Under the pieces are notes generated by a model. That model worked only from the letters and a program-made list of their open reading frames with translations, did not search any database and was not told where the DNA came from. This document shows, piece by piece, positions 1 through 41,169 of a DNA stretch of 41,169 bases. Each line of letters begins with the position of its first letter. Position 1 is the stretch's first letter. The translations under genes and the position numbers were made by a program. This DNA comes from an uncultured Dehalococcoidia bacterium (GTDB lineage Bacteria > Chloroflexota > Dehalococcoidia > SM23-28-2), in contig CAYGYF010000002.1 of NCBI GenBank assembly GCA_964354065.1, positions 1-41,169 of the forward strand, written 5' to 3'.

Positions 1-2
1 CC

Positions 3-527
3 CTGGTGCGGCGCAGCGAGACCCTCGAACAGCAGGTGGTCGTCGCCGGTGAGTTGGTATCGTCGGATACGGTTCTCATGCAAGGCGAAGGTGCTAATGA
101 TGTCCTTCGCCACGAGCTGGCCCACATCGTGACCCATGTGGCCGGCGAGGGCCCCTACGGCGGCATACCGACTTGGCTGGATGAAGGGACAGCCATGTAC
201 GCCCAGTCAGAGCCTGGCGAAGGCTACACCTACCCCCTCGAGAAGGCTGTGGAGCGCCATAGTCTCCTATCCGTTCGCTCCATGACAGTCTTTCCCGTTG
301 ACCCCAGCAATGTGGCGCTCTTCTACGGCCAGGCCTGGAGCCTAGTCAAGTTTCTGGTCGAGACATATGGGCCACAGAAGTTCGCCCAGTTGTTCGCCAC
401 CTTCAAGGAGGGGAGCACCGTCGACGAGGCCCTCCTCAAGGTCTACGGGTTCAACGCGGACGGGCTGGAGAATGAGTGGCGGGCAAGTCTCGGCCTGCCT
501 GCCAACGAGTCGCGCGGCAGCGGCTGA
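3..527 (+). CDS. zinc metallopeptidase, peptidase-MA-like (5' partial, open to window start)
   Basis: ORF is open to the window edge. HExxH motif 'RHELAHIVTH' at nt 111-125, followed about 20 aa later by 'WLDEGTAMY', a gluzincin-type third-ligand Glu pattern. Confidence 0.6.
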   Translation: MVRRSETLEQQVVVAGELVSSDTVLMQGEGANDVLRHELAHIVTHVAGEGPYGGIPTWLDEGTAMYAQSEPGEGYTYPLEKAVERHSLLSVRSMTVFPVDPSNVALFYGQAWSLVKFLVETYGPQKFAQLFATFKEGSTVDEALLKVYGFNADGLENEWRASLGLPANESRGSG

Positions 528-1101
528 GTAGGAATCACCTGCTCCTCGCGTCTGCTGCGCCAACGGCGGGACTTCGGCCTGCGGCCAGCTTTCTAGAAGG
601 CAGTCGGTCAGACCGGACGAGTCGCGGGTGCATAATAGCGATTATGGCGCCACGAGTGTTCCGCGTTCTGGACACCGTCACGGCGCAAGCAGAGCGACCA
701 TTGACTCGACGGCTTCGGCTGTGCCATGATCCTCGCGCAGGCCGCGGCGGCGTGCGCTCGGGCCAGTCCCGGCGGGCGATTCAGGTGGCCTGAAGGCCCA
801 AAAGTTCCGCTACCTGAATCGTCTTGGCGGGCGATCGCAGGCAGATACAAGAATAATGTCCAAGGCGGGATTCCCACCCTGCTGAATGGGGTTCAGGAGG
901 GCACGCGTCCAAATCCGGCCCCGCTGACCTGTGTATCGGCAGGATTCTTCGGACTTGCCGCCCGTTTTCTGGCGTACACTTCGGGCGACCTCTCGCTCAC
1001 CTGAAGGCCAGTAGGGCACCCCGTATAGAGGGCTCTCCCGCCCAGCACGTCCTGATTGACAATCCGGGGCACCTGCCGGCGCTGATCGCCAGCTGATAGA
1101 G

Positions 1102-1184
1102 CTCCTGCTTCTCAGGCAGGCTCTCTGCCTATTTGGCTCCAGCGCTGAGATCGCCCAACGAATGTTGAATTCACCTGCGGGCAC
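1102..1184 (+). repeat. dispersed intergenic repeat 'R2', copy F
   Basis: 5' box GCTCCTGCTTCTCAGGCAGGCTCTC matches the 7076 and 14518 copies. 3' part ACGAATGTTGAATTCACCTGCGGGCAC matches CGAAGATTGAGCCACCTGCGGAGGCAC at 7155-7183. Confidence 0.6.
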
Positions 1185-1546
1185 GGAGCGCTAGCCTGAA
1201 CTTGTTGATCGATCAGAATCCCCTGGCGATAGGACATGGGCCGGCGTACTCTGCGTGGTGGCGTTTCCGACCCGCTTCGATGGAAACTCCATGCGGTTCT
1301 TCAGGGCCGGCCGATACTGCGGACCAGACTGCAGGCTTCTGGATCGACTCCCTCGTCGGAAGAACGCCAGGGACCTAGCCAGTCAGCTAGAGGTCACACT
1401 GATTTGACACCCACGTCACACCCGGGTCACATCTACCCCATCCGCCTGTGCCCCGGCTCAAGCGGGAACATACCATGGCGCCGAATAGACATGAGCCTCA
1501 GCGGAAGAAGACGAACGACTCACTGAGATTGCCGGACTAGGCTCGA

Positions 1547-1667
1547 TACCTGGAGCTCTACAATCGCGCCGAAGGGGAAGAGCCAGGCCACCGTCAGGTG
1601 GTACAAGGAGGTCCTGAACTCCTTCTGCCACTTTCTTGGGCAGGATGTCGGCTCAAAGCGTCTATGA
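1547..1667 (+). pseudogene. tyrosine recombinase (phage integrase) N-terminal SAM-like domain fragment, frameshifted and truncated
   Basis: Frame ending at TGA 1665-1667 reads 'APKGKSQATVRWYKEVLNSFCHFLGQDVGSKRL*'. The adjacent frame reads 'YLELYNRAE' just upstream. This is the classic core-binding pattern G-x-S-x-x-T-V-x-x-Y-x-x-x-L-x-x-F-x-x-F-L. No catalytic domain follows. Confidence 0.45.
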
Positions 1668-1743
1668 GACATCGGCCAGATTGAAATGTCTTGTCAATCG
1701 GCAACATCAGTGAGAAGCGTGTGGGCCGCCACTTCATCCGGCT

Positions 1744-2643
1744 CTAGCGCGGCCAGAGCATCGCCATCACTCGGTCTCTAACCATTTCATCCTTTCTGTA
1801 CGGTGCTCGAAGGGCGTCGACCTGAAAGCACCACGTGCGGCCTTGCAGGTGGATAACCTCGGTTCCACTGACTATCCCGTCGGCAAGAAGCGCAGAGCAT
1901 ATTGGGCCGTGCCTGTCAACCGACTTGTGCCTCGGCAGGTAGGTAGGGAATGAGGCAGGCTGACAAGCGAGGCTTATCCGCAGCTCCGGTTCCAATCTAA
2001 ACTCATCCTCCATGCCGGGTAGGACTAGCTGATACTTTAGAGGCTCCTGGGAAGGCTTTAACTTCTGTTCAAGAAAGATGACAGCACAATTCCAGATGTC
2101 CTGGCTGGCGCAGGCGACCGCAGTGGCCGCAAGAGAGGCCTCGAATTCATCGGCCAGCTCTATGAGCCGCGACAGGCTTGGTACGCAGTGCACCAGGCGG
2201 GGGCGAAGCATTTCTGGCGGAAGGAGAAGACGTGACCCGCCGATATCACATAGGACTTCTGCTTCTGGGCCGGCGAAGGAGGCAACGGTTTTGTCGTGGA
2301 CCGGCAACACTTCTTCGGCTGTACCAGGAAAGAACGTATGGCAGGTTTCGTGCGCGATGGTGAAATTCTGGCGTCTCTGGGAGTCTCGGGCATTGACGAA
2401 GATCGTTAGGCCGGGGGGTGTGGGAACTAACATGCCTGCATCATGCATTACGCTTGGTTTCACGCAGACTACGCCCCTGAAGGACGCTATTAATGGCAGA
2501 TTGATTGGGGGCGTCTTCTGCCCAGCCTCCTTCAACAAGTCGGTGACGAAAAGCTCCATCGCCTGGACCGGATCGCTTACTCCGGCTGCGGCTGCGACAA
2601 GCCGGGCGGCCCTGGAATACCAGCCCCTCCGTCGACTCTGCAC
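1744..2643 (-). CDS. ImmA/IrrE-family metallopeptidase
   Basis: 299-aa ORF with HExxH 'AHETCHTF' (nt 2338-2352). It starts 6 nt after the stop of the upstream XRE HTH gene, the canonical ImmA-ImmR arrangement. Confidence 0.75.
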   Translation of the reverse strand: MQSRRRGWYSRAARLVAAAAGVSDPVQAMELFVTDLLKEAGQKTPPINLPLIASFRGVVCVKPSVMHDAGMLVPTPPGLTIFVNARDSQRRQNFTIAHETCHTFFPGTAEEVLPVHDKTVASFAGPEAEVLCDIGGSRLLLPPEMLRPRLVHCVPSLSRLIELADEFEASLAATAVACASQDIWNCAVIFLEQKLKPSQEPLKYQLVLPGMEDEFRLEPELRISLACQPASFPTYLPRHKSVDRHGPICSALLADGIVSGTEVIHLQGRTWCFQVDALRAPYRKDEMVRDRVMAMLWPR

Positions 2644-2649
2644 CAGTTC

Positions 2650-3033
2650 CTACTCCCGGATGCTCCTGCGGATCGATTCGTAAAGAAACCTCCAACCCTC
2701 TTTGGTCTTCGGTTGCTCATTTCTGAACCGGATTGCGGCCAGCACCTTTAGGTCGTCCTCGGGGAGATCGAGTTCCTCAGCCAGAGCTCGCAGCTCGGCG
2801 GGGATCTGTAGCTCCACGCTAGTGGGTTGCGCCGGAGGCCTTCCCAGCAAGTCTGCCACAGATGTCCCTAGAGCAGTGGCTATCTTATACAGGGTCTCAG
2901 CAGACGGCTTCTTGGCTCGGCCATCCAAGAGTTCCCAAAGGTAGCCCTTGGCCACTTGAGACTCCCTGCTGAGGTCGGCGAGCATCCATCCCTTTTCTTC
3001 CATTCTCTTCCGGATCCGCTCGGCCAGTGTCAT
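2650..3033 (-). CDS. XRE-family helix-turn-helix transcriptional regulator
   Basis: 'LAERIRKRMEEKGWMLADLSRESQVAKGYLWELLDGRAKKPSAETLYKIATALGTSVADLL' is a typical HTH_XRE. Internal ATG at 3033 is preferred because AAGGAGG lies 8 nt upstream on the - strand. Confidence 0.85.
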   Translation of the reverse strand: MTLAERIRKRMEEKGWMLADLSRESQVAKGYLWELLDGRAKKPSAETLYKIATALGTSVADLLGRPPAQPTSVELQIPAELRALAEELDLPEDDLKVLAAIRFRNEQPKTKEGWRFLYESIRRSIRE

Positions 3034-3243
3034 GTGGCTGCCCTCCTTGGCGATTTGTACTGGCTCCCACCTAGCCATCCTACCACGCAGCGTTCTCCAT
3101 CACAACACGACCGTGCTCTTGACAGACTCTGGGCGCTGTTTGTATCCTAGTGAGGGCGGAATGTTCTGGATAGAGAACCACAAGGAGCACACCAATGGAA
3201 GTGAGCCATTGGAATCAGAAAGCGCCATGAAAGGAGGTCCAAA

Positions 3244-3552
3244 ATGGCGTCGTATCGAATAGTCTGTACGGAACAGGAACCGGTGACTCAGCCCACCACT
3301 CATGCCCACATCGTGGCGGTGGGCACAGGAAACGATCCTGACTCTGCCAACAAGCGGTGGACTCTCAACGAGGTTCTGGCAGCCATGGATCAGGGGCATA
3401 CCTTCTACACGCAGGGCAAGAACAGCGGCAAAGTAGCCCAGGTACAGAAGTACGTGTGCCAGCTGTGTGGGCGGACCCATATTCGTTCGACTCCCGATGC
3501 TGTCCAAGACAACAACCTTGACAATCTGCGACGCTGTTCCTGGAAGAGCTAG
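3244..3552 (+). CDS. DUF3892-like small protein
   Basis: AAAGGAGG lies 7 nt upstream of the ATG. 'HAHIVAVGTG...RWTLNEVLAAMDQGHTFYT' resembles DUF3892 as I recall it. The family assignment is from memory. Confidence 0.55.
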   Translation: MASYRIVCTEQEPVTQPTTHAHIVAVGTGNDPDSANKRWTLNEVLAAMDQGHTFYTQGKNSGKVAQVQKYVCQLCGRTHIRSTPDAVQDNNLDNLRRCSWKS

Positions 3553-3594
3553 AAGGGCGCCTGACCTGGGGGGTGTTGGGAATCGCTAGGGGCG

Positions 3595-3690
3595 AGCTCC
3601 TGGCCCAGAAACCGCGGGCAGGTCTTCCACCTTCTTTCTCGATGGCCAGCAGGGCCACGCCGAGAGATTGAAACCGATTGGTGCCGGGAT
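3595..3690 (+). repeat. dispersed repeat 'R2', probable diverged copy G
   Basis: GCGAGCTCCTG[GCCCAGAAA]CCGCGGGCAGGTCTTC aligns to the 5' box with a 7-nt net insertion (9 nt replace CT). CGAGAGATTGAAACC aligns to the 3' box CGAAGATTGAGCC. Confidence 0.45.
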
Positions 3691-3934
3691 CGCGGACCTT
3701 GCCGGCGTCCTGCTGAGTTCGGCCTAGCCCAGGTCGAAGGCGACGACATGCAGGTTCAAGTTCGAAAGGCGGACGTGGCTGAGCTGAAGCCTGGCGGCCG
3801 GCTCCGAAGGTCCCTCGATTCATCCACGGTGGAGCACGGTTGACACCGGGGTGCACTGCAGGACGGGCCGATTGTGGGCGATGTTCTCGGGAGGGCTTGC
3901 TTGCCCGGTCAATCGGGCCCGCAAAGGAGGCAAC

Positions 3935-4171
3935 ATGAAGAAGGAGCTACTGAACGAGATCGTTTCTGAGGAGCTTGATCACATCGTGAAGGGTGTCAGG
4001 GGCTCGGATCAGAATGCTTTCAGGATGATCTACAACATGATTAGAAGAAGGGACCTGGGGCGGGATCCAGCGACTCCCAGGACTGAGAGCCTTGGGAGAG
4101 CCATTCAGGCGATACAGGAAAGCAGCCCGCGGTTCGTCCCACAGTGTGACGAAAGCTACTTCAATCAGTGA
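3935..4171 (+). CDS. hypothetical small protein (78 aa)
   Basis: AAAGGAGG at 3923-3930 lies 4 nt before the ATG at 3935. Non-repetitive, charged sequence. No family recognised. Confidence 0.5.
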   Translation: MKKELLNEIVSEELDHIVKGVRGSDQNAFRMIYNMIRRRDLGRDPATPRTESLGRAIQAIQESSPRFVPQCDESYFNQ

Positions 4172-4239
4172 GGTTGTCTGGTATCCGACAGCTCAGATAA
4201 AATGTTCTAAGATGATACGTCTGGGAAGGGGTTGACATC

Positions 4240-4488
4240 ATGGCGAGGAGAAACGAACGGCACGTAGTGCCCAATTCTAGGGGCGGATGGGATGTCAAGA
4301 AACCGAACGCGGGTCGGGCCAGTTCTCACCACGACACCCAAGCCGAAGCAGAGGCTCAAGCCAAAGACATGGTTGCCCGGGCTGGCGGCGGCGAGGTCGT
4401 CATCCACGGCACTGATGGCCGGATTCGAGACTCTGACACAGTGCCTCCGGGGAAGGATCCCTTTCCGCCGCGAGACACTCGTCATTAG
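4240..4488 (+). CDS. DUF2188-like small protein
   Basis: 'RHVVPNSRGGWDVKKPNAGRASSHHDTQAEAEAQAKDMVARAGGGEVVIHGTDGRIRDSDT' has the pattern typical of DUF2188. Confidence 0.6.
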   Translation: MARRNERHVVPNSRGGWDVKKPNAGRASSHHDTQAEAEAQAKDMVARAGGGEVVIHGTDGRIRDSDTVPPGKDPFPPRDTRH

Positions 4489-4800
4489 GAAGTGGCCCAC
4501 GCAACAAGACTGGTCCGTCTTGCTCGGGTCGTGGAAAGCCCGGTATCCAAGGGCAGCGCTACGAGGAATTGCTGCCGGGGTACCTCCCTAAACCGAGACG
4601 ACGGCAGACTTCCGCCATGGGGAGACAGCGGCAGCCGTGATGGCACGATCGCGGTTGAGGGCTATCCACGTTCTATCCGTCGGCATACGTCGGCCGCACC
4701 AACTGACGGGCCCGTCGGCAATAGCGGCGCCGGCGGTCCGTAGGCAGAGACTATCAGCCTTGAAGCTCGTGCCGCGACGCGTCGCCCGGACTCGACACCG

Positions 4801-4828
4801 GCTTCAGACAACGAAGATTGGGCGTCAC
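4801..4828 (+). repeat. dispersed repeat 'R2', 3'-core copy H (may extend back to ~4734)
   Basis: GCTTCAGACAACGAAGATTGGGCGTCAC versus GGTTCATGCATCGAAGATTGAGCCACC at 7146-7172, about 20/27 identical. The upstream 5' box is only weakly recognisable. Confidence 0.4.
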
Positions 4829-4958
4829 GCTTGGCAGACTATGCGGACTTCGTGTCGATTGGGATACCTACTGTGTCCTGCTGGGCAGCAGCCATTCGAT
4901 CTCCCCGTGTGATAGATTGTCTCTACGGCACGCGGGACGGGATGGGAAAGGGGGCACC

Positions 4959-6800
4959 ATGGCCATCGATGCCTTGACTCACACCACAGACCGCCGGTTC
5001 GTAGTCCCTGCCACCAACGAAGACTGGCGGGACTGGGTCAGCGCGACCAGCACTCGCAACCACGTCCTCAATGACCCGCTCCTTGACTGGCTGAACCTCT
5101 ACGGCGAGCAGCATGGCTTCCAGCGAGACCCGTCACTCCCCAGATATGACCCCCGCACCGACCTCGCGCTGTTCCTGTTTCGCCAGGGGAGTGCCTTCGA
5201 GGCAGCGGTCATCGCCCACCTCCGGACCCTTACCTCCGTGGTGACGATAGCCGACGGCCCAGAGGACATCCGCGACCTCCGCAAGGCTGAAGAGACTTTC
5301 GCCGCCATGGTGCGCGAGGAGCCGGTGATCCACCAGGGGGTGCTCCGAGACGCCGACACCGGCACGTACGGCGCACCGGACCTGCTGGTGCGCAGCGACG
5401 AACTGCAGCGCCTCTTCCCAGATGCGATCACCGCCGAGGCAGCGTCCTTGCCCGCGCCGGATCTTGGAAGTGGACGCTGGCACTACCGCGTGGTCGACAT
5501 CAAGTTCACAACGCTCGGCTTGCTCGTCGACGGCCAGCTAGACAACGCCGAGTCCGCCCCTGCCTACAAGGCCCAGCTGTTCATCTACAACCGAGCCCTC
5601 GGCCGACTCCAGGGATACTTGCCACCCGAAGCGCACCTTCTCGGTCGAGGCTGGCGGCAGACACTGAAGGGTCAGACCTACCGCGGTACGAATTGCATGG
5701 AGCGGCTCGCCCCGATCGCGCAGGACTACTCCTTCAGCAGTGGGCGAACACTCGCCGAGGCCGTGCGCGCGGCCACCGATTGGGTGCGGCGAGTGAGGTG
5801 CGAAGGGAGCCATTGGACCGTGCTCCCAGAGCCCTCCTTCGATCAACTGCGGCCGAACATGAAGAACGACGAGGACAGCCCGTGGCACGCCGCTAAGAAG
5901 CGCATCGGACAGGAGCTCGGGGAGCTGACGCTGCTCTGGCAGGTCGGCGTGGAGAAACGGCGGGGAGCGAACGAGGCCGGTGTCTTCCGCTGGGCCGATT
6001 CCGGGTGTACCCCCCACAACGTTGGTGTCACTGGGCCTAAGCAGGCGCCCACGCTCCAAGCGATCCTCGACGTCAACTGCTCAAACGACGGCGCGCCGGT
6101 CTGGCCGGACCACGTCCACACTGCTGAGGACGAATGGCGCCTAGAACCGCCGCTCGAGTTCTACGTCGATTTCGAGACAGTGCAAGATCTGAACGATGAC
6201 TTCTCGCTTATCCCCGAAAAGGGCGGGCAGACCCTAATCTTCATGATCGGCTGCGGACATATCGAGAATGGGGAGTGGCGATACGCCTGCTTCACCGTGG
6301 ACGAACTCGCGGAGGCGTGCGAGGCTACCATCATCGACGCGTGGTTCGAGCATATGGAAGCTGTGCGGCAGCGGCTCAATCTGGACGACGATGAGCCGCG
6401 CCTCTTCCATTGGTCCCACCATGAGCCGACATGGTTGGAGACCCAGTACAACTCAGCGAAAGCCCGTCATCCCAGGAATGACTGGCCCTCGCCTCGATGG
6501 TTCGACTTCTACAGTCGGGTGATGCGATCCGAGCCGGTGGTCGTGCGCGGAGCGTTCGACTTCGGCCTGAAGGAAGTCGCGAACGCCATGCACCATCACG
6601 GGCTGATCGAGACACTGTGGAAAGATGGCCCCACGGACGGGCTCGGCGCGATGGTCGGTGCATGGAGTTGCGCGACGGAAGCAGCCGAGCGCGGGTGCAC
6701 ACTCAGCGAGACCGACCTGATGCAGGAGATCATGCGGTACAACGAGGTCGACTGCAAGGCGATGATGGAGATCATCCGCTATCTTCGCCAACATCACTAG
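4959..6800 (+). CDS. RecB-family (Cas4-like PD-(D/E)xK) nuclease fused to an RNase-H-like 3'-5' exonuclease domain (TM0106-type)
   Basis: Start moved to ATG 4959 because GGGAAAGGGGG lies just upstream. 'GAPDLLVR...YRVVDIKFT' has D-x-K at 5496-5504. C-terminal half has 'FYVDFET' (6168-6179) and 'YNEVDCKAMMEI' (6738-6755), the DxE and YxxxD exonuclease motifs. Confidence 0.7.
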   Translation: MAIDALTHTTDRRFVVPATNEDWRDWVSATSTRNHVLNDPLLDWLNLYGEQHGFQRDPSLPRYDPRTDLALFLFRQGSAFEAAVIAHLRTLTSVVTIADGPEDIRDLRKAEETFAAMVREEPVIHQGVLRDADTGTYGAPDLLVRSDELQRLFPDAITAEAASLPAPDLGSGRWHYRVVDIKFTTLGLLVDGQLDNAESAPAYKAQLFIYNRALGRLQGYLPPEAHLLGRGWRQTLKGQTYRGTNCMERLAPIAQDYSFSSGRTLAEAVRAATDWVRRVRCEGSHWTVLPEPSFDQLRPNMKNDEDSPWHAAKKRIGQELGELTLLWQVGVEKRRGANEAGVFRWADSGCTPHNVGVTGPKQAPTLQAILDVNCSNDGAPVWPDHVHTAEDEWRLEPPLEFYVDFETVQDLNDDFSLIPEKGGQTLIFMIGCGHIENGEWRYACFTVDELAEACEATIIDAWFEHMEAVRQRLNLDDDEPRLFHWSHHEPTWLETQYNSAKARHPRNDWPSPRWFDFYSRVMRSEPVVVRGAFDFGLKEVANAMHHHGLIETLWKDGPTDGLGAMVGAWSCATEAAERGCTLSETDLMQEIMRYNEVDCKAMMEIIRYLRQHH

Positions 6801-6882
6801 CATCGCGGGTTCGGCCGCGTTGCTTCGAGCGGTAGGAGGGGAGATGTCCGTAGTCCAGTCGGACTGCACCGTCCGTCACCCC

Positions 6883-7041
6883 TGTGGGGTGCCAAAATGT
6901 CATCCGTATCCGGAGGGTTGACGCAGTGAGCTGCTCGGGCCAGCCTCGAGGCACTATGCCCTCGTCGAGACACAGCACCACGAGTACGAGTGGGTGGCTG
7001 CTTGACCTGCAAAGAGACGGACGGAATATTGGCACCCCACA
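6883..7041 (+). mobile_element. 159-bp IS-derived miniature element (IRL + transposase 3' end + IRR)
   Basis: IRL is TGTGGGGTGCCAAAATGTCATCCG at 6883. The reverse complement of the right end is TGTGGGGTGCCAATATTCCGTCCG, ending at 7041. The interior encodes '...HHEYEWVAA*', the conserved C-terminus of rve-type (IS481/IS3-like) transposases. Confidence 0.7.
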
Positions 7042-7075
7042 ACTGCGCGTTCACGGGAGGTTGTTGGACGCTCAG

Positions 7076-7185
7076 CGATCTCCTGCTCCGCGGGCAGGCT
7101 CTCGAGGTCCATCGGACTCTGCGCAAGAGAAGCCGCGAGGCCTGCGGTTCATGCATCGAAGATTGAGCCACCTGCGGAGGCACCC
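7076..7185 (+). repeat. dispersed repeat 'R2', copy A (full length)
   Basis: GATCTCCTGCTCCGCGGGCAGGCTCTC, then 41 nt, then CGGTTCATGCATCGAAGATTGAGCCACCTGCGGAGGCAC. The end boxes are almost identical to the 14518 copy. Confidence 0.75.
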
Positions 7186-7269
7186 CGTAGGTTCTGCAGA
7201 GTCAGCTTTTGCGGGCAGCCGACCTCCTAGAGCTCGCCGTTCTGAGCGCGTGTCTTTCCTCGCTACCTG

Positions 7270-10023
7270 CTAGAAACGGTTCGGATTTGTGGTTTCCGGA
7301 GCCGGAAGCAGTGTGATCTTGCTGGACGGACTTCCGCCACAGCGGCGCCCGAACCACGCCTTCGTTCCTTCACCCTTGGAGAATATGAGGATCTGGACTT
7401 CGTGGCTCAGCTCGAGGAGCAAGTCAAGGAAGTTCTCAACCCGTATATCGTCCAAATCCACTAAAGGATCGTCCAGGATCAGTGGGATCGGCTCACCCAT
7501 CGAGCTCATGTGTTGGGCAAGGCCTACCCGCAGGAGCAGGTATGCGGCAGCGCGGGTACCCCTGCTGAGCAATTCGACGTCTTCGAGGCGGCGAGTCTCC
7601 GGAACCTCTGTGGTCAGACGTAGGGTGGAGGGATCCAGTAGTACCCGTTGGTACCTGTTCCCGGTGACGCGTGCCAAACCTCCGCTCAGAAAACGCCCAA
7701 CACTCGGCGCGAAGTCGCGATGCGCCTCCGACATGGCCTGGCCGATAACCTCGATGGCGATGGTCAGCTCCTCTCCAAATCTTTCGAGCATGGAGACTTG
7801 CTTTTCGTAGCGCTCGAGCTCCTCTTCGACTTCGGCCCTAGGCCGCAGGCGAGCAAGCTGTGTGTCGATCGTGGTTCGGAGCCCGGTGATGCGGACTTCG
7901 CTTTGATGTAGGTCATCCTGCCGCCGCGAGAGGAGCTCCTCTAAGCTCTCCCGGCTTTCGCTGGTTCGCGCACCCTCCAGAGACGGGTTGCTCGTTCGCA
8001 AGTGCTCAAGCTCCCTTCGCACCTTGTCGAGGGCCGCCTGAAGCTCGCTCGGAGACTGACCCTGCAAGACGATTCCTTTTCTTTCCTCGCTGTCGCGCAA
8101 CCCTTGTCTAGCTTCGTCGTGGAGGCGGCGCCGGCGGCAACCCTCTTCGAATGCCTTGACCAGGTCTTCGAGTGCACCACTCCTCCCAGTGGTTTGGCGG
8201 AGCTGCTCCCCGAGTCCGGACTCCAATCTCCCTAGTCGCTCCTGCTCTCTTTCAAACCGTCCAACCGCCTCCTGAAGCGATGACCGTTCACTCTCCAGAG
8301 ACTGAAGCTGGCTTGCGATGGTCGCGAGTTCGCGGTGGCCCTCCACCCGCTCACAGAACACACGGTACGCTCGCTCCAGGTCGGAGAGGTCGTCCACAAG
8401 GTCCTCAAGCGCCTCACGGAGCCTCTCTGCGGCGAGTTCAGCATTGGACTTCGCAGCCTCAGCCTCGGCTTTCTCCCCCAAGTACTTCCCGACTAGCGGG
8501 GCAATTTCCAGGAACCGCCTGTGACGGTCGAGGACGGCGCTCACCTGATCGGGGCTAAGCGATTCTGGGTGAGCACTTCTCTGTGACTCCTCCGGCTGCG
8601 CCTCCTCGTCCTCCTCAACGTGAACTTCGGTCTCGCGGCGCATCACTCTGCGGAGAACCCAGCGAGCCAGCGCGATCAGCTGCCTCCAGACCCAGCGCAG
8701 CGCCATCATTATGGCGCGACCGACTGCGCGCAGAGCTCGCTGAAACCCACCGACGGGCGGGGCGCGAAGGAGTCGGGTGAGACGCTCCAGGTCGTCTTCC
8801 GACAGCCTCCCGACTTCGCCTTCGAGGCGCTCGTACTCATCCACCAACTCTTGAGCTACCGCCGCAGCGCCGAGGCGCTTTTCCGCGTCCACTGCTACGG
8901 CGCGCAAGCCTTGCCAGGAGGTGACCAGCTCATCGATATCGTTCTTCCGGCCGATGGGGTAGTCACGCAAATGAGCGAGGTCGTGCTCTTTGCGGTCGAG
9001 CTCTTCCTTTTGCCTACCCAGACTCATAAGCCGCGCCCGGGTCTTGTCGATCTCCGCCCGGTCCTTCTCCAGTCCCTCCCGCAGGTCGCAGATGCTCCCC
9101 CAGGTCTTGAGAACGCTGTCTCGTTCGTCCGCTGGAAACTCGGCGAAGTCCCTGTTTTTGTCGACCTCTGCCTGAAGGCGCTCATCCTGGCGGGCCAGCT
9201 CCTCGAGCCGGCCGAGGCGGTCCTCGAGGTCGCCAGCCTCAGCGCTGAGAAGAAGGTAGCGGGTTCGAGAAACTGCTTCTCGCAACTCTCGGGCCCCCTC
9301 AATCGCCTCCTCCAGGCTAGCCGCACGGTCCGCCAGTTCTCCCCGAACCCCATCTATTTCCCGCAGTTCGCGTTCAGCCTCGACGACGCGGCCCCGGGTG
9401 ACAGGAAGCGGCGCAGCTCTGGACCTAGGCGTGCCCACCTGCTCCCGCAGGATGCGGTCCAAGCGACCGATCGCAGACTGCGCTGAGATGTCCCGGCGCG
9501 CCGTGTCGGCTAGGCTGATGATGGTGTCGCCTATTTCCTGTGGCGAGGCTCTACTTTCTTCCGCGATCTCAAACAGCTCGCCCTGAGAGACAAATGCGCA
9601 TGCATCGAACACCCTCTTTGTCATGCCGATTTGTCGCCGCGCGAAGGGCACATTTCCGTGCCGGCCGCGTCCAAAGTCATCCGTCACGTCTCTACCGACC
9701 TCTAGGTCCCAAAGGCTGGTAGGCACGTCCGAGCTGCTGAAGTCTCGCTGCACCCGGTACCTGACACCGTTCTCGAGCTCATACTCTAGCGTCCCGCCGT
9801 ATGGTGGCCCACTCCAGGGGACCAAGCGCTCGCGAGCGGCGTTCTCCGACGCCCGCGCTCGGTCGCTTTCGTAGAAGCCGTAGAGAAGGGCGAATATCGA
9901 CTGCTGTAGTGTGGACTTCGCCGACTCGTTGGGCCCGTGGAAGAGGTGCAACCCCGGCGCTATGTCTTCCCGGAAGTCCCGCAGGCACCCGAAGCCTTCT
10001 ATCTCGATCCGCGTGATTCTCAC
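7270..10023 (-). CDS. SbcC/YhaN-like SMC-type ATPase with long coiled coil
   Basis: N-terminus 'MRITRIEIEGFGCLRDF...GPNESAKST' gives Walker A at ~9910-9936. The middle is a long E/R/L-rich coiled coil. C-terminus 'PLILDDPLVDLDD' is Walker B/D-loop-like. GTGA start/stop overlap with the upstream phosphoesterase gene. Confidence 0.8.
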   Translation of the reverse strand: MRITRIEIEGFGCLRDFREDIAPGLHLFHGPNESAKSTLQQSIFALLYGFYESDRARASENAARERLVPWSGPPYGGTLEYELENGVRYRVQRDFSSSDVPTSLWDLEVGRDVTDDFGRGRHGNVPFARRQIGMTKRVFDACAFVSQGELFEIAEESRASPQEIGDTIISLADTARRDISAQSAIGRLDRILREQVGTPRSRAAPLPVTRGRVVEAERELREIDGVRGELADRAASLEEAIEGARELREAVSRTRYLLLSAEAGDLEDRLGRLEELARQDERLQAEVDKNRDFAEFPADERDSVLKTWGSICDLREGLEKDRAEIDKTRARLMSLGRQKEELDRKEHDLAHLRDYPIGRKNDIDELVTSWQGLRAVAVDAEKRLGAAAVAQELVDEYERLEGEVGRLSEDDLERLTRLLRAPPVGGFQRALRAVGRAIMMALRWVWRQLIALARWVLRRVMRRETEVHVEEDEEAQPEESQRSAHPESLSPDQVSAVLDRHRRFLEIAPLVGKYLGEKAEAEAAKSNAELAAERLREALEDLVDDLSDLERAYRVFCERVEGHRELATIASQLQSLESERSSLQEAVGRFEREQERLGRLESGLGEQLRQTTGRSGALEDLVKAFEEGCRRRRLHDEARQGLRDSEERKGIVLQGQSPSELQAALDKVRRELEHLRTSNPSLEGARTSESRESLEELLSRRQDDLHQSEVRITGLRTTIDTQLARLRPRAEVEEELERYEKQVSMLERFGEELTIAIEVIGQAMSEAHRDFAPSVGRFLSGGLARVTGNRYQRVLLDPSTLRLTTEVPETRRLEDVELLSRGTRAAAYLLLRVGLAQHMSSMGEPIPLILDDPLVDLDDIRVENFLDLLLELSHEVQILIFSKGEGTKAWFGRRCGGSPSSKITLLPAPETTNPNRF

Positions 10024-11147
10024 CGGGGCCGCACCTCCTGGCCCGAAAAGGCTTGCAGCCCGTACCGTAGAGCGTTCTCAAGGATCTCCTTTTCGGCCCC
10101 TTGCGCCCTGTCGATTCGCTCCTGCATAAGCCGGATAAACGCTCCCCGGGTGGTGGCCTCCTCTCGCATTTCCTCTAGGTTGAAGGCGGCCTGGGTCTGA
10201 TCGGCGATCTCTAGGTAGCGGAAATGCTCGGCCGTCGCGGAGAGCAGACCTGCTACGTCGATATCCAGTTCGGGCTCGGCCTGACCTACGAGCAGCACCC
10301 TGACGATATCGGGTGCGGGCGAGCTCTCGCCAGCGAGACGCGCAATGGTCTCGCGGACTTGGTCCGATGTTGACATGCCAGCCACGTCGATGCGCTCCGT
10401 GCGGTAGGAAACCTCGTTGATCTGGACTGGCTCCGCGGTGGCGCTGTGTTCACCCACGCTCAGCAGAAGGACGTAGTGGGGCCCCTCCTCATGGAATCCC
10501 AGCGGTTCGGGATTGCCCGGGTACCCATAGAGAGGTGAGTCAGCCGGGAAAAGACGCATGCCGTGATAGTGTCCGAGCAGCACAAAGGCGGCGCCGCACC
10601 CCTCCACATCGCTCACCTCGAAGGGACAGTGGGCCGCCTTTCGTTCAGGTACTGCTGAAACATCCGAGCCATGAAGCAGGGCGATGGCCGTCTCCGAGCG
10701 ATCCAGATGGAGATCCCGCAGGAGATTGTCCCGGACGGCGGGGCTGTTGTGCCCGACGCCCCAGACTGCTACGCTGCCCGCAAGCGCGACTGGCTGCCAT
10801 TGCATGCTGTCGAAGATGTGCACGTTGGCGGGCCAATCGAGCCGCCGATAGAGGCTATCCGGAACGTATCGGTCGTGGTTGCCTGGAGCGATCAAGACGG
10901 GCCGCGGCGCCAACCGCTCGAATTGGCTCACGATGAAACGGCCTGTGTCAAGCGTGACTCGGTCGTGCTCGTAGAGGTCGCCCCCAACGGTGACAGCATC
11001 GACGTTGCGCTCGAGGGCCAGATCGACGATGCGGCGGAGGACGCTCCGGAGTTCTTCACGCCGCCTACTGGCCTCGCTCGAGGCCATGCCAACGCCTGCA
11101 AACGAGCAGTCTAAGTGAACGTCAGCGAAGTGCAGAATCTTTACCAC
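10020..11147 (-). CDS. SbcD/Mre11/YhaO-like metallophosphoesterase nuclease
   Basis: 'VKILHFADVHLD', 'GGDLYEH', 'GNHD' (10872-10883) and 'LLHGS' are calcineurin-like phosphoesterase motifs I-IV. GTG start. Confidence 0.85.
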   Translation of the reverse strand: MVKILHFADVHLDCSFAGVGMASSEASRRREELRSVLRRIVDLALERNVDAVTVGGDLYEHDRVTLDTGRFIVSQFERLAPRPVLIAPGNHDRYVPDSLYRRLDWPANVHIFDSMQWQPVALAGSVAVWGVGHNSPAVRDNLLRDLHLDRSETAIALLHGSDVSAVPERKAAHCPFEVSDVEGCGAAFVLLGHYHGMRLFPADSPLYGYPGNPEPLGFHEEGPHYVLLLSVGEHSATAEPVQINEVSYRTERIDVAGMSTSDQVRETIARLAGESSPAPDIVRVLLVGQAEPELDIDVAGLLSATAEHFRYLEIADQTQAAFNLEEMREEATTRGAFIRLMQERIDRAQGAEKEILENALRYGLQAFSGQEVRPR

Positions 11148-11394
11148 TGCCCCAGTCCTGACCAGGAGCGCATCAGTCCGGCGCCTGATACTGCGGATGC
11201 ATCGTATCGCGCCACCCTTTTTGGCCTAGTTCAGCGACCTCGTCTGCCCTCTCCGATTGGCCCCCTGCGACGGTCTTTCGTTCGCACTTCTCTTGGCGGA
11301 TCCGTGCTGCACCTTGCGGGCTACTGTTCGGGGTCTTTCGGCGCCATCGCATCTACCAGGCAGGGATAGAATATCACGTTGGAAGTCGGCGAAG

Positions 11395-11422
11395 CACGCA
11401 GTTCGTGCATCGAAGATTGGAC
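11395..11422 (+). repeat. dispersed repeat 'R2', 3'-core-only copy B
   Basis: CACGCAGTTCGTGCATCGAAGATTGGAC matches the 3' box of the 7076 and 14518 copies. No 5' box upstream. Confidence 0.55.
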
Positions 11423-11544
11423 GATCCCGCCGCGGGTCGTGACGAGCTTCTCAACTGCTGCAGGTGCCACTCTGCGGCATTGGCCGCCACACCGACAAAG
11501 ACGGCCTGGGCCTACCGACAGCGGCGATCCGCCCGACGGCCTGC

Positions 11545-11789
11545 TGTGGGGTGCCAAAACCTCATCCGTATGTAGAGCGTTGCTCCGCTGGCTCAGGCAG
11601 CTCAACGTGTCAACGGTGCAGATACGGATAGAGTTTTGACACCCCACACCCATGGGGCCGCCTCTTCGGGCTGCCCCGCCATCGGTGGGGCGGATCAGCG
11701 CTCGACCGGTCCTGGGTGGTCTGCACCACGAGTACGATTGGGTGGCCGCTTGATCAGGGAAGACGCGGATGGAATATTGGCACCCCACA
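11545..11789 (+). mobile_element. composite IS remnant: 104-bp palindromic mini-element (11545-11648) plus a 141-bp transposase 3' end with IRR (11649-11789)
   Basis: TGTGGGGTGCCAAAACCTCATCCGTAT at 11545. The reverse complement of 11622-11648 is TGTGGGGTGTCAAAACTCTATCCGTAT, an IRL-type end in inverted orientation. 11649-11789 encodes 'RPVLGGLHHEYDWVAA*' and ends with GGAATATTGGCACCCCACA, the same IRR as at 7041. Confidence 0.7.
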
Positions 11790-12141
11790 GCCGCCTTGAC
11801 CGGCGTCGTCTCAATTGTCCCTCAGATAGCCCCTTGGGGGCCGCCTTCATTCTCTACTCCAGCAGCGCCGCCACCTTGCGCCACCCCTTGTCCTCCTCGC
11901 CCTCCAGGCGCCCCGGTCTTCCCGCAGGCTCGGCTCAGCTGATCTCGATGGGAAACTTGTGGGCGGCGGAGTCGGCCAGCCCCCTGGCTCAGTGGACGTA
12001 GCGCTTAAAAGGCCACACCCTCTAGCCCTCCTTCGCAGCAGTCCAGGATGCGGTCACGCCTAGCCGCTCCTCGCCCATACTCCATGGTTCGGGCGGCGTG
12101 CGGCTGGTTCCACCACGTGTGAGCGGTTCCAGGCGGCTGCC

Positions 12142-13152
12142 CTAACCATTGCCTACTCCTGCCACCTCCGGTTGCTTGTAGCGTTCAGCGTTGTCACGAC
12201 AGTGCTGCCGAACGGCCTCCACCCAGCGTTGATACCAGTACCAAAGCCCGCCCAAATCGACGCCGTAGCCCTTGCCCGGATTTTTTGCGTCCAGCGACCT
12301 CCATAGAAGGGTATGCTGGTGCGGACCGAAACCGATATAGCCCTCTTCATGCATGAGTCGCAGGACATCCTTCCTGAGATACTTGGGCTTTTCGACCTCC
12401 TTTTGGACCCAGTATTGCTTGTCGATTTGCTGGGCAAGTTCTGAGCTAGGGGAAATGAACTCGACCACCTGATCAGCCTGGCCTGCCTTGCCGGTGAGTT
12501 TTTGCGCAAATAGGAGTCGATAAGAGTATTGCGGACTATTGAATTCGTCCTGGGTCAGTTGGCCGTCGAAGTCCGCGATGTAAGCTCTTAGACGTTCCGG
12601 GATCTCTTCGGCTGCTGCCAACACCTCCACCTGGTCCCTCGACAGTTCGACGAGCTGCAGACTATAAGTTAGATGCGCGTCTAACCCATATTGCTCGCCA
12701 AACAGTTCCTTCAAATAACGGTTGTAGTTTAGACAGCACGCTTGATAGCGGCCGCTCAGATAGGTGTCCAACCTCAATGTCATCTGGTGCTCGATCTCGT
12801 GCCTGAGCCCGATCAGGAACTTGAGATTGTTCCTCGTGTTCTTGTCCAAGGGGCACCCGTCATCATCAAGACAGCGTTCGAGCTCCCAGTACTTGTACGC
12901 GCCTCGTTTGGTCCGATCGAAGCGCCGCCTCTGGGTGCGTAGGGTGAAGTAGCGGTACTCGACTCCTACCCGGCGGTAGTACGCGTGTAGCAGATACGTC
13001 CAGGCGATGACCATTAAGACAATGAAGGTCTCCGACTTGAACTGGGTCAGCGGGCTGTTGAACGTCTGGACAGCTGACAGGGCCGCCTCCTGTGACTTCG
13101 CCAGAAGTTCAGCCCGGATCGAGTAGACGCGACGGTGACGCTTCATGGACAC
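12142..13152 (-). CDS. DUF3644-like protein with R-x4-H motif (possible HEPN-type)
   Basis: 336-aa ORF at ~53% GC (hand count 12481-12580), against ~65-70% nearby. 'KSQEAALSAVQTFNSPLTQFKSETFIVLMVIAWTYLLHAYY' resembles the DUF3644 N-terminus as I recall it. 'LIGLRHEIEHQ' (12787-12804) is an R-x4-H motif. Start is GTG 13152 or ATG 13146. Confidence 0.55.
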   Translation of the reverse strand: MSMKRHRRVYSIRAELLAKSQEAALSAVQTFNSPLTQFKSETFIVLMVIAWTYLLHAYYRRVGVEYRYFTLRTQRRRFDRTKRGAYKYWELERCLDDDGCPLDKNTRNNLKFLIGLRHEIEHQMTLRLDTYLSGRYQACCLNYNRYLKELFGEQYGLDAHLTYSLQLVELSRDQVEVLAAAEEIPERLRAYIADFDGQLTQDEFNSPQYSYRLLFAQKLTGKAGQADQVVEFISPSSELAQQIDKQYWVQKEVEKPKYLRKDVLRLMHEEGYIGFGPHQHTLLWRSLDAKNPGKGYGVDLGGLWYWYQRWVEAVRQHCRDNAERYKQPEVAGVGNG

Positions 13153-13234
13153 GCCTCAGCGTAAGACGTGTCCGTCAGACGGACGGCTGCCTCCTTGTCC
13201 ACGTACGGCTCGTTCCATGTGACAGTTGGTAAGC

Positions 13235-14188
13235 TCACTTCGCGCCCTCCGAAGGCCCGAAATCGGTCTTGAGCTGGGAAGCCAGATGGCCAAGAAGCTC
13301 GAGAAGGCGCTCGACCTCGTCGCGATCTAGAGGGTAGAGCCGTCCCTTGAGATGCGAATACCCTGGTACCTTGGCAACAAACTCTTCGTCAACGACGCCT
13401 AGGTTGTGCTCGTAGATGTGGCGCACCTGGAACAGGCGGACCAGATCGTCGAAGCCGTCCGCTCCAAGGCGTGCACCTACCCCAACCCCTCTCGCCTTCT
13501 CGAGGGAACGGTCTAGAGCTGCTATGTTCTGGAAAAGATTCTTGGGCCTGTCCGGGAGGATTTCCGGCCGCGCCTGGCGCAGCTTCTTGCCAAGGGCGTC
13601 AAACGCCGCCACAGCGCTGCCAAGGGCGTCCACCAGGATTGCCTTCACCAATTCCTGGTCGTCAGCCGTCTCCGGGAGGTCAAGCAGATGCAGCCGCCGG
13701 CGACAGACCTCTAGGCACGCATCGAAGACTTCGAATGCATTGAGCTGGCCGCAGTCCGGACAGAAGGCGAAGATGCCAAAGACAGCGAATTCGAGCCCGC
13801 AGGTGTTGCAGGTGACCGGCGTCTCGACATCACTTTCGCGATAGGAGTAGATGCGAAAGCTAGGCGTGCTGACCGAGAATTTGACAGTGATCAGCGAGTT
13901 CCGTGAGGGCCGATTTAAGCTCTCTATGCTGCGTCTGAAGTCCTGGAGCATGGGCTCCAGGACTTGCTTGGCCACAATACTCTTCGCGTATTCCACTTGG
14001 TCCGGCGTGAGGAAGTCGGACGAGTCTGCTCGCGTCCCGCAGTAGGGACATCCGCAATCCTCGATCGGAAGGCCAGTTCCGGGTTTGAGTTTGAAATACT
14101 GGCCGCACTCCGGCGAGGGGCATCGCCGCCCCACCATGCCTTTCTCGTCGGTTGGGAGGCTCACTCGGATAGTCCTGTCACCCATCAT
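13235..14188 (-). CDS. double zinc-ribbon protein with C-terminal R-x4-H (HEPN-like) helical domain
   Basis: 317-aa ORF. It has two CxxC...CxxC units: 'CPSPEC...CPYCG' and 'CNTCG...CPDCG'. C-terminal helical half has 'FQVRHIYEHNLG' (13406-13423). No family recognised. Confidence 0.6.
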   Translation of the reverse strand: MMGDRTIRVSLPTDEKGMVGRRCPSPECGQYFKLKPGTGLPIEDCGCPYCGTRADSSDFLTPDQVEYAKSIVAKQVLEPMLQDFRRSIESLNRPSRNSLITVKFSVSTPSFRIYSYRESDVETPVTCNTCGLEFAVFGIFAFCPDCGQLNAFEVFDACLEVCRRRLHLLDLPETADDQELVKAILVDALGSAVAAFDALGKKLRQARPEILPDRPKNLFQNIAALDRSLEKARGVGVGARLGADGFDDLVRLFQVRHIYEHNLGVVDEEFVAKVPGYSHLKGRLYPLDRDEVERLLELLGHLASQLKTDFGPSEGAK

Positions 14189-14517
14189 TCCCGGCTATCC
14201 CCTGCGGCAGCGGGAGATGCAGCCACCTTTACACGCGCCTGCGCAATCCCTCAGCCTCTATCTCCAGAAGCCCGCCCAGCCGCCGCGCCGCAACGACCCG
14301 CACGGGCTCAGGCCAAAACGGCCCTTCGAGAATGGCACCAGGCGTCGGAAGTCCGTTATTGCCCATCGGTGATCAGTGGGACACGGCCGTTGTCGCATTC
14401 GGATTATACCCATTGGCCCCAAAAGATGATAGCGACCAGAACAGAGTTTCGTGGCCTCGCCACGATTGTACCCGCTGGCGGGCCGCCTAACGGAAGTTGC
14501 GAGCCCCTCGACGTTGG

Positions 14518-14605
14518 CCTGCTCCGCGGGCAGGCTCTCCCCGACCACAGGACGTGGCACAGGGGGAGTCGGGAGGCTGGCGGTTCGTACATCGAAAGAC
14601 TGGAT
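14518..14605 (+). repeat. dispersed repeat 'R2', copy C (full length)
   Basis: CCTGCTCCGCGGGCAGGCTCTC, then 41 nt, then CGGTTCGTACATCGAAAGACTGGA. Its 3' box ends ~35 nt from the DUF499 stop codon (gene 3' side). Confidence 0.75.
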
Positions 14606-14639
14606 GTCACAGGCCTCGCGTAATCTCTGCCAATCGGAG

Positions 14640-17600
14640 TTAGTAACCATCGCCAAATTCTAGCTTCGGGCAGGCCTTCTTTAGCTCTTCGTTCAGTCTC
14701 ATGAGTTGGGCCGCCATCGGCTGGACTCCGTCGCCTAGTTCTAGCCGCAAGAAGAAGCGGAGATTTAGGCCAGCCCCGGTCTTGATGATGTCCGCCAGGC
14801 CATCAACGAGGTCTTGGAGCTCGGCCGGCTCGAGTTCGGCCTCTGTCGTAAAGCCTCGCGGGGGCGGTGGAGGCGGCGGTGCTTCTGTCGGCACGCTGAG
14901 CCGCACCAACGGCGACCCGGACCACTCGCACGGCCATGGCCCGGAGTCCGGCGTGCGCTCCAGATAGCGGGCCCGAATGGCGGAATCGATAGCCGACCGG
15001 ACGGTTGTCCAGGGAAGTGTCTTGCCAACTGTGACCGACAGCGCATCGCTGATGGCTGCTGCAGTGGTGATAGGTTCCCCCCAGGCAGCCTCAAGATTCT
15101 GGGGTAGGACAGCCGTCGCCAGGAGCTCTGCTGGCGGCGGGTGTAGCAGAGCGGTATCACTCAGAACACCGTAGGGGATGTCCTCGCGGTAGATGCTGGC
15201 CGGACCCGCCGTGAGCCACACCGCCCCCGCCCTGACGCCCTCCTGGATGGCGTTCTCGACCACCTCTTTCGCTGCCTTGGGAACAGGGAATGCTTCCTCG
15301 TAGCCCTCGCGCTGCACCTTGCTGACATGCGAGCCGTCGAAGAAGGCCAGCACCTGCCCCACCGAGATCGACCCTCCATCTTCGGGCCAGAGTCCTGGCA
15401 GTGCGCCAGGCACGAGGAGCGTGCCGTCAAGGTCAGTGAGTTCGGCCGCTTCGGGCAGCACCACTTCCAGGTCTCGCTCCCGAAGGTCGCCCTCCGTCGG
15501 CTGAGCCCGCCAGATGGTGCGCACGCTCTTGTCAGGACGGGGAAGCCGCAGCACAAAGTACCCCTGTTCAACACCGAGAGCGAGTGTGTCGGCGATGTCC
15601 TTCTGCCGGAGCATCTTCGGCAAGTGCGGGAACTGAGCGAACGCGGTCACCAAGTCGCTGGCCCGACGTGATGTCTCCTCTTCTCGCCAGAGCGCATAGG
15701 GGCCATCGGGCAGGAGGGCCTCCGGGCTGATAGCGGACTCCTGGATGCGTGAGCGCTTGTCGTTCTTCACAACTTCAAAGATGGGCTCGCCGGTTGCCGT
15801 TACTCGGAAAGCCTCCACCTCGCCCTTGGCCGCAACAGTGACCACAATGCAGTAGGTCTGGACGAGGGCGTCGGGGATCCTCTTCCGCGCCTCATCGGTG
15901 TAACCGGACAGAAGCACCTTGCGCACATCGTCGAAGTCTTTCGCCTCGGGGAGATTCCGAACTTCCTCCCAGCCCATGTAGTCACGCACTCGACTGCGGA
16001 CCAGTTCGAGCCCCTCTCTGGAAGGGACGACCAGCAAGATAGCGTTGCGATAGACGCGCGGACGATCTGGGCCGGTCGTTTCATCGATGAACCGTCGGGA
16101 CTCAGCGCTCGGCTTGCCAGCCTCCGAGGCTGCCCGAGGCCCAAGGACCACGTAGTGGAACTCGCCGTCATCCTGAACGTCTCGGGGATGGTCGGGCAGG
16201 TTGTGCACCCGGGCACCTGCTGCCGCTGCGCCGGCAGTCAAACGCTTCTCCCTGGCAATCCAATCCCGCAGGGTCATTTCGATGACCTCCGGGGGCCCAA
16301 CACGGGCGCAAGCGTCACTGTGCATTTGGCGCAGGTTGGGTCTGGTGCCAAGGCGCCACCACTTGGGAAGCTCCAGCACAGCAGCCCCGGTTCCATCGGT
16401 GGCCCCGGCGATCGCCGCTTCGTCCAAGAAGTAGGAGACCTCCGTCCAGCGACGCAGCGCCTTCTCCAGCTCGATCTTGTCTGGCTTGGCAGCTCCTAGT
16501 AGCACGAGCAAGTCGCGGGTGAGGGCTCGCTGGCCGATAGGCTGGGAATGCAGGAATGTCGCCATCACGGCTTGTTCCACTTCGCGCCCCTTGAGCGCCG
16601 GGAACTCACCCTGAGTGTCCCTCGTCTTGGCCAGCTCCCCTTCCAAGATAGCCGCCCATTCCTGGCGCTTGCCCTCGTACGCCTCTGAAGCCGCAATGGA
16701 GGTCAACTCGCGGGCGGCTTCGGAAAGGCCAGGGCTGCCGGGCGTGTTGAGCAGGACGTTGGCCCCCACAAGTGGCGACGTGTCCCACTTCTCGGCGGCG
16801 CGCAGGGCCATAGCGAAGGTTCGGAGCACGCCTCGGGTGCGCTGAAACCCCTCCAACTGGGTCCATTTGGTGTACAGGGCTTCCGTCAACTCCGGATGGA
16901 ACGGGTAGCTGGCGAGGTAGCGTTCCTCTTCTGCCTGTCGGTTCTTGCGGGTACCCTCGTCCAGCACCGAGATGCCCTCCAGTGCTGCGACGACGTGGGG
17001 CAGGAAGCGTTCCCGGTCGCGGATCGACTCAGCCGTGAAGAACCGTCGCCGGAGGATCTCCGCCACATCTTGCTTCTCGACGGGTTGGACACCCTCCTCC
17101 CTCTCGCGGCGGAAGATAGCGTACAGCTCTTGGGCGATCTCCTTCCCAAGCTCGTCGCTCTTACGCGGCTCAGTGGCGAGGAGGGACGCCACGATGCAGG
17201 CTCGATCCACCTTGGTGGCCGCCTGAGTCAACGCCTGAAAGAAATCCTGGAGGCGGTGCCGCCATTGCGTATCCAGCCCCACCTTCTCGCGGGCGTACAT
17301 CAGCACTTCGTCGATCAGGATGAGGGTGGCGAGCCCGTCGCGAGCCGGCCACTCCAGAAGGTCGCGCACCAGGTTCTCCGCTGGCGGTGTCTCTCGTTCC
17401 TCATCCTTCTCCTCGGCGTTAAGCAGGCGCAGGCCGTCGGCGCCGGCGATCTGGAACGCGAGCACGCTCCACGGGTGCCACAAACGCCGCGCCTCTCCAT
17501 TCGGGCCGTGCACCTCCATCCCCTTTTCCACATCCAGCTTGTCGAAGCAAAGGGAGACGATGCGGGCCTTCGGCGGCGTGATGCCTCCAGCGTGCTGCCG

Positions 17601-17951
17601 GAATTCATGGACCGCCGGAAGGTCCGGCAGGTTATCGGGGTCGTTGACCAGGTGATAGAGAGTGATAAGGGCGTGGGTCTTGCCGCCGCCGTAGGTCAGC
17701 TCCAGTTGGCGCACCGCTTTCTCGTTCTTGCCTGCCAGCCTCTGAAGGACGTCCTTGACGAGCTCCCGCAGGTTGAAGGTAGGGTAGGTCAGGGCGAAGA
17801 ACTCGGAGGGCTGCTGGTAGATCGGGCGCGCTCGCCCCATGACGACGTCGTACAGGTCGGCGGCGAAGATGCTGAGGGTAAGCTCGCCGGAGCGGAGGTC
17901 ATCACGGAGCGTTACGACTTGGTGCCAGGGGGTCGTGGCTGAAGAACTCAT
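14640..17951 (-). CDS. DUF499-family AAA-type ATPase (anti-phage-associated)
   Basis: N-terminus 'PWHQVVTLRDDLRSGELTLSIFAADLYDVV...ELTYGGGKTHALITLYHL' gives Walker A at 17673-17690. 'LILIDEVLMY' is Walker B. The 1103-aa size is typical of the family. Confidence 0.85.
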   Translation of the reverse strand: MSSSATTPWHQVVTLRDDLRSGELTLSIFAADLYDVVMGRARPIYQQPSEFFALTYPTFNLRELVKDVLQRLAGKNEKAVRQLELTYGGGKTHALITLYHLVNDPDNLPDLPAVHEFRQHAGGITPPKARIVSLCFDKLDVEKGMEVHGPNGEARRLWHPWSVLAFQIAGADGLRLLNAEEKDEERETPPAENLVRDLLEWPARDGLATLILIDEVLMYAREKVGLDTQWRHRLQDFFQALTQAATKVDRACIVASLLATEPRKSDELGKEIAQELYAIFRREREEGVQPVEKQDVAEILRRRFFTAESIRDRERFLPHVVAALEGISVLDEGTRKNRQAEEERYLASYPFHPELTEALYTKWTQLEGFQRTRGVLRTFAMALRAAEKWDTSPLVGANVLLNTPGSPGLSEAARELTSIAASEAYEGKRQEWAAILEGELAKTRDTQGEFPALKGREVEQAVMATFLHSQPIGQRALTRDLLVLLGAAKPDKIELEKALRRWTEVSYFLDEAAIAGATDGTGAAVLELPKWWRLGTRPNLRQMHSDACARVGPPEVIEMTLRDWIAREKRLTAGAAAAGARVHNLPDHPRDVQDDGEFHYVVLGPRAASEAGKPSAESRRFIDETTGPDRPRVYRNAILLVVPSREGLELVRSRVRDYMGWEEVRNLPEAKDFDDVRKVLLSGYTDEARKRIPDALVQTYCIVVTVAAKGEVEAFRVTATGEPIFEVVKNDKRSRIQESAISPEALLPDGPYALWREEETSRRASDLVTAFAQFPHLPKMLRQKDIADTLALGVEQGYFVLRLPRPDKSVRTIWRAQPTEGDLRERDLEVVLPEAAELTDLDGTLLVPGALPGLWPEDGGSISVGQVLAFFDGSHVSKVQREGYEEAFPVPKAAKEVVENAIQEGVRAGAVWLTAGPASIYREDIPYGVLSDTALLHPPPAELLATAVLPQNLEAAWGEPITTAAAISDALSVTVGKTLPWTTVRSAIDSAIRARYLERTPDSGPWPCEWSGSPLVRLSVPTEAPPPPPPPRGFTTEAELEPAELQDLVDGLADIIKTGAGLNLRFFLRLELGDGVQPMAAQLMRLNEELKKACPKLEFGDGY

Positions 17952-18607
17952 TGGCTTACCTCCGTCCTAGACGGTTGAGTACGGTGCTGCGCTATTGGCA
18001 GCAGCGCCTGCACGAGCGGGAGAAGCAATTGATACGCGGTCCCCAGGGTAGACTGGTCTGCCAACCGATGCGGGCCCTTGATGGCGTGGAACTGGTTGTT
18101 TCGCACAGTGTACAGCAGGGAGGATGCCACCTCTTGGAGCGACCTCCTCTTGTCTTCGGTGGATGCCAGTGCAGGCGCTACAGCACTGACGTGGGCCACA
18201 CAGTCGCGAGGATCCTTCCCGAGGAAGTAGTCTCTCATGTTCACGATCCCTTGGACGGGTGCGCCCGCGTCCGGCCCTACTACGAATTGCTCCGTGGGCG
18301 CGTCATTGAGGCTGCTGATAAGCTCCACGTATTCCTCGGTGTAGAGCCTTTCGATGTCGTCCGTGGGAACTTGATCCAAGGCGGCCCGTATCTTGTCCGC
18401 CTCCCTGCCGTCGAACCGAGCAAGGAGGCAGTAGAGGTTGTTGAAGGCGACGAAGAGGTACAGGTAGGCAGTAAACGGGTCCGGATCCCTGTTCGTTCGG
18501 TTGAAGAACCGGTGGGCCCGTCGGTAGCTTTCCCGGGTCGACTGCAGATATGCATCGCCCCAATAGGCAATGCGCCGCGTCTGCAGGTCTTCAGCGCGTC
18601 GGTTCAT
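17948..18607 (-). CDS. small alpha-helical protein with RNxxxH (HEPN-like) motif
   Basis: Start set to ATG 18607, which overlaps the methyltransferase stop as ATGA. Its own stop overlaps the DUF499 ATG as ATGA (17948-17951). 'LYLFVAFNNLYCLLA' and 'LLYTVRNNQFHAIKG' (18087-18104) fit the HEPN two-helix plus Rx4-6H pattern. Confidence 0.65.
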   Translation of the reverse strand: MNRRAEDLQTRRIAYWGDAYLQSTRESYRRAHRFFNRTNRDPDPFTAYLYLFVAFNNLYCLLARFDGREADKIRAALDQVPTDDIERLYTEEYVELISSLNDAPTEQFVVGPDAGAPVQGIVNMRDYFLGKDPRDCVAHVSAVAPALASTEDKRRSLQEVASSLLYTVRNNQFHAIKGPHRLADQSTLGTAYQLLLPLVQALLPIAQHRTQPSRTEVSQ

Positions 18608-21600
18608 TCCACCCTCTCGGCAGTGTCTGTCATCAGCCGCATCTGCGGATGGGCGCCGCGGGCGGTCACGTGGTTCATGATCGTCTCCAATAGCGCCCGC
18701 TCGTCCGGCTGGTTGTCTTTGCGCGCCAGCTCGATCAGGGCCTGGAGCAGACGCGGGAAGAGGGCGTTTCCGCGAAGGCCCCGGTCCTCGATGTAGGCGT
18801 CCACCTTCTGGACGTCTCCCTCCCGCCAGAGGCGCATGATGCGGTGCACCTGGTCGATGAGCGGCGCCGGCCGGCCTTCCGCGTCCAATCCCAGCGACTT
18901 GCCACGGCGGTGGTCCCAGCGCTTGAGCCGGACCTTGCTGCCGCTGCCCCGCTCCTCCGGCTCCTCCTCGGCGTCTTCGCTCTCCTCTTCTTCCTCCTCT
19001 TCGGTCTCGGCGGAGCCGCTGGTGAAGGCGACGAGTTCGTAGCGGTCGGCCAGGTCGCGGTCGCGGAGGTTGCACGACTGGGCATAAAGGATGCACGCTC
19101 CGACCGGCGCCTCGGTGAAGCCGAAGTCGTGGCGGTGGAGTAGGTAGTAGATGGTGGCGGTGTCCAGGCCGGCGGCCTCCTCGCTCTCGCCGTCGCGGGA
19201 GAGGACGCGGCCGACCACGTAATCCACCACGATGCGCCGGACGTGGTGCAGGAACTCCGAGACGGTGAGGATGGCGTTGGGCTCGTCCGCCTTCTTGACG
19301 ACGGGGTGCTTGCTGTAGGCCTCCAGAGCGGGGCCGGTGGCGGCCCAGACGAAGTCCGGCCCGCGGATGCCGGCGTCCCAGAAGTCTCGCAGGCGGTCGT
19401 AGATCTTGGAGCGCATCTCCTCCAGCACCTGGTTGTCCCAGCCGGGCCGCGCCGTCTCCGGCCGCTTCCGGCAGACGAGCCAGACGGAGGAAGCGAGGGC
19501 GGCTGAGGTCAATGCCCTTGTTCGGCTACTGAGTTCTGTTTGAATGGGCCAGCTTCCATCAACCACGAAGCCAGCTCGGATGATCGAAGAAACTAGGGTT
19601 TCCCACGCATTTGGCTGCTTGTTGGCGAAAGCAACGACCAGGACGCCCTGAGGTGTCAGCAAGTCCTGGCAGACCCGGAAAGCACGGAACATGCCTCCTT
19701 CATAGGCAGCTCTGGACTCCTCAGCGTCTCCACCGAAGCGGCTAGCATCGTCAATGAGTTCACCATCCTGTCTTTGGTGATCCCACTTGGGGCCCAGCGT
19801 CTCAGAGAACGCTGTATCCATTTCGGGAGATATGCCTGCAAGGGTCCGGCGGAGCCAGATGTAGAAGAAGTCCATCGCGTCGGAATACGGAATGGCGTCG
19901 TAGTAGGGAGGGTCAGTTACGACGACGTCAAGTTCCTCAGTGGCATTAGGGAGCAGAGCAGATTGACAACGGGCTTTGGGCGTAATGCTGCTTGTTGACG
20001 CCGCTCTGAGTGATGTACGGACAGCAGCGACCGTCGATTCCAACATTGAAAGGTAGCTTCCCGCATGCTGCCCAGGGGGCACGCTCTCAGCAAAGTCCCA
20101 AGTGATCGGCAATGCATAGCGAGAGAACACCTGGCGGATTTGTTCGTTGCCAACATGCCAGGTGCACAAAGTGCATGCCAGGTGGACGGCTTTTGAGAGG
20201 TTGGCCGTCAGATACGCGACGACCGCCTCCACCCACTCCGGCGGATAGCCCTCGGCGCGCATGGCGTCGCGGGCGGCGCGGGTGTGCTTCACGAAGGTCC
20301 CCAGGGCAAGGAGCTGGCGCGGGGTGAACAGCTTGTACCACTGGTCGAAGCCGTATAGCGGCACGCGGAAGCCCAGGGCCTCCTTGGTTGGCAGGGGCTC
20401 CGTCGGCAGGCCAAAGGGCACGTCCCGGAAGGTCGCCTCCACGCAGCCGCCGGCATCCTCGGCGGCGCGCAGTTCGTCGGGCGCCGGCAGGCTGTACTCT
20501 TTGCCCTTGGCGCCGTCCACCACCACAGACGTCATCTGCGTGCCCAGGCGGCCGGCCAGCCCTTCGGCCCGGATGTCATCCAAGGTCATGGCCACGGTGC
20601 CGGGGCCGCCGCAGACGGGGCACCAGGCGCCGGAGCGGGACATGGTGCCCTGGCCCACGCGGCGGTCGTGAGCCCGCTGCTGGGCGGCGTTGCCGCCCAC
20701 CTTCGGCTCGTCCACCACCTCAAAGTCCACGCCGGAACGGTCGGCCCGCGGGCGCATCTTCAGCCGGAAGCGTTTCTTCTCCTTGTGGCAGAGCCAGAGG
20801 GTCTTGAGGAGGGGCAGGGTGGCGCGACAGTTCTTACAGGTGACGGTGCGGGCCCACAGGTAGGCCACGGTGGTCTTGTCGTCCACGGTGGGGTAGAAGC
20901 GTTCCAGATCGGCCCTGGCCCGCTGGAGCACCCAGTGGCCGCAGGCGCGCACGTGCCAGGCCAGGTGAGCCTCCGGCGCCTCCAACATCGGTGCTTGGTG
21001 GCCTTCGTCCTGACGGCCGCGGCCCTTCTTCGGCCCGCGGGTCTGCTTCAGGAACTCCGCCATGAACTCCGGCGACTCCAGGGCGAACCGGGGCAGCGGC
21101 CTGGTCTGGCCGGCCAGTCGCTGCGGGTACTCGAGGGTGCATTTGAGGATGAACCAGGCGACGGGGTTAATGTCGATGGCGGTGGCCTCGCAACCCAGGC
21201 GCATCGCCTCCAGGGGGATGGCCCCGCCCCCGGCGAAGGGGTCGAGGACCCGCGGCGGGCGGCCGTAGACCTTGCGGATCTCCTCCCGGAAGAACTCCAG
21301 GTCCGGCCCGTTCTCGCGCCCCCAGTGCAGGATGCCGCCGACAGTCTCCTCCTTCACCACGGGCACGTCACGGCCGCCGACCCGCTTCGTGGTGTTCTTG
21401 GTCACGACCTTGCCGGCCAGACGCTCCAGGAGGCGCTGGCGCTCCGTGTCGTTACCGGGGTCAGGCAGCAGCGTAGCGATGAGGGCTGCGCGGCAAGCGG
21501 CCAGGGGTCGCCGCGCCGGCCAGATGTGGAGCGTCGAGATGTGCCCGTGGCGCACGTTCTTCTCGTGCACGGAGTCGAGGGACGCCTGCTTCAGGGGGAA

Positions 21601-21651
21601 GGCGACTTCGATGAGGCGCGGGCAATCGTCAGTCATGAGGTGCACCTTCAA
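18604..21651 (-). CDS. DUF1156-domain DNA methyltransferase (N6-A/N4-C type, anti-phage-associated)
   Basis: N-terminus 'LIEVAFPLKQASLDSVHEKNVRHGHISTLHIWPARRPLAACRA' is the DUF1156 signature. 'LDPFAGGGAIPLEA' (AdoMet motif I) is at ~21211-21249. 'VVVTDPPYYD' (motif IV) has DPPY at 19903-19914. There is a Cys cluster 'CKNC...CPVCG'. Confidence 0.85.
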   Translation of the reverse strand: MKVHLMTDDCPRLIEVAFPLKQASLDSVHEKNVRHGHISTLHIWPARRPLAACRAALIATLLPDPGNDTERQRLLERLAGKVVTKNTTKRVGGRDVPVVKEETVGGILHWGRENGPDLEFFREEIRKVYGRPPRVLDPFAGGGAIPLEAMRLGCEATAIDINPVAWFILKCTLEYPQRLAGQTRPLPRFALESPEFMAEFLKQTRGPKKGRGRQDEGHQAPMLEAPEAHLAWHVRACGHWVLQRARADLERFYPTVDDKTTVAYLWARTVTCKNCRATLPLLKTLWLCHKEKKRFRLKMRPRADRSGVDFEVVDEPKVGGNAAQQRAHDRRVGQGTMSRSGAWCPVCGGPGTVAMTLDDIRAEGLAGRLGTQMTSVVVDGAKGKEYSLPAPDELRAAEDAGGCVEATFRDVPFGLPTEPLPTKEALGFRVPLYGFDQWYKLFTPRQLLALGTFVKHTRAARDAMRAEGYPPEWVEAVVAYLTANLSKAVHLACTLCTWHVGNEQIRQVFSRYALPITWDFAESVPPGQHAGSYLSMLESTVAAVRTSLRAASTSSITPKARCQSALLPNATEELDVVVTDPPYYDAIPYSDAMDFFYIWLRRTLAGISPEMDTAFSETLGPKWDHQRQDGELIDDASRFGGDAEESRAAYEGGMFRAFRVCQDLLTPQGVLVVAFANKQPNAWETLVSSIIRAGFVVDGSWPIQTELSSRTRALTSAALASSVWLVCRKRPETARPGWDNQVLEEMRSKIYDRLRDFWDAGIRGPDFVWAATGPALEAYSKHPVVKKADEPNAILTVSEFLHHVRRIVVDYVVGRVLSRDGESEEAAGLDTATIYYLLHRHDFGFTEAPVGACILYAQSCNLRDRDLADRYELVAFTSGSAETEEEEEEESEDAEEEPEERGSGSKVRLKRWDHRRGKSLGLDAEGRPAPLIDQVHRIMRLWREGDVQKVDAYIEDRGLRGNALFPRLLQALIELARKDNQPDERALLETIMNHVTARGAHPQMRLMTDTAERVE

Positions 21652-23578
21652 GTGCGCGGAGGAAGTCGTCCCCTGAGATAGTGCCCGGTTTCCGGGGTCC
21701 TAGTTCGTCGATGAACCGCGACGCAACGGTATTTGCATACGTGGGCCCCCCGCCCCTCACTCGCGCACCCATCCGATGGGCGAGTCCGCGCGGTAACCTG
21801 ACAACGCTGGAGATTATAAGCGTGGCTCGTGCGCGCGTTATAGCGACGTAGAAGAGCCGGCGCTGCTCCTGCAGCGACCTTTCGCTATCGGCCGGCGGCA
21901 GGTCATCGTCAATGAACGGAATCAAGCCCTCAATGCAACCGACGATGGTGACCAAGTCAGCGGTCAAGCCCTTCGACTTATGAAGGCTCATCACGCGAAC
22001 ATAATCAACGTCAGTGGGTAGCTCCGGCTGTGTCACGGCGGTTCTAATTTCTTCGAGCAGAAGGCGCCCATCATAGTCTGGCTGTCCAATTGACGCGCCA
22101 ATGAACCGAAACGGCTCAGCCCAACCGACCGCTGGTGGAAATAGCGCGTCCAACAGGTCCTGGCCGCGAAGATCGGCCATGCTGGCCAACTGCTTGTTTG
22201 CGTCGCAGTATCGACCGACCATGTCGCCGATGTATGGGAGCTTGAACTCGCCGGCAACGATCCGGTCCAAAGCCTGTCTCGGAGACTCGCCGGTGTTCTC
22301 GCAGTGAGCGCGCAGGCGCGCCCAGCCGTTCTTACGCAGGGAGTCGCTTCCGAAGCCACACCAACACCGCAGCGCCACCCGGTCGGCAGGATTGGCGAGA
22401 AGCGCAAGCAAGACAAATGCCTGTTGGGCTTGGCTTGCCTCAAGCTCCTTGGGGTTGCCGTCCAGTGCTTCCTCATGAAAGAAGCTGTGGGCCGGTGTCC
22501 CCATGTTGTTCAGCGCGTCCCGAATCCTGTAGCCCAGCTGTCGCCGTGGAGACAGGATGAGCACGCCCCCAGATTCCACGTCTCCACCCTTGACACGACT
22601 GTCCACAAACCTTGCGATCCCCTCTACCTCGTCGTCCAAGCTGGTCCACTGCACTACGTAGACTTCTCCGGGAGGTGCTCCGGCCAGTGGGACGAGAATC
22701 CTTGCGCTGCGCGTGGGGTTGTACTGAATCAGGTGATTTGCCATTTCGACAATGGCAGTTGGGCATCTCCTGCACTCATCAAGGCTCTCATCGGCGGTTG
22801 CCGGGTGAGTTTGGTCAAATGTCGAAATGCCCTCAGGATGGGCGTACTTGAATGAGTAAATGGATTGATCCTCATCTCCGACGACGGTAAAGGCACCGCC
22901 ATCGGCAAGGATATCGAGGAGTGCCTGCTCTGCCCGGTTAAGGTCTTGATACTCGTCTACGAGGACATGCGCGAAGCGGGGCCGCAGCGGCGATGCCGGG
23001 TTCCCCCGCAGGAATCGAAGCGTCTCCGGAATAAGCTCGCCGACGAGCATCGCCTCGTGGAATTGAAGCCATGACAGCAGTTGGCTTTGAAACGCCCGAT
23101 CCAAGGGATCCGTAGGCCAGCCGGGTTCGTCGGACTGAAGACGCGCCCACGCAGAATTGAATGCGTGCAGCCTTCTGTTGCAGTCGCGCACTCCTCCGAA
23201 TGTATCCCCGCATAGGTCTTCAAGCAAGAATCGCTCCTCGAACTTCATCAGAGGTCGAGGAACTCTGGCGGTGAGCTGGAGCACTTCTCCTCGACCAAGA
23301 AGGCGAAAGCAGAAAGAGTGAATGGTCCCGGATTGCACGCGGCCTGCGTTGGGCATGGACAGCTTCAACAGTTCCTTCCGGAGGTCATTGGCGGCAGTGC
23401 GCGTGAAACTGCAGGCAAAGATCGCGTCAGGCTTGGCACCCTCTTGAAGGAGACGCGCCACTCGCCGGATCAAAGAGAACGTCTTGCCAGTCCCGGGCCC
23501 GGCCATAACTCGAAGGGGGGACCGATCTGAACTCGCGATTCGCCTCGCCTTGTCGCCCAAGCCATCATGCCAATCCAT
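21629..23578 (-). CDS. UvrD/Rep-like superfamily-1 helicase
   Basis: 'VMAGPGTGKTF' (motif I, ~23478-23504), 'VLVDEYQDLN' (motif II), and C-terminal 'MSLHKSKGLTAD...LFYVAITRAR' (motifs V/VI). It overlaps the methyltransferase start by 23 nt and starts 3 nt after the SNF2 gene stop. Confidence 0.8.
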   Translation of the reverse strand: MDWHDGLGDKARRIASSDRSPLRVMAGPGTGKTFSLIRRVARLLQEGAKPDAIFACSFTRTAANDLRKELLKLSMPNAGRVQSGTIHSFCFRLLGRGEVLQLTARVPRPLMKFEERFLLEDLCGDTFGGVRDCNRRLHAFNSAWARLQSDEPGWPTDPLDRAFQSQLLSWLQFHEAMLVGELIPETLRFLRGNPASPLRPRFAHVLVDEYQDLNRAEQALLDILADGGAFTVVGDEDQSIYSFKYAHPEGISTFDQTHPATADESLDECRRCPTAIVEMANHLIQYNPTRSARILVPLAGAPPGEVYVVQWTSLDDEVEGIARFVDSRVKGGDVESGGVLILSPRRQLGYRIRDALNNMGTPAHSFFHEEALDGNPKELEASQAQQAFVLLALLANPADRVALRCWCGFGSDSLRKNGWARLRAHCENTGESPRQALDRIVAGEFKLPYIGDMVGRYCDANKQLASMADLRGQDLLDALFPPAVGWAEPFRFIGASIGQPDYDGRLLLEEIRTAVTQPELPTDVDYVRVMSLHKSKGLTADLVTIVGCIEGLIPFIDDDLPPADSERSLQEQRRLFYVAITRARATLIISSVVRLPRGLAHRMGARVRGGGPTYANTVASRFIDELGPRKPGTISGDDFLRALEGAPHD

Positions 23579-23581
23579 GGC

Positions 23582-26500
23582 TCAACCCTCCGCCGCCTGA
23601 AAGATGGCGGCCTCGTCAATGATGACGCCGCCTCTGGCCCGTACGAGTAGCTTCGCGAAGGGGTCCTGCACTCGCAGCAGCCGCGGGTGGGTAGCCGCGC
23701 AGTCGTACACCACGTAGAGCCAGTACTGGTCGCGCAGGTTGGCGGCTTTGGCCCACTCGTTCTCGGAGAGCTGGACATCGCCCACGGCCCGTCGGCCTTT
23801 CACCTCGATGCAGCGCTCCTCGCCGTTCGGCCGGTGGGAGAGCAGGTCAAAGCCTATCCTCTGGAGAGGGTCGGACACATCAAGGACGGTGGCACTCAGA
23901 GACTCCTCGTAAGCCCGGGCCACGCGCATGGCAATCAGCTCGATCTCGCGGTCGTGGCGCTCCCGCTCCTCCGGATCGCTGGACGGCAACACCAGCGCGT
24001 GGGCCAGGAAGCTGACTCCGTTGGCCTCCACAAGTTCGGGCTCCCGGCGCAGTATTGCGAGCGCGCGTTCGCGCTGAGCGGCCAAGGCAGCCTGCTTTCT
24101 GCGCACGTCCTCCAGCGCTCGTTGAGCAGAGGCATCGCCGGCGTCCGCTCGCTCCCTCAGCTTCACGCGTGTGGCGGCGAGTTCGGCCTCCTGATAGTCG
24201 AAGCCGGCCTGAAGGAATGCCTCTCGCTCCTGCACCGACGCGGTGAGCGACGCCGCCAAACGCTCCGCCGCTGGCCTGGCCACCGTCTCCTCCAAGCGCA
24301 GCCTGGCAGCTTCGAGCGCTTTGGTGATCTGATCTATCGACGGCAGGGCTGTAGGGGCCACCGCCTTCGCAAGCTGCAGCACCATGGGCAATTCAACAGG
24401 ACACGTGTGCACCGCGTTATCGAAGGTCTGAGTGATGGCGACCAGCCGTACATCTAGCATCTGCTCCGCCCCGAAGGCTTCAGGGTAGGCTGGGTCGGCC
24501 CGTTGGACTGTAGAGACGAGGGCTAGGTGGTAAAGGTAGGGCTCGGTGGCATAGGGATCGATGAACGCAGCGCCGCGCAAGGCGTCCGGCCCGAACCGCT
24601 CAGAAAAGAAGGCTCGGTAGCGGTCGAAGAAGGGTTCACCAGGTCGTAGGAACAGGACATCCTCGGTCGGATCTGGCTTGTTTACGGTAAGGGGAAGAGG
24701 TACTCCCTGAGTCGCGTCCTCCATCGCCAAGGCGAGACGGAGAGGCAACCGTTCAAGGTGGAACTGCCCCTCGAGATCCCCCTCGATATTGACTCCAAGG
24801 AAAGGGGCTGATTTTTCCAAGAAGTGCCTGACATAGCCGGGAAGGAGCCGGTGTAGCTGGTCCTGGTCTCGTTGCGCTCGGAGCGTCGGGAGCTGGGAGG
24901 CCACATCGCCACCCGTGCCCCTTAGCTTTGCATCGGCCTCCTCGATGGCACGAACCTGTTCCTTGGTAAGCGTGCCTTCGATCCTAGCGATGCTCTCATC
25001 CTCTGCCCCTTCCACCACCGCTCGCATGATCAGTTCGCTGAGGGAGACATCCTGGAACTGGCGGCCAATCACGTCGAAAACCTTATCGGAGCCCAGCTCT
25101 CTCCGGATGTTTTCCAGCTTGTCCAGCAGGGTCTTGAGGACGCGGCCCTCGCGGGTCTTGCCAGCGACCAAATTGATGAGGGCGACAGGGTCGTGGCGCT
25201 GCTTGTACCGGTGGATCCGGCCCATGCGCTGCTCGATACGAGCCGGGTTCCAGGGGATATCGTAGTTCACCATGATCCAGCAGAACTGGAGGTTGATGCC
25301 CTCCCCCGCGGCGTCTGTCCCTACCATGAAGCGGCAGCGGGTTCGGAACTCCTCCATCTGGGCCTCCCGGTCCCGGTAGGGCATCCCGCCGTGGATGCGC
25401 GCGATCTCGCCTGTGTAACCCATCCCTTCCAACCGCCGGACCAGGAACTCCATGGTGTCCCGATGCTCAGTGAATATCAGGAGCTTCTCGCCCTTGAATC
25501 GCTCATCCTGGATGACTTCCCGGAGTTTCTCGAACTTGGACTCCTCTCCCGCATCGTAGGCGCGCTGCGCGAGATCCAGGAGCTCCACCACCTCCAGGCG
25601 CTCAGCCTCAAGCTCCGCCAGTGTCATGGCCGCGGTGGCGCCCATCGCTGACTGTTCGGCGAGATCCCGCTCCTCCTGCCCATCCTCCGCTCCCTCCTCG
25701 TCGCTGGTCATCTCCTCTTCGAAGTCGCGAACCCGGAGGCGTGCCTGCTCTGCCGCAAGGCCCTCTTCCGTGAGCTCTCGACTCGCGAAGGCCACGATGT
25801 ATTCGTCCAGCCGGTCGCGGCGGCGCTCAAGCGACCGAAGCAGGGCCCACGTGGAGCTCGCGGCACGTCGCTGTAGCACACTCATCGCCAATCGAGCCGC
25901 GGAGCGGTTCAGCACCCGGGCTCGGTTGAAGTAGGTGCGGACGTAGGACGTCAGCTCGTCGTAGAGTTCCTGCTCAAGGTGGGACAGCTCATAGCTGGCC
26001 GTGGTGCTCTCCCTCGACGGATAGATACGAGTGCCATCGAAACGAACCATCTCCTCCTTGGTGCGGCGGAGGAAGCGCGAGGCCCGGGCTTCGGACGGAA
26101 AGCTGTGGAACGCATCGACCGTCCTCAGTAGGTTCGGCTCTAGGAGTCGCCACAAGGCGTAGTAGGGGAATTCCTTCCCCATGTGAGGCGTAGCGGTTAG
26201 CAGTAGTAGATGGGGCGCGTGCCAGGAGAGGTGCCGCGGCGGCCGGCTCTGTTGCAGCGGCTCCGCCCCAGCCAGCAGTTCCGCCAGCTTGTAGCGCTCC
26301 GTGGTGTCGTAGGTGCCATCCGCATTCCTCATAGCGGCCAGCTTGTGAGCCTCGTCGAAGGCCACTAGGTCATAGGGGATGGTGTCGGCTTGAGCCAATC
26401 GTTCGAAGGCTCTGTCGCCAGCCAGGGTGTCGATGCTGACCAGTGCGAGGTCGCTCCCTGCGCCCGCGAAAGGGTTATCCGTTCGGCAGTCGAAGCCCGT

Positions 26501-27124
26501 GACTTCCCGGCAATACAAAGAGAACAGAGTCCGCATCTCCCGCTTCCAGTTCCCCACGAGGCCCGCCGGAGACACGATGAGCACACGACGGACTAGGTGT
26601 CGGCTAAGCATCTCCCGTATGTACAGGCCCGCCATGATGGTCTTTCCCGCACCGGCGTCGTCAGCGAGGAGCATGCGCAGGCGGGGCTGCGACAGCATGG
26701 CCTGATAGACGGCGATGATCTGATGGGGGAGCGGATCGATGATGGCGGTCTCCGTGCCGAAGATGGGGCTGAACAAGTGACCGTAGCGAAGCCTCTCTCC
26801 CTCAACGAAGAGACGGACCAGATCAGGTTCGGCTCTGAAGTCGGGGGTCGACGCGACGCTCGCTGCGGAATATACGCCTGCGGGCTCATGCACCATGGCA
26901 CGCTGAGATCTGGTGAACATCGCGCGCGAGGAGGTTGCAGCGGCGGCTGCGAGGGTGCTCAGCGCCTTGATGGCCAACCTATTGGGGCGGGATTGGCCGT
27001 TTTCCCACCGACTCACGGTGACGACGGTCACGCCCAAGCGGTCAGCGAGCTGGCTCTGCGTCAGACCGAGCTCCGCTCGAAGAGCTTTGATCCACTCAGG
27101 CGAACCGACAACGGCGCTGACCAT
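23582..27124 (-). CDS. XRE-HTH / SNF2-like helicase / DUF3883 (PD-(D/E)xK-like) fusion protein
   Basis: Start set at ATG 27124 ('[44 protein letters not shown]', an XRE HTH). '[10 protein letters not shown]' is at 26639-26662 and 'FDEAHKL' at 26338-26358. '[23 protein letters not shown]' is motif VI. C-terminus '[36 protein letters not shown]' is DUF3883-like. Confidence 0.8.
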   Translation of the reverse strand: [1180 protein letters not shown]

Positions 27125-27320
27125 TTGGCCCCGCCAGGAAAACCGACTTAACAAACTATAACACCGGCTCGCCGGCGATTCAACCGGTGGCCGTCCAATA
27201 AGGTTGCAGACCCCCCAACGATGGCCTGGATCAGGGCAGGGGCTCTGGGCGAGGAGACAAGGGGCACGAGCGCCTGCTCGATGAGCATCGGCTCTCAGAG
27301 TGAGACGGACGCCTCTCGCG

Positions 27321-27776
27321 TCATAGTCCCATCTCGCTACCGTCGGCGAAGAGGGCCTTTCGTTGGCCATGTGACAAGTAGATGATGACCTCCCACATGA
27401 GGCGATACGAAAGCCTCATGGAAAGAAAGGCATCAATCCCCTCAAGCAGATCGTTGCGGTTTCCCTTCGGGGAGTGGATGACAACGATGCCAGGCCGGTC
27501 ATGGAGCAGACCGTCTTTCCAGACCCTTCTGGCCCGCCGCCAATCCCTAGTCACGAAGACTAGAGCCATCTGCCGTATCCATGCCAGAAAGGCCAGGTCG
27601 TCGGACGTGTTCACCGGGGCGTTCTCTGCGGTCACGACGGGATAGCCCAACTCGGCCAGGCGCTCGGCAACGGGCAGCAAGCCCTGGTCCGTGCAGAACG
27701 GCAGACGCTTTTGCTTGCCAGCCCGACGTTTCCTGAAACGTGAATATTCCTGTTTCTTGAGTTCTAGCTTCCCCAC
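27321..27776 (-). CDS. PIN-like (DUF5615/Mut7-C-like) protein
   Basis: 'FCTDQGLLPVAERLAELGYPVVTAENAPVNTSDDLAFLAWIRQMALVFVTRDWRR...GIVVI' matches the D-x-N...T-x-D layout of DUF5615-type PIN-like proteins. GTG start. No DUF433-like partner seen upstream. Confidence 0.5.
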   Translation of the reverse strand: MGKLELKKQEYSRFRKRRAGKQKRLPFCTDQGLLPVAERLAELGYPVVTAENAPVNTSDDLAFLAWIRQMALVFVTRDWRRARRVWKDGLLHDRPGIVVIHSPKGNRNDLLEGIDAFLSMRLSYRLMWEVIIYLSHGQRKALFADGSEMGL

Positions 27777-27840
27777 AGCGACATACTAGCGCGCGCGTTA
27801 GGGGTAATCAAGATAGTCACCTTATCAATAACGCCGTGTT

Positions 27841-27910
27841 CGATCTCCTGCTCCGTCGGCAGGTGATCACCTTGTCACAGGGTCGGTCAGGCGGCAGCCT
27901 TCAAGGGAGG
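27841..27910 (+). repeat. dispersed repeat 'R2', subfamily-2 copy D
   Basis: CGATCTCCTGCTCCGTCGGCAGGTGATCACCTTGTCACAGGGTCGGTCAGGCGGCAGCCTTCAAGGGAGG. The 5' box is shared with copy A. The remainder is ~80% identical to the 31680 copy. Confidence 0.65.
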
Positions 27911-28059
27911 TAGAGGAGGAACCCGAGCTGGACCTGGCGGCTGGGAGGTTTAGTTCTATCACCTTCCATTACCTCTGCTTATGGGGGCGTTGCTGGCACC
28001 CGGTTCAGGCGGTCACTTGATGGCAGTATTCGTCCGCACGCACGTGGGGGCGGACCGCC

Positions 28060-28350
28060 GTGAAAGGGGCGCGCAGGCCGCCGCGCGGGGAAAACCTCAC
28101 CGAGCTTCTTCGGAAGTATTGTGAGCGGGACCGGCCGCTGAAAGGTGAGACCTAGGCGCAGATTTCGCGGGACGCATGGCTCGACGAGAGCTACGTGTCC
28201 AGGCTCTTCTCCGGTGAGCGCACCAATCCGAGCCGCGGCGCTCTGGTTCTTCTGGGTGGTTGGGGCCTGGAGCTAGCGGTAGAGGAAGTGGACGAGCTGT
28301 TGATGGCGGCGGACTACAAGCCGCTAGTCCTTCCGGCAAGCATTCGGTAG
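28060..28350 (+). pseudogene. XRE-type HTH regulator interrupted by an in-frame TAG
   Basis: GTG 28060 reads '...ENLTELLRKYCERDRPLKGET', then TAG at 28153-28155, then 'AQISRDAWLDESYVSRLFSGERTNPSRGALVLLGGWGLELAVEEVDELLMAADYKPL'. Read through, this is a continuous HTH plus 'GER-NPSR...LL-AAGY' family pattern. Confidence 0.5.
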
Positions 28351-28699
28351 TGCCGCTCGGAAGGCTGGCCGGGCCCAGGCCCTCCCTTCGTTTCTCCGAG
28401 GGCGGGACCCGCCGGGATTGCCACAAGGGGTCCTGCTGCGCGCTCGTCGATTCATGACCGGGGAGACGCGTATAATCCGACTTGAATTACTCTCCCTGTC
28501 GGTCTACGAAGAGAACACCCAGGCTCCGGCGCTGGATGTTAGTCTGCGGAGGTGGCCATGGCTGTAGGCGACGCTGGAAAGGTTCGGTTTCGGTGCCAAT
28601 TTCTCCTAGAGGATTACCAGGAACGGCGTTCGGAGATAAGGCATTATGAGACCCTCCTGCACCGGATAACGGAGTTTGCCAGTAGCTTCCTGAAGGGCC

Positions 28700-31438
28700 C
28701 TAGCCCAGTGCGCTGGTCTTGCCATACTGTCTGATGACCTCCGCGAGGAAGGTGCGGAAGGCGTCTTTGGCTTGTTCCGCCTCCGGTGGGCCAACGGGCT
28801 GGAGAGGCCGCCCAGATTCCGCCTCCGGGTGGTGAAGGGGGCTCTGCTTCCGTATTTCATGAATGACAGTGAGCGAAGCCTGCGCCTTGCCGCCCACCAA
28901 GTTTCGCACGAAGTCGCTCCTCATTAGATTACCCCAGTCCTTGACCTGCTCGTAGGGGCGCCTTGGTGGCTGCTCTTTGTCCTTCTGCTTGATCCACAAG
29001 TCCTCTCGCCTGTCGAACAAGTCTTTCACCATCGCGTCGCAGGCTGAATCCAGGTAGCTGACGTATCCATCCAAGTCATCCGTCTCCAGATCGTTGACTG
29101 CGTGACCGACCGTGAGCCGAACTTCTGTAAAGCGGTTGGGCAGCATAGCCTCCAGGTCTAGGTCGTCCGGCACGACTCCTTCGTCCCCGCCAGCGGCACG
29201 CCGCATATCCATAACGAGGTCAAAGCTTTCGCTCCCCGAACACTGCCGCAGTGCGACACCCACCAATTGTCGGATGCGGTCGAGGTGCTCGTTCTCGCGA
29301 GCATCCCTAAGGGCCGGTAGCGAGGAACGATCGCCGATGCTTGCGACGGCGGTCACCGCTTCCTGACGGACATCGCCCGTGGGGTGCCGCAGCAGGGGAT
29401 GCAAGAACTCAAGAGCCCGGGGATTCTGCAGTCGCCCCATGATCTTCATGGTGGCGATCTGCCCTTCACCCTCCGGCACGCCGGAGGCCGCATAGCGGTC
29501 GAATATCGCAGTCAGCGCCTGCTCGGCAGCCGCTCTTACCGTCGGCTTCACGTCGCGAGCAAGCTGGTGCAGCGTCTCTATGCTTGATTCCTCGGCGAGG
29601 CGCCCAAGCGAGCGCGCCACCGCCTCGCGAACCATAGGGCGAGAATCTTCCACCAGGTCGTGGAGCTTGGACGCCCCCGCAGGCATGCCCAACTCTCCGA
29701 TTGACCGCACTAGCTCGGCCCTGATTGAGAGCCGAGACGCAAGCGCATCGCACAGAACCTCCAGAGCCGCTGCATCCTTACGCTCAGTGAGCAGCGCGAC
29801 GGCAAAGCGGCTGCGTTCGTCGTGTTCGCTCATGACCCACTGGCGCAGCACAGGGAGCAAGACGTCGGGGGAAGCGTCAGCCAGCATCCGGCTGAGCTTG
29901 TCGTCGAAGTTCTCCGTGAGCCATGATGCGATATGCTGGTAAGTCTCTGGGACAGCTTGAAGGGCCTCAAGCGCCACCGACCGCTCTTCACCAAGGTCGC
30001 CGTGCCCGATAAAGTGGCGAACCGTCGCCTCGTCAGGGGACCGCCTCAGGGCGGCCACAAGTAGGGGCATCGAGCGGCGCCGTTTGCGGACCACGGCGAG
30101 AAGCTCCCTTGCAACGCCCCCGATGATGGGGCCCGACAGGCCCTCAATAACCCGTGTCCCCAGTTGCACGCCGCCATCGTCGCGAAAGCAGAGCTGACGC
30201 ACGACCGCACGCAGCTGGTCTCCGGCGTTCTCGACTAGAGCCGCCATGAACGGCGTCAACTGGTCATGAACCTCTGGCGCAGTGGTAGCAGCTCCGTGCA
30301 GTTCGGTCATCAACTGGAGTGCCGTGGCCTTGCCACAAAGACGTTCGAATAGCACAGACGCAAACCCGGACGCGTGGATCGCAGGATCGGCAAAGAGGCC
30401 CATCACATCGTGCAGTTCGTGCGGGGTGCATTCGGCCATCCGATTCGCTGCCGCCTCAAACGCCTGGTCGCGATTGGTTCCTCGTGTCACGAGCTTCCGC
30501 CACTGGGTCAGGGTTTGGCTCAAGGGCTTGGCCGAAAGGGCTGCGACTCCATTGCGCCAACTGGCCTCTTGCCAAGGTTGCGTCGACATGATCTCAGCAA
30601 CCTGCTCCAGTAGGGTGGCGTTGGCAAAACGCGCCAACGCCACCGCTGCCGGCCCGGGGAGGCTCAGCCCTTGCTGCGACATCGCATTGCTGAGGAAGGC
30701 ACAAATAGCGTCAGCTTTCGCGTGGGCGTGCGGTGAGTCCATGACGATCTGCGCGGCGGAGGAGAGAACCTCCGGCTTGTCGATGTGGGCGTCAGCGGTT
30801 GTAAGTGTCTGTTCAAGGGCGGAAACAGTGTGGAAATGTCGGAGGGCGGTGATCGCCCCAGGGCAATGCACATCGTTGGTCTCTGCCAGGTAGGAGCAGA
30901 GGGTATCCACTACGGTGTCCTCGCTGAGCCTGGCCAGGGCCAAGGCGGCCAAGCCCCAGATCTCGACGACGTTCGCGTCGTCAGGAGACGGAGGGCCAGC
31001 GATATCGATTGTGGGGTTGGCGAATTTTCGTAGTAGGTAGCCTCGCGCCCCTCCAAAGGGGGCGTCAGCGATTCGTCTGAGCGCTGAGCTCTGCACGATG
31101 ATATCGGGATCGTGCGCGGCGGTGGTCAACAGGAAGCGCTGCCGTTCAGACGCGGCGCCCCCGAGGCGTTCTACCACCGCTCGTCTTAGTTGGACGTCGC
31201 CGCTGAACCCGATGATCCTCTCGTATATGTCGAGGCAGTCATCGGCGGGAAGCTCCGCCAGTGCCTCCAGAGCGGCAGTCTTGAGAAACGGTTGGTTTGG
31301 CAGGGTGGCTCGAAGAATAACCTTGACGTCCGCTGGGACGGGGTCGAGCTGCCGAAGGGCCTCCGCTCTCTCCGAGAGGTCGCCGCTCCGCAATGCACGC
31401 AGAAGCGCCCGCCTATCCTTGCCTGCGTCGTCACTCAC
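28700..31438 (-). CDS. HEAT/armadillo-repeat protein (912 aa) with a distinct C-terminal ~170-aa domain
   Basis: Repeated 'A..aL..lgd..a...L..al.d.d..VR..A' units, for example 'PMVREAVARSLGRL', 'PTVRAAAEQAL', 'GDVRQEAVTAVASIGDRSSLPALRDA'. The C-terminus is non-repeat and carries 'IHEIRKQSPLHH' (28829-28852). GTG start. Confidence 0.7.
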   Translation of the reverse strand: MSDDAGKDRRALLRALRSGDLSERAEALRQLDPVPADVKVILRATLPNQPFLKTAALEALAELPADDCLDIYERIIGFSGDVQLRRAVVERLGGAASERQRFLLTTAAHDPDIIVQSSALRRIADAPFGGARGYLLRKFANPTIDIAGPPSPDDANVVEIWGLAALALARLSEDTVVDTLCSYLAETNDVHCPGAITALRHFHTVSALEQTLTTADAHIDKPEVLSSAAQIVMDSPHAHAKADAICAFLSNAMSQQGLSLPGPAAVALARFANATLLEQVAEIMSTQPWQEASWRNGVAALSAKPLSQTLTQWRKLVTRGTNRDQAFEAAANRMAECTPHELHDVMGLFADPAIHASGFASVLFERLCGKATALQLMTELHGAATTAPEVHDQLTPFMAALVENAGDQLRAVVRQLCFRDDGGVQLGTRVIEGLSGPIIGGVARELLAVVRKRRRSMPLLVAALRRSPDEATVRHFIGHGDLGEERSVALEALQAVPETYQHIASWLTENFDDKLSRMLADASPDVLLPVLRQWVMSEHDERSRFAVALLTERKDAAALEVLCDALASRLSIRAELVRSIGELGMPAGASKLHDLVEDSRPMVREAVARSLGRLAEESSIETLHQLARDVKPTVRAAAEQALTAIFDRYAASGVPEGEGQIATMKIMGRLQNPRALEFLHPLLRHPTGDVRQEAVTAVASIGDRSSLPALRDARENEHLDRIRQLVGVALRQCSGSESFDLVMDMRRAAGGDEGVVPDDLDLEAMLPNRFTEVRLTVGHAVNDLETDDLDGYVSYLDSACDAMVKDLFDRREDLWIKQKDKEQPPRRPYEQVKDWGNLMRSDFVRNLVGGKAQASLTVIHEIRKQSPLHHPEAESGRPLQPVGPPEAEQAKDAFRTFLAEVIRQYGKTSALG

Positions 31439-31653
31439 GGTGTTCTGAACCTACTGCCGGTGATCCTCTCGCGCCGCATCAACGCAATGCCTGCCCAGTG
31501 GCCTATCTAGCACCGGGGTCACCCAGAGTATAGCAGGAAAGCGCTCACAGGCACAAGTAAAGGCTAATGTGTGCTATCGGAAAAACAGAACGGCCGCGAT
31601 GCCTCTTGAAGACGATGATCGCCAGATGGATAGCGGCAGCGACGTGGCCACTC

Positions 31654-31745
31654 CTCCTGCTCCATCGACAGGTGCTCTACTGCTCCATCGGCAGGTGAGC
31701 ACCTATCGCAGGGTCAGCCAGCCGGCAGCCTTCAGGCGAGGTCGC
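31654..31745 (+). repeat. dispersed repeat 'R2', subfamily-2 copy E with tandemly duplicated 5' box
   Basis: CTCCTGCTCCATCGACAGGTGCTCTA, then CTGCTCCATCGGCAGGTGAGCACCTATCGCAGGGTCAGCCAGCCGGCAGCCTTCAGGCGAGG. Its last ~10 nt overlap the stop region of the cyclo-ligase gene. Confidence 0.65.
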
Positions 31746-32511
31746 TCAGGCGGACCGCCATCTTTCGGAGCGCCGGGATCGCCTCGATCTTCTCCGGCGG
31801 TAGAAGGTTCCAATAGATGCCCTCCGGGCGCGGTAGCGACGTGTGGGTCTCGATAGCCGCCTGTGAGGTGACGATGTAGTCGACGGGGATGTCGTGAACC
31901 TGCCGCGGTATCGCCTCCTCGATGAGCTGAAGGGGGTGGACGGTCGTGAGGATGGGTGTGTCTCTGGAGAGCTTGCCGGCGGCGAAGGCCAGGGCATACT
32001 CCAGGTCGGAGTAACCGCCACCCTTGCCGAGGCGGGCGCCCTCACGATTCACGGCCACTGACCCACAGATCACCAGGTCAACGGGCTGCAGCTCATCGAC
32101 GGTCACCGGGCGTCCGTACGTGAACGCGCCGCGAATGGTGGCGGCGGCGCTCGCCCGCCGGCCCAACCGCTCCGGGTCAAGCTCGATGAAACAGCGCTCC
32201 TGACGCAAGCGGGGCACGGCCATGTAGATGGTCTTGCCCTCGCTGAGAGCGGCTCGTCGCAAGGGAAGCTGCGGCGAGTCCGGATTGCACTTCAGAACCT
32301 TGGCCCGCTGCCAGACTTGCAGGCGGCACGCCAGCTCGCCGGCCTGCGCGGCGCCGTCGAAGTTGGGGATGCGGCCGAAAGCGCCAGGGAAACGAGCGAC
32401 GCCCCGGCGCTGAAGAGCCTCCCAGATGCCCTCGCGGAGCTGCTGCTTCGTCTGCACAGAGCCACCATAGCATCGCGGGCTGGGCGGAGGGCGCGCTATG
32501 GAGGCCAACAA
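31732..32511 (-). CDS. 5-formyltetrahydrofolate cyclo-ligase family protein
   Basis: 'KQQLREGIWEALQRRGVARFPGAFGRIPNF' and 'VDLVICGSVAVNREGARLGKGGGYSDLEYA' are the family hallmarks (GKGGGYYD-type motif). The annotated start is TTG. The true start is uncertain. Confidence 0.7.
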   Translation of the reverse strand: MLASIARPPPSPRCYGGSVQTKQQLREGIWEALQRRGVARFPGAFGRIPNFDGAAQAGELACRLQVWQRAKVLKCNPDSPQLPLRRAALSEGKTIYMAVPRLRQERCFIELDPERLGRRASAAATIRGAFTYGRPVTVDELQPVDLVICGSVAVNREGARLGKGGGYSDLEYALAFAAGKLSRDTPILTTVHPLQLIEEAIPRQVHDIPVDYIVTSQAAIETHTSLPRPEGIYWNLLPPEKIEAIPALRKMAVRLSDLA

Positions 32512-32524
32512 CCTTATCGAGGAG

Positions 32525-32530
32525 TATAAT
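32525..32530 (+). promoter_or_regulatory. candidate -10 box (perfect TATAAT) in the 65-nt divergent intergenic region
   Basis: TATAAT lies 46 nt upstream of ATG 32577, with GAGAGG 10 nt before the ATG. No good -35 was seen. Confidence 0.25.
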
Positions 32531-32576
32531 CGGCGTATCCAATCCTTTGTGAGAGTCCGCGAGAGGCTAGATCCTA

Positions 32577-33821
32577 ATGCCCTCCATCTTCTCCTGGATG
32601 GACTACTCAGAGCACGAGAGGCAAAAGGCGCTCGACGTCATAGACCTCTTCGGGGAAAATGACACCCGCGACGAGCTTGGCATAGGCACGGTGCGGGACG
32701 CCTTCGCCGACATGCTCTTCCCCGGCACCAGCACTATCCAGACCCGGGCGAAATACTTCCTCTTTGTGCCGTGGATCTATCTTGAAATGGAGCGTTCCAG
32801 GGTGCCATCCGGCCAGGTGGCCGGTCGGGCCAGGAGTGAGGAGATCGCGCTGATCGGGGCACTCCTGAAAGCCGGGGACTCGGACGGTGTAATCGGGAAG
32901 GAAGTGGGCAAGGGCCTGAAACGCCTGCCCAGCAATATCTATTGGCTGGGCCTCCGCACGTGGGGGATCGGCAGGATTCGCGGCTCTCAGAACCAGTACC
33001 ACCGATCCCTGGACAGGTTCTACCAGTGGGACCAGCGGTCCAACCCGCAGGTGCGCAACGATGACGGTGAGCCCGTCGATGGCGTCGTGGTTCGCAACTG
33101 GGACACCGCCATCCCTCCACGGCCGAGGGACTTCCCGCGAGGCGCGTCGCTGCGTCTCTACCGGGAAGAGGCGGGCTATCTGCGGGAACGGATAGTGCAT
33201 AGCGTCCCGGGCACCCTCCTGGCCTTTCTCGCTGAGATGGAGGAGACGTTCGAGCCGGTCCTATTTCCGTGGGTGCACCCCTGCATCCCGGAGCTGCCCA
33301 CCCGGCTCCGAGAGCAGCTCCTTCACGCCCGGAACTTCTCGGAGTGCATGCACGGCGCTGCACTGCTCTACAACCTGATGCTGGCCGAATTGGCGAAGAA
33401 TCAGACTCGCATTGATGAGTACAGGCGGGACCTGACGGAATGGTCGCTCAGGGTCGGCGATAGAGCTACCGACCTGGCCACGTGGGACCGCAGGCGCTTC
33501 TGGGAAGTGGCCGTGTCCGGCGGGGCTAGAATTCCGCTACCTACGCGCGCCTTCATTGATGGGTGGCTCGACCTCGCTCTGGGGGATGGCGATGTGGGGC
33601 GCTGTTCAGGGACGATTGCTGCAAACGGCGACGCCAGGGGGTTGATCCACAAGCGCGAGCGCGCGATCAAGAGGGATCGTGCCCGTCTCGACAACCGCCG
33701 CGCGCTGGAGCTGTGGAGCGGCGTGGCTGGGACAGCCCAGCTCACATACCGCTGGCCGGTGGCGCAGCGCATTATCCTGGATATCATTGATGGCCTGACC
33801 AGGCAGGACGGCGATGCTTGA
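32577..33821 (+). CDS. DUF6361-like protein (first gene of three-gene cassette)
   Basis: 'FSWMDYSEHERQKALDVIDLFGENDTRDELGIGTVRDAFADMLFPGTSTIQTRAKYFLFVPWIY' resembles the DUF6361 N-terminal signature as I recall it. 8-nt overlap with the next gene. Confidence 0.55.
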   Translation: MPSIFSWMDYSEHERQKALDVIDLFGENDTRDELGIGTVRDAFADMLFPGTSTIQTRAKYFLFVPWIYLEMERSRVPSGQVAGRARSEEIALIGALLKAGDSDGVIGKEVGKGLKRLPSNIYWLGLRTWGIGRIRGSQNQYHRSLDRFYQWDQRSNPQVRNDDGEPVDGVVVRNWDTAIPPRPRDFPRGASLRLYREEAGYLRERIVHSVPGTLLAFLAEMEETFEPVLFPWVHPCIPELPTRLREQLLHARNFSECMHGAALLYNLMLAELAKNQTRIDEYRRDLTEWSLRVGDRATDLATWDRRRFWEVAVSGGARIPLPTRAFIDGWLDLALGDGDVGRCSGTIAANGDARGLIHKRERAIKRDRARLDNRRALELWSGVAGTAQLTYRWPVAQRIILDIIDGLTRQDGDA

Positions 33822-35715
33822 GCCGCAAAACCGTACTCTTCTCATGGAGGCGCTCCGGCCTCCTGCCGGCTATTCACTCGACTGCGCCATCGGCACGACA
33901 TTTACCCTTGACCTGCTCGCCCTCGTTACGGTGCCGCTGGGCTTCACCATCTTCGACTGGCAGGACGATGGCGGACGCCCGGAGGCCAATCCCCTGGCGC
34001 TGCTGGAAGCCGTCCGCCGCAACGCTGAGCGCATCGCCATATTCTGCCAGGAGGACCGGATAGCCATCCCGAGGCAGCACAAGGGGCTGTTCGGGTATAT
34101 CGAATCGTCGGTAATACCGGTGAGGCCTCCCGAGCACGGGTCCTTCCATCCAAAGGTGTGGGCCCTCCGCTTCGTCGGTCCCGGGCGAGGCGTGCTCTAC
34201 CGCCTTCTCGTTCTCAGCCGCAATCTGACCTTCGACTGCTCTTGGGACACGATGCTCGTGCTTGACGGCGAGCTCACCGGCCGCACGTATGCATTCGCGG
34301 CGAACCATCCCCTGGGGGACTTCTTTGAAGCCCTGCCACGCATGGCGGCTGCTCCCCTGTCTCAGCGCGTCCATCAGCAGGTCGACCGGGTGCAAGGCGA
34401 GCTGCGGCGCGTTCGCTTCCAGCTCCCCGAGGGCTTTGACGAGGCGGTCTTCTGGCCGCTGGGCATAAGGGGGCATCCACGGTGGCCGTTCAAGGCCAGG
34501 ATAGACCGGATTCTTGTCGTCTCCCGTTTCGTCAGCGACGGGCGTCTGCGGAGGCTTGCGGCCCAAGGGAAGGGAAACATCTTGGTTTCGGACGTGGACT
34601 CCCTGGCCGTACTCGACCAGAGCACGCTGGACGCTTTCAACCGGGTGTTGGTCTTCCAGGACGGCGTGGAGCCGGAACCGGAGGAAGAGACTGACGTAGC
34701 GGAGGCCGGCGCAACCTCGGAGGCGCGACCGGAGGTCGGGGCGGGGGTGGCGCTCACCGGCCTACACGCCAAGGCGTACATCGCGGACAGCGGATGGAAG
34801 GCGCATGTCTGGACGGGTTCGGCCAACGCCACCGACGCGGCCTTTACCAGCAACGTCGAGTTCATGGTGGAGCTTATCGGGAGGAAGAGCCGCTGCGGGG
34901 TCGACGCTGTCTTAGGAGAGGGCGCTGAGCGTGGGAGTCTCCTCTCCCTCCTGCGTGACTACGAACGCCGAGAGCAGCTCGTCAAGGATCCGGTGATGGC
35001 AGCATTGGAGAGCCTGCTGGACGAGGCGCGACGGCAGATCGCCAAGGCAGGCCTCCTGGCTCGCGTCTCGCCCGCTGAAAAGCCGCAGGAGTATCTCCTC
35101 GCCCTCCATTTGCCGGACGCTCCGATCCCAAGGCTGCCGGACGGAGTCCGTGGATGGTGCCGGCCGATCACGCGCCGCGAATCACTGGAGTGGGGGAGCG
35201 GTGACGGCCCCGCTTCCAGCGACGGGTCTATTGCCGCGTTCGGTCCGCTCTCCCTACCGGCACTGACCTCCTTCTTCGCCTTCGAACTCACCGCTAGCCA
35301 GGCGTGCCAGAAGCTTTCCACCGGCTTCGTCCTCAACCTTCCCCTCCAGGGGGCGCCAGAGGATCGCAGCGAGCGCATACTCCTCTCGCTGCTCGGCGAC
35401 CGGGACCAGGTACGCCGCTACCTGTTCCTCCTCCTGGCGGAGGTCGCCTCGAGCCCCGGAGAGGTGCTCGATCTGGCTCGTGCGCTCGATGGCGCGGGCA
35501 CGCATGGGGGCGGAGTGGAGGCGGGCCTGCCCCTCTTCGAAGTCATGGTGAAGGCTTTGCACCGTAGCCCGGATAGCCTCGACCGCGTGGCCCGCCTGAT
35601 CGATGACCTCAAGAAGACTCCCGAGGGTCGTTCACTGCTGCCGGAGGGGCTGGAGGTGGTGTGGGAGCCCATCTGGGAGGTGCGAAAGGGGCTAAGGGAT
35701 GAGGCGGCGCCGTAG
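33814..35715 (+). CDS. phospholipase-D-family (HKD) nuclease-like protein
   Basis: Two HKD motifs in frame: 'SFHPKVWALRF' (HPK at 34147-34155) and 'GLHAKAYIAD...GSANATDAAF' (HAK at 34765-34773). Confidence 0.8.
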   Translation: MLEPQNRTLLMEALRPPAGYSLDCAIGTTFTLDLLALVTVPLGFTIFDWQDDGGRPEANPLALLEAVRRNAERIAIFCQEDRIAIPRQHKGLFGYIESSVIPVRPPEHGSFHPKVWALRFVGPGRGVLYRLLVLSRNLTFDCSWDTMLVLDGELTGRTYAFAANHPLGDFFEALPRMAAAPLSQRVHQQVDRVQGELRRVRFQLPEGFDEAVFWPLGIRGHPRWPFKARIDRILVVSRFVSDGRLRRLAAQGKGNILVSDVDSLAVLDQSTLDAFNRVLVFQDGVEPEPEEETDVAEAGATSEARPEVGAGVALTGLHAKAYIADSGWKAHVWTGSANATDAAFTSNVEFMVELIGRKSRCGVDAVLGEGAERGSLLSLLRDYERREQLVKDPVMAALESLLDEARRQIAKAGLLARVSPAEKPQEYLLALHLPDAPIPRLPDGVRGWCRPITRRESLEWGSGDGPASSDGSIAAFGPLSLPALTSFFAFELTASQACQKLSTGFVLNLPLQGAPEDRSERILLSLLGDRDQVRRYLFLLLAEVASSPGEVLDLARALDGAGTHGGGVEAGLPLFEVMVKALHRSPDSLDRVARLIDDLKKTPEGRSLLPEGLEVVWEPIWEVRKGLRDEAAP

Positions 35716-38700
35716 GTGCCCCGACGTCGCCAAGTTCCTTGAGGCACTGAAGGACTTCCAGCGCCGAACCGCGGAATATGCTTTCCGGCGGCTCTACATC
35801 GATGAGGACGGCACGCGCCGCTTTCTGGTCGCCGACGAGGTGGGCCTCGGGAAGACCCTCGTTGCCAGGGGTGTGATCGCCAGGGCCGTTGAGCATCTGT
35901 GGGACAAGGTCCGCCGCATCGACATCGTCTACATCTGCTCTAACGCAGACATCGCCCGGCAGAACATCAACCGCCTGGATATTCGCGTCCCCGGCCAGGA
36001 TGGGGCAACCTTCGCATCGCGGATGACGCTCCTCCCCACGACGGTGAGGGCCCTGAAACGCAACCCGGTGAATTTCATCTCGTTCACGCCTGCCACGTCC
36101 TTCGACCTTCGCTCCAGCCTCGGCACTGCCCAGGAGCGAGCGCTGCTCTACGTGCTGCTCAAGGACGTGTGGAATCTGCGCGGGGCGGGCGCCCTGAAGG
36201 TGCTTCGCGGGAACGCGCGCCTGGACGGCTTCCGGAGCCTGATCCAACAGTTCGAGAAGGACGAGCAGTCGATAGACCCGTCCCTGGCAGCCGCCTACCG
36301 TCGCGAGCTGCTGTCCAGAAAAGACCTGCGCGCTCGTTTCGATTCCCTGTCGCGCCAGTTCCAACACGACAAGAAGGGCCCGCCCGCCGATGAGGCCCTC
36401 GCGCGCGCCCAGCTTGTCGGCGAGCTGAGGTCGCTCCTGGCGGCGACCTGTATCAAGGCGCTGGAGCCGGACCTGATCATCATGGACGAGTTCCAACGGT
36501 TCAAGCACCTCCTCCACGGTGACAGCGAGGCCAGTCGCCTAGCGCAACAGCTTTTCGAGTACGAGGACAGGACGTCAAAGGCCAGGGTCCTCCTGCTGTC
36601 CGCGACGCCCTACAAGATGTACACCCTGTCCCACGAGACCAGCGAAGAAGACCACTACCAAGACTTCCTGGACACCCTTGCCTTCCTCCTGAAGGACGAT
36701 GGCGAGGTCTCCGAGCTTCGGAACACCCTGCAGCGCTTCCGGCGGGAACTGTACCGCCTGGGCGAGGAATGGGACCAGGCGGTTGAGGCCCTGCGCGGGC
36801 TCAAGGCGGAACTGGAGGAGAGGCTGAGGCGTGTGATGGCGCGGACGGAGCGGCTGGCCGTGACCGAGGATCGCAACGGCATGCTCCGACAGGTTATCCC
36901 TCCCACCGTCCGTCTCGAACCGGACGATCTCAGCACCTACCTGGCCCTGCAGCGCATCGCGGCTGTCCTCAATCACGGCGATGTCCTGGAGTACTGGAAG
37001 GCAGCGCCGTATTTGCTGAACTTCATGGAGGACTACAAGCTGAAGACAGCGCTGAGCAGCGCCCTCGACAAACCCGGGGAGCGGGCGGCCCTTGCTCGGC
37101 TTCTCTCCTCTGCAGAGGGTTTGCTGGTGCCTTGGGACGCCTGGCGGATCTACTCGGAGATCGATCCGGGCAACGCCCGTCTGCGCGCGCTCCTGGCGGA
37201 CGCCATTGACAGCGGCGCCTGGCAGCTTCTCTGGGTCCCGCCCTCACTCCCGTACTACCGACTGGAAGGGCCCTTCTCGGATCCCGCGCTGCACAACTTC
37301 ACCAAGCGTCTCATCTTCTCCGGGTGGCATGTCGTGCCCAAGACCGTGGCTTCTCTCGTCAGCTACGAGGCCGAGCGCCGAATGATCCGCCTGCTGGAGA
37401 ACGATCCCAATCGGCCTCCCGAGAACTCGCCCGAGGCGCGCCGTGGCCGGCGTCCCCTGCTGCGTTTCGCTGTGGAAGCCGACGGGCGGCTCAGCGGAAT
37501 GCCGGTGCTGGGCATGCTCTATCCCAGCACGACTCTGGTCCGGGAGAGCGATCCCCTGGCAATGGCGGCAGAGATTGTGAATGAACGGGGCACGGCTGAC
37601 GAACTCCCCACGCTGGGAGAGGTCCTGGCCCGGGTGGAACGGAGGATGAGAGACCTGCTGGGCCCGATCAGTGCCGGGCACGACAAGTCCGAGGCGCCGG
37701 TAGACGAATCGTGGTACTGGGCCGCCCCGATCGTGCTCGACGGGGCGCTGGACGGGGACGTGACCAGGGCATGGTTTGCGCCTGACCGACGTCTTCCATT
37801 GAGATGGAGCGGCGGCGAGCCCACGGAGCGGGAGGAGGATGGCGAGGAGTCACGCTGGTCTGACCACGTGGACCACGCCCGAAAGGTGCTCCTTGGCGAG
37901 GAACCGCTGGGTGCGTTCCCCGACGATCTCCCCGAAGTCTTGGCTCTCACGGCCGTCGCTGCTCCGGGAGTGGCGGCCCTTCGGAGCTTGCTTCGGGTCT
38001 CCAGTGAGGCTTCCGGGGAGTTGGGCATCGCCATCAGGGACTCCGCGGCGCAGGCCGCGTGGGCCTTCCGCACCCTCTTCAACCAACCGGAGGTGATGGC
38101 TCTACTTCGCGGGACGGACACGAAAGATCAACCCTACTGGCGCAGAGTACTCGAGTACTGCGCCTCCGGTGGCCTGCAGTCGGTTCTCGACGAATATGTG
38201 CACGTCCTGCGCGAGTCGCTGGGGCTTGTCGGTAAGGAGCCTCCGAAGGTGGCAGAGCAGATATCAGGGGCTATCCGGAGCGCCCTGACTCTGCGGACGA
38301 CAAACCTGTTGGCTGAAGACATGACACCCCGGTTCCTGGATGGTACGAGCATCGAGCGCCGCATGCGGGTCCGGTTCGCGGTGCGCTTCGGCGACAGCCG
38401 CTCGGAGGACGGAAAGACCGTCACGAGGTCAACTCAGGTGCGAGATGCCTTCAACTCACCCTTCTGGCCGTTCGTGCTAGTCACGACTTCCATCGGCCAG
38501 GAGGGGCTGGACTTCCATCCCTACTGCCACGTCGTCGTGCACTGGGACCTCCCCTCGAATCCCGTCGACCTGGAGCAGCGGGAGGGTAGGGTCCATCGCT
38601 ACAAGGGGCACGCCATCAGGAAGAACGTGGCCCGCAATCATTCCGCTCTGGCCTTCACGGGAGCCAAGCGCGGCAACAATGGGCGGCCGCTCCTCGACCC

Positions 38701-39013
38701 CTGGTCGGCTCTCTTCGCCCAGGCACACGAACAGAGGCCTCCAGGTTCGTCGGACCTCATTCCCTTCTGGCTGTATCCGCTGCCGGGCGGCGCTACTATC
38801 GAGCGGCATGTCCCCGCCCTTCCGCTAAGCCGCGACCTTGACCGCCTCGCGGCGCTCCGGCGCTCGCTGGCGGTCTACCGCATGGTCTTCGGCCAGCCAC
38901 GCCAGGAAGATCTGCTAGAGTACTTGCTCGCTCATGTGCCAAGGGAGAAGGCGAAGCAGATCCTCGACGAGCTGCGCGTCGATTTGAGCCCGCCGGCCGA
39001 CACGTGCCGGTGA
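35699..39013 (+). CDS. SNF2-like superfamily-2 helicase with atypical motif II (DEFQ)
   Basis: 'LVADEVGLGKTLVA' at 35831-35857. 'IIMDEFQRFKHLL' has DEFQ at 36485-36496. 'LLLSATPYKM' is also present. 'GQEGLDFHPYCHVVVHWDLPSNPVDLEQREGRVHRYKG' covers motifs V/VI. 17-nt overlap with the PLD gene. Confidence 0.8.
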   Translation: MRRRRRCPDVAKFLEALKDFQRRTAEYAFRRLYIDEDGTRRFLVADEVGLGKTLVARGVIARAVEHLWDKVRRIDIVYICSNADIARQNINRLDIRVPGQDGATFASRMTLLPTTVRALKRNPVNFISFTPATSFDLRSSLGTAQERALLYVLLKDVWNLRGAGALKVLRGNARLDGFRSLIQQFEKDEQSIDPSLAAAYRRELLSRKDLRARFDSLSRQFQHDKKGPPADEALARAQLVGELRSLLAATCIKALEPDLIIMDEFQRFKHLLHGDSEASRLAQQLFEYEDRTSKARVLLLSATPYKMYTLSHETSEEDHYQDFLDTLAFLLKDDGEVSELRNTLQRFRRELYRLGEEWDQAVEALRGLKAELEERLRRVMARTERLAVTEDRNGMLRQVIPPTVRLEPDDLSTYLALQRIAAVLNHGDVLEYWKAAPYLLNFMEDYKLKTALSSALDKPGERAALARLLSSAEGLLVPWDAWRIYSEIDPGNARLRALLADAIDSGAWQLLWVPPSLPYYRLEGPFSDPALHNFTKRLIFSGWHVVPKTVASLVSYEAERRMIRLLENDPNRPPENSPEARRGRRPLLRFAVEADGRLSGMPVLGMLYPSTTLVRESDPLAMAAEIVNERGTADELPTLGEVLARVERRMRDLLGPISAGHDKSEAPVDESWYWAAPIVLDGALDGDVTRAWFAPDRRLPLRWSGGEPTEREEDGEESRWSDHVDHARKVLLGEEPLGAFPDDLPEVLALTAVAAPGVAALRSLLRVSSEASGELGIAIRDSAAQAAWAFRTLFNQPEVMALLRGTDTKDQPYWRRVLEYCASGGLQSVLDEYVHVLRESLGLVGKEPPKVAEQISGAIRSALTLRTTNLLAEDMTPRFLDGTSIERRMRVRFAVRFGDSRSEDGKTVTRSTQVRDAFNSPFWPFVLVTTSIGQEGLDFHPYCHVVVHWDLPSNPVDLEQREGRVHRYKGHAIRKNVARNHSALAFTGAKRGNNGRPLLDPWSALFAQAHEQRPPGSSDLIPFWLYPLPGGATIERHVPALPLSRDLDRLAALRRSLAVYRMVFGQPRQEDLLEYLLAHVPREKAKQILDELRVDLSPPADTCR

Positions 39014-39085
39014 AATCGGAGTTGCGGGTCGCACTGGTCGGCGGAAGGGAACCCAGACGAAACTTGTATCTCAGGATGTAGCCCC

Positions 39086-40729
39086 CTAGAACCACCGGGC
39101 ACGGAAGATCCTGGACCTCACGGGGTTGCCCTTGCTGACCAGCAGGCAATAGGTCTCCGCGTGCGCGTAATGGTCAGCCTTGCCACCGTCCACATAACGT
39201 GCCATCCAGTTGCCCTGGCCGTTCTGCTCCAAGATGCGGTTGAGGGCCGTCATCTGCCGATAGTATTCGCCAAGCCCGTTCTCAACTCTTCCGCCCAAGT
39301 GGCGGGCCTTGGACGGCAGCTCGGCATTGCCCTGGTGGAAGCGATCGAACATCTCGTCCAAGGCCTGGATCCGGTTGATGTGCAGGGTACTCTCGCCGGG
39401 GCGACAGCCCCGGTTCCACTCGTGGCCACTGTCCTGACGGTCGTAGTAGGCGAGCCAAACGATGGGGTGCCACCTCGTGGCGAACTCCCGGGCCTTATGG
39501 GTTTCGGGCAGCGCGTCGAGAACGCACGTTTGCACCCGGTAGCGCTCGATGAGACGTCCCAGTTCCTCAAAGGTGTCCACCTCACCGATGAAGAGGGCGC
39601 GAGACCTGTCTTCCTCCAGTTGTTGGCGGATGACGACATGGAGCTTGAGGCCGACGTCCACCCCCATGTAGGTATCGGTGTCGGCGCCGGCGGGGAGTTC
39701 GTAGTCGCGGCGGCAGCGGTCTAGGGCGTCGATGGAGATGCGACCTCCCGGGGGCACGAAGGTCTCGCCCAGGTCGGAGTTGTGGAACTCCTGAAGGGCG
39801 GCGGGTGTGGTGGCCTGGCTCTCGTAGACCATCTGGGAGATGTTGGCCATGGGCGAGTAGAGGCGGTTCAGGTGGTAGCCGTGGATGTCGGAATTGCCGG
39901 GGCAGGTGATATCCCAGCGCCCCGGGGTCCACAAGTCCAGCGGCTTGCGGCAGCGGGAGCGGCGACAGACCACCTGGGCCCGCTTCTGGTCGACGTTGTG
40001 CTCCCACTCCAGCCGCTGGGCCAGGCCGCAGGCGGGGCACTTAAGGAAGTAGTACCGCTGGTCTGACTGGAGGAAGAGGGCGTTGATGCCGGCCTCCGGC
40101 AGGCGGGGGGTGGAGACCACCCTCAGCCACCCCAGTTTGCTCGAGGCCAGGCGCTTCTGGGCCAGCTCAAGGACTCCCTCGGCCATGAGGTCGAACTCGT
40201 CCAGGAGCACTACGTCGGCGTCGACCGAGGTGAGCTGGCGGCGGCTGTCGGCACCACGTAGATAGATATAGCCCAGCCCAACCTTCTTCAATCGCTGGCG
40301 GGCCGGCCCCTGGCGGCTTGGGGGTGGGGGAAAGAGGCGGCGCTGAAGGTAGGGGCTCTCGGCGATGGCCTTATCGAAGCGGGCCTGGGAGAAGTCGTCC
40401 ACGTGGCCCTGAGTGGGCATGACGTACAGGGCGTTGCCGCGGCCTCCCTGGCCGGTGTCGGCCACCCAGAGGGCAGTGTTTATCAGGTATTCCGACACAA
40501 AGACCTGCGCCGCCTTCTGAATGACGACGATCGGATGTGTATCGTGGTACAGGTCTTGGAGAGCGGGAGTGAGACGCATCGGCTTCCCCTGGAGGAAACG
40601 ATAGGCGAGGGTCCAGTCCAGCAGGCTATCGGGATTCCGCGTCGCCAGCGCGCTCCGCAAGGCGTTCCGCAAGTTCAGCCAGTCGGCGGAGTTCTTCGTT
40701 GGTAAAGCTGCTGAGGTCGATGTGTCCAT
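39086..40729 (-). CDS. phage terminase large subunit, GpA-like
   Basis: 'TPALQDLYHDTHPIVVIQKAAQVFVSEYLIN' is the GpA-type ATPase N-terminus. 'VVLLDEFD' is Walker B. The zinc finger 'CPACG...CRRSRCRKPL' is typical of the family. The start is uncertain because of a 104-nt overlap with the upstream ORF. Confidence 0.7.
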   Translation of the reverse strand: MDTSTSAALPTKNSADWLNLRNALRSALATRNPDSLLDWTLAYRFLQGKPMRLTPALQDLYHDTHPIVVIQKAAQVFVSEYLINTALWVADTGQGGRGNALYVMPTQGHVDDFSQARFDKAIAESPYLQRRLFPPPPSRQGPARQRLKKVGLGYIYLRGADSRRQLTSVDADVVLLDEFDLMAEGVLELAQKRLASSKLGWLRVVSTPRLPEAGINALFLQSDQRYYFLKCPACGLAQRLEWEHNVDQKRAQVVCRRSRCRKPLDLWTPGRWDITCPGNSDIHGYHLNRLYSPMANISQMVYESQATTPAALQEFHNSDLGETFVPPGGRISIDALDRCRRDYELPAGADTDTYMGVDVGLKLHVVIRQQLEEDRSRALFIGEVDTFEELGRLIERYRVQTCVLDALPETHKAREFATRWHPIVWLAYYDRQDSGHEWNRGCRPGESTLHINRIQALDEMFDRFHQGNAELPSKARHLGGRVENGLGEYYRQMTALNRILEQNGQGNWMARYVDGGKADHYAHAETYCLLVSKGNPVRSRIFRARWF

Positions 40730-41169
40730 GGAGCATCTCCCCTTCCTGGCGGATGTGCTCGGTGGGCTCGCCGCGGGCCAGCCGCTCCAGGCGGACGCCT
40801 TCGACGAGGGCGCGGACGGCGTCGGAGGCCGAGAGCTGGTCCGGCGACAGAGTCCCCAGGCGCTCGACGCCCTTTTGCTGGAGGGCGAGGCCTTCCTTGG
40901 CGTGCCGTTCGTTCATCTCCCGCAGGGCCTTCAGCAATTCCTCTTGATCGCGCTCGGCGGCCCGACGCTCAAGGTCGAGGAGGCGGCCCTGCCAGTGAAA
41001 GGCGCTGGACCAGGCCTCGAGGGTGCTGGGGCTGGGGGCTCGCTTGAGGCCGATGAGGGAGGGGTCGTCTTGCAGCTGCCGGTGCAGCTTCTCCAGGCTC
41101 CGGCCGGCCCCCAGCCGGACGTAGAGGTCGAAGGCCAGGCGGTGGCGGGTCTTCTCTTTCACGTCGACC
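40626..41169 (-). CDS. putative terminase small subunit / HTH protein (possibly 5' partial at window end)
   Basis: The ORF is open to the window edge. 'RLAFDLYVRLGAGRSLEKLHRQL...TLEAWSSAFHWQGR' is HTH-like and is followed by a coiled-coil segment. It sits immediately upstream of the terminase large subunit. Confidence 0.4.
   Translation of the reverse strand, partial: VDVKEKTRHRLAFDLYVRLGAGRSLEKLHRQLQDDPSLIGLKRAPSPSTLEAWSSAFHWQGRLLDLERRAAERDQEELLKALREMNERHAKEGLALQQKGVERLGTLSPDQLSASDAVRALVEGVRLERLARGEPTEHIRQEGEMLHGHIDLSSFTNEELRRLAELAERLAERAGDAESR

Follow-up and report, generated by a model that had tools for sequence, protein, structure and literature searches.

We conclude that genes A and B, which lie side by side at the 3′ end of an Hma operon, are probably two independent single-gene defence candidates that have become neighbours by chance, and each is predicted to encode a latent RNase. 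The DNA analysed (the window) is a 41,169-nt stretch from an uncultured Dehalococcoidia bacterium, and its initial annotation had proposed that A and B form a two-gene module. That proposal did not hold when other genomes were considered: of 80 loci with an A homologue, 2 have a DUF3644 gene next to it, the four loci whose A proteins are closest to ours have none, and A is missing from three loci that carry B. The interest of the locus resides mainly in the unnamed family of A, rather than in B.

The locus and its setting

Both genes are intact, co-oriented ORFs on the minus strand, and both retain every residue that is invariant in their families.

13235-14188, minus strand: gene A, an ORF of 317 aa with an ATG start, encoding two zinc ribbons followed by a HEPN-like domain at the C-terminus; no Pfam family
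12142-13152 (GTG start, 336 aa) or 12142-13146 (ATG start, 334 aa), minus strand: gene B, a DUF3644 HEPN protein
13147-13234, minus strand: spacer between A and B, 88 nt if B starts at the ATG at 13146

The true start of B is most likely, judging from the sequence, the ATG at 13146, which has GAGG 8 nt upstream and would give a protein of 334 aa; the database copies of B that are 99% identical to it are also 334 aa. The two genes are co-oriented as first described, but with this likelier start they are 88 nt apart and not 82. The spacer, as read from the sequence, carries a 6-bp hairpin (GTCCGT-ctg-ACGGAC) and the GAGG ribosome-binding site for B, and no terminator- or promoter-like site was found within it; around the pair, terminator-like sites were at background level only and no sigma-70-like promoter was called.

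The pair had been placed between SbcCD-like genes and a DUF499 operon, and this is where it lies, with the SbcCD-like pair at 7270-11147 on one side and HmaC/DUF499 at 14640-17951 on the other. Its setting in a defence island was also borne out, since it adjoins an Hma (helicase-methylase-ATPase) system. No hsd genes were detected among the large ORFs of the window that were scanned, nor in the spacers flanking A and B, no nucleotidyltransferase domain was detected by domain searches in A, B or the spacers, and neither Rfam families nor tRNAs were found across the whole 41-kb window. A phage origin of the genes was rejected because, among IMG/VR viral contigs, A is absent and B is found in only six.

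Gene B is a DUF3644 protein

By its profile matches B is a further instance of a catalogued defence candidate, and nothing beyond that.

12562-13110, minus strand: N-terminal HEPN domain of B (residues 15-197 counted from the GTG), the extent of the Pfam match, with AF2 helices at pLDDT ~90
12787-12804, minus strand: predicted catalytic motif RHEIEH (Rx4H) of B, R117-H122, from the translation
12157-12390, minus strand: small C-terminal domain of B (residues ~255-332), helix-helix-beta hairpin-helix, Trp-rich, covered by the PDC-S19 model

The description of B as uncharacterised and "DUF3644-like" named the right family but understated the relationship, because B matches Pfam PF12358 (DUF3644) over profile positions 1-181 of 183 (E=5.8e-58; 195.9 bits against a gathering cut-off of 27.6), and its residues 3-325 match positions 2-324 of the 325 in the PADLOC model PDLC04948 (PDC-S19; E=3.8e-154). 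More than 5,020 homologues were found, every one of them PF12358. The LRHEIEH that had been pointed out in B corresponds to R117-H122, and 34 homologues show no variation at R117, E119, E121 and H122. Foldseek matches of B to HEPN structures (2hsb, prob 0.91, and 5yep) had weak E-values of 0.6-1; comparison of the B profile with PDB sequences gave nothing meaningful, the best hit being EF-Ts at E=0.2, and PHROGs offered only a family of unknown function. The C-terminal domain is modelled at a pLDDT of ~80-92 over residues 255-330 and has eight invariant residues (G271, H280, W284, G297, W306, Y307, W310 and C318); in the model it appears winged-helix-like by eye, and its sequence has no CxxC pairs.

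DUF3644 is the EC042_2821 family of HEPN domains, which occurs in R-M operons (Anantharaman et al., 2013; PMC3710099). B resembles other DUF3644/PDC-S19 proteins in matching the whole Pfam profile and the whole PADLOC model, in keeping Rx4H and in adjoining a restriction-like system, but it follows the last Hma gene whereas the others are embedded between R-M, BREX or DISARM genes. In three loci examined here, relatives of B stand beside type III R-M, within type I R-M or alone, in every case without A. PDCs in PADLOC are predictions made by embedding (Payne et al., 2024; bioRxiv 10.1101/2024.01.29.577857), and in searching the literature for an experimental test of PDC-S19 we found no paper that mentions it.

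Two experimentally studied DUF3644 proteins provide further comparisons. HEC-08, which is embedded in Hma loci and joins a DUF3644 HEPN domain to C-terminal zinc fingers, protects against phage, and its protection is lost when the His of the Rx4-6H motif is mutated (Payne et al., 2024). B shares its N-terminal HEPN family and its association with an Hma locus, but the C-terminal domain of B is a Trp-rich helix/hairpin fold with no zinc-finger cysteines, and the PADLOC matches of B are to PDC-S19 models only, with no HEC model among them. A differs from HEC-08 in having its zinc ribbons at the N-terminus and in belonging to a different HEPN family. The Ishtar proteins, one with a DUF4145 HEPN domain and the other with DUF3644, exclude plasmid RP4 (2026 preprint). 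As with B, one gene makes up the whole system and the HEPN domain is N-terminal, and in one Ishtar protein this domain is likewise DUF3644; comparing by description, the Ishtar C-terminal domain has 5-7 strands and three helices, unlike the single beta hairpin (two short strands) in the model of B.

Gene A has two zinc ribbons and a HEPN-like domain

13259-13738, minus strand: C-terminal HEPN-like domain of A (residues 151-310), AF2 helices 151-170, 178-206, 237-261 and 289-310
13406-13423, minus strand: predicted catalytic motif RHIYEH (Rx4H) of A, R256-H261, from the translation
13739-13825, minus strand: zinc ribbon 2 of A (residues ~122-150), ligands C127, C130, C143 and C146, AF2 strands 123-126 and 133-136
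14024-14137, minus strand: zinc ribbon 1 of A (residues ~18-55), ligands C23, C28, C47 and C50 in invariant columns, four short AF2 strands

Eight cysteines of A are invariant in the alignment of its homologues, forming the sets C23/C28 with C47/C50 and C127/C130 with C143/C146. Thus the two ribbons reported initially are present, although the first knuckle is Cx4C (CPSPEC) and not CxxC. An invariant loop, YFK-x3-GTG, separates the knuckles of ribbon 1, and ribbon 2 runs straight into the first helix of the HEPN-like domain. Some members of the family have weak Pfam matches to Zn_ribbon_6/HypA.

The C-terminal domain of A looks HEPN-like in its AF2 model (pLDDT 89.2), and a role as an RNase is predicted for it. 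The helix layout appears to agree with the description of HEPN domains in PMC3710099, and the motif, an Rx4-6H with a polar residue directly after the R, does agree with it. This motif, R256-H257-x3-H261-N262, includes the RHIYEH noted earlier in the helical C-terminus and falls at the end of helix 3, a long helix; R256, H257, H261 and N262 are invariant in 35 homologues of 42-82% identity. The domain also contains an invariant D-x3-K (D197-x3-K201) in helix 2 and NLFQ at 217-220 in an insert. The best Foldseek matches in the PDB were HEPN toxins, namely HepT 6m6u (prob 0.98, TM-target 0.61), SO_3166 5yep, 7ae6 and 4nqf, at weak E-values of 0.09-0.5. No Pfam HEPN model matched A, whether the full protein or the C-terminal domain alone was searched, and HEPN_Cthe2314 was touched by just 2 of 35 relatives (E=0.004). 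NCBIfam and PHROGs returned nothing for A. The best match of the A profile to PDB sequences, the HemAT globin sensor (E=0.002 over a short motif), was judged to be due to chance. A single weak viral structural match to A was also seen (A0A8S5NVI2, E=5e-4).

The suggestion that both proteins have motifs fitting the HEPN R-x4-H signature therefore survives, as in each the Rx4H is invariant, has a polar residue after the R and lies at the end of a long helix. That the motifs are invariant in 35 homologues of A and 34 of B makes them more than chance resemblances, and HEPN toxins and domains were the only fold matches in the PDB that recurred for both proteins, at weak E-values (Foldseek). A and B share with HepT/MntA-type HEPN toxins (6m6u, 5yep, 7ae6), the best structural matches to their helical domains, an Rx4H at the end of helix 3; they differ from them in having extra domains and no MNT antitoxin partner at this locus, and sequence similarity to these toxins is undetectable. 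It is a reasonable inference that A and B have defence or abortive-infection RNase roles.

The initial annotation recognised no named defence system here, which was wrong for B, given its match to PDC-S19 (E=3.8e-154), and partly wrong for A, whose N-terminal half (residues 2-148) matches residues 1-149 of the 152 in PADLOC PDC-M14A (E=1e-15). PDC-M14 is a two-gene cassette (FAM_02625>>FAM_00494) and its 152-aa PDC-M14A aligns with the zinc-ribbon half of A. Since all 317 aa of A form one polypeptide and PADLOC gave no match to PDC-M14B from the C-terminal half of A, from B or from any protein here, A shares domain ancestry with PDC-M14 but is a different system.

The family of A and type I restriction

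The A family is large and unnamed; Pfam has no model for it, and nothing in the PADLOC release searched matches it over its full length. We found 592 homologues, all of ~305-320 aa and with no Pfam domain, and at E<=1e-3 the family comprises 2,279 representative clusters. Of 80 loci, 39 have type I R-M genes flanking the A homologue, and 29 have hsdS directly upstream of it. Among relatives that are 81-84% identical to our A, the order is hsdM-hsdS-A-hsdR-ygjP with 4-nt overlaps (L081) and B is absent. Elsewhere, members of the family typically sit between hsdS and hsdR of type I R-M operons, a PrrC-like position. In about half of the A-family loci, as in the window, type I R-M is not nearby; the neighbours of A outside type I R-M are heterogeneous and include no recurrent partner.

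PrrC and RloC are anticodon nucleases, HEPN RNases that reside within type I R-M operons and have an N-terminal ABC-ATPase. The A family is like them in its slot between hsdS and hsdR and in its C-terminal HEPN-like domain with Rx4H, which in A is predicted. It is unlike them in that a double zinc ribbon replaces the ABC-ATPase domain, neither domain searches nor the AF2 model revealing an ATPase domain in the N-terminus of A, and no sequence similarity of A to PrrC or RloC was detected. In addition, the A of the window lacks a type I R-M neighbour anywhere in the 41 kb, going by the large ORFs scanned and the flanking spacers. For the A family, a latent RNase that keeps guard over a restriction complex is the model that most naturally suggests itself.

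How might such proteins act? If the reading of A and B as separate latent RNases is correct, each would be a metal-independent HEPN ribonuclease that functions as a homodimer, and after a trigger its Rx4H site (R256/H261 in A, R117/H122 in B) would cut cellular or invader RNA, leading to growth arrest or to a block on phage or plasmid propagation. Sensing or docking would fall to the non-catalytic parts, in A the pair of zinc ribbons and in B the small C-terminal domain. In the A family, triggering would most likely follow a PrrC-like logic, the protein being held inactive by a co-translated restriction complex or monitoring it, and the A of the window would be an orphan copy acting alone or alongside Hma.

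We can extend this only tentatively to the family as a whole (more than 2,000 clusters in many bacterial phyla and some archaea). It is conceivable, though we would rate it as somewhat unlikely, that these proteins are widespread PrrC-like restriction guards whose ribbons dock on the R-M complex and whose HEPN RNase is set off once that complex has been disabled by anti-restriction proteins of phage, with the orphan here rewired to Hma or autonomous. It is gene position alone that suggests the family may act in this way. Should A turn out to be an RNase that is coupled to type I restriction, retaliation against anti-restriction would be spread over many phyla, well past the described cases of PrrC/RloC, and a common hypothetical protein would gain a new annotation model. 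At the least, A draws attention to a broad family whose structure is predicted with confidence, which carries an invariant HEPN-type site and which is strikingly regular in its placement between hsdS and hsdR.

The same gene order would also fit A as an accessory subunit or a regulator of restriction systems and not an autonomous RNase: a zinc-ribbon adaptor for the assembly or activity of HsdR/HsdS whose "HEPN" is a non-catalytic binding module. In that case the copy here would either be an orphan without function or have been taken over by Hma. The 4-nt start/stop overlaps with hsdS and hsdR in close relatives suggest stoichiometric co-production, hsdS lies directly upstream in those 29 loci, the E-values of the HEPN fold matches are weak and some HEPN domains are non-catalytic (PMC3710099). 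However, non-catalytic HEPNs typically lose the Rx4-6H motif (PMC3710099), whereas R256, H257, H261 and N262 of A are invariant down to 42% identity. Moreover, about half of the family is far from type I R-M among unrelated neighbours and the window copy is fully intact despite having no R-M partner, and we regard this explanation as improbable.

Do A and B belong together?

A true two-component system, in which A, the zinc-ribbon protein, would detect nucleic acid or a cue from phage and, for example, form a heteromeric HEPN nuclease with B or activate it, is suggested by the local arrangement: the genes are co-oriented with a gap of 82-88 nt and no terminator called in between, and the same interspersed repeats bracket both. 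The order also recurs in a distant member of the Chloroflexota, as the Caldilineaceae locus L007 has A followed by DUF3644 with an 85-nt gap, and a loose functional pairing of the two, though unlikely, would fit this recurrence. Against this, DUF3644 is missing from 78 of the 80 A-family loci, and one of the two in which it is present belongs to the sister strain, the other being L007. The four loci with A proteins 81-84% identical to ours (L002, L081, L083 and L085) have no DUF3644, and the slot after A in other genomes is filled by DUF6414 or by unrelated ORFs. The B family is far larger than the A family and is found without it. Nor do the pairs co-diverge: the L007 proteins are 47% and 49% identical to those of the window, no closer than many unpaired homologues, and in the L007 copy of B the motif is altered (RNEIERH) and the C-terminus truncated.

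The proposed division of labour, a Zn-ribbon sensor serving a partner RNase effector, is not indicated either, because A carries a HEPN-like domain of its own, a complete effector-like domain. We also rejected direct homology between A and B: profile-profile comparison of their HEPN regions (hhalign) gave a probability of 0.1%, and therefore the similar RH-x3-H motifs reflect at most superfamily-level convergence or ancestry and not a duplicated gene. We consider a two-component system very unlikely, and the locus is a caution that passenger genes lying side by side in defence islands should not be equated with operonic partners without a test of co-occurrence. Least probable of all, to the point that we would discount it, is a toxin-antitoxin or addiction cassette stabilising the island, with one HEPN toxin and the other protein its neutraliser in HEPN-MNT style, for while HEPN toxins are the best structural matches and the cassette is small, two-gene and flanked by repeats, neither protein has an MNT or other known antitoxin domain, the catalytic motifs of both are intact, and the families do not co-occur as an obligate toxin-antitoxin pair would require.

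Base composition and flanking repeats

The GC content of B is 55.2%, not the ~53% given originally, and its GC3 of 69% resembles that of host genes. A GC dip was rejected as a sign of recent transfer, because the GC3 of both A and B is host-like, which makes the dip weak evidence of recent insertion.

11389-11794, unstranded: interspersed repeats downstream of B, a 31-nt core at 11389-11419 plus a ~248-nt TIR-bounded element at 11544-11790; repeat families D2, D3, D5 and I4
14492-14601, unstranded: repeats of families D1 and D5 lying between HmaC and gene A, as a block 71% identical to 7056-7160 in an alignment

The bracketing of the pair by repeats is real, with interspersed copies on both sides, but their designation as IS remnants is not supported by any similarity to a transposase. 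No protein family matched the region 11389-11794, ORFs in the spacers (11.1-12.1 kb and 14.2-14.6 kb) had matches in the sister strain and to repeats of the window itself but nowhere else, and the spacers held no transposase or hsd fragments; an IS remnant near 11544-11790 was rejected on these grounds. The element at 11544-11790 looks instead like a MITE/REP-like repeat. Its TIR motif occurs four times against 0.04 expected, and additional copies of the flanking repeats are located at 6882-7165.

The two genes and their composition

Both genes of the pair are intact minus-strand ORFs arranged head-to-tail, as had been proposed, and both carry the motifs previously read in them (VRHIYEH in A, LRHEIEH in B).

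14188 to 13235, minus strand: gene A, intact ORF of 317 aa with an ATG start
13152 to 12142, minus strand: gene B, intact ORF of 336 aa from a GTG
13406-13423, minus strand: motif RHIYEH of gene A, from translation
12787-12804, minus strand: motif RHEIEH of gene B, from translation

The spacing of 82 nt originally given becomes 88 nt if B starts at ATG 13146, which is more likely the true start because GAGG lies 8 nt 5′ of it and database copies 99% identical to B are 334 aa long. Eight of the 11 cysteines in A form two ribbon pairs (C23/C28 with C47/C50 and C127/C130 with C143/C146), so the two ribbons stand, but the first knuckle is Cx4C rather than CxxC. The GC content of B is 55.2%, not about 53%, that of A is 59.5% and that of the window 62.8%. 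GC3 is host-like in both genes (A 71%, B 69%), and their lower GC is therefore due more to amino-acid composition than to recent import.

Gene B belongs to a known family

The initial annotation called the module uncharacterised and without a match to any named defence system. For B neither description holds, as its family is known and it has been catalogued as a candidate: it matches the full Pfam DUF3644 profile (E=5.8e-58) and the full PADLOC PDC-S19 model (E=3.8e-154, residues 3-325 of the 325-position model), and all of its more than 5,020 homologues have PF12358. R117, E119, E121 and H122 are invariant among 34 aligned homologues. In the AF2 model (pLDDT 74.5 overall, about 90 in the N-terminal domain) the HEPN signature, Rx4H, is at the end of helix 104-120, and HEPN domains recur among the PDB folds matched, 2hsb (prob 0.91) and 5yep, with weak E-values.

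Some relatives of B neighbour a type III R-M system and an AAA ATPase; others are part of a type I R-M operon or stand alone among housekeeping genes. EC042_2821, which overlaps DUF3644, has been catalogued as an active HEPN family that occurs in R-M operons, with fusions to wHTH, REase or Zn-ribbon domains (Anantharaman et al., 2013, PMC3710099). HEC-08, an Hma-embedded DUF3644 protein with C-terminal zinc fingers, provides anti-phage defence for which its motif His is needed, and the PDC candidates come from genes that lie within BREX, DISARM and type I R-M (Payne et al., 2024, bioRxiv 10.1101/2024.01.29.577857). The Ishtar anti-plasmid proteins have an N-terminal HEPN domain, which is DUF4145 in one protein and DUF3644 in the second (2026 preprint).

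Gene A represents an effectively unnamed zinc-ribbon family

We found no family for A in Pfam, NCBIfam or PHROG. Its N-terminal half (residues 2-148) matches the 152-position PADLOC model PDC-M14A (E=1e-15), and the earlier statement that no named system was matched stands only for the C-terminal half, which has no PADLOC match. An exhaustive profile search returned 2,279 representatives at E<=1e-3 (1,064 at E<=1e-10); at 90% identity the family forms 592 clusters, almost all of 305-320 aa, spread over many bacterial phyla as well as Methanosarcina and Methanoperedens. In an alignment of 35 sequences (42-82% identity) the eight ribbon cysteines, a YFK...GTG loop, F196-D197-x2-G200-K201, N217-x-F219-Q220 and Q254-x-R256-H257-x3-H261 are all invariant, and N262 is kept in at least 90%. 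Two A-family genes elsewhere are interrupted by an in-frame stop (727-1725 of locus L063 and 7962-8936 of L068); gene decay to pseudogenes, errors in sequencing or recoding could each explain this.

The AF2 model of A is confident (pLDDT 89.2, pTM 0.73) and has two zinc ribbons with a long helix between them, followed by a domain of helices 151-170, 178-206, 237-261 and 289-310. The layout of this domain agrees with the published HEPN description: Rx4-6H closes helix 3, the R is followed by a polar residue, helix 2 has an acidic residue with K/R four residues on, and the insert that separates helices 2 and 3 is variable (PMC3710099). Its closest folds in the PDB are those of HEPN toxins, namely HepT 6m6u (prob 0.98, TM-target 0.61), SO_3166 5yep, 7ae6 and 4nqf. 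Because their E-values are only 0.09-0.5, and Pfam HEPN_Cthe2314 (E=0.004) is reached by only two of 35 relatives, membership of A in HEPN is well supported but not proven. The reading of a HEPN signature in both proteins is supported by invariant motifs and recurring HEPN fold matches, weak as the E-values are.

The only PDB sequence match below 0.01 for the A-family profile was a weak one to the HemAT globin-coupled sensor (1or4, E=0.002), covering A residues 212-300 (window ~13289-13555) over 'RHIxE..GViDDeFieK'; it is probably due to chance.

A and B are not a conserved module

Do A and B belong together? HMMs built from both alignments were used to scan 80 A-family loci on one-genome-per-species contigs, together with three B-family loci, and the co-occurrence looked for was not borne out. 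DUF3644 adjoins A in only two of the 80 loci, and A is absent from the three B-family loci; the two families have no detectable homology (hhalign probability 0.1%). One of the two loci, L001, is a sister strain of the window organism (99% identity). The other, L007 from Caldilineaceae, holds the only independent DUF3644 copy found adjoining an A homologue; its A shares 47% identity and its B 49% with their counterparts in the window, and dozens of homologues that stand unpaired are at least as close. In this B copy (9018-9872) the motif reads RNEIERH instead of RHEIEH and the C-terminus is about 50 residues short; the copy may be decaying. The L007 pair occupies the hsdS-hsdR passenger slot, which both families use; coincidence is the simpler reading of its adjacency.

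The closest relatives of A have no B: L002 (84% identical) and L081, L083 and L085 (81-82%) all have A within hsdM-hsdS-A-hsdR-ygjP operons. The A gene of L081 has 4-nt overlaps with both hsdS and hsdR. The slot after A holds DUF6414 in L085 (9054-10031) and unannotated ORFs of 181 and 299 aa in L083 (9115-10693); this variable cargo site between A and hsdR could yield more defence candidates. Overall, A has type I R-M genes in its flanks in 39/80 loci (25/54 where both flanks reach 3 kb or more), and in 29/80 the gene ending directly upstream of it is hsdS. Loci lacking type I R-M have mixed neighbours (McrBC, Bpu10I, BREX PglX/BrxA, other PDCs, a CBASS effector, housekeeping genes), among which we found no recurrent partner. 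We conclude that A and B are not a conserved two-gene module, and that A is a new member, effectively an unnamed family, of a known kind, the R-M-embedded HEPN nucleases.

Genomic context and possible function

An Hma defence system lies upstream of A, on the same strand as A and B.

23582-27370, minus strand: HmaA, SNF2 helicase
21629-23578, minus strand: UvrD/GajB-like helicase, embedded passenger between HmaA and HmaB
18604-21651, minus strand: HmaB, DUF1156 methylase
17948-19096, minus strand: 382-aa ORF between HmaB and HmaC, without a family match
14640-17951, minus strand: HmaC, DUF499
7270-11147, minus strand: SbcD/SbcC-like pair (AAA_23/SMC and Metallophos), downstream of B
32577-39013, plus strand: three-gene cluster of DUF6361, PLD-like and ~1,100-aa helicase genes
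39086-40729, minus strand: phage terminase large subunit (GpA) gene, next after that cluster

Type I R-M genes were absent from the large ORFs scanned in the window and from the spacers flanking the pair. The observation itself is largely confirmed, and the HEPN and defence reading of A and B is supported. What the analysis shows directly is which domains the two proteins have, how they are conserved, how they are predicted to fold and what genes surround them.

When their Rx4-6H is intact, HEPN domains act as metal-independent RNases that leave 2′,3′-cyclic phosphate ends; as a rule they work as dimers, and abortive-infection, toxin-antitoxin and CRISPR systems include many that are latent toxins (PMC3710099). 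We infer that A and B may each be an autonomous latent RNase set off by infection or plasmid entry, with the zinc ribbons of A and the small C-terminal domain of B as putative sensing or docking modules. For the A family, gene position and the overlap of its codons with those of hsdS and hsdR suggest an arrangement like that of PrrC: the nuclease would be restrained or informed by the restriction complex. A has no type I R-M partner in the window, which leaves it to act there alone, together with Hma, or not at all.

The UvrD/GajB-like helicase and the 382-aa ORF, which shares about 490 nt with the ORF called for HmaB, are embedded passengers of the Hma system. The DUF6361/PLD-like/helicase cluster looks like another defence system, and the terminase gene suggests a prophage or satellite nearby. 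The SbcCD-like pair may be a defence-associated Mre11/Rad50-like module rather than housekeeping SbcCD. It weakly matches the Lamassu LmuB model (E=2e-16), and a Metallophos gene of similar kind lies near the type I R-M and A operon in L081 and L085.

Interspersed repeats

Three intergenic regions (6882-7165, 11389-11794 and 14492-14601) have interspersed repeats in common, which flank the A-B pair as well as the SbcCD-like one.

6882-7042 and 11544-11790: TIR-bounded element of about 160-250 nt, CTGTGGGGTGCCAA...TTGGCACCCCACAG, from repeat search
7056-7160 and 14492-14596: 105-nt block with a 31-nt core, from repeat search

The pair is thus bracketed by real repeats, as first described, but we reject their reading as IS remnants because the spacer ORFs flanking the pair have no transposase similarity; they look MITE/REP-like, and any part in cassette shuffling is only putative. 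The TIR motif CTGTGGGGTGCCAA/TTGGCACCCCACAG has four matches versus 0.04 expected, and is also present in two related Chloroflexota loci, L001 and L002.

Follow-up and report, generated by a model that had tools for sequence, protein, structure and literature searches.

An Hma-type defence operon with a UvrD-like helicase and a small, candidate HEPN-like protein between its core genes

Introduction

Hma is a defence system named in PADLOC (Payne 2021, PMC8565338) that is also described as the Type-1 DUF499-centred BREX-related (BR) system (PMC12839542). Its core comprises a SNF2 helicase-NOV_C nuclease (HmaA), a DUF1156 N6-methyltransferase (HmaB) and a DUF499 AAA+ ATPase (HmaC), for which a restriction-modification (R-M)-like model has been put forward (PMC12839542, PMC3710099). 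HmaA of Halomonas meridiana, which has nickase-dependent anti-T4 activity, is the only Hma protein that has been tested. In the single Hma tested, HmaA sufficed for defence and overexpression of HmaB left T4 sensitivity unaltered (PMC11232893), and therefore the R-M-like logic of the core is a model only.

Hma loci have been defined by three genes on one strand, in single copies, with no more than three genes embedded between adjacent hma genes (Payne 2024 preprint). Embedded genes between the hma genes were reported for 62.7% of loci in that preprint and for 66.5% by Liu 2024, and the slots house unrelated known systems such as Septu, PARIS, Gabija and GmrSD (Payne 2024 preprint; Liu 2024).

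Here we analyse an operon in a 41,169-nucleotide stretch of DNA from an uncultured Dehalococcoidia bacterium (contig CAYGYF010000002.1), called the window below. A preliminary description, made from the letters alone, had proposed that five minus-strand genes form a functional unit of uncharacterised architecture. Our analysis suggests that this is probably a composite defence operon with three layers, namely an Hma core, an Hma-dedicated UvrD accessory and an autonomous HEPN-like passenger.

Results and Discussion

Organization of the operon

An open reading frame listing and a reading of the junctions confirmed that five co-directional genes are packed together, with a 3-nt spacer or an overlap at each junction (Table 1). 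The HmaA stop codon and the UvrD start codon are arranged as TGA-GCC-ATG (23582/23578), and ATGA overlaps join the HmaB gene to that of a 219-aa protein (18604-18607) and the latter to the HmaC gene (17948-17951). These three junctions are as originally read, but the 23-nt overlap claimed between the helicase and methylase genes is more likely to be only 8 nt (ATGACTGA). We favor a HmaB start at the ATG at 21636 over the TTG at 21651 because, in alignments, homologues begin to match at residue 1 of the ATG-initiated protein.

Table 1. Operon genes and putative expression signals, by position in the window.
Feature	Position	Strand	Remarks
HmaA	23582-27124	-	ATG at 27124, 1180 aa
UvrD-like SF1 helicase	21629-23578	-	649 aa, HmaA/HmaB slot
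HmaB, DUF1156 methyltransferase	18604-21636	-	1010 aa
219-aa RNNQFH protein	17948-18607	-	HmaB/HmaC slot
HmaC, DUF499 ATPase	14640-17951	-	1103 aa
Sigma-70-like promoter	27155-27183	-	TTGAAT-17-TATAGT, TG before -10
14-nt element TTATAGTTTGTTAA	27148-27161	-	overlaps -10 hexamer; candidate operator

Of the four internal genes, those for UvrD, the 219-aa protein and HmaC have a GGAGG-type ribosome-binding sequence ahead of their start codons; none is evident ahead of the HmaB start. The sole sigma-70-like promoter match within 14000-28700 lies ~30 nt upstream of the HmaA ATG. Since this promoter falls within the maximal open reading frame of HmaA, the start of that frame at 27370 is unlikely to be used. 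No convincing internal terminator was found in the operon. The single promoter and the coupled junctions support the earlier proposal that the five genes are one expression unit, and the four enzymes that it encodes all retain their catalytic motifs.

The core corresponds to Hma

Profile searches recovered every domain that had been called in the preliminary description (HTH, SNF2, DUF3883, UvrD, DUF1156 and DUF499), and these matches identify the core proteins of the operon as HmaA, HmaB and HmaC, the components of the named system Hma. HmaA (PADLOC HmaA, 4e-160) combines an N-terminal XRE-type HTH with a SNF2 (SF2) helicase and a C-terminal PD-(D/E)xK nuclease of the NOV_C (DUF3883) family (Pfam HTH_3 3e-13, SNF2-rel_dom 5e-8, Helicase_C 4e-25, NOV_C 6.6e-18). 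Its helicase motifs GAGKT, DEAH, TAT and QRMGR were found, as was a D...EVK nuclease region. HmaB (PADLOC HmaB, 6e-115; Pfam DUF1156, 8e-18) has an N-terminal DUF1156 domain followed by an N6-adenine-type methyltransferase with an inserted target-recognition region, with motif I (DPFAGGG) at residue 132 and motif IV (DPPY) at residue 575. HmaC is a DUF499 ORC/Cdc6-like AAA+ ATPase (PADLOC HmaC, 8e-80, matched from residue 7; Pfam DUF499, 6e-21) with Walker A (GGGKT) at residue 88 and Walker B (LILIDE) at residue 210.

The three genes share the minus strand, occur in one copy each and are arranged as A-[1 gene]-B-[1 gene]-C. The same A-B-C order, likewise confined to one strand, recurs in 80 genome loci from many phyla. 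The operon thus has the protein families, gene order and strand arrangement of Hma, and the recognized R-M/BREX-like defence association that had been proposed for it holds, with the UvrD and RNxxxH genes as additions to the core. Embedded genes are likewise shared with about two thirds of described loci. In contrast, the operon differs from Hma as described in the HTH of HmaA and in its cargo, an SF1 helicase of the UvrD type and an unannotated RNNQFH protein. Moreover, HmaC lacks the N-terminal HEPN fusion that many Type-1 BR systems have. Neither cargo protein is among the candidates HEC-01 to HEC-09 in the main text of the Payne 2024 preprint, and PADLOC v2 has no dedicated model for either.

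In related genome loci, 28 of 34 A/B gaps and 38 of 63 B/C gaps hold genes, of varied kinds, in line with the proportions reported for Hma loci (62.7% and 66.5%). Because embedded genes are common in Hma loci, the variant layout is what would be expected for Hma and gives no sign of a new system. The claim of an uncharacterised architecture therefore holds only in part: the core already has a name and embedded genes are usual, but the exact five-gene combination was not found in any of ~140 related loci, and it is not a common, named subtype.

A UvrD-like helicase associated with Hma

The gene in the HmaA/HmaB slot encodes a UvrD/PcrA-type SF1 helicase (Pfam UvrD-helicase, 2.5e-39) with intact GPGTGKT, DEYQD and VAITRA motifs and no fused nuclease. 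By sequence, its nearest solved relatives are the housekeeping-type UvrD1, UvrD and PcrA. In informative loci of homologues with at least 58% identity, HmaA lies upstream 15 times out of 18 and HmaB downstream 16 times out of 19, usually with ~129 bp after HmaA and ~30 bp before HmaB, and these UvrD-bearing loci are canonical Hma by PADLOC. The Hma-embedded helicases group together in a neighbour-joining tree. Thus, this clade resides almost only between HmaA and HmaB in a census of ~25 metagenomic loci, which were chosen by peptide-pattern matching and may carry a sampling bias. An Hma neighbour was not seen in five loci with high-identity helicases (L090, L110, L121, L122 and L125). Several of these five have short flanks or may hold other cargo between the UvrD and hma genes.

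The window helicase is 60-64% identical to other Hma-embedded copies, whereas the window HmaA, HmaB and HmaC show only 30-34% identity. Its GC3 is 0.657 versus 0.76-0.84 for the hma genes, which places it 0.10-0.18 below its neighbours. The low GC3 and the identity gap point to lateral exchange of the helicase between Hma lineages, and the clade occupies the same slot in two lineages that share only 30-34% identity. The helicase looks like a portable, Hma-dedicated accessory. We found no report of UvrD as an Hma component in the searchable literature.

An alternative explanation is that both inserts are independent single-gene defences that use Hma as a landing pad, with the helicase acting alone in the manner of Nhi and unconnected to Hma in function. 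The variety of known systems housed in Hma slots is in keeping with this, and a helicase that has moved between Hma lineages of ~30% identity cannot need finely co-evolved contacts. Furthermore, the sister clade contains UvrDs from other defence settings, where their neighbours are Ymh-HEPN, HSDR_N or NucS-like genes. However, known embedded systems are far commoner outside Hma than inside it (Payne 2024 preprint), whereas the UvrD clade shows the reverse pattern and a usually fixed spacing. The helicase also has no effector domain of its own, and its best PADLOC match, in place of a dedicated model, is a partial one to GajB. We therefore consider this alternative unlikely, and favor a helicase that serves Hma.

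A small protein with HEPN-like features

The protein encoded in the HmaB/HmaC slot is predicted to be all-helical and carries invariant FNN and RNNQFH motifs. The latter (residues 169-174) is the RNxxxH motif on which it had been described as a HEPN-motif protein, and it has the Rx4-6H form with a polar residue (N, D or H) after the arginine by which HEPN proteins are recognized. In an AlphaFold2 model (pLDDT 90.8), long helices span residues 2-35, 44-62, 150-175 and 182-210, an insert (63-149) lies between the second and third, and the third, which is the penultimate one, has the motif at its end. This topology, taken from the secondary-structure string without superposition, fits the HEPN arrangement described in PMC3710099.

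Family-threshold matches were absent from Pfam, PADLOC and NCBIfam, and a weak match to MauJ (E 0.007) falls below the cut-off. MauJ is also the sole weak family match that recurs (E ~0.003-0.08). Foldseek searches against PDB and BFVD returned nothing at E <0.5, hmmsearch against PDB gave no match, and hhalign against two HEPN proteins (Ymh and DUF3644) gave probabilities of ~0.1. Pfam HEPN families were matched by a single distant relative (HEPN_RiboL-PSP, E=0.05). The motif and predicted topology fit a HEPN-like protein, as had been claimed, but neither profile nor fold searches lend support to this, and the family is small and unannotated.

The protein has 36 close homologues, and when 1.84 billion representative proteins were searched with a profile, 133 matches were obtained. 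Because no relative exceeds 335 aa, there is no fusion to DUF499 at HMMER sensitivity. RNNQFH is invariant in 31 aligned homologues, and most of the distant relatives examined keep RNNxFHG, with a few substituted at the third or fifth position. Members of this family fill the slot between HmaB and HmaC in the window as well as in L005, L006/L007 and L008, and they stand alone amid housekeeping or mobile-element genes in six further loci (L001, L002, L004, L138, L139 and L141). Since it is found both in the HmaB/HmaC slot and alone, the protein is probably an autonomous passenger.

HEPN-type partners of DUF499 ATPases have been described previously. In proteins of the Ava_2192 type, a HEPN domain of the Swt1/Abi2 clade is fused to the ATPase (PMC3710099), and the operon likewise places an Rx4H protein directly upstream of DUF499 in translational coupling. 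The DUF3644 HEPN protein HEC-08 (Payne 2024 preprint) is similarly a HEPN-type effector that serves as an Hma/BR add-on. In contrast to both, the window protein is a separate gene product without detectable similarity to known HEPN families, and its family, for which no fused relatives were found, also occurs solo outside Hma.

Distribution of the two inserts

Approximately 20 Hma loci carry the UvrD without a member of the 219-aa protein family, and three distinct Hma loci carry the reverse. The nearest relatives of HmaC come from 80 genome loci, none of which has the small protein and only one of which has the UvrD. The spread of each insert is independent of the other and of this core.

These findings bear on the idea that the locus is an obligate five-component machine of a new type, with both the SF1 helicase and the RNxxxH protein built into an Hma-like complex as integral subunits. 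The very tight coupling of all five genes under a single promoter would agree with such a machine, as would the position of the 219-aa protein, which lies where many Type-1 BR systems fuse HEPN to the DUF499 N-terminus (PMC12839542, PMC3710099) and would suit a split HEPN-DUF499. However, embedded cargo is usually coupled tightly as well, and the independent spread of both genes, the solo occurrences of the small protein and the lack of any DUF499 fusion among its relatives make this machine very improbable.

Proposed mechanism

In the composite operon that we favor, the core would act as an Hma/Type-1 BREX-related system with R-M-like logic. HmaB would methylate host DNA, HmaC would sense or assemble on foreign DNA, and HmaA would restrict this DNA by means of its SNF2 translocase and PD-(D/E)xK nickase domains. 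The UvrD clade appears to have moved between distant Hma lineages as a portable accessory, and the helicase most plausibly loads at nicks made by HmaA and unwinds the target, much as UvrD acts after nicking by MutH. The 219-aa protein, presumably co-expressed with Hma through translational coupling, is probably a back-up effector of the RNase and abortive-infection type.

Four-gene loci with the order HmaA-UvrD-HmaB-HmaC (for example L092-L104 and L109) share with the operon the UvrD clade (59-64% identity) and its slot, and are co-oriented and closely spaced. They differ in that their HmaA, HmaB and HmaC have only 30-34% identity to those of the window, HmaA lacks the HTH and the B/C slot lacks the RNNQFH protein. 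We found no name for these loci in the searchable literature. A tentative possibility, to which we give somewhat less than even weight, is that they represent an unrecognized four-component Hma subtype whose SF1 helicase is dedicated to it, can be exchanged laterally and processes nicks made by HmaA. As a separate part of this possibility, the RNNxFHG proteins may form a new family of HEPN-like toxin or defence proteins that stand alone. If true, the four-component subtype would provide a two-motor restriction mechanism resembling that of MutH and UvrD.

The HTH of HmaA and a candidate operator

The HTH of HmaA defines a sub-lineage: of 17 related loci in which the N-terminus is visible, 11 align across this region. 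The 14-nt element TTATAGTTTGTTAA occurs once in the window versus 0.04 copies expected by chance, and once each in L005, L008, L009 and L012, always immediately upstream of an HTH-bearing HmaA. It is absent from the other 137 loci compared. As a candidate operator, this element may be bound by the HTH of HmaA, which would probably autoregulate the single promoter through it. The element is kept among the closest loci only, and could instead be merely a conserved -10 or leader region.

Comparison with other defence systems

Membership of the NCBIfam 'anti-phage-associated' families, which the preliminary description had suggested, is not borne out: the DUF1156, DUF499 and PLD equivalogs score 165, 81.5 and 133 bits versus cut-offs of 1000, 1200 and 1100. 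These models describe the sister PLD/DUF3780 (Type-2 BR) subtype and not that of the operon. Type-2 BR has homologous methylase and ATPase families, but Pfam searches found neither a DUF3780 gene nor a PLD/HKD domain, and thus no PLD/HKD-helicase, in the operon.

That the locus represents a part of the eight-gene MADS system (mad1-mad8), as was also suggested, or a variant of it, or else a relative of Gabija or DISARM, is scarcely credible, because the PADLOC matches to mad2 (HmaB, 3e-7), GajB (UvrD, 9e-51) and DrmD (HmaA, 1.6e-99) are far outscored by the HmaA, HmaB and HmaC models, the mad2 match spans only 35 residues of the SAM-binding motif and is the sole match in the operon to any mad family, that of the kinase-like gene included, none of the five proteins matches GajA, and the DrmD equivalog reaches 335 bits versus a cut-off of 610 with DrmA, DrmB, DrmC, DrmE and DrmMI absent from the operon. 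Gabija, which pairs the OLD-family ATPase-TOPRIM nuclease GajA with the UvrD-like helicase GajB, does share with the operon the recruitment of a UvrD-family helicase to defence, although the GajB match is partial (171 bits over segments). Elsewhere in the window, an SbcC-like protein at 7270-10023 gives only P-loop-level matches to GajA, at ~1e-3.

The operon is an Hma system with two additional genes

Five co-directional minus-strand genes occupy positions 14640–27124, as established from the ORF list and by direct reading of the junction sequences, which confirms the five-gene operon proposed in the preliminary description. All of the domain assignments made there were recovered by Pfam searches: the first protein carries HTH_3, SNF2-rel_dom, Helicase_C and NOV_C (DUF3883), the second UvrD-helicase and UvrD_C, the third DUF1156 and the fifth DUF499. 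No Pfam family matches the fourth protein (219 amino acids). The first, third and fifth proteins are matched by the PADLOC-DB models for HmaA (4e-160), HmaB (6e-115) and HmaC (8e-80), respectively, which identifies the operon as an Hma system. Its earlier description as an R-M/BREX-like defence operon with two additions was right in kind. Catalytic motifs were read as intact in HmaA, UvrD, HmaB and HmaC.

Payne et al. 2021 (PMC8565338) defined the Hma (helicase, methylase, ATPase) system. Anantharaman et al. 2013 (PMC3710099) and, later, Bell et al. 2020 (PMC7641849) had already noticed this association, which in 2026 was given the new name 'Type-1 DUF499-centred BREX-related system' (PMC12839542). 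In the sole experimental work on Hma, the HmaA of Halomonas was sufficient for protection against T4, which depended on both its helicase and its nickase activity (PMC11232893).

Membership in other known systems was rejected in each case. For Gabija, UvrD gives only a partial match to GajB, and no GajA is present in the operon (PADLOC). MADS, of which the operon had been suggested to form part, is represented by a single PADLOC match, to 35 residues of the SAM motif of mad2, and its partner genes are missing. Partner genes are likewise missing for the Type-2 BR or 'anti-phage-associated' set, whose NCBIfam DUF1156, DUF499 and PLD equivalogs are matched far below cut-offs, and for DISARM, whose DrmD equivalog is matched far below its NCBIfam cut-off. 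Type-3 BREX was rejected on the same grounds, its PADLOC and NCBIfam scores and the lack of partner genes.

The methylase start at ATG 21636 is preferred over TTG 21651 because alignments with homologues begin at the first residue of the protein read from this ATG, and the overlap with the UvrD gene is thus more likely 8 nucleotides than the 23 first reported. A longer form of HmaA starting at 27370 was rejected because the promoter falls inside the extension. The 132-aa ORF at the end of the operon was rejected as a sixth coupled gene; its codon-position GC is atypical and non-coding-like (GC2 0.586), and none of the loci has a homologue of it.

Coordinates of features in the window, and of the 14-nucleotide element in related loci (L-numbers are comparison loci)
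Feature	Coordinates	Strand	Remarks
HmaA	23582–27124	−	most likely start ATG 27124; 1180 aa; HTH_3 from ~residue 12; SF2 motifs, D...EVK
HmaA/UvrD junction	23582/23578	−	3-nt spacer
UvrD-like helicase	21629–23578	−	GPGTGKT, DEYQD, VAITRA
UvrD/methylase junction	methylase ATG 21636	−	8-nt overlap, ATGACTGA
HmaB	18604–21636	−	DPFAGGG, DPPY
Methylase/219-aa protein junction	18604–18607	−	ATGA overlap
219-aa protein	17948–18607	−	RNNQFH
219-aa protein/HmaC junction	17948–17951	−	ATGA overlap
HmaC	14640–17951	−	GGGKT, LILIDE
132-aa ORF	14258–14656		overlaps HmaC stop
Sigma-70-like promoter	27183–27155	−	TTGAAT-17-TATAGT; just upstream of HmaA; only promoter-like match in 14000–28700
14-nt element TTATAGTTTGTTAA	27148–27161	−	overlaps −10 hexamer of HmaA promoter
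TTATAGTTTGTTAA copies upstream of HTH-HmaA	L005 522–535; L008 320–333; L009 1290–1303; L012 58–71		one each
DUF3644 (HEPN) protein and adjoining 317-aa protein	12142–13152 and 13235–14188 (pair)	−	DUF3644: PADLOC PDC-S19 3.8e-154, just downstream of Hma operon; 317-aa: N-terminus matches PDC-M14A 1e-15
SbcC/Rad50-like ATPase (917 aa) and SbcD/Mre11-like metallophosphoesterase (375 aa)	7270–11147 (pair)	−	ATPase: AAA_23, SMC_N, weak LmuB match; genes overlap by 4 nt
Azaca system, complete	32577–39013	+	PADLOC ZacA (DUF6361) 2.5e-135, ZacB (PLD-like) 2.3e-172, ZacC (helicase) E=0
HEAT-repeat protein, 912 aa	28700–31438	−	
GpA-type terminase large subunit	39086–40729	−	
IrrE/M78 peptidase-like gene	1744–2643	−	

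A UvrD-like helicase clade associated with Hma loci

The more interesting finding is the Hma-restricted UvrD clade, and the second is the unannotated RNNxFHG family of the 219-aa protein. The UvrD-like protein is a plain UvrD/PcrA-type SF1 helicase with no fused nuclease, and its closest solved structures are UvrD1, UvrD and PcrA. A UvrD gene occupies the gap between the HmaA and HmaB genes (the A/B slot) in one of 80 genome loci (L045), and both examined contexts of 62–64% identical homologues lie inside Hma loci. A metagenome scan for UvrD homologues gave 46 loci, from which counts were restricted to homologues of at least 58% identity with enough flanking sequence. HmaA lies upstream of UvrD in 15 of the 18 such loci with enough upstream flank, and HmaB lies downstream in 16 of the 19 with enough downstream flank. 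In most of these Hma loci, UvrD is found ~129 bp after HmaA and ~30 bp before HmaB. One UvrD-bearing locus (L094) is canonical Hma by PADLOC (HmaA 2e-193, HmaB 1e-126, HmaC 5e-133).

The Hma-embedded UvrDs group together in a neighbour-joining tree, and their sister clade resides in other defence-like contexts, with Ymh-HEPN, HSDR_N or NucS-like neighbours. Compared with loci of the canonical Hma lineage, the window's UvrD is 60–64% identical, whereas its HmaA, HmaB and HmaC are only 30–34% identical. The GC3 of the UvrD gene is 0.657, versus 0.77 for HmaA, 0.84 for HmaB and 0.76 for HmaC, and a local GC dip to 0.593 at 22001–23000 coincides with this gene; both are a compositional sign of recent acquisition. 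Taken together, Hma-locus residence, the tree, the identity gap and GC3 indicate that this UvrD clade is tied specifically to Hma and yet portable between Hma lineages.

A UvrD clade nearly confined to the hmaA–hmaB gap offers a concrete handle on the mechanism of Hma and BREX-related systems. UvrD-family helicases load at nicks. Because HmaA is a nickase, the UvrD-like helicase might unwind DNA from a nick made by HmaA and in this way extend the damage. That the clade is so confined, and has been swapped between distant Hma lineages, suggests that nick-initiated unwinding may be part of DNA destruction by some Hma systems. 'Guilt-by-embedding' is also refined, in that some embedded genes would be accessories specific to their host system rather than independent systems. 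Current views are not overturned by either the UvrD or the RNNQFH findings.

The searchable text of the two Hma papers and of the 2026 BREX survey makes no mention of UvrD as an Hma/BR component. Searching the accessible supplementary files of both the Payne 2024 preprint and the BREX 2026 paper for UvrD as an embedded family gave only P-loop-level background matches. A search for plasmid-borne relatives of this UvrD returned a single distant match (41% identity).

Among UvrD relatives with at least some flanking sequence, the closest (88% identical) is in a Chloroflexi MAG (L140), where what remains of a truncated HmaA precedes it. Positions 2503–4878 contain a stand-alone NOV_C fragment of 146 aa, which is 68% identical to the C-terminus of HmaA, and, 3 nucleotides after it, UvrD; hydrogenase-maturation genes lie directly upstream of the two, and the contig stops behind UvrD. 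The locus has the appearance of a decayed relative of the operon in the window.

Outside Hma, sister-clade UvrDs adjoin small nuclease-type genes, encoding Ymh-HEPN (L115 564–3315), HSDR_N (L118 3419–6284) or a NucS-like protein (L114 2570–5321). These pairs may be two-gene helicase-nuclease modules. Another sister-clade UvrD is part of a larger island (L112 1518–17350) with an Eco57I-like methylase, a Schlafen/AlbA_2 protein and a DEAD-MZB-REase giant.

Both additional genes occupy known insertion hotspots

Embedded genes have been reported in 62.7% of 1,485 Hma systems (Payne 2024 preprint) and in 66.5% of Hma systems (Liu 2024). We fetched 80 genome loci by the closest HmaC relatives (54–75% identity), which come from many phyla, the nearest being Dehalococcoidia/Chloroflexota. 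The A-B-C gene order is kept across these loci. The A/B gap is at least 300 bp in 28 of 34 loci, and the gap between the HmaB and HmaC genes (the B/C slot) is at least 560 bp in 38 of 63, ranging from 23 bp to 7.9 kb. Slot occupancy in relatives and the published rates thus mark the window's two occupied positions as known insertion hotspots.

The exact five-gene combination was not found in the other loci compared, and the best reading of it is that a known scaffold received two insertions independently. The architecture had been described as a variant and uncharacterised, which overlooks that its core is a named system and its embedded genes are well documented. Taken by itself, the locus is an ordinary representative of a named family, within a defence island.

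Other cargo was observed in both slots. A recurrent pair of ORFs (~420 aa and ~211–230 aa) occupies the B/C slot in six loci from several phyla (L019, L026, L035, L036, L044 and L070), and a seventh (L071) has only the ~227-aa ORF of this pair. The pair probably represents the HEC-01/02/03-type ABC-ATPase-plus-partner cassettes of Payne 2024 and Liu 2024, HEC denoting the embedded-gene candidates of the former. In locus L089, several cargo genes are stacked in the A/B slot, where a DarT-Macro (DarTG) toxin-antitoxin pair (5234–6974) lies between HmaA and HmaB alongside UvrD and an SMC-like ATPase.

The 219-aa protein belongs to an unannotated HEPN-like family

No significant family match for the 219-aa protein was found in Pfam, PADLOC or NCBIfam. 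Its only recurrent weak match is MauJ (E 0.007, below cut-off), and the sole paper with the terms MauJ and HEPN is unrelated. The protein has 36 close homologues, and a further search with a family profile, covering 1.84 billion representative proteins, recovered 133 relatives, all of at most 335 aa. None of these 133 is fused to DUF499, and a split HEPN-DUF499 reading is thus unsupported at HMMER sensitivity. Two motifs, W/F-x-A-F-N-N and L-L-Y-T-V-R-N-N-x-F-H-G, are invariant in the close family and largely kept in the distant relatives read.

A confident AlphaFold2 model (pLDDT 90.8) is all-helical; of its four long helices, the second and third are separated by a large insert, and RNNQFH lies where the third one ends. 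As read from the secondary-structure string, this layout would fit the published description of HEPN domains, and the motif has the polar residue after the R (PMC3710099). However, neither profiles nor structure gave a HEPN match: Foldseek searches of PDB and BFVD and an hmmsearch of PDB found none, and hhalign comparisons with Ymh-HEPN and with the window's DUF3644 protein were negative. We therefore call the protein HEPN-like rather than HEPN.

In three further distinct loci of the HTH-HmaA lineage to which the window belongs (L005, L006/L007 and L008), a relative lies between HmaB and HmaC as the protein does in the window, and the A/B slots of these loci have cargo other than the window's. 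Six other relatives (46–74% identity) stand alone, surrounded by housekeeping or mobile-element genes. The protein is absent from all 80 genome loci of the closest HmaC relatives, and a family-profile hmmsearch and motif scan found no divergent homologue in the 580–660-bp B/C gaps of other loci. This distribution fits an autonomous mobile gene that occasionally lands in the Hma B/C slot. The RNNQFH family is a candidate single-gene effector overlooked by current defence-finder model sets.

A 14-nucleotide element accompanies HTH-HmaA genes

The HTH-HmaA fusion marks a sub-lineage, with 11 of 17 related loci with a visible N-terminus aligning across the HTH region. The element TTATAGTTTGTTAA occurs once in the window, versus 0.04 expected by chance. 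It is present only upstream of HTH-HmaA genes, being absent from the other 137 loci, and GATATA/TATATC-type palindromes stand at its position in more distant loci. Autoregulation by the HTH fused to HmaA would be a reasonable inference from this sequence pattern. In L005, TTATAGTTTGTTAA abuts the start codon, which suggests that the HmaA mRNA of this locus may be leaderless or have a very short leader.

The operon lies in a defence island

The presence of a complete Azaca system makes the window a defence island. DUF3644 is also the N-terminal domain of HEC-08 (Payne 2024 preprint). The SbcC-like and SbcD-like pair is either housekeeping SbcCD or a defence-associated nuclease pair. The terminase and IrrE/M78 genes are a hint that the island is flanked by remnants of a prophage or mobile element.
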